IMG/VR virus record: IMGVR_UViG_2681813223_000024 | Length of the DNA stretch: 19,623 nt | Source: a virus | Lineage: Duplodnaviria > Heunggongvirae > Uroviricota > Caudoviricetes | Strand: one strand, 5' to 3' | Shown: in pieces, positions 1 to 19,623 of the stretch | Position numbering within the stretch: position 1 is the stretch's first letter | How the letters are laid out: the number at the start of each line of letters is the position of its first letter | Notes under the pieces: generated by a model | What the model saw: the letters and a program-made list of their open reading frames with translations, nothing else | What the model was told of the DNA's origin: nothing | The model's database searches: none | Program-made: the position numbers and the translations under genes

Positions 1-300
1 CGTATCGTGTTTCACATCCTCAATCTCGCGTAACGCGGCACGACGACCAATTTTAAAATTGGTATCCAGCTGACCGATAATAGTTGCGCTAATCGCATTA
101 ATTTCCGAGGTAAACGCAGACAACGCAGGCTGATTACGTAAGACCTGTTCGATCTTCGCTTTCTCGGATGCCTCGCATTCACCATCTGCATAGGCCACCA
201 GGTATGCAGCGTTAATCACCGCCTGTGCCAGATCGCGTTTCTCAAACTTTTTAATTTCCGCTGCCGCTCTGCGGGTTTTCTTTTTGAAGATTCCAAACAT
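1..300 (-). CDS. TerB-like protein, 5' complete, C-terminus truncated by the window edge
   Basis: ATG at 300..298 preceded by AAGGAA about 8 nt upstream; open frame runs to position 1 giving MFGIFKKKTRRAAAEIKKFEKRDLAQAVINAAYLVAYADGECEASEKAKIEQVL... The VAYADG..E..E stretch resembles the TerB/DjlA-N family from memory. Not in the ORF track because no stop lies in the window. Confidence 0.5.
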   Translation of the reverse strand, partial: MFGIFKKKTRRAAAEIKKFEKRDLAQAVINAAYLVAYADGECEASEKAKIEQVLRNQPALSAFTSEINAISATIIGQLDTNFKIGRRAALREIEDVKHDT

Positions 301-435
301 CGTGACGTTCCTTTGGGTGGGTGAGCCAACGCCCGGGAGCGATCTGCCCACAGAGAAAGTCACACTGACCACTCCGTAAGCTCACCCCCGAAAGGCTCTG
401 TGGTTGATATGCGCCGGGCGTGGCGCAGATACAAA

Positions 436-500
436 NNNNNNNNNNNNNNNNNNNNNNNNNNNNNNNNNNNNNNNNNNNNNNNNNNNNNNNNNNNNNNNNN
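436..500. other. Run of 65 N (assembly gap or masked sequence)
   Basis: Continuous n characters from 436 to 500. Confidence 0.99.
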
Positions 501-527
501 TCGCTCTCACCACTGAGCTAAAGGGCC
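501..527 (-). tRNA. tRNA 5' portion only (acceptor 5' strand, D-arm and first nucleotides after it), truncated by the N gap; isotype undetermined, tRNA-Ile(CAU)-like by resemblance
   Basis: Minus strand reads GGCCCTTTAGCTCAGTGGTGAGAGCGA: 7-nt acceptor strand, U8, A9, D-stem GCTC/GAGC, D-loop with GG and A14/A21. Closely resembles the 5' end of enterobacterial tRNA-Ile2 as I recall it. The anticodon lies in the gap. Confidence 0.45.
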
Positions 528-563
528 GGGAGCAGAATAATAACGGTCCGTAATTAATTCCGC

Positions 564-590
564 AATAAAAAACCCGCTCAATGGCGGGTT
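564..590 (-). terminator. Rho-independent terminator candidate downstream of the Q-like gene (possible tR'-like)
   Basis: Minus strand reads AACCCGC-cattga-GCGGGTT followed by TTTTATT: 7-bp stem, 6-nt loop, U-rich tail. Lies about 80 nt downstream of the Q-like stop. Confidence 0.55.
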
Positions 591-666
591 CTGGTAAAGT
601 TCATGCGTTTGGTTCGCCTCGCGATACAGCTTTGCGAAGCTTACCGGAATTGAAGCAGTTTTTACG

Positions 667-1221
667 TCAAAAAGCAATAACTTTTTTCTCTATACCAAAA
701 GCCATAACCATTGGTTTGTACAAAATAAATTCTGCCACCTTTAGCCAATGCTCAATGCGTCTTTCACAGGTTCTTAAACTCCATTCCGGATGTGCATCAT
801 TCAGCAGTTCAGCCATTTTGCGCTTAGTCATCCCCCGCCCCACATAACGCTGACTCAGAACATTGAGCAGCCCGGGATAACCTGCCAGTACTTCACCAAT
901 AACCCTGTCGATTATTAACGCCTCTGAATCGGTACAATGCACCAGCCAGCTTTTTTGCTTGCCGTTGATCATATCCCGCAAAAAAGCCTCAAGTTTAGGT
1001 TTGTCCAGACCTGCTTTTTTCATCCTCCGGAGCGCCTCGTTAATTGCCGTTTTTGTCAGCTTTTTAGAGGTCAGCAACTGGTTGAACATATTTCCCGTCT
1101 TACCGCCGCCAATATACGACCAGCGCCCCCACATACGTAGTTTCCCCTGAATCCAGACACTTTCCAGCGTGGTGAGACGAAGGTGCTCTCCGCTTTTTCC
1201 TGTGTTCGTTGGGTAAATCAT
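667..1221 (-). CDS. Putative late-gene antiterminator Q-like protein (184 aa)
   Basis: Start chosen at the internal ATG (1221..1219), which overlaps the stop of the upstream gene as ATGA. Placed immediately after nin-type genes and before a terminator and tRNA, the usual Q position. Family assignment is from position and general resemblance, not a clear motif. Confidence 0.5.
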   Translation of the reverse strand: MIYPTNTGKSGEHLRLTTLESVWIQGKLRMWGRWSYIGGGKTGNMFNQLLTSKKLTKTAINEALRRMKKAGLDKPKLEAFLRDMINGKQKSWLVHCTDSEALIIDRVIGEVLAGYPGLLNVLSQRYVGRGMTKRKMAELLNDAHPEWSLRTCERRIEHWLKVAEFILYKPMVMAFGIEKKVIAF

Positions 1222-1508
1222 AAATAACCGTCCTTTCTCCAGATCTCTTGTGTGCGAAAAACACCTTCTGCATGCATCAGGCGCAATTCTTCTTTGGTGT
1301 AATCGCTGGTTTTTACTCTCCCGTCGATTAAATCGTGGCATGAGTTACAGGCAATCGCTGCCTGCATATCGTGTGGCTTTATCGCTGTTCCGCACGTTCC
1401 CGCCAGCCTGTAATGCGCCAGCACAGAGGTTTCGGGATTGTGATTGCAGTAGCCAGGGATTCTGATCTGGCATATCTGGCCTTTAGCCGCTTTACGTAAA
1501 TTCACCAT
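1218..1508 (-). CDS. DUF1364 / YbcO-like nin-region protein (putative nuclease), 96 aa
   Basis: Protein MVNLRKAAKGQICQIRIPGYCNHNPETSVLAHYRL..IACNSCHD aligns by eye with the recalled DLP12 YbcO pattern (RKAARG.ECQVRIPGVCNGNPETSVLAH...IAC..CHD). ATGA overlaps at both ends. Confidence 0.7.
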   Translation of the reverse strand: MVNLRKAAKGQICQIRIPGYCNHNPETSVLAHYRLAGTCGTAIKPHDMQAAIACNSCHDLIDGRVKTSDYTKEELRLMHAEGVFRTQEIWRKDGYL

Positions 1509-2107
1509 TACGCAAACTCCAGTAGTTGTGCGGCCACATTTTCAACTTCCTCCTGAGAGGAGAATTTACGGAACAGAATCCAGTTCCACAGCACATTCAG
1601 TACAGATTTATAAACCTGCTGAAACTCGACTTCGTCCATATTCGCAAAAGCGATGGATTTTGCCCGACGCCCACGGCTACCGTCCGGATAAATATGCTCG
1701 GTGTAAAATCCGGCCTGAATGGTTACCCACTCGCGGAAAGCCTCAAACGACTTTAGCAACGCCGTATCCCGGGTTCTACGAGTCGCAACGGTGTTAAGGT
1801 ATTGCTCTGCGGCATCACTCAGGGCTGGCGTGTGTTCCCGACCAACTGATTCGCACAGGTAATCAACGAAACCAGACAGCAGTTCTCGTTCGCGAGGCGT
1901 GATCGCCCCACCGACCGGAGTCCAGTAATCGAATCCCAGTTGCAGGAGTTTGAAAAAACGCTTGTGGAATGCGTAGTTACGCACACGCTTAAAATCTGCG
2001 TGTATCCACTCACCTATTTTGATTTGATGCAGAAAATCGCAACTCTCCGGCGTCGCCGGGAGAAGTAAACCAGAAGAAGTTTGTTTGACCAGTTGTATAT
2101 GCGCCAT
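1508..2107 (-). CDS. nin-region protein, probably DUF1367 family (199 aa)
   Basis: Intact 199-aa ORF with a purine-rich stretch upstream of the ATG; its stop overlaps the next gene start. Family name is from memory of lambdoid prophage neighbours of YbcO-like genes. Confidence 0.55.
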   Translation of the reverse strand: MAHIQLVKQTSSGLLLPATPESCDFLHQIKIGEWIHADFKRVRNYAFHKRFFKLLQLGFDYWTPVGGAITPRERELLSGFVDYLCESVGREHTPALSDAAEQYLNTVATRRTRDTALLKSFEAFREWVTIQAGFYTEHIYPDGSRGRRAKSIAFANMDEVEFQQVYKSVLNVLWNWILFRKFSSQEEVENVAAQLLEFA

Positions 2108-2526
2108 TTCTCAATCTCTCGATGGCGCAGTGCAGCAGATGCCAGTTGTTCAAGCTAGCACGCAAATTGTAAACCAGAATGCCAGGAAAAAACAAAACCC
2201 GCCGAAGCTGGTTGTGTGCGGTTGCGTTGAAGTCTCCTAGCCAAAGAGTAGCGGTGACCACTCCCCGCCGATAATCTTAGTTGTTTAATTTCGTAAGCTA
2301 ACTAGGCTAAAAGCTCTCTGTTGTCTGCCTGTTGTACAATTAACAAAATGAACAACGAACTAGATATACCAACGCCAGAATGGTGCAACAAATCCCAAAC
2401 AACACAGCAATGCAACAATAACATATGTTATTTTCCTCTCACGGGATTCAGTCCTGAATTCTCATAAAGCTAATCTTTTTTTAAAAACATACTGTTAGAT
2501 CACATGCACTTTCTTTCTTAACATCG

Positions 2527-2554
2527 TTGACTTCGCATGCGAAGCGTTTAAAAT
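2527..2554 (+). promoter_or_regulatory. Sigma70-like promoter candidate for the GHKL operon with a palindrome in the spacer
   Basis: TTGACT at 2527..2532, 16-nt spacer, TAAAAT at 2549..2554, about 50 nt upstream of the ATG at 2607. The spacer contains the perfect 14-bp palindrome CTTCGCATGCGAAG (2531..2544). An A/T tract TTTTTTTAAAAA lies upstream. Confidence 0.5.
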
Positions 2555-2606
2555 CAACAATTTGCACTTAAGGTATTTATTTTCCCAAACACATAGAGAG
2601 TAAATT

Positions 2607-3998
2607 ATGACTGAGAACACGACTCCAACAGCAGACTTTAGTCCTAGTAAAAGATTTTTTGTAAGTATGCTAACTCGAGATATCGACTTAAACGATGCCA
2701 TACTTGATCTGCTTGATAACTGCGTCGATGGGGCTTTACGTACAATAAAAGACACAAAAAAAACTTCAAAACCATATGAAGGATTTTATGCGAAACTTAC
2801 GATTAATAAAGATGTCTTTATTATAGAAGACAATTGCGGAGGTATCCCTAAAAGCTTCCGAGAATATGCTTTTAAAATGGGACGACCCCATCAAAAAGAA
2901 GAAGAAAATGAAGGCACCGTTGGCGTCTATGGTATTGGTATGAAAAGAGCCATTTTTAAAATGGGTAGAGATTGCTCAATACAATCGAATAATCCCGATG
3001 GCGCATTCACTGTAGATATAACACCTGATTGGATCGATGGTGATGGTTGGAAAATACCGATGCACGAGAGTGACTATGATAACAAAAATCCAACAGGCAC
3101 AACTATAGAGATAAAAAAACTCCATTCTAATGTGGCACAAAAATTTAATGAGAGCACATATCTTACTGATCTCTTTTTACAGATAAAACACTCATTGTCA
3201 TTTATTATTCAAAAAGGATTTAAAATAGAATTAAATGGAGTTGTTGTTGAACATAATCCGATTAACATCATAACTGATCATTCTAAAATAGAACCATACA
3301 TATATAAAGCTAAAATAGACGATGTTGATATCGATTTAGTTGTTGGCTTCTATAAAAATTTAGAAGATGACAATGATGATGTTTTAGAAAAAAGGAGTTC
3401 TGATGATGCTGGATGGACTGTCATTTGCAATGACCGCGTTGTTCTATATTGTGATAAGACACATCTCACAGGTTGGGGCTTTGCTAATGTACCAAGGTTT
3501 CATACCCAATTTATAGCAATTTCTGGGGTTGTTCGCTTTACCAGTAAAAACCCAGAAAAATTACCAATAACAACAACGAAACGAGGTGTCGATCTTAGTT
3601 CTACATTGTACAATGATGTACGAAATAAAATGATTGAAGGGATGATGCATTTTATTCGATTCACCAATCAGTGGAAAGGTGAGCATCTTGAAGAAGGGAA
3701 AAAATTACTTAAGTCAGCTCAGTCACATGAAGCTCAATCTTTATTTGAAATTACCCCACAATCAACTCCAGAAGATAAAAAAAATAACTGGTCCAACCCT
3801 AATAGAAACAAAAATGAGTGGCGATATACACCTAAGCTGCCTACCCCAGTAAAAAAAAGCTCTACTGTACGAATAATCTTCACCAGAGAGAAAGAAGATG
3901 TTAAAATTTTATCTAAATATTTCTTTGGACATGAAGATGCTAGCGCTTCTGATGTGGGGATGCAATGCTTTGATACGGTGATTGAAGAGGTGAAGTGA
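2607..3998 (+). CDS. GHKL / Bergerat-fold ATPase (MutL/MORC/Hsp90-type ATP-binding domain) with C-terminal extension, 463 aa
   Basis: N-terminal region shows the ordered GHKL motifs: DLLDNCVDGA (motif I, ExxxNxxDA type), IEDNCGGI (motif II, DxGxG type), GVYGIGMKRA (motif III, GxxGxG), PTGTTIEI (motif IV, TGT). Purine-rich SD (agagag) 6 nt before the ATG. Confidence 0.85.
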   Translation: MTENTTPTADFSPSKRFFVSMLTRDIDLNDAILDLLDNCVDGALRTIKDTKKTSKPYEGFYAKLTINKDVFIIEDNCGGIPKSFREYAFKMGRPHQKEEENEGTVGVYGIGMKRAIFKMGRDCSIQSNNPDGAFTVDITPDWIDGDGWKIPMHESDYDNKNPTGTTIEIKKLHSNVAQKFNESTYLTDLFLQIKHSLSFIIQKGFKIELNGVVVEHNPINIITDHSKIEPYIYKAKIDDVDIDLVVGFYKNLEDDNDDVLEKRSSDDAGWTVICNDRVVLYCDKTHLTGWGFANVPRFHTQFIAISGVVRFTSKNPEKLPITTTKRGVDLSSTLYNDVRNKMIEGMMHFIRFTNQWKGEHLEEGKKLLKSAQSHEAQSLFEITPQSTPEDKKNNWSNPNRNKNEWRYTPKLPTPVKKSSTVRIIFTREKEDVKILSKYFFGHEDASASDVGMQCFDTVIEEVK

Positions 3999-4987
3999 TG
4001 TCTGGACAATACATTCCCTATCACTTAAGGCATAATAAGTCTATTGATAGAGAGATTTTTCTCGAAAGCCTAAACCTCTTAAGCAAAAGACTAAATATTC
4101 AAGAATATACATATATAGGTTTTGGTGGTCCGATGCTTGAAGATTTTAGAATCATGCATAATCGTATCGCTCTTTCTGATATGATTTCTCTCGAAGAACA
4201 AGAGTCTACTCACATCAGACAAAAATATAATTTGCCTTATAATTGTATTGATTGTAAGCTAATATCAGCTCATGACTTTATTCTTGATTATAGTTTTTCT
4301 AAACCATCAATAACATGGTTAGACTATGCCTCCCCGAAAAAAATACAAACGGATCTAGATGATATACACTTACTAAGTACTAAAGTAAGCTCTTTTGATA
4401 TTTTGAAGGTCACCTTCCCCATAAATCCTAGTTCTTATTACCAACGTAGAGTTGGAGAAAGTTTAGATATTTTTAAAGAAGCTTTTATTAATTCATTAAA
4501 ATCATTGCTTGGGAAAAAGTATCTTGATTTTAATCTTCAGATATCAAATGCAGATCTTTCAGATCGTAAGATTAAAGCTCTTTTAATACGAATTATTACA
4601 AACGCTTTTAGATCAGCAATAGAACGTGGTCTTTCAGGACGTAAGGATAAGATTCAGTATTACCCATTATCCTTAAATCAATATAATGATGGCAGTCATA
4701 CCATGTTGACAATATCAGGTTTTTTCTCCTCAGAACAAGAATATATAGAGTTATCTAAGGCATGCGACCTTTCTAACTGGCAATTTTATTCAACAAATTG
4801 GGAAGACGTGCAAGAAATAGCAATACCAACACTAACAATTAAAGAAAAGATAAATTTAGATAGTAAACTGCCTGATAAAGAAGCATATCAGGCAGCCGCT
4901 GAAGAGTTCTCTTTAAACGAAAATGAACGGGATAACTATTATAAATACTATAGGTTATACCCTAACTTCCAAAGAATTATGGTTTAA
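3998..4987 (+). CDS. Uncharacterised protein, translationally coupled partner of the GHKL ATPase (329 aa)
   Basis: ATG at 3998 shares its A with the upstream TGA; AGGTGA lies 4 nt upstream. An in-frame GTG at 3995 is the alternative start used in the ORF track. Long uninterrupted ORF in the same AT-rich context. No catalytic motif recognisable by eye. Confidence 0.75.
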   Translation: MSGQYIPYHLRHNKSIDREIFLESLNLLSKRLNIQEYTYIGFGGPMLEDFRIMHNRIALSDMISLEEQESTHIRQKYNLPYNCIDCKLISAHDFILDYSFSKPSITWLDYASPKKIQTDLDDIHLLSTKVSSFDILKVTFPINPSSYYQRRVGESLDIFKEAFINSLKSLLGKKYLDFNLQISNADLSDRKIKALLIRIITNAFRSAIERGLSGRKDKIQYYPLSLNQYNDGSHTMLTISGFFSSEQEYIELSKACDLSNWQFYSTNWEDVQEIAIPTLTIKEKINLDSKLPDKEAYQAAAEEFSLNENERDNYYKYYRLYPNFQRIMV

Positions 4988-6106
4988 ATATTCGGGCTGT
5001 ACTCTTTTATTTAATAAATTGTACAGCCCCTTTAATATATATTCAGCAACTATTGGTGACACGCTATTTCCTATTTGTCTGAAACTATGCCATTTAGTTA
5101 CATGAAAGCGAAACCAATCAGGGAAGCCTTGTAATCTAGCAGCTTCTCTTGGTGTAATCACTCTTGGATGATAAGGGTGGATCGGCCTGACGGCTTGAAA
5201 GCTTCCTTTATCTCTAGCGGTTCCCGCCCTTAAAGTCGGGCAAAAACCATTTGGATCTAATCTTGTAGATCTTGAAATTTTATCAGTTTCCCCAAAAGAT
5301 AAGGAAGCATAACGCTCTTGGACGATTTTGCTATGTAATGTTCCGGTACATCCAGATATGATATTATTTTTTAACTTAGCGATCGATTCTGTATCACCAA
5401 CATTCCGAGGGATCTGCCCCCATAATTTTTCATAAAATCCCCCTTTTCGATCTTTTTTAATTGTTCGCCAACTCTCAGAGTCTGATTGCCAATTGGCATC
5501 GATAATATCTGGTAATCCATACAAAGCATCTTTTACAGTAACCGGATCAATCATTTTAGGCATAAATACTTCATCTGAAATATCAAGCTTCAATGATTTT
5601 TTTACACCGATAAAAAAATATCTAGTTCGAATAGTTGGAGCACCATAATCAGATGCTTTTACCTTGATGGGATCAAGAATATCATAATCACCGCTAACCA
5701 AATTAAATGCTTTATTTCTAATGCCAGAATATTTCTCTTGCATAATACCTGGAACATTTTCTGCCAAAAAGAATAATGGCTGTAATTCTGATACTAAACG
5801 GTAGAAATGCATGTAAAGCTGATTCCTGCTATCATCAGGATTCCCCTTGCCTATTGAACTAAATCCTTGGCACGGAGGACCGCCAATAATACCATCTATG
5901 GGCATATCGTTTTTAAAAAAACCCTTAATTATTTCTGCATTTAGTAAAGAAACATCTTCTTGGACGTGCAAACTTCTTGGAAAATTAATTGCGTGAGTAT
6001 TAATAGCATGTTGATCAATTTCAACTGCCATTTTAACATCAAATCCAGCACGTGCAGCACCAAGACTTAGACCTCCAACGCCAGAAAACAAATCTATTAC
6101 ATTCAT
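4955..6106 (-). CDS. DNA (cytosine-5)-methyltransferase (383 aa)
   Basis: Canonical C5-MTase motifs in order: DLFSGVGG (motif I, AdoMet binding), GGPPCQGFS (motif IV, catalytic Cys), ENV (motif VI), QIGNSV near the C-terminus, with a long variable region between. 3' end overlaps the partner gene convergently by 33 bp. Confidence 0.9.
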   Translation of the reverse strand: MNVIDLFSGVGGLSLGAARAGFDVKMAVEIDQHAINTHAINFPRSLHVQEDVSLLNAEIIKGFFKNDMPIDGIIGGPPCQGFSSIGKGNPDDSRNQLYMHFYRLVSELQPLFFLAENVPGIMQEKYSGIRNKAFNLVSGDYDILDPIKVKASDYGAPTIRTRYFFIGVKKSLKLDISDEVFMPKMIDPVTVKDALYGLPDIIDANWQSDSESWRTIKKDRKGGFYEKLWGQIPRNVGDTESIAKLKNNIISGCTGTLHSKIVQERYASLSFGETDKISRSTRLDPNGFCPTLRAGTARDKGSFQAVRPIHPYHPRVITPREAARLQGFPDWFRFHVTKWHSFRQIGNSVSPIVAEYILKGLYNLLNKRVQPEYLNHNSLEVRV

Positions 6107-6138
6107 ATAGTTGCAACGTCTCTTATTAGTTTCTATGT

Positions 6139-6147
6139 ATTATAACA
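6139..6147 (-). promoter_or_regulatory. Extended -10 promoter element candidate for the methyltransferase
   Basis: Minus strand reads TGTTATAAT (TGn + TATAAT) about 30 nt upstream of the MTase ATG. Confidence 0.4.
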
Positions 6148-6368
6148 CAACTGTTCTTGATGTTTTAACCCCATAAGATAACCTCATAAAGGCTATCCCT
6201 TGAAAATACCGGATCGCATAAATTTAATCTTTCAAAACTACTTGTCTATTAATCGAGCAATTTAAGGTTGTTTTAGTCATGTCGATACCGACATAGTTAA
6301 CTAAACCCATTTCATCGTCCAACAAATGGGGGTAATACACTTTGATTTATAGTCGGGTGGGTTTTTCT

Positions 6369-6404
6369 CTATCTGCCTTTGGTGTTCATGCCCAAGGCAG
6401 ATAG
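6369..6404. repeat. Imperfect inverted repeat (about 13-bp arms, 9-nt spacer)
   Basis: CTATCTGCCTTTGG ... CCAAGGCAGATAG, preceded by GGGTTTTTCT on the plus strand. No U-tract follows the hairpin on either strand, so it is not a canonical terminator. Confidence 0.4.
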
Positions 6405-6457
6405 CCTCAAGCACCCGCAGCAATTCTACTTAACTATCCTTTTCCCGCAAATCGTTT

Positions 6458-6541
6458 TTATCCCCAGCGGCAAATCGAATACACAACCAGCGCCACCGCC
6501 ATCGCAATTCCTACCGTTGTGAATGCTTCAGGCCAGGTCAT
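6458..6541 (-). CDS. Small hydrophobic peptide, 27 aa (MTWPEAFTTVGIAMAVALVVYSICRWG), candidate single-pass membrane peptide
   Basis: ATG overlaps the stop of the upstream gene as ATGA; GGAGGA lies 9 nt upstream; hydrophobic core of about 17 residues. Below the ORF-track length cutoff. Confidence 0.45.
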   Translation of the reverse strand: MTWPEAFTTVGIAMAVALVVYSICRWG

Positions 6542-7023
6542 CGTGAAACATCCTCCACGCTTATAAGTCCGCTTCGCTCCAGGTAGTCCATCACTTTATC
6601 CGGCAATTTGCAGCCCGGTTTCGCTTTCTTCAGTTGACTAACCAATTGTTTAACCAGCATTGTCAATTCGCGAACTTGTTTCCCGGGCTCCCCTTTGCCC
6701 TGAAGCAGGGCAGCGCGGCAAGCGTTCCATCCCTCAGCATATGTTTCAGTTACACCATCGAGATGGCATGTAAGCAAATCCATTTCTTCCGGCACTACGG
6801 GCGCTGGAAAAACGGCATAGGGTGGCGTCCATTTTGGCGCTTTATCTCCAGCCGAACGCTGCTACCAGTCATCCGGTTTGTATTCATAAAAATCACCAAC
6901 TGGCTCTGCTTCCAGCGATGCCAGCGCAATCCGTGCCAGTTCCATTTGTTCACCACGGGTAAGCCCGTTTTCAACCGGATTTTTAATGAACAATTCAATA
7001 CGTTCTTTGGTAATAGTGGTCAT
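6538..7023 (-). pseudogene. Hypothetical prophage gene interrupted by an in-frame amber (TAG) codon at 6862..6864; about 161 codons without the stop
   Basis: ATG at 7023 with AAGGAG 7 nt upstream. After 53 codons (MTTITKERIELFIKNPVENGLTRGEQMELARIALASLEAEPVGDFYEYKPDDW) a TAG occurs, then the same frame stays open for another 107 codons to the TGA at 6538. Confidence 0.6.
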
Positions 7024-7033
7024 GTGTTACTCC

Positions 7034-7297
7034 TTAACCCGCAGTGCTTTCAACTGATGAGGGGAACAAAATCTTTTCATCAAACCCTGCATTCATATCA
7101 TGAACAGCAACACACCAATCCATCGACGAACGATTATCAAGAGCCTCCATGATTTCATCCATGCGGCGTAGGTCATACAGGTAAATGCTTTTATCGCCAA
7201 TGGTGTAAAAGCCAATTTTTTTCGGTGATGGACAGCGATCAAGAACTTCCTGTAATTCGTTCAACCATGCCCGTTCTTTTTTTGTCAAAGTTGCCAT
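7034..7297 (-). CDS. Hypothetical prophage protein (87 aa)
   Basis: Internal ATG at 7297 preceded by AAGGAAA; protein MATLTKKERAWLNELQEVLDRCPSPKK...; co-oriented with the replication operon. Confidence 0.6.
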   Translation of the reverse strand: MATLTKKERAWLNELQEVLDRCPSPKKIGFYTIGDKSIYLYDLRRMDEIMEALDNRSSMDWCVAVHDMNAGFDEKILFPSSVESTAG

Positions 7298-7548
7298 ATC
7301 AGTTTTCCTTATACGGATTAATTTTATTGTGCAGTGTGTTGAATGACGCCCATACCACGTCGTTATACAATTCAATAACTGGCTCAATTATTTTTCCGAT
7401 TATCCAGACTAGGATTAACGGGGATATCGGTATCATCAACACGATAAACAGAATGAGAAACAGAAATTCTGTTGTTCTACTCTTTCGCGGATATTTTTTC
7501 TAAATAATGTGACCATTCATTACCGCCCTTTCGGGCGGCCTCCTGACA

Positions 7549-7761
7549 TTAATCGTTGTGATAACTCATAGCTTCATTTGCAGCATCAACTGGATCAACC
7601 TCCCTCCAGCAATAATTTGGGTCGGCTCCTTCAGGCGTCCACGGTTCTAATTCATTTTTTGCCGCATTCTCATCGCCAGTAATTTTAAAAATCTGCTCAG
7701 AGAATTTTCTTGCCCACTCGTTATATTTTTCCGCATTAATGGCTTTCTGTGTATTTAACAT
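7549..7761 (-). CDS. Hypothetical prophage protein (70 aa)
   Basis: ATG preceded by GGAGG on the minus strand; a GC-rich hairpin lies just past the stop. Confidence 0.6.
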   Translation of the reverse strand: MLNTQKAINAEKYNEWARKFSEQIFKITGDENAAKNELEPWTPEGADPNYCWREVDPVDAANEAMSYHND

Positions 7762-7866
7762 AAATATACCTCCAGTTAAGGATTAAATTTTATTTACAGT
7801 GCTGAACTTAATTATTCAGATTTGGATTATGCTTTCTCTTCACGAAGTTCCGATTGTTAATTTGGC

Positions 7867-8289
7867 TCACAACAGCACCTTCTGAAAATTACCCTGATAG
7901 AAAGCCAGTACACGCTGCATAGCTTCGCTCTTCCGGCACTCGCTACAGATTATGTTCAGACGCCTGTCGTAGCGGCGTATTTCTCCGTCTGGTAATGACC
8001 AGATAAGATCCGGATCAACCACAACCGGTTTCTTCACCTTTGCCCTTGATAGTTTTTTGCGGGCGTTTTGCCAGTCTTTACGCGCCTGCTCAGACGGGAA
8101 TAATCCGTAGCCTGAATTGTAAACATCACCACTGGCGACCAGTTCTCTGGCGAGAGTGCTTATGTAATACCTTGATGCACCGGTTTTAGCCTCCAGAGCC
8201 CGTAACGTCTCGCGACCGCTCAGACGTACAAGTTCAACAACCTGCCCTTTAATTTTTTCCCGCTCTTCTGGTGTAAATACTTTTGCCAT
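7867..8289 (-). CDS. Hypothetical prophage protein (140 aa)
   Basis: Start taken at MAKVF (ATG 8289) with GGAGG 5 nt upstream. The longer track ORF begins inside that SD and is rejected. Confidence 0.65.
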   Translation of the reverse strand: MAKVFTPEEREKIKGQVVELVRLSGRETLRALEAKTGASRYYISTLARELVASGDVYNSGYGLFPSEQARKDWQNARKKLSRAKVKKPVVVDPDLIWSLPDGEIRRYDRRLNIICSECRKSEAMQRVLAFYQGNFQKVLL

Positions 8290-8304
8290 AGGTGCCTCCG
8301 GCAA

Positions 8305-9066
8305 TCACTTTTCCGACACAATACGACTGGAGGAATCGAAAATCTGTCGAACAATATCCCGGTGCTTGTTCAGCTCCCGCAGCGCGGCGCAGACTCGCTC
8401 CCACTTCTGGACATGATTTTTCGCCCGACGCAGTTCGCGGTTTGCCATATGCAGCGATGGTAAAACCAGGTCATCCGCTCGCGTTTCAGTAAACGATGGC
8501 AGCGACTGCACAATGTCCGCCACCGTTTCTGTTTTAATATCTTCCTGTGTTGCAGCCTCCTGTACTGGTAACGCAACACCTGTGGGCTGAGGAAAGGCCT
8601 TACCATCAGTTTCCGCTACCGATGCTGCTTTCGGCTCTGCTGGTAAATTATCGCCCGGTATGCAGTAACGAAATTTACCGTTCTGGTTTACGCGAATCAG
8701 GCGTCCTTTGCTGATAGCCATTGCCAGCGTTGAAGCTACTTTGCGTGATGTGGTACCGAACAATGTAGCCAACTCATCCGCCGTTTGTGGGCCACGTTGT
8801 TCAATCGTCGCGGTTAAATCGCACTCTGAGATTTTCGCTACTGTTGCCATGGTGGTTTCTTCCGGCAGCTCTGCCGGCGCTGGCTGTTCCTGCTGAACGT
8901 TGTTATCAGCCACGCGCCAGGTGTATACGCTTTTATCAACGAAGCCAGCCTTTTTCAGTTCCCACAGCTCGTTCAGCACTTCTTCTCGACTGATATCAAG
9001 TCGCGTAGCCAGTTCTACCGACGTGGCTTTTCCCATCGCTTTCAGTGCGTCAAAAACGGTCTCCAT
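8305..9066 (-). CDS. YdaW-like prophage protein with probable N-terminal winged-helix DNA-binding domain (possibly DUF1627), 253 aa
   Basis: Start at [43 protein letters not shown] (ATG 9066) with GGAGG 8 nt upstream. Position downstream of the DnaC-like gene matches ydaW in Rac; family name is from memory. Confidence 0.6.
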
Positions 9067-9088
9067 TAAAATTTCCTCCCGGTAAAAA

Positions 9089-9835
9089 TTACTTCTCAAT
9101 ACCTGGCTGACCAACATTCGGGCGCCAGCTCTCCCAGTTAAAATTCACCCAGCGCCCGCCGTTCATGGTCATGCGATCCATAATCCGCTCGCCGAGCAAT
9201 GTTTTCATGGCCTCATAGTTCAGGTTTGTCAGCATCCCCACGCTGCGCATTGACGCTGTCCGGCGATCAACAATCTGGTGCAGTACCACCTGCTCGTTTT
9301 TCGTCTCGCGCTGAATACCAATTTCATCAAGAACCAGCAGATCAACTTCGCACAGTTCCCGCAAAAATTTTTCGCCTGACTGCCCGTCGTCATAGCTGGC
9401 GTGCAGGGCGCTCATAACATCAGCCACGGTAACCACAATCACTGTCTGGCCATCTTTCAGCAGGCGATTCCCGATAGCCGCCGCCAGATGGTTTTTTCCG
9501 GTACCAGGTTTTCCGCTGAACGCGAAATTTGTGCATCCGGTAACCAGTTCGTCAGCGATAGATTTCGCCTGACTCAACGCGTATCGCTGGCCGTCGTTCT
9601 GCACCTGGTAATTCGCAAACGAGCATTTGCGGTGCAACGGCTGTATGCCGGAGCGATTCAGGATTTTTTCCACCCGCAACTGACGATTCTGACGGTTGAT
9701 CTCCTCACAACGTTTCTGGCCTTCTGCAAGTTGCCACTCGCGCCACTCCGCCACCGTCCTGAATGGCGCGGTTACATGTGGCGGGGCCAGTCTGCGGATA
9801 CGTTCCAGAACGCCGCCTGTCGCAATATTTTTCAT
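9089..9835 (-). CDS. ydaV: DnaC-like replication helicase-loader ATPase (P-like), 248 aa
   Basis: Walker [11 protein letters not shown] and Walker B LLVLDEIG present; GGGGGT SD upstream; immediately downstream of the O-like gene. Confidence 0.8.
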
Positions 9836-9841
9836 GGTCTG

Positions 9842-10630
9842 TTACCCCCTGAAGCCTGGCGGGATCGCACTGTCCGGAAACGAGACGGTGTTAATCTGTC
9901 GGAGCAACGTCTCTGGCCGAACACCTTTCGGCGCGAACAAGCCCTGGTATTCATTGGCGATGCTGTGTCGAATCACCTGCTCAGGTGAAAAACCCTGCTG
10001 GCGGAATTTTTCCAGCTCCCGTATCGCCCCGTTAGCGCCCTGCTCCGTTCGAATCGGTTTTCGCAATGCCTGCCTGAACTGAACCCACTCATGCCAGAGT
10101 GTTTCCGGCAACCAGTCAGGCAGCTCGATAGCCTCCGGTTCGAATTTTTTAGACGCTCGTTTTTGGCGAGGGGGATTTAGGGGGAGATAAGTATTTATAT
10201 CTTCCTCTTTCTCTTCCTCTGGTAACGCTTTTTGATCCGTTTTTGTAACGCTGGCAGCGTTACCTTTTCGTTTCAGTTCTCGTATTTTTGTTACTCTCTC
10301 GTTTGTAACCGCCCGTTTTTTAGAGCTTTTCCCGTTATGGCGCTCAAAGTTAGGAAGCGACAACACACCATTAGTTTCGACCAGCCATCCAACCTGAATT
10401 AACGCATCAGCAAAACCAGCCATAAAAGTGATGCGATCTATTGCACTTTTTGTAACGCCGCGAGCGTTACACTCTGCGTTACCGTCTATCATTTGTTGAT
10501 CCGCCCATGCCCAGAAGCGAATGACTTTCCCTAATGCGGCATCTGGATCAATATTCAGAATCTCAGCAAGCCTGAATATTTCCGGCTTATCCGGCGTAAT
10601 AACTTCGAGCTTTATCCAGTTTGAAGCCAT
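9842..10630 (-). CDS. ydaU: Replication initiation O-like protein (262 aa)
   Basis: Position between the YdaT gene and the DnaC-like gene; N-terminus MASNWIKLEVITPDKPEIFRLAEIL matches my recollection of Rac YdaU. Contains two of the three iteron-like palindromes. Confidence 0.7.
   Translation of the reverse strand: MASNWIKLEVITPDKPEIFRLAEILNIDPDAALGKVIRFWAWADQQMIDGNAECNARGVTKSAIDRITFMAGFADALIQVGWLVETNGVLSLPNFERHNGKSSKKRAVTNERVTKIRELKRKGNAASVTKTDQKALPEEEKEEDINTYLPLNPPRQKRASKKFEPEAIELPDWLPETLWHEWVQFRQALRKPIRTEQGANGAIRELEKFRQQGFSPEQVIRHSIANEYQGLFAPKGVRPETLLRQINTVSFPDSAIPPGFRG
10245..10263. repeat. Iteron-like palindrome copy A (GTAACGCT-GGC-AGCGTTAC)
   Basis: One of three copies of TGTAACGC-N-GCGTTAC(A) spaced about 200 bp apart; this copy is inside the ydaU-like coding region. 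Confidence 0.5.
10452..10470. repeat. Iteron-like palindrome copy B (GTAACGC-CGCGA-GCGTTAC)
   Basis: Second copy, inside the ydaU-like coding region. Confidence 0.5.
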
Positions 10631-10642
10631 TTGTTTTCACCT

Positions 10643-10663
10643 TGTAACGCTCGCAGCGTTACA
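10643..10663. repeat. Iteron-like palindrome copy C (TGTAACGCT-CGC-AGCGTTACA, perfect 9-bp arms)
   Basis: Third copy, in the ydaT/ydaU intergenic region. A second perfect inverted repeat TACCGAAC-aaaaca-GTTCGGTA follows at 10673..10694. Confidence 0.5.
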
Positions 10664-10707
10664 TTTAACTGATACCGAACAAAACAGTTCGGTACGATTA
10701 ATTTCAA

Positions 10708-11130
10708 TCAATGCACTACGACAGAATCGCTAGGAGAACCGCCGCCGCTGAAATGTGCTTTACGGTAAACGGCCTGGACTGCATCATCATGCGCATCAAT
10801 TGCCGTACTCAGTGCATCCTGTGCCGCCAGTAATGCACGGCGTTCCAGGGTATCGAAGATGCAGAGTCGGTGACGCAGCTCGCGAGGAAGAATTGCCAGA
10901 ACCGCAGGGATCAGTTTCTGAATTTTTTCCCTTTGCGCATTCGTTTCACCTTTCAACCAACGATGATAGATATTCTGCTGATTGTTCCAGTCCTTGCCTG
11001 GTACCAGGGGCAATTCGCCGCCCCCCTGGCGCAGATATTCTTCAGTAATTGCGTTAGCGACCCACGCCTGCCCTTTTTCGGCTGCCAGGGCTAACAACAC
11101 TGATTCGATGTGCTCATGCTTGATTTTCAT
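10708..11130 (-). CDS. ydaT: YdaT-like protein of the cro-ydaT early-right operon (140 aa)
   Basis: Protein MKIKHEHIESVLLALAAEKGQAWVANAITEEYLRQGG... matches my recollection of Rac YdaT; its start overlaps the Cro-like stop as ATGA. Confidence 0.75.
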   Translation of the reverse strand: MKIKHEHIESVLLALAAEKGQAWVANAITEEYLRQGGGELPLVPGKDWNNQQNIYHRWLKGETNAQREKIQKLIPAVLAILPRELRHRLCIFDTLERRALLAAQDALSTAIDAHDDAVQAVYRKAHFSGGGSPSDSVVVH

Positions 11131-11381
11131 GAATCAACTCCCATCAGCTTTTTCGTAGTAGTTTTATTTCTGCCAATAGTTAAAATTGCATCGGCAGAAA
11201 ATAATCCGTTTGATGCATGAGCGATTTTTTCAGCGTAATTTGTTTCGCCGGTATATTCTGTGCGAGGCAATTTACCGTTATCCATCCATTTGTAGATTGC
11301 TCTTTGGCTGACACCACAAACGTCGGCCACAACAGAAACGCGAACAGTTTTGATTACATCTTCAAGTGTTTTCTGGTTCAT
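11127..11381 (-). CDS. Cro/YdaS-like HTH regulator (84 aa)
   Basis: Internal start at MNQKTLEDV (ATG 11381) with GAGGG 5-6 nt upstream; HTH-like segment VSVVADVCGVSQRAIYKWM; divergent from the CI-like gene. Confidence 0.65.
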   Translation of the reverse strand: MNQKTLEDVIKTVRVSVVADVCGVSQRAIYKWMDNGKLPRTEYTGETNYAEKIAHASNGLFSADAILTIGRNKTTTKKLMGVDS

Positions 11382-11460
11382 ATCACCCTCACAATGTGAA
11401 CTTTGAGTACATGCTATAACAGAACTGACAGTACATTCAAGAGCGAATATCATTGAACTT
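11382..11460. promoter_or_regulatory. Divergent immunity-region control region (OR-like) between the cro-like and CI-like genes
   Basis: 79-bp intergenic region with two AGTACAT motifs (11406..11412 and 11430..11437) and two TGAACTT motifs (11398..11404, 11454..11460). The CI-like ATG has no SD, consistent with a leaderless transcript. Confidence 0.45.
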
Positions 11461-11880
11461 ATGGTTCATGAAGATAAAGCGCGTAAAGAGTTCGCCAGTA
11501 GGCTTGCGCTAGCCTGTGAAAACGCTGGTTATGAACAACATGGAAGGCAGGCAGAAATTGCCCGTCGAATGAAATTAACACCAAAAGCGGTTAGCAAATG
11601 GTTTAATGGTGAAACAATTCCTCGCCGAGAGAAATTAAGGGAATTAGCAACACTCATTGGAACAACACCAACCTATCTTTTGGGAGAGGATACAGAAGAA
11701 AGTGGACAGATACGTTTCTATCAGGAGTTAAATCCAAGACAAAAAATCATCATTGACCTTCTGGACGAGCTCCCTGACAGTGAGACAGATGAACTTTTAA
11801 AAACTCTTGAGGAGAAAAAACAGAAGTACAATGCAATTTACGAAGAGTTAGCACGAAAGAAAAAACAAAAAGCCTCTTAA
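11461..11880 (+). CDS. XRE-family HTH repressor, CI/RacR-like (139 aa)
   Basis: HTH segment RQAEIARRMKLTPKAVSKWFNGETIP; divergent from the Cro-like gene and co-oriented with the early-left operon. Confidence 0.7.
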   Translation: MVHEDKARKEFASRLALACENAGYEQHGRQAEIARRMKLTPKAVSKWFNGETIPRREKLRELATLIGTTPTYLLGEDTEESGQIRFYQELNPRQKIIIDLLDELPDSETDELLKTLEEKKQKYNAIYEELARKKKQKAS

Positions 11881-11957
11881 ACCAGCATAAATCCGGTAGC
11901 GTCCCCCTCCGGGTTTGTGCTTCACTTTATCCCGTCTCATTTTTTTATACATAAAAT

Positions 11958-11999
11958 GTACTTAAAGTACTTTACAATGATGAACACAAAGTACATTAT
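11958..11999 (+). promoter_or_regulatory. OL-like operator/promoter region downstream of the CI-like gene
   Basis: Contains GTACTT, the perfect palindrome AAAGTACTTT (11964..11973) and AAAGTACATT (11988..11997), sharing the AGTACAT core seen in the OR-like region. TTTACA at 11971..11976 with a weak -10 about 17 nt downstream. Confidence 0.35.
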
Positions 12000-12167
12000 A
12001 TACCTACCAACCCACCCCGCCCCACAGAACGCCGGGCAATACTTCGAGTTACCAGGCAGTGGTCAGGGGTTAAGTAGCCAGCCCGAGGCGTATGAACATG
12101 ACGGCGGGATTCAAATTTTGCAGTGCAGCAGTTAGTTCCGCCACCCGGCGTTAAGGGGATAGATAAG

Positions 12168-12302
12168 ATGGTGCATTACGAAGTAGTTCAGTATTTGATG
12201 GATTGTTGCGGTATCACTTACAACCAGGCTGTGCAGGCTTTACGCAGCAACGACTGGGATCTCTGGCAGGCAGAAGTCGCTATACGTAGCAACAAGATGT
12301 GA
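12168..12302 (+). CDS. ydaG: Small Rac-type protein (44 aa, MVHYEVVQYLMDCCGITYNQAVQALRSNDWDLWQAEVAIRSNKM)
   Basis: ATG preceded by AAGGGGA; sequence matches my recollection of Rac YdaG; below the ORF-track cutoff. Confidence 0.55.
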   Translation: MVHYEVVQYLMDCCGITYNQAVQALRSNDWDLWQAEVAIRSNKM

Positions 12303-12312
12303 GATTCGCAAA

Positions 12313-12468
12313 ATGCAAAAAATCGACCTCGGCAACAACGAATCCCTGGTGTGCGGCGTGTTCCCCAACCAGGATGGAACGTTCACTGCCATGACGTATA
12401 CCAAAAGCAAAACATTTAAAACCGAAACTGGTGCGCGCCGATGGTTGGAGAAGCACACAGTAAGCTAA
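12313..12468 (+). CDS. ydaF: Small Rac-type protein (51 aa, MQKIDLGNNESLVCGVFPNQDGTFTAMTYTKSKTFKTETGARRWLEKHTVS)
   Basis: ATG 10 nt after the ydaG stop; 3' end overlaps the sieB 3' end by 4 nt on the opposite strand; recalled as Rac YdaF. Confidence 0.55.
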   Translation: MQKIDLGNNESLVCGVFPNQDGTFTAMTYTKSKTFKTETGARRWLEKHTVS

Positions 12469-12953
12469 CGATTAAAACGTCTACTCCTGCTGTTCCAGAA
12501 TAACTTCATAAAATGGGAGTATTTTTCGGTGACGAGATAATAAGAACAGTTTGCGCTATCACTCTGATGTTGAATGATGCCCTTCCGTTCTAATTTTTTC
12601 ATAACCGGGTTACGGCAAGGAGAAGTGATAATAAGATTTCCTGTTTTAAGGAAATCTTTAAATACAGCGATTTCTTTCTCAGATAAACGAAGCAATACTC
12701 GTTGCTCTGGTAGTAATGAATAATGCTTTTGAATATGTGCTCGCAATCTTGAGAAGGAAATGGCGACCACGAAAGAAAAGGCAAAAACGATAATCTGAAA
12801 GAGCCAAGGTATTTCAGTATAAGCATTGAATGCGACAGTAAACTCTTTCGGTATCAGCCAGAGAGTGAGACCAAAAATGATAATCGTATACATAAGTCTT
12901 TCGAGTGGCTCGTTAGCAAAAAGTTTCAACAATGGAGTAAATACATCCAACAT
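12465..12953 (-). CDS. sieB: Superinfection exclusion protein B (162 aa)
   Basis: Start at MLDVFTPLLKLFANEPLERLMYTIIIFGLTLWLIP (ATG 12953) with GAGAG 8 nt upstream; hydrophobic N-terminal half; opposite orientation to the early-left operon, as in lambda and Rac. Confidence 0.8.
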   Translation of the reverse strand: MLDVFTPLLKLFANEPLERLMYTIIIFGLTLWLIPKEFTVAFNAYTEIPWLFQIIVFAFSFVVAISFSRLRAHIQKHYSLLPEQRVLLRLSEKEIAVFKDFLKTGNLIITSPCRNPVMKKLERKGIIQHQSDSANCSYYLVTEKYSHFMKLFWNSRSRRFNR

Positions 12954-13171
12954 ATCAATAACTCTCAACTGTAAGGGTATTGAAATGTTAACACAAGCTC
13001 TCGCTGTAGGGGTATAGCCGAGACCACCGAAGCCCGGAGGTGGTGAAATAAAACCGGGCACAACACGAAGGCGCATTTCCGATATCCATAAAGAGTCGGT
13101 CTTGTCTGTTAAATTTAAATGGTGGGAGTGCGCCTCCGGTTGTAAATAACGACATTGCTGTGTGTAGTCCT

Positions 13172-13220
13172 GGCGGCATCAGTTTTTTTCTTGAAGTTCG
13201 GCTGATGTCCGCCCTTTTTA
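13172..13220 (+). terminator. Terminator-like hairpin between sieB and kilR (tL-like candidate)
   Basis: GGCGGCATCAG, about 19-nt loop, CTGATGTCCGCC, then CTTTTTA. Stem of 11 bp with one bulge; the large loop lowers confidence. Confidence 0.3.
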
Positions 13221-13394
13221 AAGTGAATTTTGTGATGCGATGAATGCGGCTAAGCGCACGTGGCACAGTTAAAAGTCATGTTAGTCCTTATTGGTTTGGG
13301 TGGGAAAGCCGACTGTAATTGTTAACTGGTTGCAGTCACCTGGAGGCACCAGGCACCGCATCAACAAAGTTCATTTGTAAAAATGGAGATAATT

Positions 13395-13616
13395 ATGATT
13401 GCACATCACTTCGGAACTGATGAAATACCACGTCAGTGTGTGACTCCTGGCGATTATGTTCTTCATGAAGGCCGGACATATATTGCCTCGGCAAACAATA
13501 TTAAAAAGCGAAAACTATATATTCGTAACCTGACCACAAAAACATGCATTACTGACCGCATGATTAAAGTCTTCCTCGGTCGTGATGGTTTACCTGTAAA
13601 GGCGGAGTCATGGTGA
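13395..13616 (+). CDS. kilR: Rac-type killing protein KilR (FtsZ-directed division inhibitor in K-12), 73 aa
   Basis: Start at [32 protein letters not shown] with GGAG 6 nt upstream; sequence matches recalled KilR. Confidence 0.8.
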
Positions 13617-13786
13617 TGACTAAGAAAATAAAATGTGCTTACCACCTTTGCAAAAAAGACGTTGAAGAAAGCAAAGCTATTGAAAGAATGCTTCACTTCA
13701 TGCACGGGATTTTATCAAAAGACGAACCGAGAAAATATTGCAGTGAAGCTTGTGCCGAAAAAGACCAGATGGCACATGAACTTTAA
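13616..13786 (+). CDS. ydaE: Small four-cysteine zinc-ribbon-like protein (56 aa)
   Basis: ATG overlaps the kilR stop as ATGA; [14 protein letters not shown]...YCSEACAEK has two Cys pairs; recalled as Rac YdaE; below the ORF-track cutoff. Confidence 0.6.
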   Translation: MTKKIKCAYHLCKKDVEESKAIERMLHFMHGILSKDEPRKYCSEACAEKDQMAHEL

Positions 13787-13860
13787 TTAATTGACTATTC
13801 GAAACTGAATTTATGCCAGAAATGGCAGGTATTCGCTCAACCTTAATTAAGGAGAAAAAC

Positions 13861-14136
13861 ATGATTACCAATTATGAAGCCACTGTTGTAACTACCGATG
13901 ACATTGTTCACGAGGTGAATCTGGAAGGAAAGCGCATTGGCTACGTAATTAAAACAGAAAATAAAGAAACCCCATTCACTGTGGTTGATATCGATGGTCC
14001 ATCAGGCAACGTAAAAACACTTGATGAAGGTGTCAAAAAAATGTGCCTGGTGCATATCGGAAAGAATCTGCCCACAGAAAAAAAAGCCGAATTTCTGGCA
14101 ACTCTAATTGCAATGAAATTAAAAGGTGAAATCTGA
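13861..14136 (+). CDS. racC: RacC protein (91 aa)
   Basis: Start at MITNYEATVVTTDD with AGGAG 7 nt upstream; matches recalled RacC. Confidence 0.8.
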   Translation: MITNYEATVVTTDDIVHEVNLEGKRIGYVIKTENKETPFTVVDIDGPSGNVKTLDEGVKKMCLVHIGKNLPTEKKAEFLATLIAMKLKGEI

Positions 14137-14237
14137 AAGAAATAGCCTGCGTATGGCGCAGGCTATGAACAGTGTGTATCCGGCAAGATCATTCACTGAA
14201 CAAAACGAATTTTAATCTGAGTTGAGGTTAAAAAACA

Positions 14238-16838
14238 ATGAGCACAAAACCACTCTTCCTGTTACGGAAAGCGAAAAAATCATCCGGTGAACCTGACGTC
14301 GTCCTGTGGGCAAGCAACGATTTTGAATCGACCTGTGCCACTCTGGACTACCTGATCGTTAAGTCAGGTAAAAAACTGAGCAGCTATTTTAAAGCTGTTG
14401 CCACGAATTTTCCTGTCGTTAATGACCTGCCCGCTGAAGGTGAGATCGATTTTACCTGGAGTGAACGCTATCAACTCAGCAAAGACTCCATGACATGGGA
14501 ACTAAAACCGGGAGCAGCACCAGACAACGCTCACTATCAAGGCAATACCAACGTCAACGGCGAAGACATGACTGAGATTGAGGAGAATATGCTACTCCCA
14601 ATTTCTGGCCAGGAACTGCCCATTCGTTGGCTTGCTCAACACGGCAGCGAAAAACCGGTAACGCACGTTTCACGCGACGGACTCCAGGCATTACACATTG
14701 CTCGGGCTGAAGAACTACCGGCTGTTACTGCCCTGGCTGTTTCCCACAAAACCAGCCTGCTCGACCCGCTGGAAATTCGCGAACTCCACAAACTGGTTCG
14801 TGACACTGACAAAGTTTTCCCTAATCCTGGTAATTCAAACCTGGGACTGATAACTGCTTTTTTCGAAGCATACCTGAACGCTGACTACACCGATCGAGGA
14901 CTGCTGACAAAAGAGTGGATGAAGGGTAATCGTGTTTCACACATCACTCGCACGGCTTCCGGTGCTAATGCTGGCGGCGGAAACCTCACCGATCGCGGCG
15001 AAGGTTTCGTACACGATCTGACGTCACTGGCGCGCGACGTAGCCACTGGCGTACTGGCCCGTTCAATGGATCTGGACATCTATAACCTTCATCCGGCACA
15101 CGCTAAACGCATTGAGGAAATTATCGCTGAAAATAAACCGCCCTTTTCTGTTTTCCGCGACAAATTCATCACCATGCCTGGCGGGCTGGATTATTCCCGC
15201 GCCATCGTGGTTGCGTCCGTAAAAGAAGCACCAATTGGGATCGAGGTCATCCCCGCGCACGTCACTGAATATCTGAACAAAGTACTGACTGAAACCGATC
15301 ATGCCAACCCTGATCCGGAAATCGTGGATATTGCCTGCGGTCGCTCCTCTGCCCCGATGCCGCAGCGAGTAACAGAAGAAGGAAAACAGGATGATGAAGA
15401 AAAACCGCAACCATCTGGAACAACGGCAGTTGAACAGGGAGAGGCTGAAACAATGGAACCGGACGCAACTGAACATCATCAGGACACGCAGCCGCTGGAT
15501 GCTCAGTCACAGGTAAATTCTGTTGATGCGAAATATCAGGAACTGCGGGCAGAACTCCATGAAGCCCGGAAAAACATTCCATCAAAAAATCCTGTCGATG
15601 CCGATAAATTGCTTGCTGCATCACGTGGTGAATTTGTTGACGGAATTAGCGACCCGAACGATCCGAAATGGGTAAAGGGGATCCAGACTCGCGATTGTGT
15701 GTACCAGAACCAGCCAGAAACGGAAAAAACCAGCCCGGATATGAATCAACCTGAGCCAGTAGTGCAACAGGAACCGGAAATAGCCTGCAATGCCTGCGGC
15801 CAGACTGGCGGGGATAACTGCCCTGACTGTGGTGCGGTGATGGGCGACGCAACATACCAGGAAACATTCGATGAAGAGAGTCAGGTTGAAGCTAAGGAAA
15901 ATGATCCGGAGGAAATGGAAGGCGCTGAACATCCGCACAATGAGAATGCTGGCAGCGATCCGCATCGCGATTGCAGTGATGAAACTGGCGAAGTCGCAGA
16001 TCCCGTAATCGTAGAAGACATAGAGCCAGGTATTTATTACGGAATTTCGAATGAGAATTACCACGCGGGTCCCGGTGTCAGTAAGTCTCAGCTCGATGAC
16101 ATTGCTGATACTCCGGCACTGTATTTGTGGCGTAAAAATGCCCCCGTGGACACCACAAAGACAAAAACGCTCGATTTAGGAACCGCTTTCCACTGCCGGG
16201 TACTTGAGCCGGAAGAATTCAGTAACCGCTTTATCGTAGCACCTGAATTTAACCGCCGGACAAACTCCGGAAAAGAAGAAGAGAAAGCGTTTCTGAGGGA
16301 ATGCGCAAGCACAGGAAAAACGGTTATCACTGCCGAAGAAGGCCGGAAAATTGAACTCATGTATCAGAGCGTTATGGCTTTGCCGCTGGGGCAATGGCTT
16401 GTTGAAAGCGCCGGACACGCTGAATCATCAATTTACTGGGAAGATCCTGAAACAGCAATTTTGTGTCGGTGCCGTCCGGACAAAATTATCCCTGAATTTC
16501 ACTGGATCATGGACGTGAAAACTACGGCGGATATTCAACGATTCAAAACCGCTTATTACGACTACCGCTATCACGTTCAGGATGCATTCTACAGTGACGG
16601 TTATGAAGCACAGTTTGGAGTGCAGCCAACTTTCGTTTTTCTGGTTGCCAGCACAACTATTGAATGCGGACGTTATCCGGTTGAAATTTTCATGATGGGC
16701 GAAGAAGCAAAACTGGCAGGTCAGCTGGAATATCACCGCAATCTGCGAACCCTGGCTGACTGCCTCAATACCGATGAATGGCCAGCTATTAAGACGTTAT
16801 CACTGCCCCGCTGGGCTAAGGAATATGCAAATGACTAA
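14238..16838 (+). CDS. recE: Exodeoxyribonuclease VIII, full-length (866 aa)
   Basis: 866-aa ORF with an acidic low-complexity middle region and C-terminal nuclease domain, followed by an overlapping recT; matches recalled K-12 RecE length and N-terminus. Confidence 0.93.
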
Positions 16839-17640
16839 GCAACCACCAATCGCAAAAGCCGATCTGCAAAAAACTCAGGGAAACCGTGCACCAGCAGCAA
16901 TTAAAAATAACGACGTGATTAGTTTTATTAACCAGCCATCAATGAAAGAGCAACTGGCAGCAGCTCTTCCACGCCATATGACGGCTGAACGTATGATCCG
17001 TATCGCCACCACAGAAATTCGTAAAGTTCCGGCGTTAGGAAACTGTGACACTATGAGTTTTGTCAGTGCAATCGTACAGTGTTCACAGCTCGGACTTGAG
17101 CCCGGTAGCGCCCTCGGTCATGCATATTTACTGCCTTTTGGTAATAAAAACGAAAAGAGCGGTAAAAAAAACGTTCAGCTAATCATTGGCTATCGAGGCA
17201 TGATTGATCTGGCTCGCCGTTCAGGTCAAATCGCCAGCTTGTCAGCCCGTGTTGTCCGTGAAGGTGACGAGTTTAATTTCGAATTTGGCCTTGATGAAAA
17301 GTTAATACACCGCCCAGGAGAAAACGAAGATGCCCCTGTTACCCACGTCTATGCTGTCGCAAGACTGAAAGACGGAGGTACTCAGTTTGAAGTTATGACG
17401 CGCAAACAGATTGAGCTGGTGCGCAGCCAGAGTAAAGCTGGTAATAACGGGCCGTGGGTAACTCACTGGGAAGAAATGGCAAAGAAAACGGCTATTCGTC
17501 GCCTGTTCAAATATCTGCCCGTATCAATTGAGATCCAGCGTGCAGTATCAATGGATGAAAAGGAACCACTGACAATCGATCCTGCAGATTCCTCTGTATT
17601 AACCGGGGAATACAGTGTAATCGATAATTCAGAGGAATAA
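16831..17640 (+). CDS. recT: RecT single-strand annealing recombinase (269 aa)
   Basis: Start at [42 protein letters not shown] overlapping the recE stop by 8 nt; an ATG 6 nt upstream (MQMTKQ) is an alternative start. Confidence 0.93.
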
Positions 17641-17695
17641 TTCAGCCTGGCGGTGTAATGCACCGCCAACTTGAAATATTTTTATGAGAAAAATT

Positions 17696-17845
17696 ATGAG
17701 ATATGACAATGTTAAACCATGTCCATTTTGTGGTTGTCCATCAGTAACGGTGAAAGCCATTTCAGGATATTACCGAGCGAAGTGTAACGGATGCGAATCC
17801 CGAACCGGTTATGGTGGAAGTGAAAAAGAAGCACTCGAACGATGA
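17696..17845 (+). CDS. ralR: RalR/Lar-type restriction-alleviation toxin, apparently truncated to 49 aa by an in-frame TGA
   Basis: MRYDNVKPCPFCGCPSVTVKAISGYYRAKCNGCESRTGYGGSEKEALER then TGA at 17843..17845. The same frame continues NKRTTGNNNGGVHV to a TAA at 17888..17890, which matches the recalled 64-aa RalR C-terminus where Trp (TGG) stands in place of this stop. Confidence 0.6.
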   Translation: MRYDNVKPCPFCGCPSVTVKAISGYYRAKCNGCESRTGYGGSEKEALER

Positions 17846-17882
17846 AATAAACGAACCACTGGAAATAATAATGGAGGTGTTC

Positions 17883-18071
17883 ATGTATAAAATTACCGCC
17901 ACTATTGAAAAGGAAGGTGGCACTCCTACTAACTGGACAAGATATTCAAAATCTAAACTAACGAAATCAGAATGCGAAAAAATGCTCTCAGGTAAAAAAG
18001 AAGCAGGCGTTTCCAGAGAGCAGAAAGTAAAACTGATAAATTTTAATTGCGAGAAACTTCAGTCCTCGTGA
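17883..18071 (+). CDS. ydaC: Small Rac-type protein YdaC-like (62 aa)
   Basis: Start at MYKITATIEKEGG with GGAGGT 6 nt upstream; the ATG overlaps the position of the ancestral ralR stop. Confidence 0.65.
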   Translation: MYKITATIEKEGGTPTNWTRYSKSKLTKSECEKMLSGKKEAGVSREQKVKLINFNCEKLQSS

Positions 18072-18103
18072 ATTGCATTGTATTCAAATTAAAACTTCAT
18101 AGC

Positions 18104-18119
18104 TGATTATTAATAATCA
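18104..18119. repeat. Perfect 16-bp A/T-rich palindrome upstream of xis (TGATTATTAATAATCA)
   Basis: Self-complementary 16-mer about 50 nt upstream of the xis start. Confidence 0.35.
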
Positions 18120-18170
18120 ACATCGGGCGTCAATTTAAGTCTAACATTGGCGCCTGCCAGAGGTGATGCG

Positions 18171-18386
18171 ATGGCACAAGTAATCTTTAATGAAGAGTGG
18201 ATGGTTGAATACGGCCTGATGCTTCGCACTGGTCTGGGGGCCAGACAAATTGAAGCATACCGCCAGAACTGTTGGGTGGAAGGCTTCCACTTCAAACGAG
18301 TATCTCCTTTAGGGAAGCCAGACAGTAAGCGAGGGATTATCTGGTATAACTATCCAAAGATAAATCAGTTTATCAAAGACTCATGA
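18171..18386 (+). CDS. xisR: Excisionase-like protein (71 aa)
   Basis: Start at [35 protein letters not shown] with AGGTGA upstream; immediately before int; matches recalled Rac YdaQ/XisR. Confidence 0.8.
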
Positions 18387-18387
18387 T

Positions 18388-19623
18388 ATGTCTAAATTAC
18401 CAACAGGTGTCGAGATTCGAGGTAAATACATTCGCATCTGGTTCATGTTTCGAGGAAAACGATGTCGGGAAACATTGAAAGGCTGGGAGGTTACTAACAG
18501 TAACATTAAAAAAGCCGGGAATTTAAGAGCGTTGATAGTTCATGAAATCAATTCCGGTGAGTTTGAGTATTTAAGACGTTTTCCCCAGTCCAGCACTGGG
18601 GCAAAAATGGTGACAACGAGGGTCATAAAAACGTTCGGGGAGCTTTGTGATATCTGGACAAAAATTAAAGAAACAGAGTTAACAACAAACACAATGAAGA
18701 AAACGAAATCACAATTAAAAACACTCAGGATAATAATTTGTGAGAGTACTCCGATATCGCATATTCGTTATAGCGATATCTTAAACTACCGGAATGAACT
18801 GCTGCATGGAGAAACGCTTTACCTGGATAATCCAAGATCCAACAAAAAAGGAAGAACCGTGCGCACAGTTGATAACTATATCGCCCTGCTCTGTTCGTTG
18901 TTACGTTTTGCGTATCAGTCGGGATTTATATCAACCAAACCATTTGAAGGAGTAAAGAAATTACAGAGAAACAGAATAAAGCCTGACCCGTTATCTAAAA
19001 CAGAATTCAATGCATTAATGGAAAGTGAAAAAGGACAGAGCCAGAACTTGTGGAAATTTGCCGTATACTCCGGGCTTCGTCACGGGGAACTGGCTGCTCT
19101 GGCGTGGGAGGATGTGGATTTCGAGAAGGGAGTTGTGAATGTCAGAAGAAACCTGACGATACTGGATATGTTCGGTCCCCCAAAAACAAATGCGGGGATC
19201 CGGACGGTAACACTACTGCAGCCTGCTCTTGAAGCACTGAAGGAGCAATACAAACTGACCGGGCATCATCGCAAAAGCGAAATCACCTTTTATCATCGGG
19301 AGTACGGCAGAACCGAAAAGCAAAAACTGCATTTTGTTTTCATGCCCAGGGTGTGTAACGGAAAACAAAAACCTTATTACTCGGTAAGCAGTTTGGGGGC
19401 AAGGTGGAATGCAGCAGTAAAACGTGCTGGTATTCGCCGCCGTAATCCGTACCATACGCGGCATACTTTTGCCTGCTGGCTGTTGACGGCAGGAGCGAAC
19501 CCGGCATTTATAGCCAGCCAAATGGGGCATGAAACTGCGCAGATGGTGTATGAAATTTACGGTATGTGGATTGATGACATGAACGACGAACAGGTAGCCA
19601 TGTTGAATGCGCGGTTATCATAG
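18388..19623 (+). CDS. intR: Tyrosine-type site-specific integrase (411 aa)
   Basis: 411-aa ORF directly after xis, with a C-terminal catalytic region containing the R...HxxR...Y pattern (RHGELAAL, HTRHTFA, YEIYG); matches recalled Rac IntR. The window ends at its stop codon. Confidence 0.93.
   Translation: MSKLPTGVEIRGKYIRIWFMFRGKRCRETLKGWEVTNSNIKKAGNLRALIVHEINSGEFEYLRRFPQSSTGAKMVTTRVIKTFGELCDIWTKIKETELTTNTMKKTKSQLKTLRIIICESTPISHIRYSDILNYRNELLHGETLYLDNPRSNKKGRTVRTVDNYIALLCSLLRFAYQSGFISTKPFEGVKKLQRNRIKPDPLSKTEFNALMESEKGQSQNLWKFAVYSGLRHGELAALAWEDVDFEKGVVNVRRNLTILDMFGPPKTNAGIRTVTLLQPALEALKEQYKLTGHHRKSEITFYHREYGRTEKQKLHFVFMPRVCNGKQKPYYSVSSLGARWNAAVKRAGIRRRNPYHTRHTFACWLLTAGANPAFIASQMGHETAQMVYEIYGMWIDDMNDEQVAMLNARLS

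Follow-up and report, generated by a model that had tools for sequence, protein, structure and literature searches.

GHKL ATPases of the MORC and paraMORC type have been linked to cytosine methylases and to Vsr in predicted restriction-modification (R-M) operons (Iyer, Abhiman and Aravind 2008, PMC2292703). The cassette considered here resembles these operons in that an ATPase with GHKL and S5-type domains adjoins a DCM-type methylase, in its sporadic spread over bacteria and archaea, and in the occurrence of Vsr directly upstream in two relatives (L071 and L016). It differs from them in its constant partner, which is a Rossmann-fold protein of the Methyltransf_35 (MT35) family and not a helicase or nuclease, and its ATPase could be assigned to no named paraMORC family.

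For type II R-M systems, several modes of control are described. Kpn2I is controlled by a C-protein through C-boxes (PMC6237814), the N-terminal domain of the methylase binds the operator in Ecl18kI/SsoII (PMC2760811), EcoRI is subject to control by antisense RNA (PMC3141266), and a methylation-sensitive promoter is described for CfrBI (bioRxiv 10.64898/2025.12.04.692298). As in such systems, the cassette methylase and the partner operon have separate promoters, and the dyad discussed below is found in the non-methylase promoter; by analogy with R-M biology, expression of the partner genes may need restraint. Unlike these systems, the cassette possesses neither a C gene nor an N-terminal DNA-binding extension of the methylase, and its dyad is not conserved. 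The methylase aligns residue 1 to residue 1 with M.HaeIII and has motif I at about residue 5; since it starts directly with motif I, autoregulation of the SsoII/Ecl18kI type is excluded. A domain search of the cassette revealed no nuclease, helicase or DNA-binding regulator domain, and without a recognisable nuclease the cassette may not be a classical R-M system.

MerR-type promoters are characterized by an over-long spacer of 19–20 bp and by a divergent merR-like gene. The palindrome of the present locus occupies the spacer between the hexamers, as does the dyad operator in these promoters, which are the textbook example of this arrangement, but the spacer is 16 bp long and no MerR-family gene is present. 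The promoters of temperate-phage morons are sigma70 promoters of accessory cassettes within lambdoid prophages, and their transcription does not depend on the phage operons. Like these, the promoter described here belongs to a foreign, AT-rich cassette, which is located in the nin region, has a -35 and a -10 element of its own and points against the early-right operon; unlike typical moron promoters, it travels with its cassette into non-phage contexts.

The Cassette and Its Prophage Setting

The window, i.e., the whole stretch of DNA that was analysed (19,623 nucleotides; IMG/VR record IMGVR_UViG_2681813223_000024), is a CP-933R-like lambdoid prophage of Shiga-toxigenic E. coli (STEC). E. coli carriers of the stretch include O157:H7, O111:H8 and O103:H2 strains. 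The features relevant to the present analysis are as follows.

667–1341, minus strand: Q-like antiterminator.
2190–2405, minus strand: 3' remnant of a hok/gef locus; hok homology ends at about 2395, and a truncated 21-aa ORF is located at 2340–2405.
2527–2532, plus strand: -35 hexamer TTGACT, five of six positions identical to TTGACA.
2531–2544, no strand assigned: perfect 14-bp palindrome CTTCGCATGCGAAG, containing GCATGC; C2531 and T2532 are common to it and the -35 hexamer, and 4 nt separate its end from the -10 hexamer.
2533–2548, plus strand: spacer tcgcatgcgaagcgtt of 16 nt, length kept and sequence diverged among relatives.
2549–2554, plus strand: -10 hexamer TAAAAT, five of six positions identical to TATAAT.
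2560–2564, plus strand: predicted transcription start region, 6–10 nt past the -10 hexamer according to promoter geometry.
2595–2600, plus strand: Shine-Dalgarno-like AGAGAG, 6 nt before the ATG at 2607.
2607–3998, plus strand: GHKL + S5-type ATPase of 463 aa, first gene of the operon (Pfam HATPase_c_3).
3995–4987, plus strand: Methyltransf_35 (PF20553) protein, second gene of the operon (Pfam E = 2e-89).
4955–6106, minus strand: C5 DNA cytosine methyltransferase (Pfam DNA_methylase), convergent with the operon, its 3' end overlapping MT35 by 33 bp.
6139–6168, minus strand: methylase promoter TTAAAA-N18-TG-n-TATAAT with an extended -10 element, from the consensus scan.

The minus strand carries, in this order, the Q-like antiterminator, YbcO and DUF1367, followed by a 500-bp gap before the GHKL gene; past the convergent methylase, more early phage genes are found on the minus strand. 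The three genes form an AT-rich island of about 4 kb within a lambdoid prophage, with the operon transcribed against the phage early-right operon. The left boundary of the phage backbone is set by the hok remnant. The same position holds an intact hok and entirely different cargo in L002, another E. coli prophage, so that the promoter of the operon lies inside the imported cassette and not in the phage backbone. A role of the plus-strand promoter as a Sok-like antisense promoter was considered and rejected, because hok homology ends at about 2395, the hok ORF is truncated, a search of 1900–2800 gave no Rfam match, and the promoter is cassette-borne.

Within the operon, the start of MT35 overlaps the stop codon of the GHKL gene (RefSeq places the start at 3998). 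The AF2 model of the GHKL protein (pLDDT 83) matches the ATPase and transducer modules of Hsp90/TRAP1, MORC2/3, SMCHD1 and ParE, and its family has more than 5000 homologues in the protein database. The AF2 model of MT35 (pLDDT 88.8) has a class-I SAM-methyltransferase (Rossmann) fold, with weak TM-scores of 0.35–0.43. For both proteins, sequence searches of PADLOC, NCBIfam and PDB returned no match. The C5 methylase matches PDB entry 3g7u over residues 1–367 (E = 1.3e-254), which we take to be a CP-933R prophage methylase; the match is almost perfect.

The methylase promoter is kept as well, the element TGnTA.A.T upstream of the gene being present in 10 of 10 relatives. Since the genes are convergent, the two promoters of the cassette are 3.6 kb apart; no 10-mer is common to the two promoter regions.

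The Operon Promoter

TTGACT-N16-TAAAAT agrees with the sigma70 consensus at 10 of 12 positions and is one of six sites of this quality found in the window by the consensus scan. Promoter-like sites in the window number 36, compared with 35.0 expected from shuffles, so that agreement with the consensus has by itself no weight here. The -10 hexamer ends 52 nt before the GHKL start codon with no gene between, and an AGAGAG- or CGAGAG-like block ahead of the ATG is common to the close relatives. Only AT-rich intergenic DNA separates the hok remnant from the GHKL start, and the consensus scan revealed no alternative promoter in 2400–2606.

The comparison with relatives was based on the upstream DNA of loci of the convergent type, graded over 67–88% GHKL identity. 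In eleven related loci (75–88% protein identity), TTGAC(A/T)-N16-TAnnAT is found, ending 43–54 nt before the ATG; besides the window, the promoter is carried by L156, L094, L157/158, L164/165, L159, L160, L161, L239 and L240/241. A conservation profile was obtained from an alignment of eight lineages anchored on the -35 hexamer (the window, L156, L094, L157/158, L164/165, L159, L160 and L161), in which TTGAC, TA..AT and the CA right after the -10 hexamer are invariant; TTGAC, TA..AT and the N16 spacing are likewise kept in L239 and L240/241. Over the eight lineages, the mean fraction of the most frequent base is 0.92 in the -35 hexamer and 0.83 in the -10 hexamer, compared with 0.62 in the spacer and 0.57 and 0.64 in the flanks. 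The sole exception to the divergence of the spacer is a semi-conserved GAAG(C/T)G at its positions 9–14. Upstream of the -35 hexamer, cassette-specific homology is recognisable over about 20 nt only. Conservation of hexamers and spacing is therefore well beyond chance, even though consensus matches as such are at chance level.

Promoter-bearing copies of the cassette occupy lambdoid nin regions, surroundings with purB and a resolvase (Enterobacter asburiae), and surroundings with an integrase fragment or umuC. Its conservation in phage, chromosomal and integrase-linked surroundings alike shows that the promoter is a component of the cassette and is transferred along with the other parts. A scan of metagenome contigs for further relatives yielded only two copies, which are identical, and phage and plasmid collections contained only distant relatives of the cassette.

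The strong sigma70 promoter claimed by the initial annotation is thereby supported, with the difference that it is the conservation of the hexamers, the N16 spacing and the distance to the ATG that carries the claim and not the consensus score. This conservation supports the assignment of 2527–2554 as a real, conserved sigma70-type promoter of the GHKL/MT35 operon, whose activity would follow from the same sequence evidence. The second claim made for this region, that of a perfect 14-bp palindrome located exactly between the hexamers, is correct as to the palindrome, which is perfect, but not as to its location, as it overlaps the -35 hexamer by 2 nt.

The Spacer Palindrome

Four perfect palindromes of at least 14 bp are present in the window (starting at 48, 2418, 2531 and 18105), compared with 1.36 in shuffles. 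A perfect 14-mer wholly within a promoter-like site scoring at least 10/12 was obtained in 18 of 1500 composition-preserving block shuffles; at this rate of 1.2% per window, about three such sites would be expected per 5.5-Mb genome. In 6% of shuffles, the 120 nt upstream contain an inverted-repeat arm of 7. The palindrome is nominally rare when a single window is considered, but would not stand out in a scan of a whole genome.

For the relatives, symmetry was expressed as the number of complementary pairs out of 7 over the positions equivalent to 2531–2544.

Window: CTTCGCATGCGAAG, 7/7 pairs, the sole perfect copy.
L240/241 (87%, Klebsiella aerogenes): CTTCCCTAGAGAAG, 6/7 pairs.
L239 (88%): CTTCGCATAAGAAG, 5/7 pairs, two bases away from the palindrome.
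L094, L157, L164 and L159: 4/7 pairs.
L156: 2/7 pairs.
L160 and L161: at most 2/7 pairs.

The outer arms CTTC...GAAG are common to the three nearest lineages (the window, L239 and L240), and CTT/AAG arms to three further ones; two of the arm bases belong to the -35 hexamer. Nowhere in the whole region is variation greater than at the six inner positions of the palindrome. At positions 9–10 of the 14-mer, the four nearest lineages have GC, AA, GA and TC, of which only GC completes the symmetry. The centre of L240 differs from that of the window by a swap of A-T to T-A, with 6/7 pairs kept. Inverted repeats of other sequence are found elsewhere, namely TATGATAGATCATA over the -10 hexamer of L162 and TGGATTATGGATAATCCA just past the -10 hexamer of L159. 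Among 45 dereplicated upstream regions, the longest inverted-repeat arm has a mean length of 5.04, compared with 4.65 in shuffles, and positions and sequences vary. The excess of inverted repeats upstream of the cassette is small and general, and there is no common site.

In E. coli itself, the stretch 2200–2700 is found once per genome in 176 of 5426 complete genomes. Identity is at least 99% in 173 of them, while in the remaining three the match is confined to the hok remnant (80–90%); in the one E. coli variant that was inspected, the differences are confined to the gene. Being near-identical, the E. coli copies cannot reveal selection on the palindrome. From the comparison with the relatives, the perfect palindrome is probably incidental, a by-product of sequence drift. 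As a general lesson, a perfect palindrome in a promoter spacer is no evidence of an operator when relatives are without it.

Expression and Possible Silencing

Gene-associated transcription start sites (TSSs) of E. coli EDL933 have been determined by Cappable-seq in eight conditions, combining exponential and stationary phase with LB, M9, acid and salt (PMC10469882). In this strain (NZ_CP008957.1), the GHKL gene is located at 2,157,907–2,159,298, the promoter at about 2,157,855 and the predicted TSS at about 2,157,860. Between 2,154,565 (nanS-p) and 2,177,448 (dbpA), no gene-associated TSS is listed for EDL933 in the eight conditions, and neither the three cassette genes nor any of the early prophage genes has a called TSS in the gene-TSS table; Cappable-seq calls depend on a threshold, many genes are without a called TSS, and the comparison is one of the gene-associated class. 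If the EDL933 table is taken at face value, the promoter is silent or very weak in culture. Tight repression of the operon, as put forward by the initial annotation, would be compatible with the lack of a listed TSS in EDL933, but this result says nothing on mechanism and does not implicate the palindrome.

The GC content of the cassette is 31–38%, as opposed to about 50% in the flanking phage DNA. Low-GC islands in E. coli are classic targets of xenogeneic silencing of the H-NS type. Judged from the base composition of the cassette, silencing by nucleoid proteins of this type would be at least as likely as the action of a repressor and the simplest cause of the silence.

Alternative Explanations

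A dimeric repressor was originally proposed to bind the palindrome. For the palindrome, or its CTTC-N6-GAAG core, to be a true operator, such a repressor, which would be a host or prophage factor or the cassette's own protein, would have to occlude RNA polymerase until a signal arrives, and we regard this as unlikely. The idea draws on the perfect dyad symmetry over the core promoter, on the rarity of a dyad inside a strong promoter match (1.2% of shuffled windows), and on the arms CTTC/GAAG shared by the window, L239 and L240, the last with 6/7 pairs and a compensated centre, a pattern of arms and centre that a weakly constrained dyad could give. A 10/12 promoter with no TSS detected in EDL933 in eight conditions would also fit, since a dedicated repressor would give the same silence. 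Against it, only 2–4 of 7 pairs are left in L156, L094, L157, L164, L159, L160 and L161 although the promoter is kept, and inverted repeats are barely enriched in the 45 independent upstream regions. The cassette encodes no protein of an HTH or other DNA-binding family, and none of its small ORFs is a plausible regulator; nor is a small HTH controller (C-protein) gene present in 2400–6330. A search for further copies of the palindrome, as had been suggested, yielded no second CTTCGCATGCGAAG in the 19.6-kb window even with 3 mismatches, and no second CTTC-N6-GAAG or other half-site pair there; enterobacterial phage contigs likewise contain no other copy. Among 2.9 million viral contigs, CTTCGCATGCGAAG is present in 72 stretches, 11 of which represent the same prophage and 61 unrelated sequence of varied GC, none of the latter with a similar promoter beside it. 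The methylase promoter shares no sequence with the palindrome region, and no conserved methylase site was found among the cassette promoters. Known E. coli operators (PurR, GlpR, LacI-family) would offer only a loose TTCG..CGAA resemblance to the glp operators. Because the symmetry is lost in relatives and neither a regulator gene, a second copy nor a conserved methylase site was found, the operator idea is not supported: perfect symmetry is confined to the clonal copy of E. coli, with 2–6 of 7 pairs left in the relatives. In a variant of the idea, the dyad would be a real but fast-evolving operator through which the GHKL/MT35 complex, the methylase or a host factor shuts off the GHKL/MT35 operon. 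This is quite unlikely; if true, it would account for a near-consensus promoter with no detectable TSS in EDL933, and the operator would be the first regulatory handle on a widespread uncharacterised methylase-GHKL-MT35 system.

Three further explanations concern methylation, nucleic acid structure and the promoter as such. If the palindrome contained the site of the cassette C5 methylase (e.g., GCATGC or longer), methylation of the spacer could tune the promoter in an epigenetic feedback like that of CfrBI, for which methylation sensitivity is described in the preprint cited above. The cassette does encode a C5 methylase, cytosines are found at symmetric positions of the palindrome, and GCATGC is also part of an upstream block conserved within a distant subgroup (L102, L098, L111 and others, on prophage contigs of about 30–35 kb). 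Among the close relatives, on the other hand, GCATGC is present only in the window, and their promoters have no palindromic motif in common. The inter-motif region of the methylase, which is presumed to hold the target-recognition domain, is well conserved in ten close relatives (ISGCTGT.HS, DKISRST.LDP.GFCPTLRAGT), so that these would probably recognise the same sequence, yet their promoters share no motif beyond the hexamers. A methylation switch is therefore highly improbable. A role of the palindrome as a structure formed by DNA or RNA (cruciform, hairpin or terminator), in place of a protein binding site, has its perfect self-complementarity in its favour but is extremely unlikely: the hairpin predicted for the single strand is weak (-4.8 kcal/mol) and does not stand out from shuffles (z = -0.59), Rfam gave no match in this region, and the predicted TSS lies downstream of the palindrome, which is hence not part of the mRNA. 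A run of T residues is absent past the palindrome on both strands, and a hairpin or terminator role was rejected in view of the weak fold and this absence. Finally, there might be no functional promoter in this host at all, the hexamers being a relic or a matter of chance and the operon being transcribed from elsewhere or not at all. Both the site count of the window at shuffle level and the absence of a TSS from the EDL933 gene table would agree with this view. It is nevertheless very unlikely, since the exact maintenance of TTGAC, TA..AT and N16 in some ten lineages amid diverged neighbouring sequence is hard to explain without function, no other promoter was found in 2400–2606, and what adjoins on the upstream side is a truncated remnant of hok on the opposite strand.

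The explanation which we consider probable as a whole is that of a sigma70 promoter of a mobile cassette with an incidental palindrome. According to it, the GHKL/MT35 operon would be driven by the cassette-borne sigma70-type promoter and the convergent C5 methylase by its own extended -10 promoter, the cassette residing as a moron within the nin region of a CP-933R-like lambdoid prophage, opposed to the early-right operon. The features maintained would be both hexamers, the 16 nt between them and the interval up to the start codon. The ancestral spacer would have been quasi-palindromic, with CTTC...GAAG around a variable centre, and the E. coli lineage would have drawn the completing dinucleotide, for which the chance is 1 in 16. 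The AT-rich island would be silenced by nucleoid proteins of the H-NS type or expressed at a low level, and a repressor specific for the palindrome would be unnecessary. In this scheme, we infer promoter activity from conservation, the position of the TSS from promoter geometry and H-NS silencing from base composition. As a regulatory finding, it is an ordinary one, a further well-supported case of a sigma70 promoter carried by an accessory cassette of a prophage. Together with its natural spacer variants, the promoter defines the control region of the cassette, and L239, two bases off the palindrome, is a ready-made mutant.

Occurrence of the Cassette

The more interesting object is the uncharacterised cassette of a C5 methylase, a MORC-like GHKL ATPase and MT35, which is absent from the PADLOC models. 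A literature search on 3G7U and PF20553/Methyltransf_35 returned nothing, and a search of the literature on the O157 methylome and GHKL defence systems returned no specificity or function for the cassette. If the cassette were a defence or epigenetic system, the way in which it is kept silent in the lysogen, and any part of the dyad in this, would matter.

For a survey, 155 loci gathered by an alignment-based scan of genome contigs were fetched and analysed by tblastn. Nearly all of them have GHKL followed by MT35, with a C5 methylase within about 5 kb. The methylase is located upstream on the same strand in 67 loci and, as in the window, convergent downstream in 66. The hosts comprise Enterobacteria, cyanobacteria, Chloroflexi, Planctomycetes, Firmicutes and a Methanoregulaceae archaeon, with sporadic occurrence. 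In E. coli, the cassette is carried by about 3% of complete genomes, most of them STEC.

Organization and Distribution of the Module

A C5 DNA methylase, a GHKL+S5 ATPase and a Rossmann-fold Methyltransf_35 protein (MT35) constitute a module that is kept in nearly all of 155 loci (window 2400-6330; L003-L165), the hosts being highly varied bacteria and one archaeon. Two architectures are found, namely with the methylase gene first and on the same strand (67 of the 155 loci) and with the methylase gene convergent (66 loci). Neither a nuclease nor a helicase is recognisable in the module, PADLOC gave no matches for GHKL and MT35, and no literature on the methylase-GHKL-MT35 combination was found; the module could represent a defence or epigenetic system that is linked to methylation and so far uncharacterised. 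In two loci, the GHKL gene is directly preceded by a Vsr mismatch endonuclease gene that overlaps the GHKL start, which fits with C5 methylation being active in such systems.

Vsr mismatch endonuclease genes upstream of GHKL
L071 (Azoarcus), 4564-4974
L016 (Mariprofundaceae MAG), 3957-4466

Expression Signals of the Methylase Gene

The methylase gene is preceded by an extended -10 promoter, TGnTATAAT (6139-6168, - strand), which is kept in 10 of 10 close relatives. Its start codon (6106, - strand) lies in a conserved block, GTAAC(T/C)(A/G)TATG, at which no obvious Shine-Dalgarno sequence is present. The 3' ends of the convergent MT35 and methylase genes overlap by 33 bp (window 4955-4987), an arrangement also retained in relatives (e.g., L156-L165), and expression of the two genes could be coupled through convergent transcription.

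Palindromes and Upstream Repeats

Besides the palindrome of the operon promoter, the window contains three further perfect 16-bp palindromes, all of which are AT-rich. In other lineages, represented by L159 and L162, unrelated inverted repeats are located at the same cassette promoter.

Palindromes of the window and inverted repeats at the cassette promoter of other lineages
47-62: palindrome CCAATTTTAAAATTGG
2417-2432: palindrome AATAACATATGTTATT, at the junction of hok remnant and cassette
18104-18119: palindrome TGATTATTAATAATCA, with promoter-like sites on both sides, shortly before the 411-aa ORF at 18388
L159, about 2950-2975: inverted repeat TGGATTATGGATAATCCA (8+8), immediately 3' of the -10
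L162, about 1650-1675: inverted repeat TATGATAGATCATA, overlapping the -10

A distant subgroup (~43% identity), comprising the ~30-35-kb prophage contigs L098, L099, L102, L104, L111, L116, L117, L119 and L141, has in common the conserved block TTTTTTTTGCATGCATTTTGATGCA(A)AAT, which includes GCATGC and a TGCAT-N4-ATGCA repeat and is located some 100-110 nt before the GHKL gene begins. Closer to the gene, 20-40 nt upstream of its ATG, these contigs also carry an inverted repeat that is stem-like and variable (e.g., TGCCCAACACTTGGGCA in L102).

Insertion Site and Prophage Context

A hok/gef type I toxin locus has left a remnant that is cut off at its 5' end, at the point where the cassette begins.

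hok/gef remnant
2190-2405, - strand: remnant, 82% identical to the intact hok region of L002, another E. coli prophage
2340-2405, - strand: residual 21-aa ORF

The equivalent site of L002 holds different cargo, consisting of a gene for an S8 peptidase and two genes for hypothetical proteins, and the site is therefore an insertion hotspot.

The gene-TSS table of a Cappable-seq study covering eight conditions (PMC10469882) has no entry for positions 2,154,565-2,177,448 of EDL933 (NZ_CP008957.1), corresponding to about window 1-19623 and beyond; starts are thus missing from the table for the whole early region of the prophage, even for the immunity-region regulators. For other EDL933 prophages, starts of repressor, hok and PerC genes are present (PMC10469882).

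At 436-500, the window is masked by 65 N in a row, directly followed by sequence that, as judged by eye, is apparently tRNA-derived. The homologous region of strain PA20 (L001) carries tRNA-Arg and tRNA-Ile genes downstream of a Q-like gene.

Follow-up and report, generated by a model that had tools for sequence, protein, structure and literature searches.

The CglI and NgoAVII restriction systems combine a C5 methylase with a two-protein, ATP-hydrolysing restriction complex, which pairs a superfamily 2 helicase-like ATPase with an R subunit from the PLD family of nucleases. The main text of Iyer, Abhiman and Aravind (2008; PMC2292703) deals with a different kind of ATPase and predicts that prokaryotic MORC and paraMORC ATPases belong to restriction-modification (R-M) systems and that these ATPases were the source of the eukaryotic MORCs. 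According to the same text, a minority of MORC neighbourhoods have methylases but no helicase, and paraMORC1 is a second GHKL protein with a C-terminal extension. The HEF_HK/Response_reg_2 elements (Bellieny-Rabelo et al. 2021, PMC8011034) combine a small partner gene with a protein whose N-terminal domain is HATPase_c_3; they are strongly tied to C5 methylases and type II R-M contexts, and no function is known for them there. A bacterial GHKL ATPase was experimentally found to be required for anti-phage defence in the case of GHKL-Shedu/paraMORC3 VcSduA (PMC12137116), and in our literature search this fusion was the only prokaryotic MORC/paraMORC ATPase with experimental work. Here, we describe a three-gene prophage cassette of a GHKL ATPase, a methyltransferase-fold partner and a C5 DNA methylase.

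Gene content and prophage setting

The window analysed here, i.e., the whole 19,623-nt stretch of virus record IMGVR_UViG_2681813223_000024, is from position ~1000 onward 100% identical to CP-933R, a prophage of Rac type located at ttcA in E. coli O157:H7 EDL933. All three genes are housed in an AT-rich cargo island of 4.1 kb (~2231–6358), delimited by base composition and prophage comparison: GC is 0.31–0.39 across ~2250–6250 vs 0.45–0.55 in the flanks, and other E. coli Rac-like prophages place the edges at ~2230 and ~6338–6359, beyond which homology persists even in E. coli strains with different cargo. The island is flanked by replication genes and by DUF1367/DUF1364/DUF1133 genes, a nin-like position. 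In other E. coli strains, this slot is taken by hokD, by KilA-N, or by a classical C5 MTase together with an NgoMIV-family restriction enzyme; the island is thus swappable prophage cargo, in a region that an earlier note on this DNA had described as a hotspot for accessory cargo. In EDL933, two tRNAs are annotated to the left of the island; that stretch differs in the window, which has a masked run of N at 436–500.

The MORC-like GHKL ATPase is encoded on the plus strand at 2607–3998 (463 aa) and the partner, a Methyltransf_35 (PF20553) protein, at 3998–4987 on the same strand (329 aa from the ATG at 3998 chosen by PGAP; an alternative GTG at 3995 would give 330 aa). The partner ATG shares one base with the TGA of the ATPase gene and is preceded, 8 nt upstream, by GAGG. 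The C5 DNA cytosine methyltransferase gene occupies 4955–6106 on the minus strand (383 aa), and the two convergent genes overlap at their 3′ ends by 33 bp (4955–4987; stop codons checked). All three ORFs are intact and exist as the earlier note gave them, within one low-GC stretch. Relative to the phage early operon, the methylase gene has the same direction and the plus-strand pair the opposite one, the latter again in agreement with that note.

A promoter-like site for the pair lies at 2527–2554 on the plus strand (TTGACT, 16 nt, TAAAAT; 10/12 in a sigma-70 consensus scan), ends 52 nt before the ATPase ATG and has both hexamers kept in a related locus with an 85% identical ATPase (L101). Since the region holds 19 such sites vs 16.5 in shuffled sequence, i.e., no excess, a promoter of its own for the pair is plausible at most. 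The candidate for the methylase is at 6139–6168 on the minus strand (TTAAAA, 18 nt, TG-TATAAT; 10/12, with the TG of an extended −10), and this gene could alternatively be transcribed by read-through from the phage early operon. A 14-bp palindrome in the promoter spacer was considered as an operator and rejected, the palindrome not being kept in the nearest diverged relative.

A MORC-like GHKL ATPase

The first plus-strand protein matches PF13589 (E = 2.9e-9). Its layout comprises a GHKL domain (residues ~1–200), an S5/transducer domain (~205–330) and a helical C-terminal region (~333–463), the last without a conserved acidic or histidine cluster. The AlphaFold2 model (pLDDT 82) had its best Foldseek matches in Hsp90/TRAP1, SMCHD1, MORC2/3 and the ParE ATPase, and aligned with the GHKL and middle/transducer regions of Hsp90, MORC2/3, SMCHD1 and ParE. 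GHKL motifs I–IV were identified as D34-x3-N38-x2-D41-G42, D75-x-G78-G79, G106-x-x-G109-x-G111 and G164-T165, with the motif residues conserved to 98–100% except T165 (79%). Among 108 ATPase sequences, D34, N38, D41, G42, D75, G78, G79, G106, G109, G111 and T323-T324-K325 are 100% conserved, the last of these providing the S5-fold domain with its conserved basic residue. N38 corresponds to the Mg-binding Asn and D34 sits at the position of the catalytic Glu. The residue numbers proposed earlier for mutation (D38, N39) are one too high, as the motif reads D34-L-L-D37-N38-C-V-D41-G42. The assignment to a MutL/MORC-type GHKL ATPase itself stood, since fold search and motifs both recover the GHKL and transducer domains.

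Within this type, a comparison with MORC in particular gave a mixed picture. The segment G269-W-T-V-I-C-N-D-R277-V-V fits the MORC S5 motif GhXhhpXXRhl exactly and is nearly invariant, the motif itself being short and degenerate. The family profile reached only MORC3 and MORC4 in the PDB, and these marginally (E = 0.03–0.17); a Pfam search of 34 family members returned HATPase families only, with no match to any MORC S5-domain model. N275-D-R277 and H299-x-Q301 form a strongly conserved block in the S5 domain. In a 'long' variant of the ATPase, the C-terminal domain gives chance-level Pfam matches only. The possibility, raised by the earlier note, that these are housekeeping mismatch-repair genes was checked as well: neither the MutL family models of Pfam and NCBIfam nor the MutL C-terminal domain matched the ATPase.

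The partner and the C5 methylase

The second plus-strand protein, listed in the earlier note as an unknown partner, can be placed: it matches PF20553 Methyltransf_35 over profile positions 1–308 of 309 (E = 2e-89, 300 bits vs a cut-off of 27), its model has a class I SAM-methyltransferase fold, and conservation extends to the positions that correspond to SAM-binding residues. The family comprises 2212 clusters at 50% identity, and our literature search found PF20553 in no paper. PGAP names the protein an O-methyltransferase and the Pfam name is 'putative'; the fold is as near to N- and C-methylating RNA enzymes as to COMT. Its closest folds are the rRNA/tRNA base methyltransferases RsmD-like, Trm1, RlmI, Erm and KsgA.

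These matches would suit an abortive infection or addiction module, in which Methyltransf_35 would be a toxin that methylates rRNA, tRNA or protein once the ATPase has detected an infection or a missing methylase, so that the infected cell ceases to grow. The location of the trio among toxin-antitoxin, CdiI and HNH genes in Serratia and the absence of a nuclease are compatible with such a module as well. However, the likeness of folds is generic (5–14% identity, with about half of the protein aligned), and the pair also occurs alone in cyanobacteria. Moreover, the pair has a DNA methylase, accompanied by Vsr, as its constant companion, which suggests that the substrate being read is DNA. We therefore regard a toxin of this kind as quite improbable.

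The methylase matches PF00145 (E = 2.6e-61) and the PADLOC model MTase_II (E = 2e-98), as well as DruM and DrmMII, and PDB entry 3G7U is a near-exact match over residues 1–367 (E = 1.3e-254). Motifs I, IV (PCQ), VI (ENV), VIII, IX and X are present and 95–100% conserved in the clade of methylases linked to the pair, where P78-C79-Q80, E116-N-V and R160/R162 reach 100%. The best PDB match after 3G7U is M.HaeIII, which covers methylase residues 1–200 only and leaves out the target-recognition region, so that it gives no recognition sequence.

Linkage and phylogenetic spread of the trio

Relatives of the ATPase occur in at least 585 species. Of 80 ATPase loci spread over many phyla, 76 have Methyltransf_35 immediately after the ATPase and 72 (~90%) have a C5 methylase, so that co-occurrence across genomes, on which the earlier note had made its proposal depend, is conserved. 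All three genes were found in 69 of 73 viral contigs, down to ~30% ATPase identity, with the C5 methylase present in 72. Among 133 non-redundant loci, again from many phyla, the partner adjoins the ATPase in 126; 98% of these adjacent partners overlap the ATPase stop or start at most 10 nt from it, the overlap being 4 nt in 79 cases. The linkage also holds when the methylase serves as anchor: the pair was present in all 47 viral loci with at least 59% methylase identity and in none of the 12 with at most 46%. The expected association of ATPase and methylase thus extends across phyla and is seen from either gene.

The trio is co-inherited, with pairwise identities correlating between ATPase and partner (rho 0.78) and between ATPase and methylase (rho 0.44). 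The linked methylases form one clade, in which the TRDs can be aligned in every pair (median 42% identity), and each of the three proteins has its catalytic motifs conserved to 94–100%. Gene order is either an operon with the methylase followed by the pair or, as in the window, a convergent arrangement. Prophage slots do gather unrelated morons, and three unrelated cargo genes might have come to share one island by chance; this explanation is contradicted by the neighbourhood survey, with its cross-phylum conservation, overlapping genes and two-way linkage, and its probability is negligible. The trio is a real, ancient unit.

Vsr is an optional companion, found in 33 of the 80 ATPase loci, never without the methylase and in many loci within the operon, a signature of restriction-modification. 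The frequent co-operonic position with the pair could indicate a repair accessory, the ATPase being a MutL analogue that helps Vsr to fix T:G mismatches from deaminated 5-methylcytosine, much as E. coli MutL stimulates Vsr (cited in the main text of Iyer et al. 2008, PMC2292703). Yet most loci, the window included, are without Vsr, no MutL family model matched, and the ATPase shows stronger conservation and a closer tie to its partner than to Vsr. Methyltransf_35 would be left without a role, and we consider a dedicated repair function very improbable.

The trio occurs in mobile and defence-type contexts: in one case (L165) it has inserted within a type I R-M locus, in Serratia it has the toxin-antitoxin, CdiI and HNH neighbours named above, and a Pseudomonas Pf phage carries it as accessory cargo. 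In eight of the 80 loci, no methylase adjoins the pair; seven of these are cyanobacterial and one is cut at a contig edge. A restriction half that is toxic would not be expected to occur in this way unless its methylase gene is located at another site. Four other cyanobacterial loci keep ATPase and methylase and miss the partner. Decay as expected of a restriction gene, i.e., a broken partner beside an intact methylase, was seen in two loci only.

Searches for a nuclease and for known defence systems

Searches with Pfam, NCBIfam and PADLOC identified no nuclease in the two plus-strand proteins, nor did these contain PD-(D/E)xK, HNH, PLD or MutL-type motifs, and the methyltransferase fold takes up the whole of the partner. 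The surveyed neighbourhoods held no recurrent additional gene, neither nuclease nor helicase, and no fused domain was detected. Compared with a classical type II R-M system, the cognate methyltransferase is there and a recognisable restriction endonuclease is absent. In PADLOC-DB 2.0.0 (2023), the methylase alone was matched, with zero families at E ≤ 0.1 for ATPase and partner. NCBIfam gave a weak, sub-threshold match to MzaB (12 bits vs a cut-off of 850), single-sequence searches of the PDB gave none for ATPase or partner, and PHROG lists the families of the plus-strand proteins (20521 and 19983) as 'unknown function'. Our literature search found no paper that names the trio and no experimental study of it (phage challenge, toxicity, methylome); the only related mention in DefensePredictor is an unvalidated HATPase plus REC system. 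Because annotation tools see only the methylase here, many methylases regarded as 'orphan' or 'incomplete' may belong to complete systems.

Two suggestions of the earlier note can be judged from these results in part. That the system may be new agrees with the lack of a PADLOC-DB 2.0.0 match and with a trio that has no nuclease, while a GHKL ATPase beside a DNA methylase was already a known idea. For a role in defence, genomic context argues and constitutes the whole case.

The same observations could fit a modification module without restriction, in which both methyltransferases modify DNA (on two strands, at two positions or in a second step) and the ATPase is a loader or processivity factor; carried by a phage, it would serve to evade host restriction or to establish an epigenetic state. 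The intact SAM-binding signature and nucleic-acid-methyltransferase-like fold of the partner, the missing nuclease, the frequency of the trio on viral contigs and prophages, and the cyanobacterial pairs without a neighbouring C5 methylase or a sign of toxicity all agree with it. Nevertheless, plain modification enzymes normally need no dedicated, invariant GHKL ATPase, and the trio also occurs on chromosomes across many phyla, lies inside a type I locus and uses a slot common to an R-M system and toxins. The two-way linkage to one methylase clade also fits a protective partnership better than independent modifiers. Pure modification is thus an unlikely candidate.

Proposed function

We consider it somewhat probable that the trio is a methylation-based, ATP-dependent and restriction-like defence cassette of the MORC/paraMORC kind, possibly with a non-nucleolytic effector step. 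As prophage cargo, the cassette would protect the lysogen by telling self from foreign DNA. The C5 methyltransferase would mark its recognition sites in the DNA of host and prophage, thereby conferring protection by 5-methylcytosine, and ATPase and Methyltransf_35, made from translationally coupled genes, may work as one complex that spends ATP, and probably SAM, in acting on DNA without this mark. Because the conserved unit contains neither nuclease nor helicase, the last step is probably something other than classical cleavage. In the most likely form of this scheme, Methyltransf_35 (or the C5 methylase) would read unmodified sites and an ATPase dimer would close on the DNA as an ATP-driven clamp, blocking replication or expression; alternatively, Methyltransf_35 could put a harmful methyl group on foreign DNA.

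A more specific version, which we put forward tentatively and hold to be possible rather than likely, is a nuclease-free minimal restriction in which a MORC-type ATPase clamps or compacts DNA without 5mC and Methyltransf_35 is a SAM-dependent reader or damaging methylator. If true, the trio would be a prokaryotic counterpart, and possible ancestor, of the coupling between eukaryotic MORCs and cytosine methylation, in reverse, with unmethylated DNA being silenced. An effector step other than DNA cleavage would constitute a new mode of action on unmodified DNA and a tractable model of how MORC ATPases read DNA methylation. The trio is carried by the best-studied pathogenic E. coli strains, and a solved crystal structure matches its methylase.

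Comparison with known systems

Among larger defence systems, BREX and DISARM resemble the trio, as far as the accounts drawn on here go, in that methylation marks self, ATPases act together with a SAM-using methyltransferase-fold site reader and no obligatory nuclease is known; they differ in being far larger and built of unrelated proteins (PglX, PglZ, BrxC, BrxL; DrmA, DrmB), and PADLOC gave no match to them beyond generic C5 methylase models. MutL with MutH or Vsr shares a GHKL and transducer ATPase engaged in methylation-directed DNA transactions, whereas the trio lacks a MutL model match and the MutL C-terminal domain, and Vsr is optional. With CglI/NgoAVII it has in common a C5 methylase and a two-protein set, but the helicase-like ATPase and the PLD nuclease are absent. 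VcSduA (PMC12137116), in contrast, comes without a methylase and joins its ATPase to a DUF4263 PD-(D/E)xK nuclease domain in one polypeptide; Pfam and PADLOC detected no such domain in our ATPase. The HEF_HK elements (PMC8011034) likewise place a HATPase protein and a partner gene by a C5 methylase; unlike them, the trio has no HEF_HK, second HATPase_c or Response_reg_2 domain, and its partner is Methyltransf_35.

The closest relationship is with the MORC/paraMORC R-M systems in the main text of Iyer et al. (PMC2292703), a fit that the earlier note had proposed and that our results bear out. Here as there, a GHKL and S5 ATPase with intact motifs stands by a DNA cytosine methylase, often with Vsr, in a laterally mobile unit, and ATP-driven DNA manipulation is proposed to be coupled to methylation status; paraMORC1 resembles the 'long' ATPase variant seen here. 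Of the features of paraMORC neighbourhoods, cytosine methylase and Vsr recur with our ATPase and a superfamily II helicase or nuclease does not, whereas the predictions in that text centre on helicase and nuclease partners. The constant methyltransferase-fold partner does not appear in the main text and may be an unnamed box in the figures. The trio is the smallest version of the predicted MORC-type R-M systems seen in our analysis, with three genes and neither helicase nor nuclease. A GHKL ATPase beside a DNA methylase is the older idea, and the novelty is this particular trio and its missing nuclease.

Gene layout and conservation of the three-gene unit

The three open reading frames described in the earlier note were recovered as such: a GHKL ATPase of 463 aa (2607-3998, plus strand), a Methyltransf_35 protein of 329 aa, counted from the ATG chosen by PGAP (3998-4987, plus strand; with a GTG at 3995), and a C5 methylase of 383 aa (4955-6106, minus strand). 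The 3' ends of the latter two genes overlap by 33 bp.

In an ATPase-anchored scan of one genome per species, which yielded at least 585 confirmed relatives, 80 loci were retained. They belong to the Cyanobacteria, Chloroflexota, Acidobacteriota, Planctomycetota, Latescibacterota, Poribacteria, Nitrospirota, Firmicutes, several proteobacterial classes, Bacteroidota and one methanogenic archaeon. The Methyltransf_35 gene directly follows the ATPase gene in 76 of these loci, and a C5 methylase, scored as present at E < 1e-40, was found in 72. The order methylase > ATPase > partner accounts for 53 loci, the form of the window (ATPase > partner with a convergent methylase) for 11, ATPase > partner alone for 8, ATPase > methylase without the partner for 4, and other orders for the last 4. 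All three genes also occur in 69 of 73 viral contigs, down to ~30% ATPase identity, and the conserved co-occurrence across genomes on which the earlier note had set store was thus found in both sets.

The coupling is closest between ATPase and partner, which are adjacent in 126 of 133 non-redundant loci; in 98% of these 126, the partner overlaps the ATPase stop codon or begins no more than 10 nt away, and 79 have a 4-nt ATGA overlap. Pairwise identities are correlated for ATPase and partner (rho 0.78) and more weakly with the methylase (rho 0.44). When the search starts from the methylase, the pair is present in every one of the 47 viral loci whose methylase shares at least 59% identity with that of the window, and all 12 at 46% identity or less are without it. 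The association of the trio is real and strong in both directions. No further recurring gene family was detected near the 80 loci, the commonest occurring in 7, and the top neighbour groups appear to be housekeeping genes common to related genomes. A gene for Vsr was present in 33 of the 80 loci, every time together with the methylase; that the trio is an accessory of Vsr repair appears highly improbable to us.

Predicted properties of the proteins

The ATPase contains the GHKL domain PF13589, and its AlphaFold2 model (pLDDT 82) matches the GHKL and middle/transducer regions of Hsp90/TRAP1, SMCHD1, MORC2/3 and topoisomerase IV ParE. Among 108 non-redundant relatives, the ATP-binding motifs are 98-100% conserved, except for T165 in G164-T165 (79%), and the TTK loop, with K325 at the transducer lysine position, is 100% conserved. 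The segment G269-WTVICND-R277-VV in the S5 domain fits GhXhhpXXRhl, a short and degenerate motif that is given as the MORC signature in the text of Iyer et al. (PMC2292703). Searched against all PDB sequences, the family profile reached MORC3 and MORC4 alone, marginally (E = 0.03-0.17). None of 34 ATPase members matched a Pfam model beyond the HATPase families, and hence no MORC S5 model was hit. Because of these marginal matches and the unmatched S5 model, we call the protein MORC-like and not a proven MORC. Its S5 domain includes an invariant block (residues 269-301) with N275, R277, W290, H299 and Q301 at 100% and D283 at 98%, which far exceeds the single basic residue that, in the text of Iyer et al. 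(PMC2292703), other GHKL ATPases typically keep in their S5 domains. N275-D-R277 ... H299-x-Q301 could be an interface to the partner or to DNA, or a cryptic catalytic site.

The partner, regarded as unknown in the earlier note, can be assigned: it matches Pfam PF20553 (Methyltransf_35) end to end (E = 2e-89), and its confident model (pLDDT 88.5) shows a seven-stranded class I SAM-methyltransferase fold, into which a helical segment is inserted and which is extended by helices at the C-terminus; an insert at ~145-215 is variable. Conservation reaches 94-100% at the positions that correspond to the glycine loop (G43), to the acid that binds ribose (E66) and to the acid following strand 4 (D109), and also in a set described as basic and aromatic (R11, K14, R18, R74, Y39, W107, Y229, D231 and E283). 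The protein probably binds SAM; for the "O-" in the PF20553 label "putative O-methyltransferase" we found no experimental basis.

The third protein is a complete C5 DNA methyltransferase, which matches PDB 3G7U (E = 1.3e-254 over residues 1-367), an entry that is presumably the CP-933R methylase, deposited by a structural-genomics project. The linked methylases form one clade, and their target-recognition regions can be aligned in every pair, with a median identity of 42% vs 55% in the catalytic core. This suggests related specificities, which may explain how a conserved pair can work with them.

Prophage cargo and contexts of relatives

The lambdoid prophage in the window is of the Rac type and lies at ttcA; it is CP-933R of E. 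coli O157:H7 EDL933, and from about position 1000 onward the window agrees with the EDL933 record at 100% identity. The remainder at 11461-19623 is of the standard Rac type (a repressor/Cro-like pair, sieB, kilR, recE at 14238-16838, recT, ralR and xisR), with an integrase that runs off the end beside ttcA. At the left, a run of 65 N occupies 436-500, and the first ~600 bases differ from EDL933, whose annotation has tRNA-Arg and tRNA-Ile in the equivalent stretch; neither ARAGORN nor Rfam returned an RNA gene for positions 1 to ~600.

GC content is 0.31-0.39 in the island that holds the trio vs 0.45-0.55 in both flanks. Homology of the flanks with other E. coli Rac-like prophages ends at ~2230 and restarts at ~6338-6359. 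In the other E. coli prophages compared (H24-H41) the slot contains hokD or a KilA-N gene with DUF1971, and in one strain (NZ_CP145714) a C5 methylase with an NgoMIV-family restriction endonuclease. Because the homology breaks at its borders and other strains hold different genes there, the island (~2231-6358) is exchangeable cargo, and the slot is a variable hotspot swapping toxin and restriction-type genes, in agreement with the accessory hotspot proposed earlier. Many Shiga-toxin-producing strains have the segment 2200-6400 without a single difference (100% identity). Of 5426 complete E. coli genomes, 172 contain at least 80% of it, chromosomal every time.

The methylase points the same way as the phage early operon; the ATPase-partner pair is opposed to the operon, as had been noted. 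The pair's own promoter, assumed in the earlier note, is plausible only: a site with -35-like and -10-like hexamers lies upstream of the ATPase gene (2527-2554), and such sites are no commoner here than in shuffled sequence. Within its spacer, a perfect 14-bp palindrome, CTTCGCATGCGAAG (2530-2543), is probably not a conserved operator: an 85%-identical relative (L101) keeps both hexamers and not the palindrome. Another element, TTTTTTTGCATGCATTTTGATGCAAAATCA, holding the palindrome TGCATTTTGATGCA, recurs ~100-120 nt ahead of the ATPase gene in four Enterobacter-type versions of the cassette (L070, L105, L109 and L111); it may serve in regulation or mark where the inserted unit ends.

Relatives occur in comparable surroundings. 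At one locus (L165, 4408-16599), methylase, ATPase and partner interrupt a type I restriction-modification locus: they separate hsdS from hsdR, while hsdM and hsdS have a Y1 transposase-like gene between them. A HigB toxin is encoded close by. Genes for ParE, CbtA/CbeA, CdiI and HNH proteins are found near the Serratia trio. An abortive-infection or toxin module, for which such neighbours might be cited, is in our judgement decidedly unlikely. In Methylomonas and Leptospira the order is Vsr > ATPase > partner, and the methylase is convergent to these genes. The 13.6-kb filamentous Pseudomonas phage PfAC20 (a Pf phage; PP058144) carries the trio at 280-3711 as accessory cargo adjoining the phage repressor and excisionase, where the PADLOC-based analysis in the PfAC20 paper scored only an "incomplete" restriction-modification system, that is, the methylase alone. 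A second, short cytosine methyltransferase gene is located at 5438-6082 of this phage. Four cyanobacterial loci with common neighbour genes (L038, L050, L075 and L077) lack Methyltransf_35; directly after the ATPase they encode a C5 methylase of greater length (424-466 aa). In another seven cyanobacterial loci the pair is without an adjacent methylase.

Possible function and relation to known systems

Since the gene content, Vsr association, operon forms and contexts are of the restriction-modification type, we lean slightly towards a restriction-like defence cassette. Self DNA would be marked by the C5 methylase, and DNA without the mark would be the target of the coupled ATPase-partner pair, a role proposed for MORC and paraMORC ATPases in the text of Iyer et al. 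(PMC2292703). Domain, fold and neighbourhood searches revealed no nuclease or helicase in the conserved unit, which favours a non-classical effector step. Either the ATPase dimer might close on DNA as an ATP-driven clamp, with the methyltransferase-fold protein or the C5 methylase reading the sites, or the Methyltransf_35 partner might methylate foreign DNA harmfully. A precedent for the first form is BREX, in which a SAM-dependent methyltransferase is reported to serve as the foreign-DNA reader without a known nuclease. The restriction reading is weakened by the 8 of 80 loci with the pair but no adjacent methylase (the seven cyanobacterial ones and one at a contig edge), by the four syntenic cyanobacterial loci without the partner, and by the finding of a broken partner beside an intact methylase in two loci only. 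A module that only modifies DNA, to which the same nuclease-free gene content could belong, is rather unlikely in our estimate.

A sister architecture also exists. Three distant viral loci (L157:5977-7722, L158:5965-7686 and L160:5989-7749) and a Serratia locus (L163:12672-14498, minus strand) encode long ATPases of 573-608 aa, which keep the N-D-R and H of the S5 block. At the C-terminus they have one more conserved domain, helical and ~170 aa long (motifs such as HEAK..D and [LM]NxxxH), without a Pfam match. The long ATPase adjoins a C5 methylase and has no Methyltransf_35 gene of its own. In Serratia marcescens (L163/L164, ~10001-15662), both GHKL kinds flank a single C5 methylase: one strand encodes the short ATPase with Methyltransf_35, and the opposite strand the 608-aa long ATPase in an operon with the methylase. 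This suggests that the Methyltransf_35 protein and the fused C-terminal domain are alternative output modules. The long variant resembles paraMORC1 as described in the text of Iyer et al. (PMC2292703), for which intact motifs, a C-terminal extension of a distinct kind and a co-occurring MORC gene are given.

The trio is a compact, widespread system in a model pathogen and could make the function of a prokaryotic MORC-type ATPase directly testable. Public database names of the proteins are generic, and PADLOC-DB 2.0.0 has a model for neither the ATPase nor Methyltransf_35, so that the pair indeed matches no named defence system there. In 2008, Iyer et al. (PMC2292703) predicted from comparative genomics that GHKL ATPases of the MORC radiation are linked to cytosine methylases, and the trio fits the restriction-modification theme that the earlier note took from their work, with a MORC-like ATPase linked to a C5 methylase and often to Vsr. 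The general kind, a GHKL ATPase with a cytosine methylase, is therefore not new; what is new, within the open-access papers searched, PADLOC 2.0.0 and NCBIfam, where we found no description of it, is this widespread trio with a methyltransferase-fold partner and neither nuclease nor helicase.

Follow-up and report, generated by a model that had tools for sequence, protein, structure and literature searches.

A methyltransferase-fold companion of a MORC-like GHKL ATPase, next to a C5 cytosine methylase in a mobile prophage cassette

What is the 329-residue protein encoded directly behind a GHKL ATPase gene in this tailed-phage genome, and what might the two proteins do together? We addressed this question in the window, that is the whole 19,623-nucleotide stretch of IMG/VR record IMGVR_UViG_2681813223_000024, and across related loci. 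The features on which the argument rests are the following:

2157..6358, no strand: low-GC island of about 4.2 kb, inserted as cargo in a Rac-like lambdoid prophage at a slot whose content varies (GC and flank comparison)
2527..2554, plus strand: candidate promoter of sigma-70-like form, TTGACT-16-TAAAAT, ahead of the ATPase gene (10/12 matches)
2607..3998, plus strand: MORC-like GHKL+S5 ATPase, 463 aa
3985..4000, plus strand: translational coupling signal, with an AAGAGG Shine-Dalgarno, a 7-nt spacer and a TGATG stop/start overlap (direct sequence reading)
3998..4987, plus strand: partner protein with a class-I SAM-methyltransferase fold, Pfam PF20553, 329 aa
4955..4987, no strand: 33-bp 3'-end overlap of the convergent partner and C5 methylase genes (ORF coordinates)
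4955..6106, minus strand: C5 cytosine DNA methyltransferase, 383 aa (Pfam DNA_methylase E=2.6e-61; PADLOC MTase_II E=2e-98)

The partner gene is real, because a frame of 329 codons in 31-33% GC DNA that matches a Pfam family at E=2e-89 is not a chance occurrence. The ORF listing gives it as 3995..4987 (plus strand), opening with an in-frame GTG; PGAP starts it at the ATG at 3998, and its homologues share the same MSGG beginning. Upstream, the ATPase frame closes with the TGA at 3996-3998, so the ATPase stop and the partner start (gTGATGt) have one base in common, and AAGAGG at 3985-3990 stands 7 nt ahead of the ATG. The initial annotation had read both signals in this way and expected the two proteins to be co-expressed, an expectation that the comparative data bear out: the ATPase gene lies directly 5' of the partner gene on the same strand in 80/80 loci from many phyla (a contig end cuts L078), the overlapping or abutting stop and start are kept across the family (the overlap is 4 nt in 46 of 77 measurable pairs), and the identity matrices of the two proteins are correlated (Mantel r=0.79), which indicates co-evolution. 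The pairing is thus conserved in related loci, and there is strong support, as far as co-expression is concerned, for the partner being an obligate, translationally coupled companion of the MORC-like ATPase. The promoter-like sequence ahead of the ATPase gene is a candidate only, given that a scan of the region returned 19 such sites against a shuffled expectation of 17.4 +/- 4.8, not above chance.

The ATPase itself has a GHKL+S5 architecture with intact ATP-binding motifs, in which the catalytic Glu position of motif I is occupied by an invariant Asp that may slow hydrolysis. Its C-terminus is helical, and a hidden nuclease sought there gave no nuclease-fold match; a PDB search with the ATPase profile recovered MORC3 at E=0.036 only. 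MORC-type ATPases are DNA clamps.

The partner had been described as having no recognisable motif, and this does not hold. It is a full-length match to PF20553 (Methyltransf_35), with residues 1-328 aligned to model positions 1-308 of 309 (E=2e-89, 300.4 bits against a gathering cutoff of 27 bits), it matches PHROG 19983 (E=1.7e-154), and RefSeq names its product 'O-methyltransferase'. PF20553 is present in 57/57 close homologue clusters, and the family counts 2,122 clusters at 50% identity spread over many phyla. PF20553 is only a sequence model with a guessed name ('putative O-methyltransferase'), and the function of PHROG 19983 is listed as unknown in PHROGs. The NCBIfam scan returned no model and no equivalog, hence nothing that speaks for a TcmP-type or any other named family, and the partner belongs to no housekeeping family. 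PDB sequence searches with the partner and with a 35-sequence profile gave nothing meaningful, and a literature search on PF20553/Methyltransf_35 found no paper mentioning the family. Pfam, NCBIfam and PADLOC scans all agree with the earlier by-eye reading that HNH, PD-(D/E)xK, HEPN, Walker and transmembrane signatures are absent. That the partner is the most likely novel component of the locus is therefore tenable for its function only, since the family is already in Pfam and PHROGs and the enzyme fold is recognisable.

This fold is a class-I SAM-methyltransferase fold with intact cofactor-type motifs. Its Rossmann-like sheet has seven strands and closes with a strand 6-strand 7 hairpin, as is characteristic of class I; the protein carries in addition a helical insert that is variable (about 144-212) and a helical domain at the C-terminus. 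Among 275 relatives, the glycine-rich loop after strand 1 (G41-F-G43-G44-P45) retains G43 in 96% and G44 in 91%, the acidic residue ending strand 2 (E66) is kept in 97%, and strand 4 ends in D109-Y110, with W107 and D109 both at 100% and Y110 at 90% or more in A1. The partner is predicted to bind SAM and may transfer methyl groups. A conserved N-terminal segment, Y-H-L-R-x-N-K-x-x-x-R, and invariant basic residues (R11, K14, R18 and R74) complete the picture; the invariant Arg/Lys and aromatic residues suggest a phosphate-bearing substrate. Its nearest structural neighbours are class-I enzymes that methylate nucleic-acid bases (the RsmD-like Rv2966c/HI0767, Trm1, RlmI/RlmO, RlmJ and METTL16), among which RsmD-like enzymes, Trm1, RlmJ and METTL16 exemplify action on base amino groups, and the Foldseek matches also include several small-molecule methyltransferases. 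The resemblance to the nucleic-acid enzymes is one of fold, at only 5-13% identity and with no sequence-level relative in the PDB. There are further differences: (i), the partner has D-Y-x-x-P after strand 4 in place of the canonical (D/N)PP(F/Y); (ii), it is invariably paired with a GHKL ATPase. As to the name 'O-methyltransferase', it is a database label only: the protein was not found to methylate oxygen or to fall into any characterised O-methyltransferase family, with the metal or catalytic residues typical of one, nothing supports O-methylation specifically, and the name should be treated as a placeholder.

The module has a third member that the initial annotation overlooked: a C5 DNA methyltransferase, encoded convergently at 4955-6106. 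Its sequence is all but identical to that of PDB chain 3g7u_A (E=1.3e-254), and its PADLOC matches are MTase_II (the best), DruM and DrmMII. The abutting convergent arrangement of partner and methylase is seen again in enterobacterial and Firmicutes loci; overall, a C5 methylase adjoins the pair in about 68/80 genome loci (about 85%), in three different orientations and often overlapping the pair or in one operon with it. In IMG/VR, the partner stands beside a C5 methylase in 49/49 loci, the ATPase being visible in 48 of them (the 5' end of L119 is truncated). In six cyanobacterial loci and a few further ones, the pair stands without a C5 methylase beside it. Vsr is found in 22/80 loci and HNH genes flank a minority (about 6-8); a conserved helicase or nuclease cluster, sought among the neighbours of the 80 loci, was not found, which counts against 'restriction' by this module.

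The three genes form a small mobile cassette that travels as accessory cargo of temperate phages and other mobile DNA. In the window, GC falls to 0.31-0.39 over 2501-6500 against 0.42-0.56 in the flanks, and in other E. coli prophages the same flanks (window 1300-2156 and from 6359) enclose hokD or a doc-family toxin-antitoxin pair. The cassette is present in 173/5,426 complete E. coli genomes, including O157:H7 and O111 strains, always in the same island. Elsewhere, it sits between the portal gene gpQ and the replication gene gpA in 23 P2-like prophage loci, an interval known as an anti-phage hotspot (PMC9122126), and the same triad is found at the accessory end of the Pf inovirus PfAC20.

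How does the cassette compare with known systems? It resembles the prokaryotic MORC/paraMORC systems (Iyer, Abhiman and Aravind 2008, PMC2292703), which share a GHKL+S5 ATPase beside DNA methylases (mostly cytosine-specific) and Vsr in laterally mobile DNA. These systems include superfamily-II helicases and predicted nucleases, separate or fused, whereas the cassette has neither, its partner being a methyltransferase-fold protein. The window ATPase does contain the paraMORC2 motif ExxxH (as E-G-M-M-H), but its family does not conserve it, so that assignment to paraMORC2 on this motif fails and no paraMORC subfamily can be assigned. The module of HEF_HK (GHKL), Response_reg_2, C5 methylase and Vsr (Bellieny-Rabelo et al. 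2021, PMC8011034) has the same architecture, with an HATPase_c_3 protein, an adjacent small Rossmann-like partner and a C5 methylase, often joined by Vsr and now and then by HNH genes; there, however, the partner is a CheY-like receiver and not a SAM-methyltransferase fold, and a Pfam scan (E<=1) matched neither PF19191 nor PF19192 in the ATPase or the partner. With BREX the analogy is functional only: as described in PMC11842806, BREX is a nuclease-free, methylation-based defence in which SAM-using PglX/BrxX is needed for both interference and marking. BREX has an N6-adenine methylase and an ATPase among six genes, while the cassette consists of three genes, its C5 methylase being a separate protein, and bears no sequence or domain relationship to it. 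A PADLOC v2 scan at E<=1, BREX models included, returned zero families for the ATPase and zero for the partner, and literature searches (GHKL with methyltransferase defence, paraMORC, MORC with anti-phage, RefSeq accessions) found no experiment on the cassette and no published account of it, its function or its mechanism. Tn-seq and transcriptome papers likewise yielded no usable data for these genes.

Type II restriction-modification with a C5 methylase shares the compact mobile unit, the variable gene orientation (convergent overlap included) and the nearby Vsr, but the cassette has no restriction endonuclease and its non-methylase genes were not seen to track methylase specificity. In the comparison of L003 with L028, the partners are 62% and the ATPases 66% identical while the methylases are only 33% identical; for L019 and L017, the values are 69%, 72% and 35%. 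The C5 methylase is a frequent but interchangeable neighbour. Where the target-recognition region of the methylase is swapped, neither the partner nor the ATPase was found to contain a segment of disproportionate divergence, and the identity ratio of variable insert to core is 0.68 versus 0.66 (p=0.39); the C-terminal domain reached marginal significance in the covariation test (p=0.03), in which the pairs are non-independent. Related pairs adjoin divergent methylases with no compensating divergence, and therefore show no trace of the matched sequence specificity on which classical restriction-modification depends. The cassette, which has no cognate endonuclease, does not fit a classical system.

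We propose instead that the SAM-binding partner, its obligate ATPase and the C5 methylase constitute a methylation-linked, restriction-like anti-phage module, a reading to which we give a probability of about one half and whose defence part we infer. GHKL/MORC-type ATPases have been tied to DNA methylases in restriction-modification contexts (PMC2292703), and a GHKL-nuclease fusion confers phage defence (PMC12137116). In such a module, the C5 methylase would mark resident DNA, the MORC-like ATPase would dimerise and clamp DNA using ATP, and the partner would supply a SAM-dependent step, either a base-flipping inspection of DNA or the transfer of a methyl or other alkyl group onto nucleic acid. 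In most loci, interference would then need no dedicated nuclease, and in some it would enlist a recruited HNH enzyme. That the partner is the effector or the sensor, as first suggested, is plausible. We also advance, tentatively and as an unlikely though specific form of this proposal, a nuclease-free immunity tied to 5-methylcytosine, in which the MORC-like clamp and the methyltransferase-fold enzyme would disable DNA that lacks C5 methylation or differs in it, by modification or topological trapping and not by cutting, independently of methylase specificity; the eukaryotic alliance of MORC ATPases with DNA methylation, which silences invasive DNA, would then have a counterpart, and perhaps an ancestor, in prokaryotes.

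Alternatively, the cassette might modify and not restrict. The partner could be an active DNA or RNA methyltransferase, with the ATPase clamp driving its loading or processivity; the prophage or host genome would then bear, besides the C5 mark, a second epigenetic mark that protects against the restriction systems of others or regulates genes. The near-invariance of the cofactor and catalytic-type motifs in the 275 relatives, the closeness of the fold to methyltransferases of base amino groups (RsmD-like, Trm1, RlmJ, METTL16), the lack of a nuclease and the carriage by temperate phages, which suits anti-restriction cargo, all argue for this reading, which we consider possible, if improbable. 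We are more doubtful that the cassette limits damage from 5-methylcytosine, the MutL/MORC-like ATPase and the partner processing T:G mismatches left by its deamination, with Vsr or in its place, and so lowering the mutational cost of the methylase. It is not obvious what a SAM-methyltransferase fold would contribute to mismatch processing, cyanobacterial pairs lack an adjacent methylase, Vsr is found alongside the pair and not replaced by it, and both the P2 gpQ-gpA hotspot and the slots that otherwise hold toxin-antitoxin cargo point to conflict functions. It is quite unlikely, in our estimate, that the pair is an abortive-infection effector acting on something other than DNA, with the ATPase sensing a phage cue and the partner halting growth by methylating rRNA, tRNA or a nucleotide: rRNA and tRNA methyltransferases are indeed its best structural matches, R11, K14, R18 and R74 suggest a phosphate-bearing substrate and the prophage hotspot setting is consistent, but the C5 methylase, present in about 85% of loci, is too tightly adjacent for the loosely linked passenger it would have to be, and MORC-type ATPases act as clamps on DNA. 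An ordinary small-molecule or housekeeping O-methyltransferase unrelated to the ATPase, in keeping with the RefSeq label and the small-molecule enzymes among the Foldseek matches, is very improbable in view of the invariant coupling to and co-evolution with the ATPase, the patchy mobile spread (one island in a small fraction of E. coli genomes), the missing NCBIfam equivalog and the fact that no biosynthetic genes neighbour the pair.

The cassette is common, occurring in many phyla and in P2-like, lambdoid and Pf prophages. If the proposed module is indeed a defence system, it would add a class in which a MORC-type ATPase and a methyltransferase-fold enzyme work together without a nuclease, and the long-proposed bacterial origin of the connection between MORC proteins and DNA methylation would become directly testable; if it limits 5-methylcytosine damage instead, very-short-patch repair would gain a new accessory.

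The 329-codon frame that follows the gene of the MORC-like GHKL ATPase is real and is translationally coupled to it, as the initial annotation had claimed; both the frame and the coupling are strongly conserved. The ATPase, this partner and a C5 cytosine DNA methyltransferase form a cassette in a low-GC island of the prophage:

2157-6358, cassette island, about 4.2 kb and low in GC, between a DUF1367 (NinB-like) gene and early genes
2607-3998, plus strand, ATPase, 463 codons (ORF listing)
3998-4987, plus strand, partner, 329 codons, directly 3' of the ATPase ORF
4955-6106, minus strand, C5 cytosine DNA methyltransferase (Pfam), convergent to the partner

At the junction (...GAAGAGGTGAAGTGATGTCT...), the A of the ATPase stop TGA (3996-3998) is the A of the partner ATG at 3998; AAGAGG precedes that ATG by 7 nt. 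The same ATG is the start in the RefSeq annotation of an identical locus, and partner homologues begin with the same MSGG as the window protein. Given this start evidence, and given that chance is very unlikely to leave 329 codons open at the local GC of 31-33%, the physical observation is correct. The accompanying claim that no motif can be recognised in the partner is wrong, given its SAM-methyltransferase fold: PF20553 (Methyltransf_35, "putative O-methyltransferase") covers it end to end (Pfam, E=2e-89), PHROG 19983 matches it at E=1.7e-154, and the ORF belongs to an existing, uncharacterised Pfam family. An exhaustive profile search returned 2,122 representatives at 50% clustering, the best-scoring 150 of which are stand-alone proteins, nearly all of about 330 aa.

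AlphaFold2, given 35 homologues, yields a confident model (pLDDT 89.7, pTM 0.88) with the class-I SAM-methyltransferase topology: strands at residues 38-42, 61-66, 84-88, 104-109 and 135-141 are followed by a hairpin (220-230/235-244). The model further contains an insert of helices (about 144-212) and a helical domain at the C-terminus. In an alignment of 275 distinct relatives, which share 25-100% identity with the window protein (median 32%), the cofactor-type residues are conserved (G43 96%, G44 91%, E66 97%, D109 100%), as are Y8, R11, K14, R18, Y39, E48, D49, R74, Q75, W107, T139, Y229, D231 and E283. This conservation pattern fits an enzyme that would still bind SAM and handle a substrate with a phosphate and a base; it does not show which atom is methylated. 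In 173 complete E. coli genomes PGAP labels the partner "O-methyltransferase", but the "O-" is without support, since an NCBIfam scan of the partner found nothing and the folds closest to it belong to RNA N- and C-methyltransferases.

The ATPase and its partner are an obligate pair. A pattern scan with one genome per species gave 80 loci from Proteobacteria, Cyanobacteria, Firmicutes, Verrucomicrobia, Chloroflexi, Latescibacteria and other phyla, and in every one an ATPase homologue lies directly 5' of the partner on the same strand (one copy, in L078, is cut by a contig end). The gap between the two genes is at most 6 nt in all but one of the 77 measurable loci, 46 of which have a 4-nt overlap, and the identity matrices of the two proteins are strongly correlated (Mantel r=0.79, p=0.001). 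In the ATPase itself, motif I (residues 34-38, D-L-L-D-N) has an Asp that is invariant in all 36 aligned homologues and occupies the position of the catalytic Glu of other GHKL ATPases; five cysteines (C39, C77, C274, C282, C454) are also conserved in this alignment. Besides the pair, nine loci (L012, L013, L014, L017, L018, L022, L024, L030, L034) carry a second, longer GHKL paralogue beside the C5 methylase (537-610 aa, 22-39% identical), with HATPase_c_3 as its sole Pfam match and a C-terminal extension of about 150-200 aa without assignment.

The pair usually travels with a C5 methylase, which adjoins it in about 68 of the 80 loci in one of three placements: 5' of the pair within one operon, 3' of it and convergent (as in the window, where the 3' ends overlap by 33 bp) or 3' of it and co-directional. 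The window methylase is essentially identical to PDB chain 3g7u_A (E=1.3e-254), whose entry 3G7U is a solved structure of uncharacterised function; M.HaeIII is the nearest characterised relative, over the catalytic N-terminal half only. In six loci, from Nostocales and other cyanobacteria (L002, L004-L008), no C5 methylase adjoins the pair; in four of these it is next to genes of NADH dehydrogenase subunits. Vsr is the only other recurrent neighbour (22/80); the remaining flanks hold heterogeneous housekeeping or mobile-element genes. No conserved nuclease was found in the cassette loci; HNH-type genes lie near the pair in a handful (cluster 4 in 6 loci), and HNH_2, HNH_5 and HNH matches also occur among 148 flanking proteins. 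L010 has a second, divergent pair (10664-13709, minus strand; partner 23% identical, PF20553 E=2.4e-74) on the other side of the shared C5 methylase. Its operon continues with a gene that weakly resembles HNH_5 (E=1.4e-4, short of the Pfam cutoff), a hint that an HNH nuclease is recruited by some members of the family.

The cassette is accessory cargo at sites that collect defence and toxin systems. The window is a lambdoid prophage of Rac-like type; its integration site is ttcA, as in E. coli O157:H7 PA20 (99.99% identity over 19.1 kb), and the ATPase-partner operon runs antiparallel to the surrounding phage genes. Elsewhere among E. coli prophages (including L133), the same flanks enclose hokD or a toxin-antitoxin pair of the doc family, which makes this a variable cargo slot. 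In E. coli O111:H8 7-54 11A (L132), IS1203 sits in a DUF4014 gene about 1.3 kb from the cassette; all three cassette genes are intact despite it. Partner and C5 methylase are side by side in 49/49 related IMG/VR viral contigs, with the ATPase also visible in 48 (L119 is truncated at the 5' end). P2-like prophages carry the triad in 23 loci (21 IMG/VR contigs, L015 and L020), in the interval flanked by gpQ (portal) and gpA (replication), which Rousset et al. (PMC9122126) showed to be an anti-phage hotspot; the same three genes occupy the accessory end of the Pseudomonas Pf inovirus PfAC20. A megablast search of sequenced phage genomes found no copy. A run of 65 N (436-500; assembly gap or mask) stands where PA20 has about 260 bp with tRNA-Arg and part of tRNA-Ile, which is why ARAGORN reports no tRNA. 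Judged by the PA20 annotation, the distal part is a typical Rac-like prophage:

11461-19623, repressor region, ydaT-family toxin, sieB, kilR, ralR and xisR
14238-16838, recE
16774-17640, recT
18388-19623, integrase ORF, running off the window end

MORC and paraMORC ATPases adjoin cytosine methylases and Vsr in restriction-modification-like operons (Iyer et al., PMC2292703); those operons include helicases and nucleases but lack a methyltransferase-fold partner, and the window ATPase family does not conserve the ExxxH motif of paraMORC2. A parallel triad combines HEF_HK (GHKL), Response_reg_2 (CheY-like) and a C5 methylase, also with Vsr and occasional HNH genes (Bellieny-Rabelo et al., PMC8011034); in contrast, the window proteins do not match the HEF_HK or Response_reg_2 families in a Pfam scan. 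GHKL ATPases can be genuine defence components, given that a GHKL-nuclease fusion (paraMORC3/Shedu type) defends against phage (PMC12137116). PADLOC v2 has no model for the ATPase or the partner, and literature searches found no paper on the cassette.

We infer, at a probability of about one half, that the cassette is a methylation-linked, restriction-like defence module: the C5 methylase would mark resident DNA, the ATPase would clamp DNA, driven by ATP, and the partner would provide a SAM-dependent inspection or modification step. The context supports the suggestion of the initial annotation that the partner is the effector or sensor, which is plausible for its half of a putative defence-like cassette. 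A classical restriction-modification reading is cautioned against: C5 methylases of different clades lie beside closely related pairs (L003 vs L028, L019 vs L017), and no part of partner or ATPase diverges disproportionately when the target-recognition region of the methylase is replaced. The link of the pair seems to be with C5 methylation as such, not with one particular sequence. Together with the six loci without an adjacent methylase, these observations keep three other explanations alive: (i), a role alongside Vsr in coping with 5-methylcytosine deamination; (ii), a second, ATPase-assisted modification activity; (iii), an abortive-infection effector directed at RNA or nucleotides. A plain housekeeping O-methyltransferase is very unlikely.

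Follow-up and report, generated by a model that had tools for sequence, protein, structure and literature searches.

A natural amber allele of an EaA-like gene in the Sp10 prophage, probably a nonsense pseudogene with a recombined 5' end

The minus strand of the DNA analysed here, a stretch of 19,623 nucleotides that we call the window, carries an open reading frame interrupted by an in-frame amber codon. We conclude that a dispensable accessory gene is very probably present here as a natural nonsense pseudogene; on the most parsimonious history an amber mutation was followed by replacement of the 5' end, and the resulting allele spread with the prophage Sp10. The feature is of an ordinary kind and there is no new mechanism here. 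The frame opens at ATG 7023, in front of which a ribosome-binding site (7024..7040, minus strand) presents AAGGAG with a 6-nt spacer and forms an anti-SD duplex of −8.7 kcal/mol, bearing out the strong SD named in the original prediction. The 53 sense codons that follow encode MTTITKERIELFIKNPVENGLTRGEQMELARIALASLEAEPVGDFYEYKPDDW and end in TAG (6864..6862), after which 107 further sense codons lie in the same frame, just as had been described from the sequence; the chance of 107 stop-free codons in random sequence is p ∼0.006. Also as described, the frame closes in an ATGA overlap, its TGA (6540..6538) being shared with the ATG (6541) of a 27-aa ORF. By translation and annotation the 53-codon, amber-ended ORF (6862..7023, minus strand) corresponds to Sakai ECs_1951, EDL933 Z2391 and WP_000208018.1. 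The post-amber part (6538..6861, minus strand; 107 sense codons and the TGA) corresponds to the old ECs1952 (Z2390), a tag dropped from the current RefSeq record. What the upstream ORF encodes is a complete N-terminal module (N-module) with ∼10 linker residues; the conserved C-terminal module (C-module) is absent from it and is situated, with a variable middle, beyond the amber stop.

The window is part of a known prophage. Positions 814..13040 are 100% identical, over 12,227 bases, to Sp10 of E. coli O157:H7 Sakai, a lambdoid prophage integrated beside ttcA whose recET, racC, kil and sieB-type genes are those of the Rac family. The locus comes after O-like and DnaC-like replication genes, DUF1627 and DUF977, and before a C5 cytosine methyltransferase gene. 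Sp10 has been scored as nearly complete, its only defect being a repressor without a peptidase domain (Asadulghani et al. 2009, PMC2669165); it excises spontaneously, and a marked derivative passed to K-12 and integrated there next to Rac (PMC2669165). Since Sp10 is mobile despite the amber, the gene is dispensable for mobility and the allele can hitch-hike. Its spread would have required only that Sp10 remain excisable and transferable, the gene being needed for neither; the lesion has moved between STEC serotypes in a prophage that is still mobile. The region has surfaced before in comparative work: ECs1950-1955 were present in all lineage I O157:H7 tested and in no lineage I/II or II (Zhang et al. 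2007, PMC1890555), and a transcript-network study names ECs1951 as a hub (PMC7286201). Being a hub is evidence of transcription of the region and of nothing more. The literature on ECs1951/ECs1952 and Z2390/Z2391 consists of gene lists only (lineage-I CGH probes and the network hub), with nothing on translation or function.

The evidence that the two halves were once one gene comes from intact relatives. The E. coli strain EE72d and the isolated phages vB_EcoS-666R9, -673R7 and -613R10 carry at the same place a single intact 167-aa gene, WP_000137958.1, to which window positions 6930..6462 are 98.9% identical. Alignment places TAT in EE72d where the window has TAG (GACTGGTATCAGCG against GACTGGTAGCAGCG), and on this alignment we read the amber codon (6862..6864, minus strand) as the product of a nonsense change, T to G at position 6862 of the window, in a conserved Tyr codon, residue 54 in the window ORF and Tyr60 in the 167-aa parental gene. 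The original prediction had looked to orthologues for the codon they carry; it is TAT (Tyr), within one continuous gene. Two separate genes, which that prediction had set against a split gene, are found in none of the true orthologues and occur only in the paralogous arrangement of strain DS566-2, which differs from the window in the middle segment. Like the window ORF, the EE72d-type orthologue lies after a DUF977 gene and is followed by the same 27-aa ORF. It differs in its N-module (MTELTKKQLIEE..), in having TAT for TAG, in a Pro for the window's Ala at one site, in a penultimate Leu where the window has Ser, and in the downstream neighbour, which is a KilA-N gene rather than the window's cytosine methyltransferase.

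Tyr at the amber position is not peculiar to one N-terminus, being found in intact relatives with at least four different N-modules (P0002-P0009, P0014 and P0018), and intact homologues of 162–167 aa align across the stop. When the frame was repaired, residues 1–160 of the resulting protein matched profile positions 3–192 of 193 in PHROG 660 (E = 1.6e-44). TAT or Tyr in the intact relatives, together with PHROG 660 extending over both halves, therefore indicates that the halves were once one gene. Three marks of a pseudogene are present at this locus: a sense codon in close orthologues, one protein family over both sides of the stop, and a stop that is real.

A protein database search recovered 5,821 relatives, and several carry the name 'Eaa protein' or 'DUF551 domain-containing protein'. 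The EaA-like N-terminal module of the 53-codon ORF found matches in PHROG 60, 3323 and 660, and the repaired protein matched PHROG 60 with E = 1.1e-23; no functional assignment was found among the matching PHROGs. In an alignment of 39 full-length members, the family shows a conserved N-module end (..ARIALASLEAEPV), with ..IALASLEAEPV as the end conserved across the family, then a hypervariable middle that ranges in length from 0 to ∼150 residues, and finally a conserved C-module of ∼45 residues (ELTMLVKQL..LPDKAMDYL..GLISVEDVLR), with invariant or near-invariant columns in both modules. The repaired protein belongs to this family by its significant full-length match to PHROG 660 and by possession of both conserved modules. 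Scanned against Pfam, the repaired protein and its relatives gave sub-threshold noise only, and no DUF551 (PF04448) domain was found by Pfam in the repaired protein, which has only the N-module in common with DUF551 proteins. An AlphaFold model of the intact parent P0007, of low confidence overall (pLDDT 56, pTM 0.26), has a helical hairpin (6–44), a low-confidence linker (48–83) that contains the Tyr/amber site, and then helices; the ancestral linker and middle were probably disordered. Elsewhere in the family the modules come apart and together. DS566-2 (1878..2386) has a stand-alone 55-aa N-module gene with a 4-nt overlap to a 114-aa gene ending in the same C-module, and in P0012 and P0019 a gene pair of the DS566-2 type is fused in frame to give 167–168 aa. 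Fission and fusion seem to be recurrent in the EaA-like family.

The locus is itself a mosaic, and its structure bears on the order of events. With block limits taken from blastn (7510->6897 and 6930->6150), a left block at window positions 7510..6897 is DS566-2-like (96.3%), and a right block at 6930..6150, which includes the TAG, is ST2747/MB07011-like (99.5–99.9%). The two blocks overlap in 34 nt (6897..6930, minus strand) that encode the conserved N-module end, ..IALASLEAEPV.., and partial blastn hits end here; this crossover interval lies 33–66 nt upstream of the amber. The same TAG stands behind an EE72d-type N-module in ST2747, in MB07011 and in three IMG/VR contigs, and those copies share with the window the linked ..KKAKPG.. 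and ..EDVSR and the methyltransferase neighbour. In every sequence seen, TAG was linked to ..EDVSR and TAT to ..EDVLR, and TAT always stood behind an EE72d-type N-module. A construct that joins the window-type N-module to TAT found no exact counterpart in complete genomes, all 167 of its full-length matches having one mismatch. The single apparently intact window-type protein in a collection of 15 billion proteins, P0001 (159 aa, with Gln at the site), was rejected as such: its locus, at 971..1447 of Logan contig SRR27176603_314, carries TAG, which had been translated as Gln.

These data suggest a sequence of two steps. A single origin of the amber, in a gene whose N-module was of the 'MTELTKKQLIEE..' kind, would have come first, and homologous recombination within 6897-6930 would then have swapped in all upstream sequence, bringing with it a P22-eaA-like N-module and a strong ribosome-binding site. 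The window-type N-terminus never occurs with TAT and the amber haplotype stands behind two N-modules, which points to a strong start most likely grafted by recombination onto an already amber-bearing, dead gene. Mutation followed by recombination is preferred because putting recombination first would call for an intermediate that was not observed and for one more recombination; we infer the direction of the exchange from this parsimony and from the missing combination of a window-type N-module with TAT. The window's 160-codon frame was thus probably never an intact gene, and the description of a well-initiated gene in the original prediction holds for its start, which is strong, and not for the gene as a whole, the 5' end being probably a graft. 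If so, the locus is an example of lambdoid mosaicism in which recombination took place inside a gene by way of a short conserved linker-coding segment.

How old the lesion is can be judged from its distribution and from the state of the frame beyond it. We searched complete E. coli genomes with a 99-mer centred on the codon. It had a match of any kind in 277 of them, the TAG allele being exact in 172 and the TAT allele in 101. The TAG carriers are O157:H7 (Sakai, EDL933, 86-24, ATCC 35150 and others), O111:H8, O103:H2 and a few non-STEC strains. A scan of IMG/VR with the codon left free returned 11 TAT and 8 TAG and no other codon, and TAG is also present in a Logan SRA assembly (contig SRR27176603_314). 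The amber site had no match in species-representative genomes, one per species, and the locus appears to be confined to E. coli-type prophages absent from representative assemblies. No further damage was found in the 321 nt after the stop. When the 404 nt that follow the stop were used as query, nine rows taken at even intervals down the ranked hits were 100.0% identical, and directly after them came the TAT haplotype at 99.3%; this evenly spaced sample fits at least ∼157 identical copies. The TAG haplotype is essentially invariant and the whole right block near-monomorphic. We attribute the lack of further decay to recency, the near-monomorphic state of the block making it uninformative about constraint. 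The one derived change on the TAG haplotype, Leu to Ser at the penultimate residue, affects a residue that at least 90% of the family retains, and fits relaxed constraint, as a single event. Of the proposal that this is a recent nonsense pseudogene, the second part is upheld by the TAT of the orthologues. The word recent is apt only insofar as no further decay is visible: in O157:H7, O111:H8 and O103:H2 the allele is fixed in prophages of the Sp10 type, and one recombination event already lies behind it.

What the two halves now produce can be assessed from their initiation signals. Initiation at ATG 7023 would be efficient and termination through RF1 at the TAG would release a 53-aa N-module fragment, and the 107 codons after the amber, having no credible start, would probably be silent; we infer on these grounds that the 53-aa fragment is made and the downstream half is not. 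The fragment may not be functionless, because ∼55-aa stand-alone N-module genes exist naturally. In silico the post-amber half is without a usable ribosome-binding site. Close to the stop, start codons in this frame are limited to GTG 6795, where the anti-SD duplex is +0.6 kcal/mol, and ATG 6783, where it is −3.5 kcal/mol and GGAAG stands only 2 nt away, too short a spacing. The 81-aa protein that PGAP annotates from the latter (WP_000365100.1, 6783..6538, minus strand) is probably not a real protein.

These signals also weigh on the alternative that the gene has undergone a functional fission, leaving a 53-aa N-module protein and an 81–85-aa C-terminal protein, initiated at ATG 6783 or GTG 6795, with both products retained and each module working alone. 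Such an outcome would have precedents in the natural stand-alone N-module genes, in the DS566-2 pair of 55 and 114 aa and in its fused versions, P0012 and P0019; PGAP calls an 81-aa protein here, and every copy sampled keeps the downstream frame free of damage. We nevertheless consider fission unlikely. The internal starts compare poorly with real starts nearby (−8.7 and −9.3 kcal/mol) and lie 67–79 nt past the stop, far for re-initiation; intact relatives have no conserved start or ribosome-binding signal there, the point falling mid-domain in the alignment; and the undamaged frame is equally explained by recency, given that the whole block is monomorphic.

Less probable still is that a full-length protein of ∼160 aa is made at a low or conditional level by read-through of the amber, through a suppressor tRNA or near-cognate decoding of UAG, a reading we regard as very unlikely. 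The 107 codons after the stop are open, the base following it is C, UAG-C being among the weaker RF1 contexts, and some basal level of read-through is expected at any stop. However, there are no tRNA genes in the window, and those of the whole of Sp10 are only ileZ, a tRNA-Ile(CAT), and argO, a tRNA-Arg(TCT), neither a suppressor. On the host side the check covered supE only: a supE-type glnV (the query validated by exact match to C600, DH5alpha and DH1) was exact in 155 of 5,426 genomes, all 60 among the matches listed being K-12 laboratory derivatives. Among the 172 TAG carriers it must therefore be missing from at least 77, and it is probably missing from all. TAG is moreover an ordinary terminator in Sp10, ending 4 of its 63 CDS, that is, three other genes including int, and no internal stops were found in the other Sp10 CDS (63 examined); Sp10 thus shows neither the avoidance of TAG as a terminator nor the frequent in-frame TAG of genome-wide recoding. 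Nor was the stop found to be conserved across diverged homologues, which have Tyr, the amber being limited to one haplotype. We detected no stimulatory RNA structure 3' of the amber, the 100 nt from the TAG being unremarkable against shuffles (z = −0.63). The third possibility raised in the original prediction, expression by amber suppression, accordingly finds no support in the tRNAs, in the TAG terminators of Sp10 or in supE, which is confined to K-12 in the matches listed. Basal read-through amounting to a fraction of a percent is possible, and nothing suggests that it is programmed.

It is comparably improbable, in our estimate, that the amber allele is itself the selected state, the full-length protein being possibly harmful to the lysogen and the 53-aa truncation favoured, with trace read-through of the remaining part possibly still occurring. 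If true, this would account for TAG outnumbering TAT, for the second N-module context and for the lack of further decay. The last alternative, a sequencing or assembly error in a single record, has nothing beyond the prior expectation that single-base errors exist and is negligible, since 172 complete genomes, assembled independently of one another by many laboratories and on many platforms, have the same TAG, as do 8 IMG/VR contigs and an independent SRA assembly; the amber stop is real. A nonsense mutation in a dispensable gene, followed by exchange of its 5' end, remains the reading that we prefer.

Several features close to the locus were recorded in their own right. The 27-aa ORF that overlaps the end of the frame (MTWPEAFTTVGIAMAVALVVYSICRWG; 6458..6541, minus strand) is hydrophobic and unannotated, and with its own SD, GGAGGA (−9.3 kcal/mol), it need not depend on translational coupling. 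Its peptide is identical in 17 of 18 copies, with synonymous differences only and an alternative stop codon, and many genomes have the same 84 nt, at 98.8% identity, behind DUF551 genes. Judged by this distribution it appears to behave as an independent mosaic module, and it is possibly a small membrane peptide. In the left block, a DUF4014 gene (∼7300..7516, minus strand) has a 1-nt deletion near 7496, in an A-rich run, relative to the intact gene of DS566-2, and is labelled 'frameshifted' by PGAP; two inactivating lesions, this one and the amber, lie within ∼650 nt of each other.

On the other side, a cargo island (2607..6106) adjoins the locus and travels with the amber-bearing right block. 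It consists of a C5 cytosine DNA methylase gene (4955..6106, minus strand) convergent with a pair of plus-strand genes that overlap one another, one for a GHKL-type ATPase (HATPase_c_3; 2607..3998) and the other for a Methyltransf_35 protein (3995..4987), and may be a restriction-modification or defence-like module. Farther away, a full-length Rfam match (225 bits) identifies the RalA sRNA, the antitoxin of the Rac-type RalR/RalA system, at 17889..18067 on the minus strand, where it overlaps an 86-codon plus-strand ORF (17811..18071).

The pseudogene reading has consequences for annotation. In Sp10-type prophages RefSeq lists a pair of 'hypothetical proteins', one of 53 aa (WP_000208018.1) and one of 81 aa (WP_000365100.1), and the same amber allele in ST2747 and MB07011 is a PGAP pseudogene with an 'internal stop', so that one allele is treated inconsistently across prophages. 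The case of P0001 illustrates a different hazard, a metagenome gene caller having applied a TAG=Gln code to a short contig and thereby given a large database an 'intact' protein that is spurious.

Among known systems, the nearest counterpart of the upstream half is eaA of Salmonella phage P22. The first ∼40 codons of the window ORF and its ribosome-binding site have ∼91% DNA identity to the start of eaA, and EaA and the family of PHROG 660, 60 and 3323 have in common a conserved N-module, a hypervariable middle and often the C-module. P22 EaA differs in its length of 317 aa and in its other middle and C-terminal domains, and eaA lies in the early-left 'ea' region, whereas the window copy follows the replication genes and is truncated by an amber. 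The laboratory amber mutants of lambda (Sam7, Oam29 and Pam80) likewise have a TAG inside a phage gene with the frame intact beyond it. Those mutants were selected as conditional-lethals in essential genes and need supE or supF hosts; the allele in the window, in contrast, is natural, its gene is dispensable, and it resides in wild STEC hosts without evidence of a suppressor. An in-frame stop within a phage ORF is also found in phages that recode or read through stops. TAG-recoded crAss-like and Lak phages carry suppressor tRNAs, and the A1 protein of Q-beta is produced by UGA read-through, whereas the amber described here is confined to a single site and haplotype, in a prophage that has no suppressor tRNA and uses TAG as a terminator elsewhere, and its homologues have Tyr in its place.

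Follow-up and report, generated by a model that had tools for sequence, protein, structure and literature searches.

The locus analysed here raises the question of what three palindromes, spread over a phage replication gene and its upstream region, are for. An earlier note on this 19,623-nucleotide stretch of caudoviricete DNA (IMG/VR record IMGVR_UViG_2681813223_000024; hereafter, the window) had described three palindromes of about 20 bp, roughly 200 bp apart, and had offered them as binding sites either of the O-like initiator or of a YdaT/CII-like regulator. A search of the window for exact TGTAACGC-N(0-8)-GCGTTACA pairs returned 10451-10471 and 10643-10663, with none expected from 200 shuffles, and a mismatch-tolerant search added 10244-10264 (TGTAACGCTGGCAGCGTTACc, one mismatch), yielding three matches against 0.10 expected. 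The existence of the three palindromes was thus borne out, as were their approximate length and spacing, except that the first copy begins at 10244 rather than 10245; this copy is imperfect, the spacer is exactly 5 nt (TGTAACGC-N5-GCGTTACA), and the start-to-start distances are 207 and 192 bp. All three palindromes are in place in 61 of 69 distinct sequences from close relatives, where variation is mostly confined to the 5-nt spacers. Per-site variability past gene nt ~360 was blurred in this set by small indels, and only the tally of palindrome positions and the patterns at the upstream palindrome and site A (palindrome 2) were used from it.

The gene concerned (9842..10630, minus strand) encodes a 262-aa replication initiator with an O-like/DnaT-like C-terminal domain and an N-terminal domain outside any Pfam family, and is followed by ydaV (9089..9835, minus strand), which encodes a DnaC/IstB-like ATPase and presumed helicase loader. 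Palindromes 1 and 2 lie within the initiator gene, and palindrome 3 ends 13 nt 5′ of its ATG. Palindrome 1 (10244..10264, TGTAACGC-TGGCA-GCGTTACc) is the central element of a mid-gene cluster of half-sites and encodes KGNAASVTK in the predicted disordered linker of the protein. Palindrome 2, or site A (10451..10471, TGTAACGC-CGCGA-GCGTTACA), is located within the coding region of the N-domain; the CNARGVT that it encodes belongs to an interhelical loop modelled with low confidence (pLDDT < 50). Palindrome 3 (10643..10663, TGTAACGC-TCGCA-GCGTTACA) is non-coding. ydaT and the initiator gene are separated by 77 nt, and it is here that palindrome 3 falls, immediately next to the Shine-Dalgarno sequence of the initiator gene (AGGTG, 10638-10642). 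The half-site GTAACGC itself occurs 11 times in the 19.6-kb window against 1.5 expected, and eight of these copies fall in 10222-10662, that is, as repeats within or near the initiator gene. Single half-sites are found at 10221..10228 (GGTAACGC on the plus strand, GCGTTACC in the sense of the gene), where a terminal copy directly abuts a purine tract, and at 10476..10483 (gene sense GGTAACGC), 12 nt from palindrome 2, where an extra copy stems from a 12-nt duplication that inserted four amino acids in the Enterobacterales protein. The picture of three iterons drawn earlier was thus correct as to the sites and incomplete in overlooking the further half-sites and the cluster around palindrome 1, the likely origin core.

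Searches of Pfam (E <= 10, with the whole protein and with its halves) and NCBIfam returned no family for the N-domain, neither DUF1376 nor Phage_rep_O being matched. The PHROG family phrog_678 ("O-like") matches aa 76-236 only. By tblastn, aa 89-262 match the "lambda gpO homolog" of Gifsy-2 (E 3e-22) and, in the C-terminal part, the O protein of mEpX1 (2e-14), and a PDB sequence search matched the DnaT C-terminal domain only, weakly and over aa 170-262 (2ru8_A, E 2e-4; 9zbt_D, E 7e-4). Homologs of the initiator are annotated PF17948. In an AF2 model of moderate confidence (pLDDT 69.6), the N-domain (~aa 1-120) is predicted to form a helix-helix-beta-hairpin arrangement of winged-helix-like layout, followed by the disordered linker and the C-terminal domain (aa 170-262). 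A Foldseek comparison of the N-domain model with the PDB returned the winged-helix proteins MarR, SelB and Sso10a, all weakly (E of at least 0.25). Given these weak matches and the moderate confidence of the model, a DNA-binding fold of the N-domain is plausible, not established.

Scans of viral contigs gave almost exclusively near-identical E. coli prophages, and diversity was obtained from a scan of genome contigs; the comparison set comprised 86 loci from many phyla encoding N-domain homologs of 43-100% amino acid identity, many of them related, those of Pseudomonas especially, so that counts over the 86 loci are not counts of independent events. The half-site pattern is kept in 80+ homologous replication genes from Enterobacterales, Pseudomonas, Xanthomonas, Betaproteobacteria, Planctomycetota and Verrucomicrobia. 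Across the 86 loci, three zones (-50..-1, +100..+200 and +300..+450 from the start codon) hold 433 of the 511 GTAACG/CGTTAC hexamers, against a background of ~1-2 per 50-nt bin. The conserved layout consists of a palindrome within the sequence encoding the N-domain, which almost every homolog has at gene nt ~148-168; a mid-gene group of direct and inverted half-sites spaced 11-12 bp and ending in GCGTTACC; and, past GCGTTACC, a polypurine (GAAGA)n/AT-rich tract. The mid-gene cluster was found in 80 of 84 loci, with two to six half-sites each; two of the remaining loci have one half-site and two have none. Of 76 spacings between direct half-sites, 61 measure 11-12 bp; inverted pairs are 13 bp from start to start. 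Purine runs of at least 10 nt are present in 67 of 84 loci (median 17 nt; in controls the median is 7 and the 95th percentile 11), the longest run beginning 1-2 nt past the last inverted half-site in 51 of the 84. The palindrome close to the start codon, by contrast with these shared elements, was found in Enterobacterales only, at loci with an intergenic gap (12 loci, the window included), often accompanied by extra direct half-sites farther upstream. In the complete genome of phage TL-2011b, 5 of the 10 copies form the sole GTAACGC-type cluster, located in rep, and the others are scattered at chance level.

In the window, the mid-gene cluster corresponds to gene nt ~320-410 (aa ~107-137), spanning the last helix of the N-domain (aa 110-121) and reaching into the disordered linker (aa 124-144, pLDDT < 50). 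Its terminal half-site adjoins a 21-nt polypurine tract (10200..10220, minus strand; AGAGGAAGAGAAAGAGGAAGA in the sense of the gene, pyrimidine on the plus strand) encoding PEEEKEED, after which comes an AT-rich stretch (10176..10199, gene sense ...GATATAAATACTTATCTCCCCC); just past the latter lies a mosaic junction with the K-12 ydaU-type C-terminal half (common TAAATCCCCC), which also reveals the domain boundary of the protein. A low-GC, strand-asymmetric stretch at 10265..10312 carries two degenerate half-sites, GTTAC (10290-10294) and TGTAACCGC (10304-10312), which are uncertain as binding sites because they also encode conserved RVT and AVT peptides. The GC content is 32.5% at 10260-10299, and 32-45% over 10200-10340 with an AT skew of -0.4 to -0.73. 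From this layout, the origin core is likely to reside in 10170-10320, comprising the palindrome 1 cluster and the purine/AT-rich tract; the purine tract at 10200..10220 is proposed to be part of a candidate DNA-unwinding region, and palindromes 2 and 3 look auxiliary to the core.

The window has the same prophage type, ttcA integration site and gene order (racR / ydaS-ydaT-initiator-ydaV) as K-12 Rac, and the earlier note had accordingly called the initiator YdaU-like and pointed to the Rac origin, oriJ. With K-12 YdaU, BLASTP yields an alignment of aa 139-262 alone; identity over these C-terminal 124 aa is 79%, whereas the N-terminal half is unrelated to that of YdaU (DUF1376), which restricts the label to the C-terminal part of the protein. 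No copy of GTAACGC was found in 5.5 kb of K-12 including ydaU; instead, K-12 ydaU and 683R6 carry TGTTCAAACA three times in the mid-gene linker and no GTAACG cluster. With an N-terminal half unrelated to YdaU, the origin candidate of the window is not K-12 oriJ, and the link to oriJ is not supported; differing from K-12 in both its N-terminal half and its repeats, the window therefore appears to carry a different origin-specificity cassette. Similarly, the O gene of Gifsy-2, which has the C-domain alone in common with the window, contains ~7 lambda-type ATCCCCGAAAACGGGGAT repeats mid-gene. Genes sharing the N-domain carry the GTAACGC pattern and genes sharing only the C-domain carry other repeats at the same mid-gene position; as judged from these comparisons, repeat specificity follows the initiator N-domain.

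We consider it likely that the palindromes are iterons for the prophage's own initiator, within a lambda-style origin located inside the initiator gene. The earlier suggestion that they are sites of the O-like protein gains comparative support from the linkage of the pattern to the N-domain, from the replacement of the repeats together with that domain, and from half-site variants that change jointly within a locus (see below). The observations are how the motifs are arranged, that this arrangement is conserved as DNA, and that it goes with the N-domain; from them we infer initiator binding, unwinding of the purine tract and roles for sites 2 and 3 as follows. The winged-helix-like N-domain would recognise the half-site GTAACGC, initiator dimers occupying the palindromes and more subunits the single half-sites placed one helical turn (11-12 bp) apart. 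At the core (~10170-10320), which comprises palindrome 1, the terminal GCGTTACC and the polypurine/AT-rich tract next to it and also encodes the disordered inter-domain linker, the initiator-DNA complex would destabilise the neighbouring purine/AT-rich tract, and the DnaT-like/O-like C-domain would then recruit the DnaC-like YdaV and host DnaB. Palindromes 2 and 3 would be auxiliary, and may loop to the core or limit expression of the initiator.

Two rival explanations place the constraint in the protein or the transcript. That the sites have no function as DNA, the repeated peptide (G/C)NAxxVT(K) being needed by the protein or the repeats having arisen by chance, might be argued from palindromes 1 and 2 being read in the same frame to give similar peptides (GNAASVTK and CNARGVTK) and from the conservation of GNAxxVT in the initiator family. 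Codon choice at site A speaks against this: GGT is used in 71/71 loci versus a background of 21%, GCT in 61/71 versus 23% and GTT in 65/70 versus 29%, synonymous positions thus being fixed against codon bias despite a mean GC of 56%. Moreover, the linker motif occurs in two reading frames (99 copies in phase 1 and 20 in phase 0, as in TL-2011b versus the window), the motif is found in other frames in 17 loci and in non-coding DNA, palindromes 1 and 2 fall in predicted linker or loop segments (pLDDT < 50) where the encoded peptides are predicted to be disordered, and the 12-nt duplication gained a half-site at the price of four residues. Variant half-sites also change jointly at every copy within a locus: L232 has GTCACGC/GCGTGAC at site A and at all linker copies, and L219 likewise, while L181 has the asymmetric pair GTGACGC...GCGTAAC at site A and linker and L204 has it at site A. 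The changes from GTAAC to GTCAC or GTGAC turn the encoded Asn into His or Asp. A search of the alignment revealed no interpretable pattern of recognition-helix changes matching the variant half-sites of these four loci, the variants being few. With a chance expectation of ~0 in addition, the peptide or chance reading is strongly disfavoured, to the point of having a negligible probability, and conservation, on the evidence of codons, frames and variants, is on DNA and not on peptide. RNA hairpins in the early-operon mRNA, acting on its stability or processing or on translation of the initiator, would fit the 8-9-bp hairpin that each palindrome is predicted to form (-11 to -16 kcal/mol; z-scores of -1.2 to -3.1), the conserved arms and variable loops, the location of palindrome 3 within 1 nt of the Shine-Dalgarno sequence, and the symmetric, pair-preserving changes in L232 and L219, which suit a hairpin as well as a dimer site. 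They leave unexplained the direct single half-sites 11-12 bp apart and the extra inverted copy, which are also conserved and co-varying; nor do they fit the asymmetric arms of L181 (site A and linker) and L204 (site A), which would place a G.A mismatch in the RNA, or the conserved polypurine junction, which has no obvious RNA role. The hairpin of palindrome 3 leaves the Shine-Dalgarno sequence uncovered, and no Rfam family was matched. The probability of such hairpins accounting for the palindromes is accordingly small.

The two other explanations retain DNA sites and change either their ligand or their purpose. Binding by another prophage regulator, be it YdaT (CII-like), a Cro/YdaS-like protein or the RacR-like repressor (11461-11880), is suggested by the position of the sites directly 3′ of ydaS-ydaT in the same operon and by the demonstration that YdaT binds DNA and has sites in Rac (PMC11879457). 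YdaT, however, recognises the inverted repeat (T/A)TGATT-N6-AATCAA (PMC11879457), from which the GTAACGC palindrome differs in sequence and spacer, and a perfect YdaT box (TTGATT-N6-AATCAA) is present in the window at 11120-11137, over the ydaT start codon. The motif pattern is always within the initiator gene; it recurs in phages and prophages of other phyla with different or no CII/YdaT genes, TL-2011b being one that lacks ydaT, and is absent from K-12 Rac, which possesses YdaT, YdaS and RacR yet has no GTAACGC. The YdaT/CII-like alternative of the earlier note is not supported, and we give a regulator of this kind a very small probability. More weight, while still unlikely, is due to the possibility that the initiator binds these sites as operators or roadblocks limiting its own transcription or translation, the true origin being elsewhere in the prophage. 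Palindrome 3 sits directly 5′ of the Shine-Dalgarno sequence and start codon; a dimer on palindrome 2, 160 nt inside the gene, could obstruct elongation; and the ~200-bp dispersion of the sites differs from the packed iterons of lambda. In iteron plasmids, inverted repeats before rep are used for autorepression. Against an operator function, it is the mid-gene cluster abutting the purine/AT-rich tract that is conserved universally, a layout resembling that of an origin rather than an operator, whereas the upstream site is missing from most homologs. Furthermore, promoter prediction for the window, L155, L158 and L163 gave no sigma-70-type promoter at the upstream palindrome, which does not support autoregulation; the repeats of Gifsy-2-type and YdaU-type genes occupy the same mid-gene position, which in lambda is the origin; and the complete genome of TL-2011b contains no second GTAACGC cluster.

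The putative origin within the initiator gene can be compared with that of lambda, in which iterons and an AT-rich tract lie in the middle of gene O and extra iterons lengthen the O protein, by 13 aa in Stx O (PMC7466680). As in ori-lambda, the putative initiator-binding repeats are inside the initiator's own gene, at the linker between the putative DNA-binding N-domain and the C-domain presumed to recruit the helicase loader; the repeats are individually of inverted symmetry and border on a strand-asymmetric AT/purine-rich tract, and the helicase-loader gene is next. The gain of an iteron lengthens the window initiator by 4 aa, compared to the 13 aa of Stx O, and its C-terminal domain is homologous to O-like proteins such as that of Gifsy-2. 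Unlike lambda O, in contrast, the N-domain matches no Pfam family, Phage_rep_O included. The iteron is GTAACGC-N5-GCGTTAC instead of the lambda ATCCCTCAAAACGAGGGAT, the cluster, spaced at 11-12 bp, is made up of palindromes as well as direct single half-sites, a (GAAGA)n polypurine tract is the candidate for unwinding, and further conserved sites, which have no counterpart in lambda, are found ~200 bp (site A) and ~400 bp (upstream) from the core. The far greater dispersion of the three sites, ~200 bp apart, relative to the tightly packed lambda iterons is an observation that counts against reading the palindromes as iterons of a lambda-style origin.

Similarities also exist to the Rep systems of iteron plasmids (such as pPS10, F, R6K and RK2), which combine direct repeats by an unwinding element with inverted repeats, one of them 5′ of the initiator gene, and whose Rep proteins the predicted winged-helix-like DNA-binding domain of the window initiator would resemble. 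The window differs in that its half-sites are far shorter and recur every 11-12 bp instead of every ~22 bp, in that the candidate origin is inside coding sequence, and in that no promoter is predicted at the upstream palindrome; Pfam and Foldseek searches detected no sequence or clear fold relation of the initiator to plasmid Rep. The C-terminal 90 aa of the initiator resemble the C-terminal domain of DnaT (PDB 2ru8, 9zbt; E ~2e-4 to 7e-4), which itself is without an origin-binding N-domain of such kind. DopC is an O-like protein with a DnaT_C domain (PMC5509034); unlike DopC-type proteins, the window initiator is associated with a strong iteron pattern at its locus.

A literature search for these repeats or for the origins of epsilon15, phiV10 and TL-2011b returned nothing relevant. 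It is possible, if somewhat short of an even chance, that the locus represents an undescribed and widespread class of phage origin, in which a nearly invariant GTAACGC half-site and a (GAAGA)n unwinding tract lie within the gene of an uncharacterised winged-helix initiator domain, the sites dictate residues of the initiator (GNAxxVT loop, linker), and a looped or self-limiting three-site complex, built with site A and, in enterics, the upstream site, takes the place of lambda's compact array. If true, the origin and initiator specificity would be located for a Rac-like prophage that is common in pathogenic E. coli (O111/STEC-type) and for a large temperate phage and prophage family of several phyla, in which the N-domain of the initiator belongs to no Pfam family, and the succession of GTAACGC half-sites, GCGTTACC and a (GAAGA)n tract could serve as a signature for origin annotation. 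Rac-type prophages would be seen to swap cassettes made of N-domain plus origin while retaining the helicase-loader-recruiting C-terminal domain, and the gene would be a clear example of a protein whose coding sequence is constrained by the predicted DNA sites to which it binds. The comparison of repeats with K-12 further suggests the position of oriJ within ydaU. A plasmid database search for the module returned two matches, both to phage-like circular elements, and the candidate class itself ranges from E. coli to Planctomycetota and Akkermansia.

The window derives from a Rac-like prophage whose integration site adjoins ttcA, and a 3-kb query (9000-12000) was 100% identical to bovine and human E. 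coli chromosomes, e.g. E2863 and O111 RM9322. The early operon lies on the minus strand and comprises a Cro/YdaS-like gene (11127-11381), ydaT (10708-11130), a gene for a 262-aa "hypothetical protein" (9842-10630; hereafter the putative initiator) and the DnaC/IstB-like ydaV (9089-9835); a RacR-like repressor gene (11461-11880) diverges from it. An earlier note had proposed three palindromes at 10245-10663 as candidate sites for an O-like initiator or, alternatively, a YdaT/CII-like regulator. The pattern TGTAACGC-N(0-8)-GCGTTACA was matched exactly at 10451-10471 (palindrome 2, or site A) and 10643-10663 (palindrome 3) and never in shuffled sequence, and allowing one mismatch added palindrome 1 at 10244-10264 (0.10 matches in shuffled sequence). 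All three share a 5-nt spacer, with start-to-start distances of 207 and 192 bp. The palindromes are thus real, but the first starts at 10244 rather than 10245 and the set omitted two single half-sites at 10222-10228 and 10476-10482. Overall, the window holds 11 copies of the half-site GTAACGC (1.5 expected), 8 of which fall within 10222-10662. Palindromes 1 and 2 lie inside the putative initiator gene, where the gene-sense sequence GGTAACGCtgccaGCGTTACAaaaacggatcaaaaaGCGTTACCagaggaagagaaagaggaagatataaatac places palindrome 1 at the centre of a mid-gene cluster. Palindrome 3 is non-coding; it sits 13 nt 5' of the ATG, within the 77 nt that separate ydaT from the putative initiator gene, and abuts the Shine-Dalgarno sequence.

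Pfam and NCBIfam searches with the 262-aa protein returned no family; PHROG 2509 ("replication initiation protein") matched it from end to end, and its C-terminal part was also hit by "O-like" or "primosomal" PHROGs. Residues 170-262 resemble the C-terminal domain of DnaT (PDB 2ru8 and 9zbt; E about 2e-4 to 7e-4). Alignment to K-12 YdaU was limited to residues 139-262 (79% identity), the N-terminal halves being unrelated; the earlier label "YdaU-like" therefore fits the C-terminal half only, the N-terminal half being another module. The AlphaFold model gives this N-domain a helix-helix-beta-hairpin, winged-helix-like layout, with weak fold matches. When phage genomes were searched by tblastn, the N-domain (aa 1-145) was found in E. 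coli phages TL-2011b and ZX5, Xanthomonas phage CP2, Pseudomonas phage VW-6S, Vibrio and Ralstonia phages and epsilon15, attached to C-termini that vary among phages, and the C-domain in the Gifsy-2 "gpO homolog", the O protein of mEpX1 and the YdaU-type phage 683R6. The mosaic junction with K-12 ydaU (window ~10140-10180; 2620-2660 of L233, the MG1655 ydaU region), at which homology begins at ...TAAATCCCCC, falls directly after a purine/AT-rich tract, so that the "N-domain plus origin" stretch appears to be an exchangeable cassette on a common C-terminal domain.

Five phage loci encoding the N-domain, which formed the first comparison set, carried the half-site at window-equivalent gene positions. 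Two features were conserved among them. One is a palindrome, GGTAACGC-N5-GCGTTAC, located at gene nt ~148-168 and equivalent to window palindrome 2. The other is a mid-gene cluster in which one to three direct half-sites are accompanied by a palindrome and a closing GCGTTACC, with a polypurine tract, e.g. TAGAGAAGAGAAGAGAAGAGAAGA, directly behind it. Scanning one genome per species with a degenerate pattern added 80 loci (43-94% aa identity), drawn from Enterobacterales, Pseudomonas, Betaproteobacteria, Planctomycetota, Verrucomicrobia (including Akkermansia) and some MAGs. Of the 511 GTAACG/CGTTAC hexamers in 86 loci, 433 fell at -50..-1, +100..+200 or +300..+450 from the start codon, against a background of about 1-2 per 50-nt bin. 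Direct half-sites were spaced 11-12 bp apart in 61/76 cases, and inverted pairs 13 bp start to start. Purine runs of at least 10 nt were present in 67/84 loci (median 17 nt; in controls, median 7 and 95th percentile 11), beginning 1-2 nt past the last inverted half-site in 51/84. Site A was nearly universal. Palindromes of the palindrome 3 type were enteric only, being confined to Enterobacterales loci with an intergenic gap before the gene, often with extra direct half-sites 12 bp further upstream, and absent where the preceding gene abuts (taATG). In Enterobacterales, a 12-nt duplication at site A (window 10472-10483; loci L153-L162) gives rise to a third half-site and extends a loop of the putative DNA-binding domain by four residues (e.g. 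ECNA), much as extra iterons lengthen the O proteins of Stx phages (PMC7466680). The insertion in two other loci (L163 and L164) is larger and brings a further GTAACGC, at gene nt 194.

The peptides encoded by palindromes 1 and 2, KGNAASVTK and ECNARGVTK, are alike, so the alternative of a repeat kept for its peptide needed ruling out. Synonymous codons at site A were fixed relative to the genes' own usage (mean GC of the loci, 56%), with Gly encoded by GGT in 71/71 loci (background 21%), Ala by GCT in 61/71 (23%) and Val by GTT in 65/70 (29%). Linker copies of GTAACG were in codon phase 1 in 99 cases and in phase 0 in 20 cases over 17 loci, as in GTA ACG (Val-Thr) of TL-2011b versus GGT AAC G (Gly-Asn) of the window. 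Both coding sites map to segments predicted to be unstructured in the AlphaFold model: site A to a loop between helices (residues 50-57, pLDDT below 50), and the cluster to a stretch running from the final helix of the N-domain (aa 110-121) into the first part of the disordered linker (aa 124-144). Codons, reading frames, the non-coding palindrome 3, the 12-nt duplication and the unstructured segments point to selection acting on the DNA, and a peptide repeat or chance is most improbable.

A few loci were variant at every copy (gene nt ~146-200 and ~335-410). L232 carried GTCACGC/GCGTGAC at site A and in all linker copies, L219 GTCACGC at site A as well as in the linker, L181 the asymmetric pair GTGACGC...GCGTAAC together with GCGTCACC in both places, and L204 this pair at site A with GCGTCACC-type copies in the linker; the Asn encoded at site A becomes His or Asp. 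Such concerted change is what recognition of every copy by one co-evolving factor would predict. These four loci look like natural specificity variants, their half-site switched to GTCACGC or to an asymmetric GTGACGC/GTTACGC pair, and should be useful for swap experiments.

Site specificity appears to go with the N-domain. In genes sharing only the C-domain, the equivalent mid-gene position is occupied by other repeats, namely about seven lambda-type ATCCCCGAAAACGGGGAT repeats in Gifsy-2 and three copies of TGTTCAAACA (two direct, one inverted) in K-12 ydaU and phage 683R6; no GTAACG cluster was found in these three genes. In the complete 44.8-kb TL-2011b genome, the sole GTAACGC cluster lies in the rep gene (5/10 copies), the remaining copies being scattered singletons at chance level (4.2). 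The K-12 ydaU repeats (L233:2512-2577; NC_000913.3 ~1421511-1421576; direct copies 33 bp apart, plus degenerate copies) occupy the mid-gene linker, are followed by an AT-rich stretch and plausibly mark the position of the classical oriJ iterons. YdaT of Rac and CP-933P binds (T/A)TGATT-N6-AATCAA, and in K-12 Rac its box is reported at the ydaT start codon (PMC11879457). The window likewise has a perfect box, TTGATTTTCATGAATCAA, across the ydaT start codon (11120-11137), matching the CP-933P consensus TTGATT-N6-AATCAA. This separate box, and the presence of the GTAACGC pattern in phages without ydaT, speak against YdaT as reader of the palindromes. Binding by a regulator other than the initiator is very unlikely.

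A lambda-style origin within the initiator gene is the simplest reading of these data, from which we infer initiator binding, unwinding and origin activity. N-domain dimers would bind the GTAACGC palindromes, and further subunits the half-sites one helical turn apart. The origin core would consist of the mid-gene cluster and the polypurine/AT-rich tract (about 10170-10320), a strongly strand-asymmetric stretch in which GC falls to 32.5%. Recruitment of the DnaC-like YdaV and DnaB would be the task of the DnaT-like/O-like C-domain. Palindromes 2 and 3 would be auxiliary, looping and self-limited expression both being possible; no promoter was predicted at palindrome 3, so autorepression there is not supported. 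That the sites serve the initiator solely as operators is unlikely. The palindromes would fold as RNA (-11 to -16 kcal/mol), but hairpins, a distinctly improbable reading, leave the direct repeats, asymmetric variants and purine-tract junction unexplained, and the asymmetric GTGACGC...GCGTAAC pair argues against a simple hairpin.

The location of an origin inside an initiator gene is a well-known principle, and the proposed arrangement would work like that of ori-lambda. The N-domain, however, is not a member of the lambda O family, and the YdaU/oriJ family differs at both N-domain and repeats, so that the earlier link to Rac oriJ is not supported. What appears to be new is a distinct N-domain/iteron class with a remarkably wide distribution, a near-invariant half-site and a conserved (GAAGA)n tract, supplemented by conserved sites that lie about 200 and 400 bp away from the core. 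The literature searched yielded no experimental work on this initiator/iteron family. N-domains from the distant phyla retain about 50% aa identity, and one origin/initiator specificity across such phyla would represent an unusually broad host range. Prophage-like regions of Planctomycetota, Verrucomicrobia and Akkermansia (L166-L185 and others) combine the N-domain, GTAACGC sites and (GAAGA)n tract, as do some MAG contigs labelled Saccharibacteria/Peregrinibacteria, whose CPR assignments may be binning artefacts. The initiator was also present on two circular "plasmid" records, L234 (Pusillimonas sp. T7-7, 41 kb, NC_015459.1) and L235 (E. coli pE16EC1016-8). Both are phage-like in gene content (CII, NinB, Rha and others of this kind) and could be phage-plasmids or induced phage DNA.

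Between the ydaT stop codon and palindrome 3, the window harbors an 8-bp inverted repeat, TACCGAAC-N6-GTTCGGTA (10673-10694), terminator-like on the + strand by scan and devoid of a T-run on the gene-sense strand. The prophage also carries cargo at 2607-6106: genes for an ATP-binding protein (463 aa) and an O-methyltransferase (330 aa), together with a convergently oriented gene for a DNA cytosine methyltransferase (383 aa). This block is possibly an island with a role in modification or defence.

Follow-up and report, generated by a model that had tools for sequence, protein, structure and literature searches.

We analyzed a stretch of 19,623 nucleotides from a Caudoviricetes virus record (the window), which carries on its plus strand a ralR reading frame at positions 17696-17890. 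The frame translates as MRYDNVKPCPFCGCPSVTVKAISGYYRAKCNGCESRTGYGGSEKEALER, a stop, NKRTTGNNNGGVHV and a second stop. The internal stop is a TGA at 17843-17845 in the position of codon 50, leaving a truncated allele of 49 codons plus TGA (17696-17845). We aligned the locus to ralR of Escherichia coli K-12 MG1655 (b1348, 195 nt, 64 codons), in which codon 50 is TGG, and to the copies in O145, phage 683R6 and Rac-SA53, and found that the opal codon (plus strand) takes the place of a tryptophan that is invariant in the family. It differs from TGG by a single transition, and the gene is otherwise undamaged. A preliminary description, made from the letters of the window, had placed a tryptophan here in K-12 and proposed a truncation after residue 49, and both points agree with the alignment and the translation, the K-12 gene having no stop at codon 50. 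The former codons 51-64 and their TAA stop (17846-17890, plus strand) are identical in nucleotide sequence to K-12 and would stay untranslated barring UGA read-through. These 14 codons and the ydaC start (ATG at 17883) are thus intact, as the same description had it. Between 17640 and 18100 there are only four differences from K-12: a run of five Ts in place of six in the ralR leader, 13 nt before the start codon (17679-17683, plus strand); C17840 (plus strand), which gives CGA for Arg-49 where K-12 has AGA; A17845; and T18069.

The antitoxin sRNA RalA lies next to ralR on the opposite strand (17889-18067, minus strand) and is full length, matching positions 1-179 of the 179-position Rfam model RF02694 with 225.1 bits (gathering score 170). 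It does not differ from K-12 RalA, nor is any difference from K-12 found anywhere in 17846-18068. The ralR coding region contains the 16-nt RalA pairing site (AAGTGAAAAAGAAGCA, 17818-17833, plus strand), which is complementary to RalA and matches 17990-18005 at 14 of 16 positions, 11 of them contiguous. This site ends 9 nt ahead of the stop codon, is unchanged from K-12 and has the same sequence in Guo et al. 2014. That RalA represses translation of ralR in an Hfq-dependent manner has been described from K-12 experiments only (PMC4041452).

The next gene, rcbA or ydaC (17883-18071, plus strand), encodes a DUF1187 protein of 62 residues, identified by annotation and by Pfam PF06688 (132 bits, profile positions 1-61 of 61). 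Its ATG is found 5 nt ahead of the old ralR stop and is preceded by a GGAGGTG ribosome-binding site at 17872-17878. The rcbA stop, TGA at 18069-18071, is shared with O145, phage 683R6 and Rac-SA53, and K-12 has AGA there and a protein of 69 residues, which makes the K-12 reference rcbA the derived form. Read upstream, the rcbA frame has no stop as far as an ATG at 17811, within ralR. The resulting reading frame (17811-18071) has 86 residues, and the changes at 17840 and 17845 are both non-synonymous in it. This upstream extension is probably not used, the DUF1187 profile beginning at the 17883 ATG. In some E. coli genomes, RalR-YdaC fusion proteins (P0012, P0015) are encoded, the P0012 junction falling exactly at the AAAAAGAAGCA repeat, which is the RalA pairing site. 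Such fusions point to deletions between the 11-nt repeats at 17823-17833 and 17995-18005, which would remove the 3' end of ralR, the 5' part of rcbA and about the 3' 60% of ralA. A scan for promoters and terminators returned weak consensus matches only, on which we did not rely.

The window as a whole matches Sp10 of E. coli O157:H7 Sakai and CP-933R of EDL933 at 100%, save for a masked run of Ns and one SNP, and is the integrase-proximal arm of this Rac-like prophage. The 65 Ns at 436-500 stand in for 260 nt of Sakai/EDL933 sequence, which in those copies hold a tRNA-Arg(tct) gene and part of a tRNA gene with anticodon cat; the run masks both, so that no tRNA is detectable within the window. 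The SNP, at 13240 between the KilS sRNA region and kilR, is an A in the window and a G in both Sakai and K-12, and is the sole difference from Sakai across 19.1 kb. Elsewhere, at 2607-6106, a GHKL-type ATPase (HATPase_c_3, 463 residues) and a Methyltransf_35 'O-methyltransferase' (329 residues) are convergent with a C5 cytosine DNA methylase (383 residues), and this group may be a prophage modification or defense module. The gene order recE, recT, ralR, rcbA, xisR and intR, adjoining ttcA, matches that of K-12 Rac. Over the last 7.6 kb we counted 86 differences from K-12 Rac, a divergence of 1.1%, and the ralR stop is thus one among many allelic differences between two prophage lineages. In strain E2865, the recE-recT-ralR-rcbA block (16100-18136) has 2 mismatches to the window, in contrast to 44 in xisR-intR (18137-19594), where E2865 follows K-12, unlike the window. 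The region 16100-19600 is mosaic, and the pattern in E2865 shows that recombination has moved the block bearing the allele between prophage backgrounds.

We compared the 49-residue product with the models available for its family. PGAP names it ralR (WP_001443846.1) in the identical sequences of E2865, EDL933 and O55:H7 CB9615 and raises no pseudogene flag; the Sakai reference annotation is inconsistent with this and has no coding sequence at 17696-17845. The Pfam model Lar_restr_allev (PF14354) matches the product at profile positions 2-52 of 58 with 39 bits, above the threshold of 28.6, in comparison with 53.5 bits for the 64-residue form, the drop reflecting the loss of the last six profile positions. 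For TIGR03655 the product is barely over the cutoff (40.3 versus 39.6 bits; 55.3 bits for the 64-residue form), and for the NCBIfam RalR model NF007260 it reaches 126.9 bits against a cutoff of 113, matching only positions 1-49 of 64. The four zinc-ribbon cysteines, Cys-9, Cys-12, Cys-30 and Cys-33 in a CPFCG ... CxxC arrangement, are present, and the C-terminal W-N-x-R motif, the Trp codon of which is now TGA, is missing from the product. By sequence this is therefore the ralR locus, and by product a truncated form.

The sequence R-W-N-K/R-R stands at the corresponding position in every homolog from Salmonella, from Citrobacter, from further species of Escherichia and from other Rac-like phages. 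Searching 1.84 billion representative proteins with a profile, we found 3,968 family members; from the best 145 of these, representatives at no more than 50% identity, we aligned 192 domains. In this set, Trp-50 is conserved in 192 of 192 domains, a unanimous result that nevertheless carries some circularity, the hits having been picked with a profile that contains the tryptophan; Asn-51 is conserved in 98% and Arg-53 in 91%, and the cysteines in 97-100%. Trp-50, Asn-51 and Arg-53 are invariant in 79 single-domain members aligned independently with MAFFT. A stop at codon 50 was found in no other family member that we examined. In an AlphaFold2 model (mean pLDDT 78), a β-hairpin (residues 17-30) is followed by a helix (residues 43-52) that bears Trp-50, with low confidence for residues 54-64. 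A Foldseek search of this model against the PDB returned nothing below E = 0.09 and only generic zinc ribbons (eIF2-beta, ELOF1, RPB9/C11), with no nuclease fold among them. A sequence search of solved structures gave only chance matches to CbpD, which we discarded.

Published mutants allow the missing residues to be related to activity. Among those described for K-12 RalR by Guo et al. 2014 (PMC4041452), changes at residues 14, 37, 39, 49, 51 and 52 cut toxicity in a mutant screen, alteration of residues 43-46 abolished it, and a purified residue-52 mutant failed to cleave DNA. Residues 14, 37 and 39 are retained in the window product, and residues 51 and 52, encoded past the stop, are absent. 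The loss of these two residues, both needed for toxicity and the latter for DNase activity, together with that of the W-N-x-R motif, makes it very likely that the 49-residue form is non-toxic, judging from the K-12 mutants and from family conservation. Codon 52 is found at 17849-17851; the inactive A154G mutant is given as K52G in the table and as K52Q in the text of Guo et al. 2014, and an AAA to GAA change would read K52E by the genetic code.

We next consider how widely the allele is distributed. We counted perfect matches to 61-base queries centered on the two neighboring SNPs in codons 49 and 50 in 5,426 complete E. coli genomes. The haplotype of the window, CGA-TGA, occurs in 310 genomes, the K-12 haplotype AGA-TGG in 1122 and CGA-TGG in 123, and AGA-TGA is absent. 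About 1,900 genomes carry ralR, and the stop is thus found in ~16% of carriers. An exact 61-mer with the upstream run of five Ts matches 311 genomes, nearly the same number as the TGA, which indicates that the stop travels on one haplotype with three changes (the T deletion, CGA and TGA). The opal codon probably had a single origin, on the CGA background, as the haplotype counts suggest. Its carriers include O157:H7, O55:H7 CB9615, O26, O111, O103 and assorted human, bovine, bird and water isolates, O55:H7 being the sister lineage of O157:H7. Identity to the window over 501 nt is also seen in three deposited phage genomes. The exact 49-residue protein occurs on at least 1,000 contigs in a collection of 15 billion proteins, and has RefSeq and UniRef entries. 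A 61-mer from intR, used as a marker of the O157 lineage, matched 275 genomes of many types and was of no use for sorting the 310 carriers according to prophage background. A literature search on ralR in O157 returned no paper that mentions the truncation. The allele is an ordinary nonsense polymorphism, long established and catalogued before, in a toxin gene of a prophage.

Taken together, the most probable reading, and one in which we have considerable confidence, is a long-established Trp-50 to opal allele of ralR that renders the RalR/RalA pair toxin-null and leaves RalA and rcbA intact. The 49-residue product would keep the four-cysteine zinc ribbon and lose the final turn of its C-terminal helix, where W-N-x-R is located, and without this turn it would be devoid of DNase and toxin activity. 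Ribosomes would stop 38 nt ahead of the rcbA ATG and no longer overlap it, and any translational coupling between the two genes would be lost. rcbA would still be translated from its own strong ribosome-binding site, independent initiation there appearing feasible. A small fraction of ribosomes would insert tryptophan at the UGA and produce authentic full-length RalR, the sequence giving no sign of anything beyond background leakage. Given such read-through, the allele is not a strict null.

The preliminary description had regarded the change as a recent inactivation, possibly selected to detoxify the locus. Inactivation itself is very probable, with Trp-50, Asn-51 and Arg-53 and the functionally implicated residues 51 and 52 lost together, but the distribution of the allele does not bear out its recency: the stop belongs to a fixed haplotype common to O55:H7, O157:H7, O26, O111, O103, other isolates and the three phage records. 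A recent, strain-specific event under positive selection would be consistent with a single transition in a gene without other damage. Other ralR lesions, which are rare in the databases, could likewise reflect recurrent pressure against the toxin; they comprise frameshifts (P0003, P0005), a W50S substitution (P0002) and the RalR-YdaC deletion fusions described above. However, an allele found in 310 complete genomes of several serotypes, O55:H7 included, is not specific to a strain; its single haplotype of two linked changes, never seen as TGA on an AGA background, points to one origin; it is only one of the 86 differences from K-12 Rac; and 1,245 genomes keep TGG. We thus regard a recent, selected detoxification as unlikely. 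At 1.1% divergence from K-12 Rac, ~0.5 differences would be expected in 45 nt, and the intact downstream codons are therefore uninformative about age. Spread of the established allele by selection for detoxification is possible, as is spread by drift or hitch-hiking.

Alternatively, the 49-residue zinc-ribbon fragment could be functional in its own right, retaining Lar-type restriction alleviation or binding to a partner, with toxicity alone lost. All four cysteines and the β-hairpin are kept, the fragment passes the Pfam, TIGR03655 and NF007260 thresholds, and the reading frame is intact in all copies seen, phage records included. On the other hand, W-N-x-R is as conserved as the cysteines across a family for which ~4,000 representatives were found and probably serves its core function, and the TIGR03655 score lies just at the cutoff. 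We therefore hold a dedicated function of the fragment to be quite improbable. Under the toxin-null reading as well, the 49-residue form may have some residual or different activity, for example in restriction alleviation, with the zinc ribbon and residues 14, 37 and 39 kept. Every copy seen has a reading frame without damage as far as the stop, which fits a retained function and too little elapsed time equally well.

A third possibility is that the UGA acts as a leaky dimmer, read-through by tRNA-Trp supplying a low and condition-dependent dose of wild-type RalR, such that attenuated expression would itself be the selected function. Of the stop codons in E. coli, UGA leaks most, and tryptophan is the main residue inserted at it; K-12 reporters show read-through of ~2% at 37 °C and ~4% at 25 °C, with higher levels at low temperature, with scarce nutrients or under stress (PMC10570021; PMC11126739). 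Downstream, the 14 codons and their TAA stop are preserved, and the +4 base is an A rather than the strongly terminating T (context rule: PMC11126739). Yet the read-through rates come from K-12, in which an inefficient RF2 (prfB) allele may be the cause of the high error rate at TGA (PMC11126739). We found no stimulatory RNA structure downstream of the UGA, its folding energy giving z = -0.04 relative to shuffled sequences; the downstream codons would be intact by chance at this divergence; and a stop at position 50 is confined to this allele among the family members examined. Strains other than K-12 carry a more efficient RF2, and read-through rates in O157:H7 may be lower. A selected dimmer thus appears very unlikely. 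If it were true, a few per cent or less of full-length RalR would be made, more at low temperature or during starvation, and a weak, stress-tuned dose of toxin or of restriction alleviation would be kept; the leaky stop would then illustrate how read-through of a stop codon can set the dose of a toxin in nature.

Finally, we give practically no credence to a sequencing or assembly error, to recoding of the UGA as selenocysteine or to a suppressor tRNA borne by the prophage, as an identical 61-mer with A at 17845 is present in 310 independent complete genomes, the RNA 3' of the UGA forms no hairpin and folds no better than shuffles, and the only tRNAs in this prophage arm, as read from Sakai where the window is masked, are those with anticodons tct and cat. 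The A17845 stop is real and not an error of this assembly.

For the nonsense allele as we read it, two practical consequences follow. The NF007260 cutoff is still passed by the 49-residue product, which leads annotation pipelines to name it a normal RalR and hides the truncation. The ralR of the carriers lacks residues that are essential in the K-12 work, and results obtained with K-12 RalR, such as toxicity, fosfomycin tolerance and the DNA breaks seen on ralA/rcbA deletion, should thus not be assumed for O157:H7, O26, O111, O103 or other carriers. Beyond annotation, the importance of the allele is small.

The closest known system is the type I RalR/RalA pair of the K-12 Rac prophage (PMC4041452), with which the window shares the locus, the recE-recT-ralR-rcbA-xisR-intR order and the ttcA insertion site. 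The first 49 residues of RalR are identical, as are RalA (100%) and the 16-nt pairing site. In contrast to K-12, codon 50 of the window is a stop, residues 50-64 are missing and the leader is one T shorter; rcbA also ends 7 codons earlier, K-12 being the unusual one in this respect. With the wider Lar family (PF14354, TIGR03655), the product shares the CPFCG...CxxC zinc ribbon followed by a helix and passes both thresholds, but it lacks the terminal W-N-x-R, in which the family shows little or no variation. Chromosomal type I toxin genes are known to be disabled by point mutation while the antisense RNA region persists. The ralR allele resembles such disabled hok homologs in that the toxin gene of a type I pair is disabled in a chromosomal or prophage copy and the antisense RNA region is kept. 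The hok homologs of E. coli K-12 mostly seem inactive (Guo et al. 2014, PMC4041452). Unlike theirs, the lesion in the window is a single opal at a tryptophan codon, a leaky stop at which read-through would restore the native residue.
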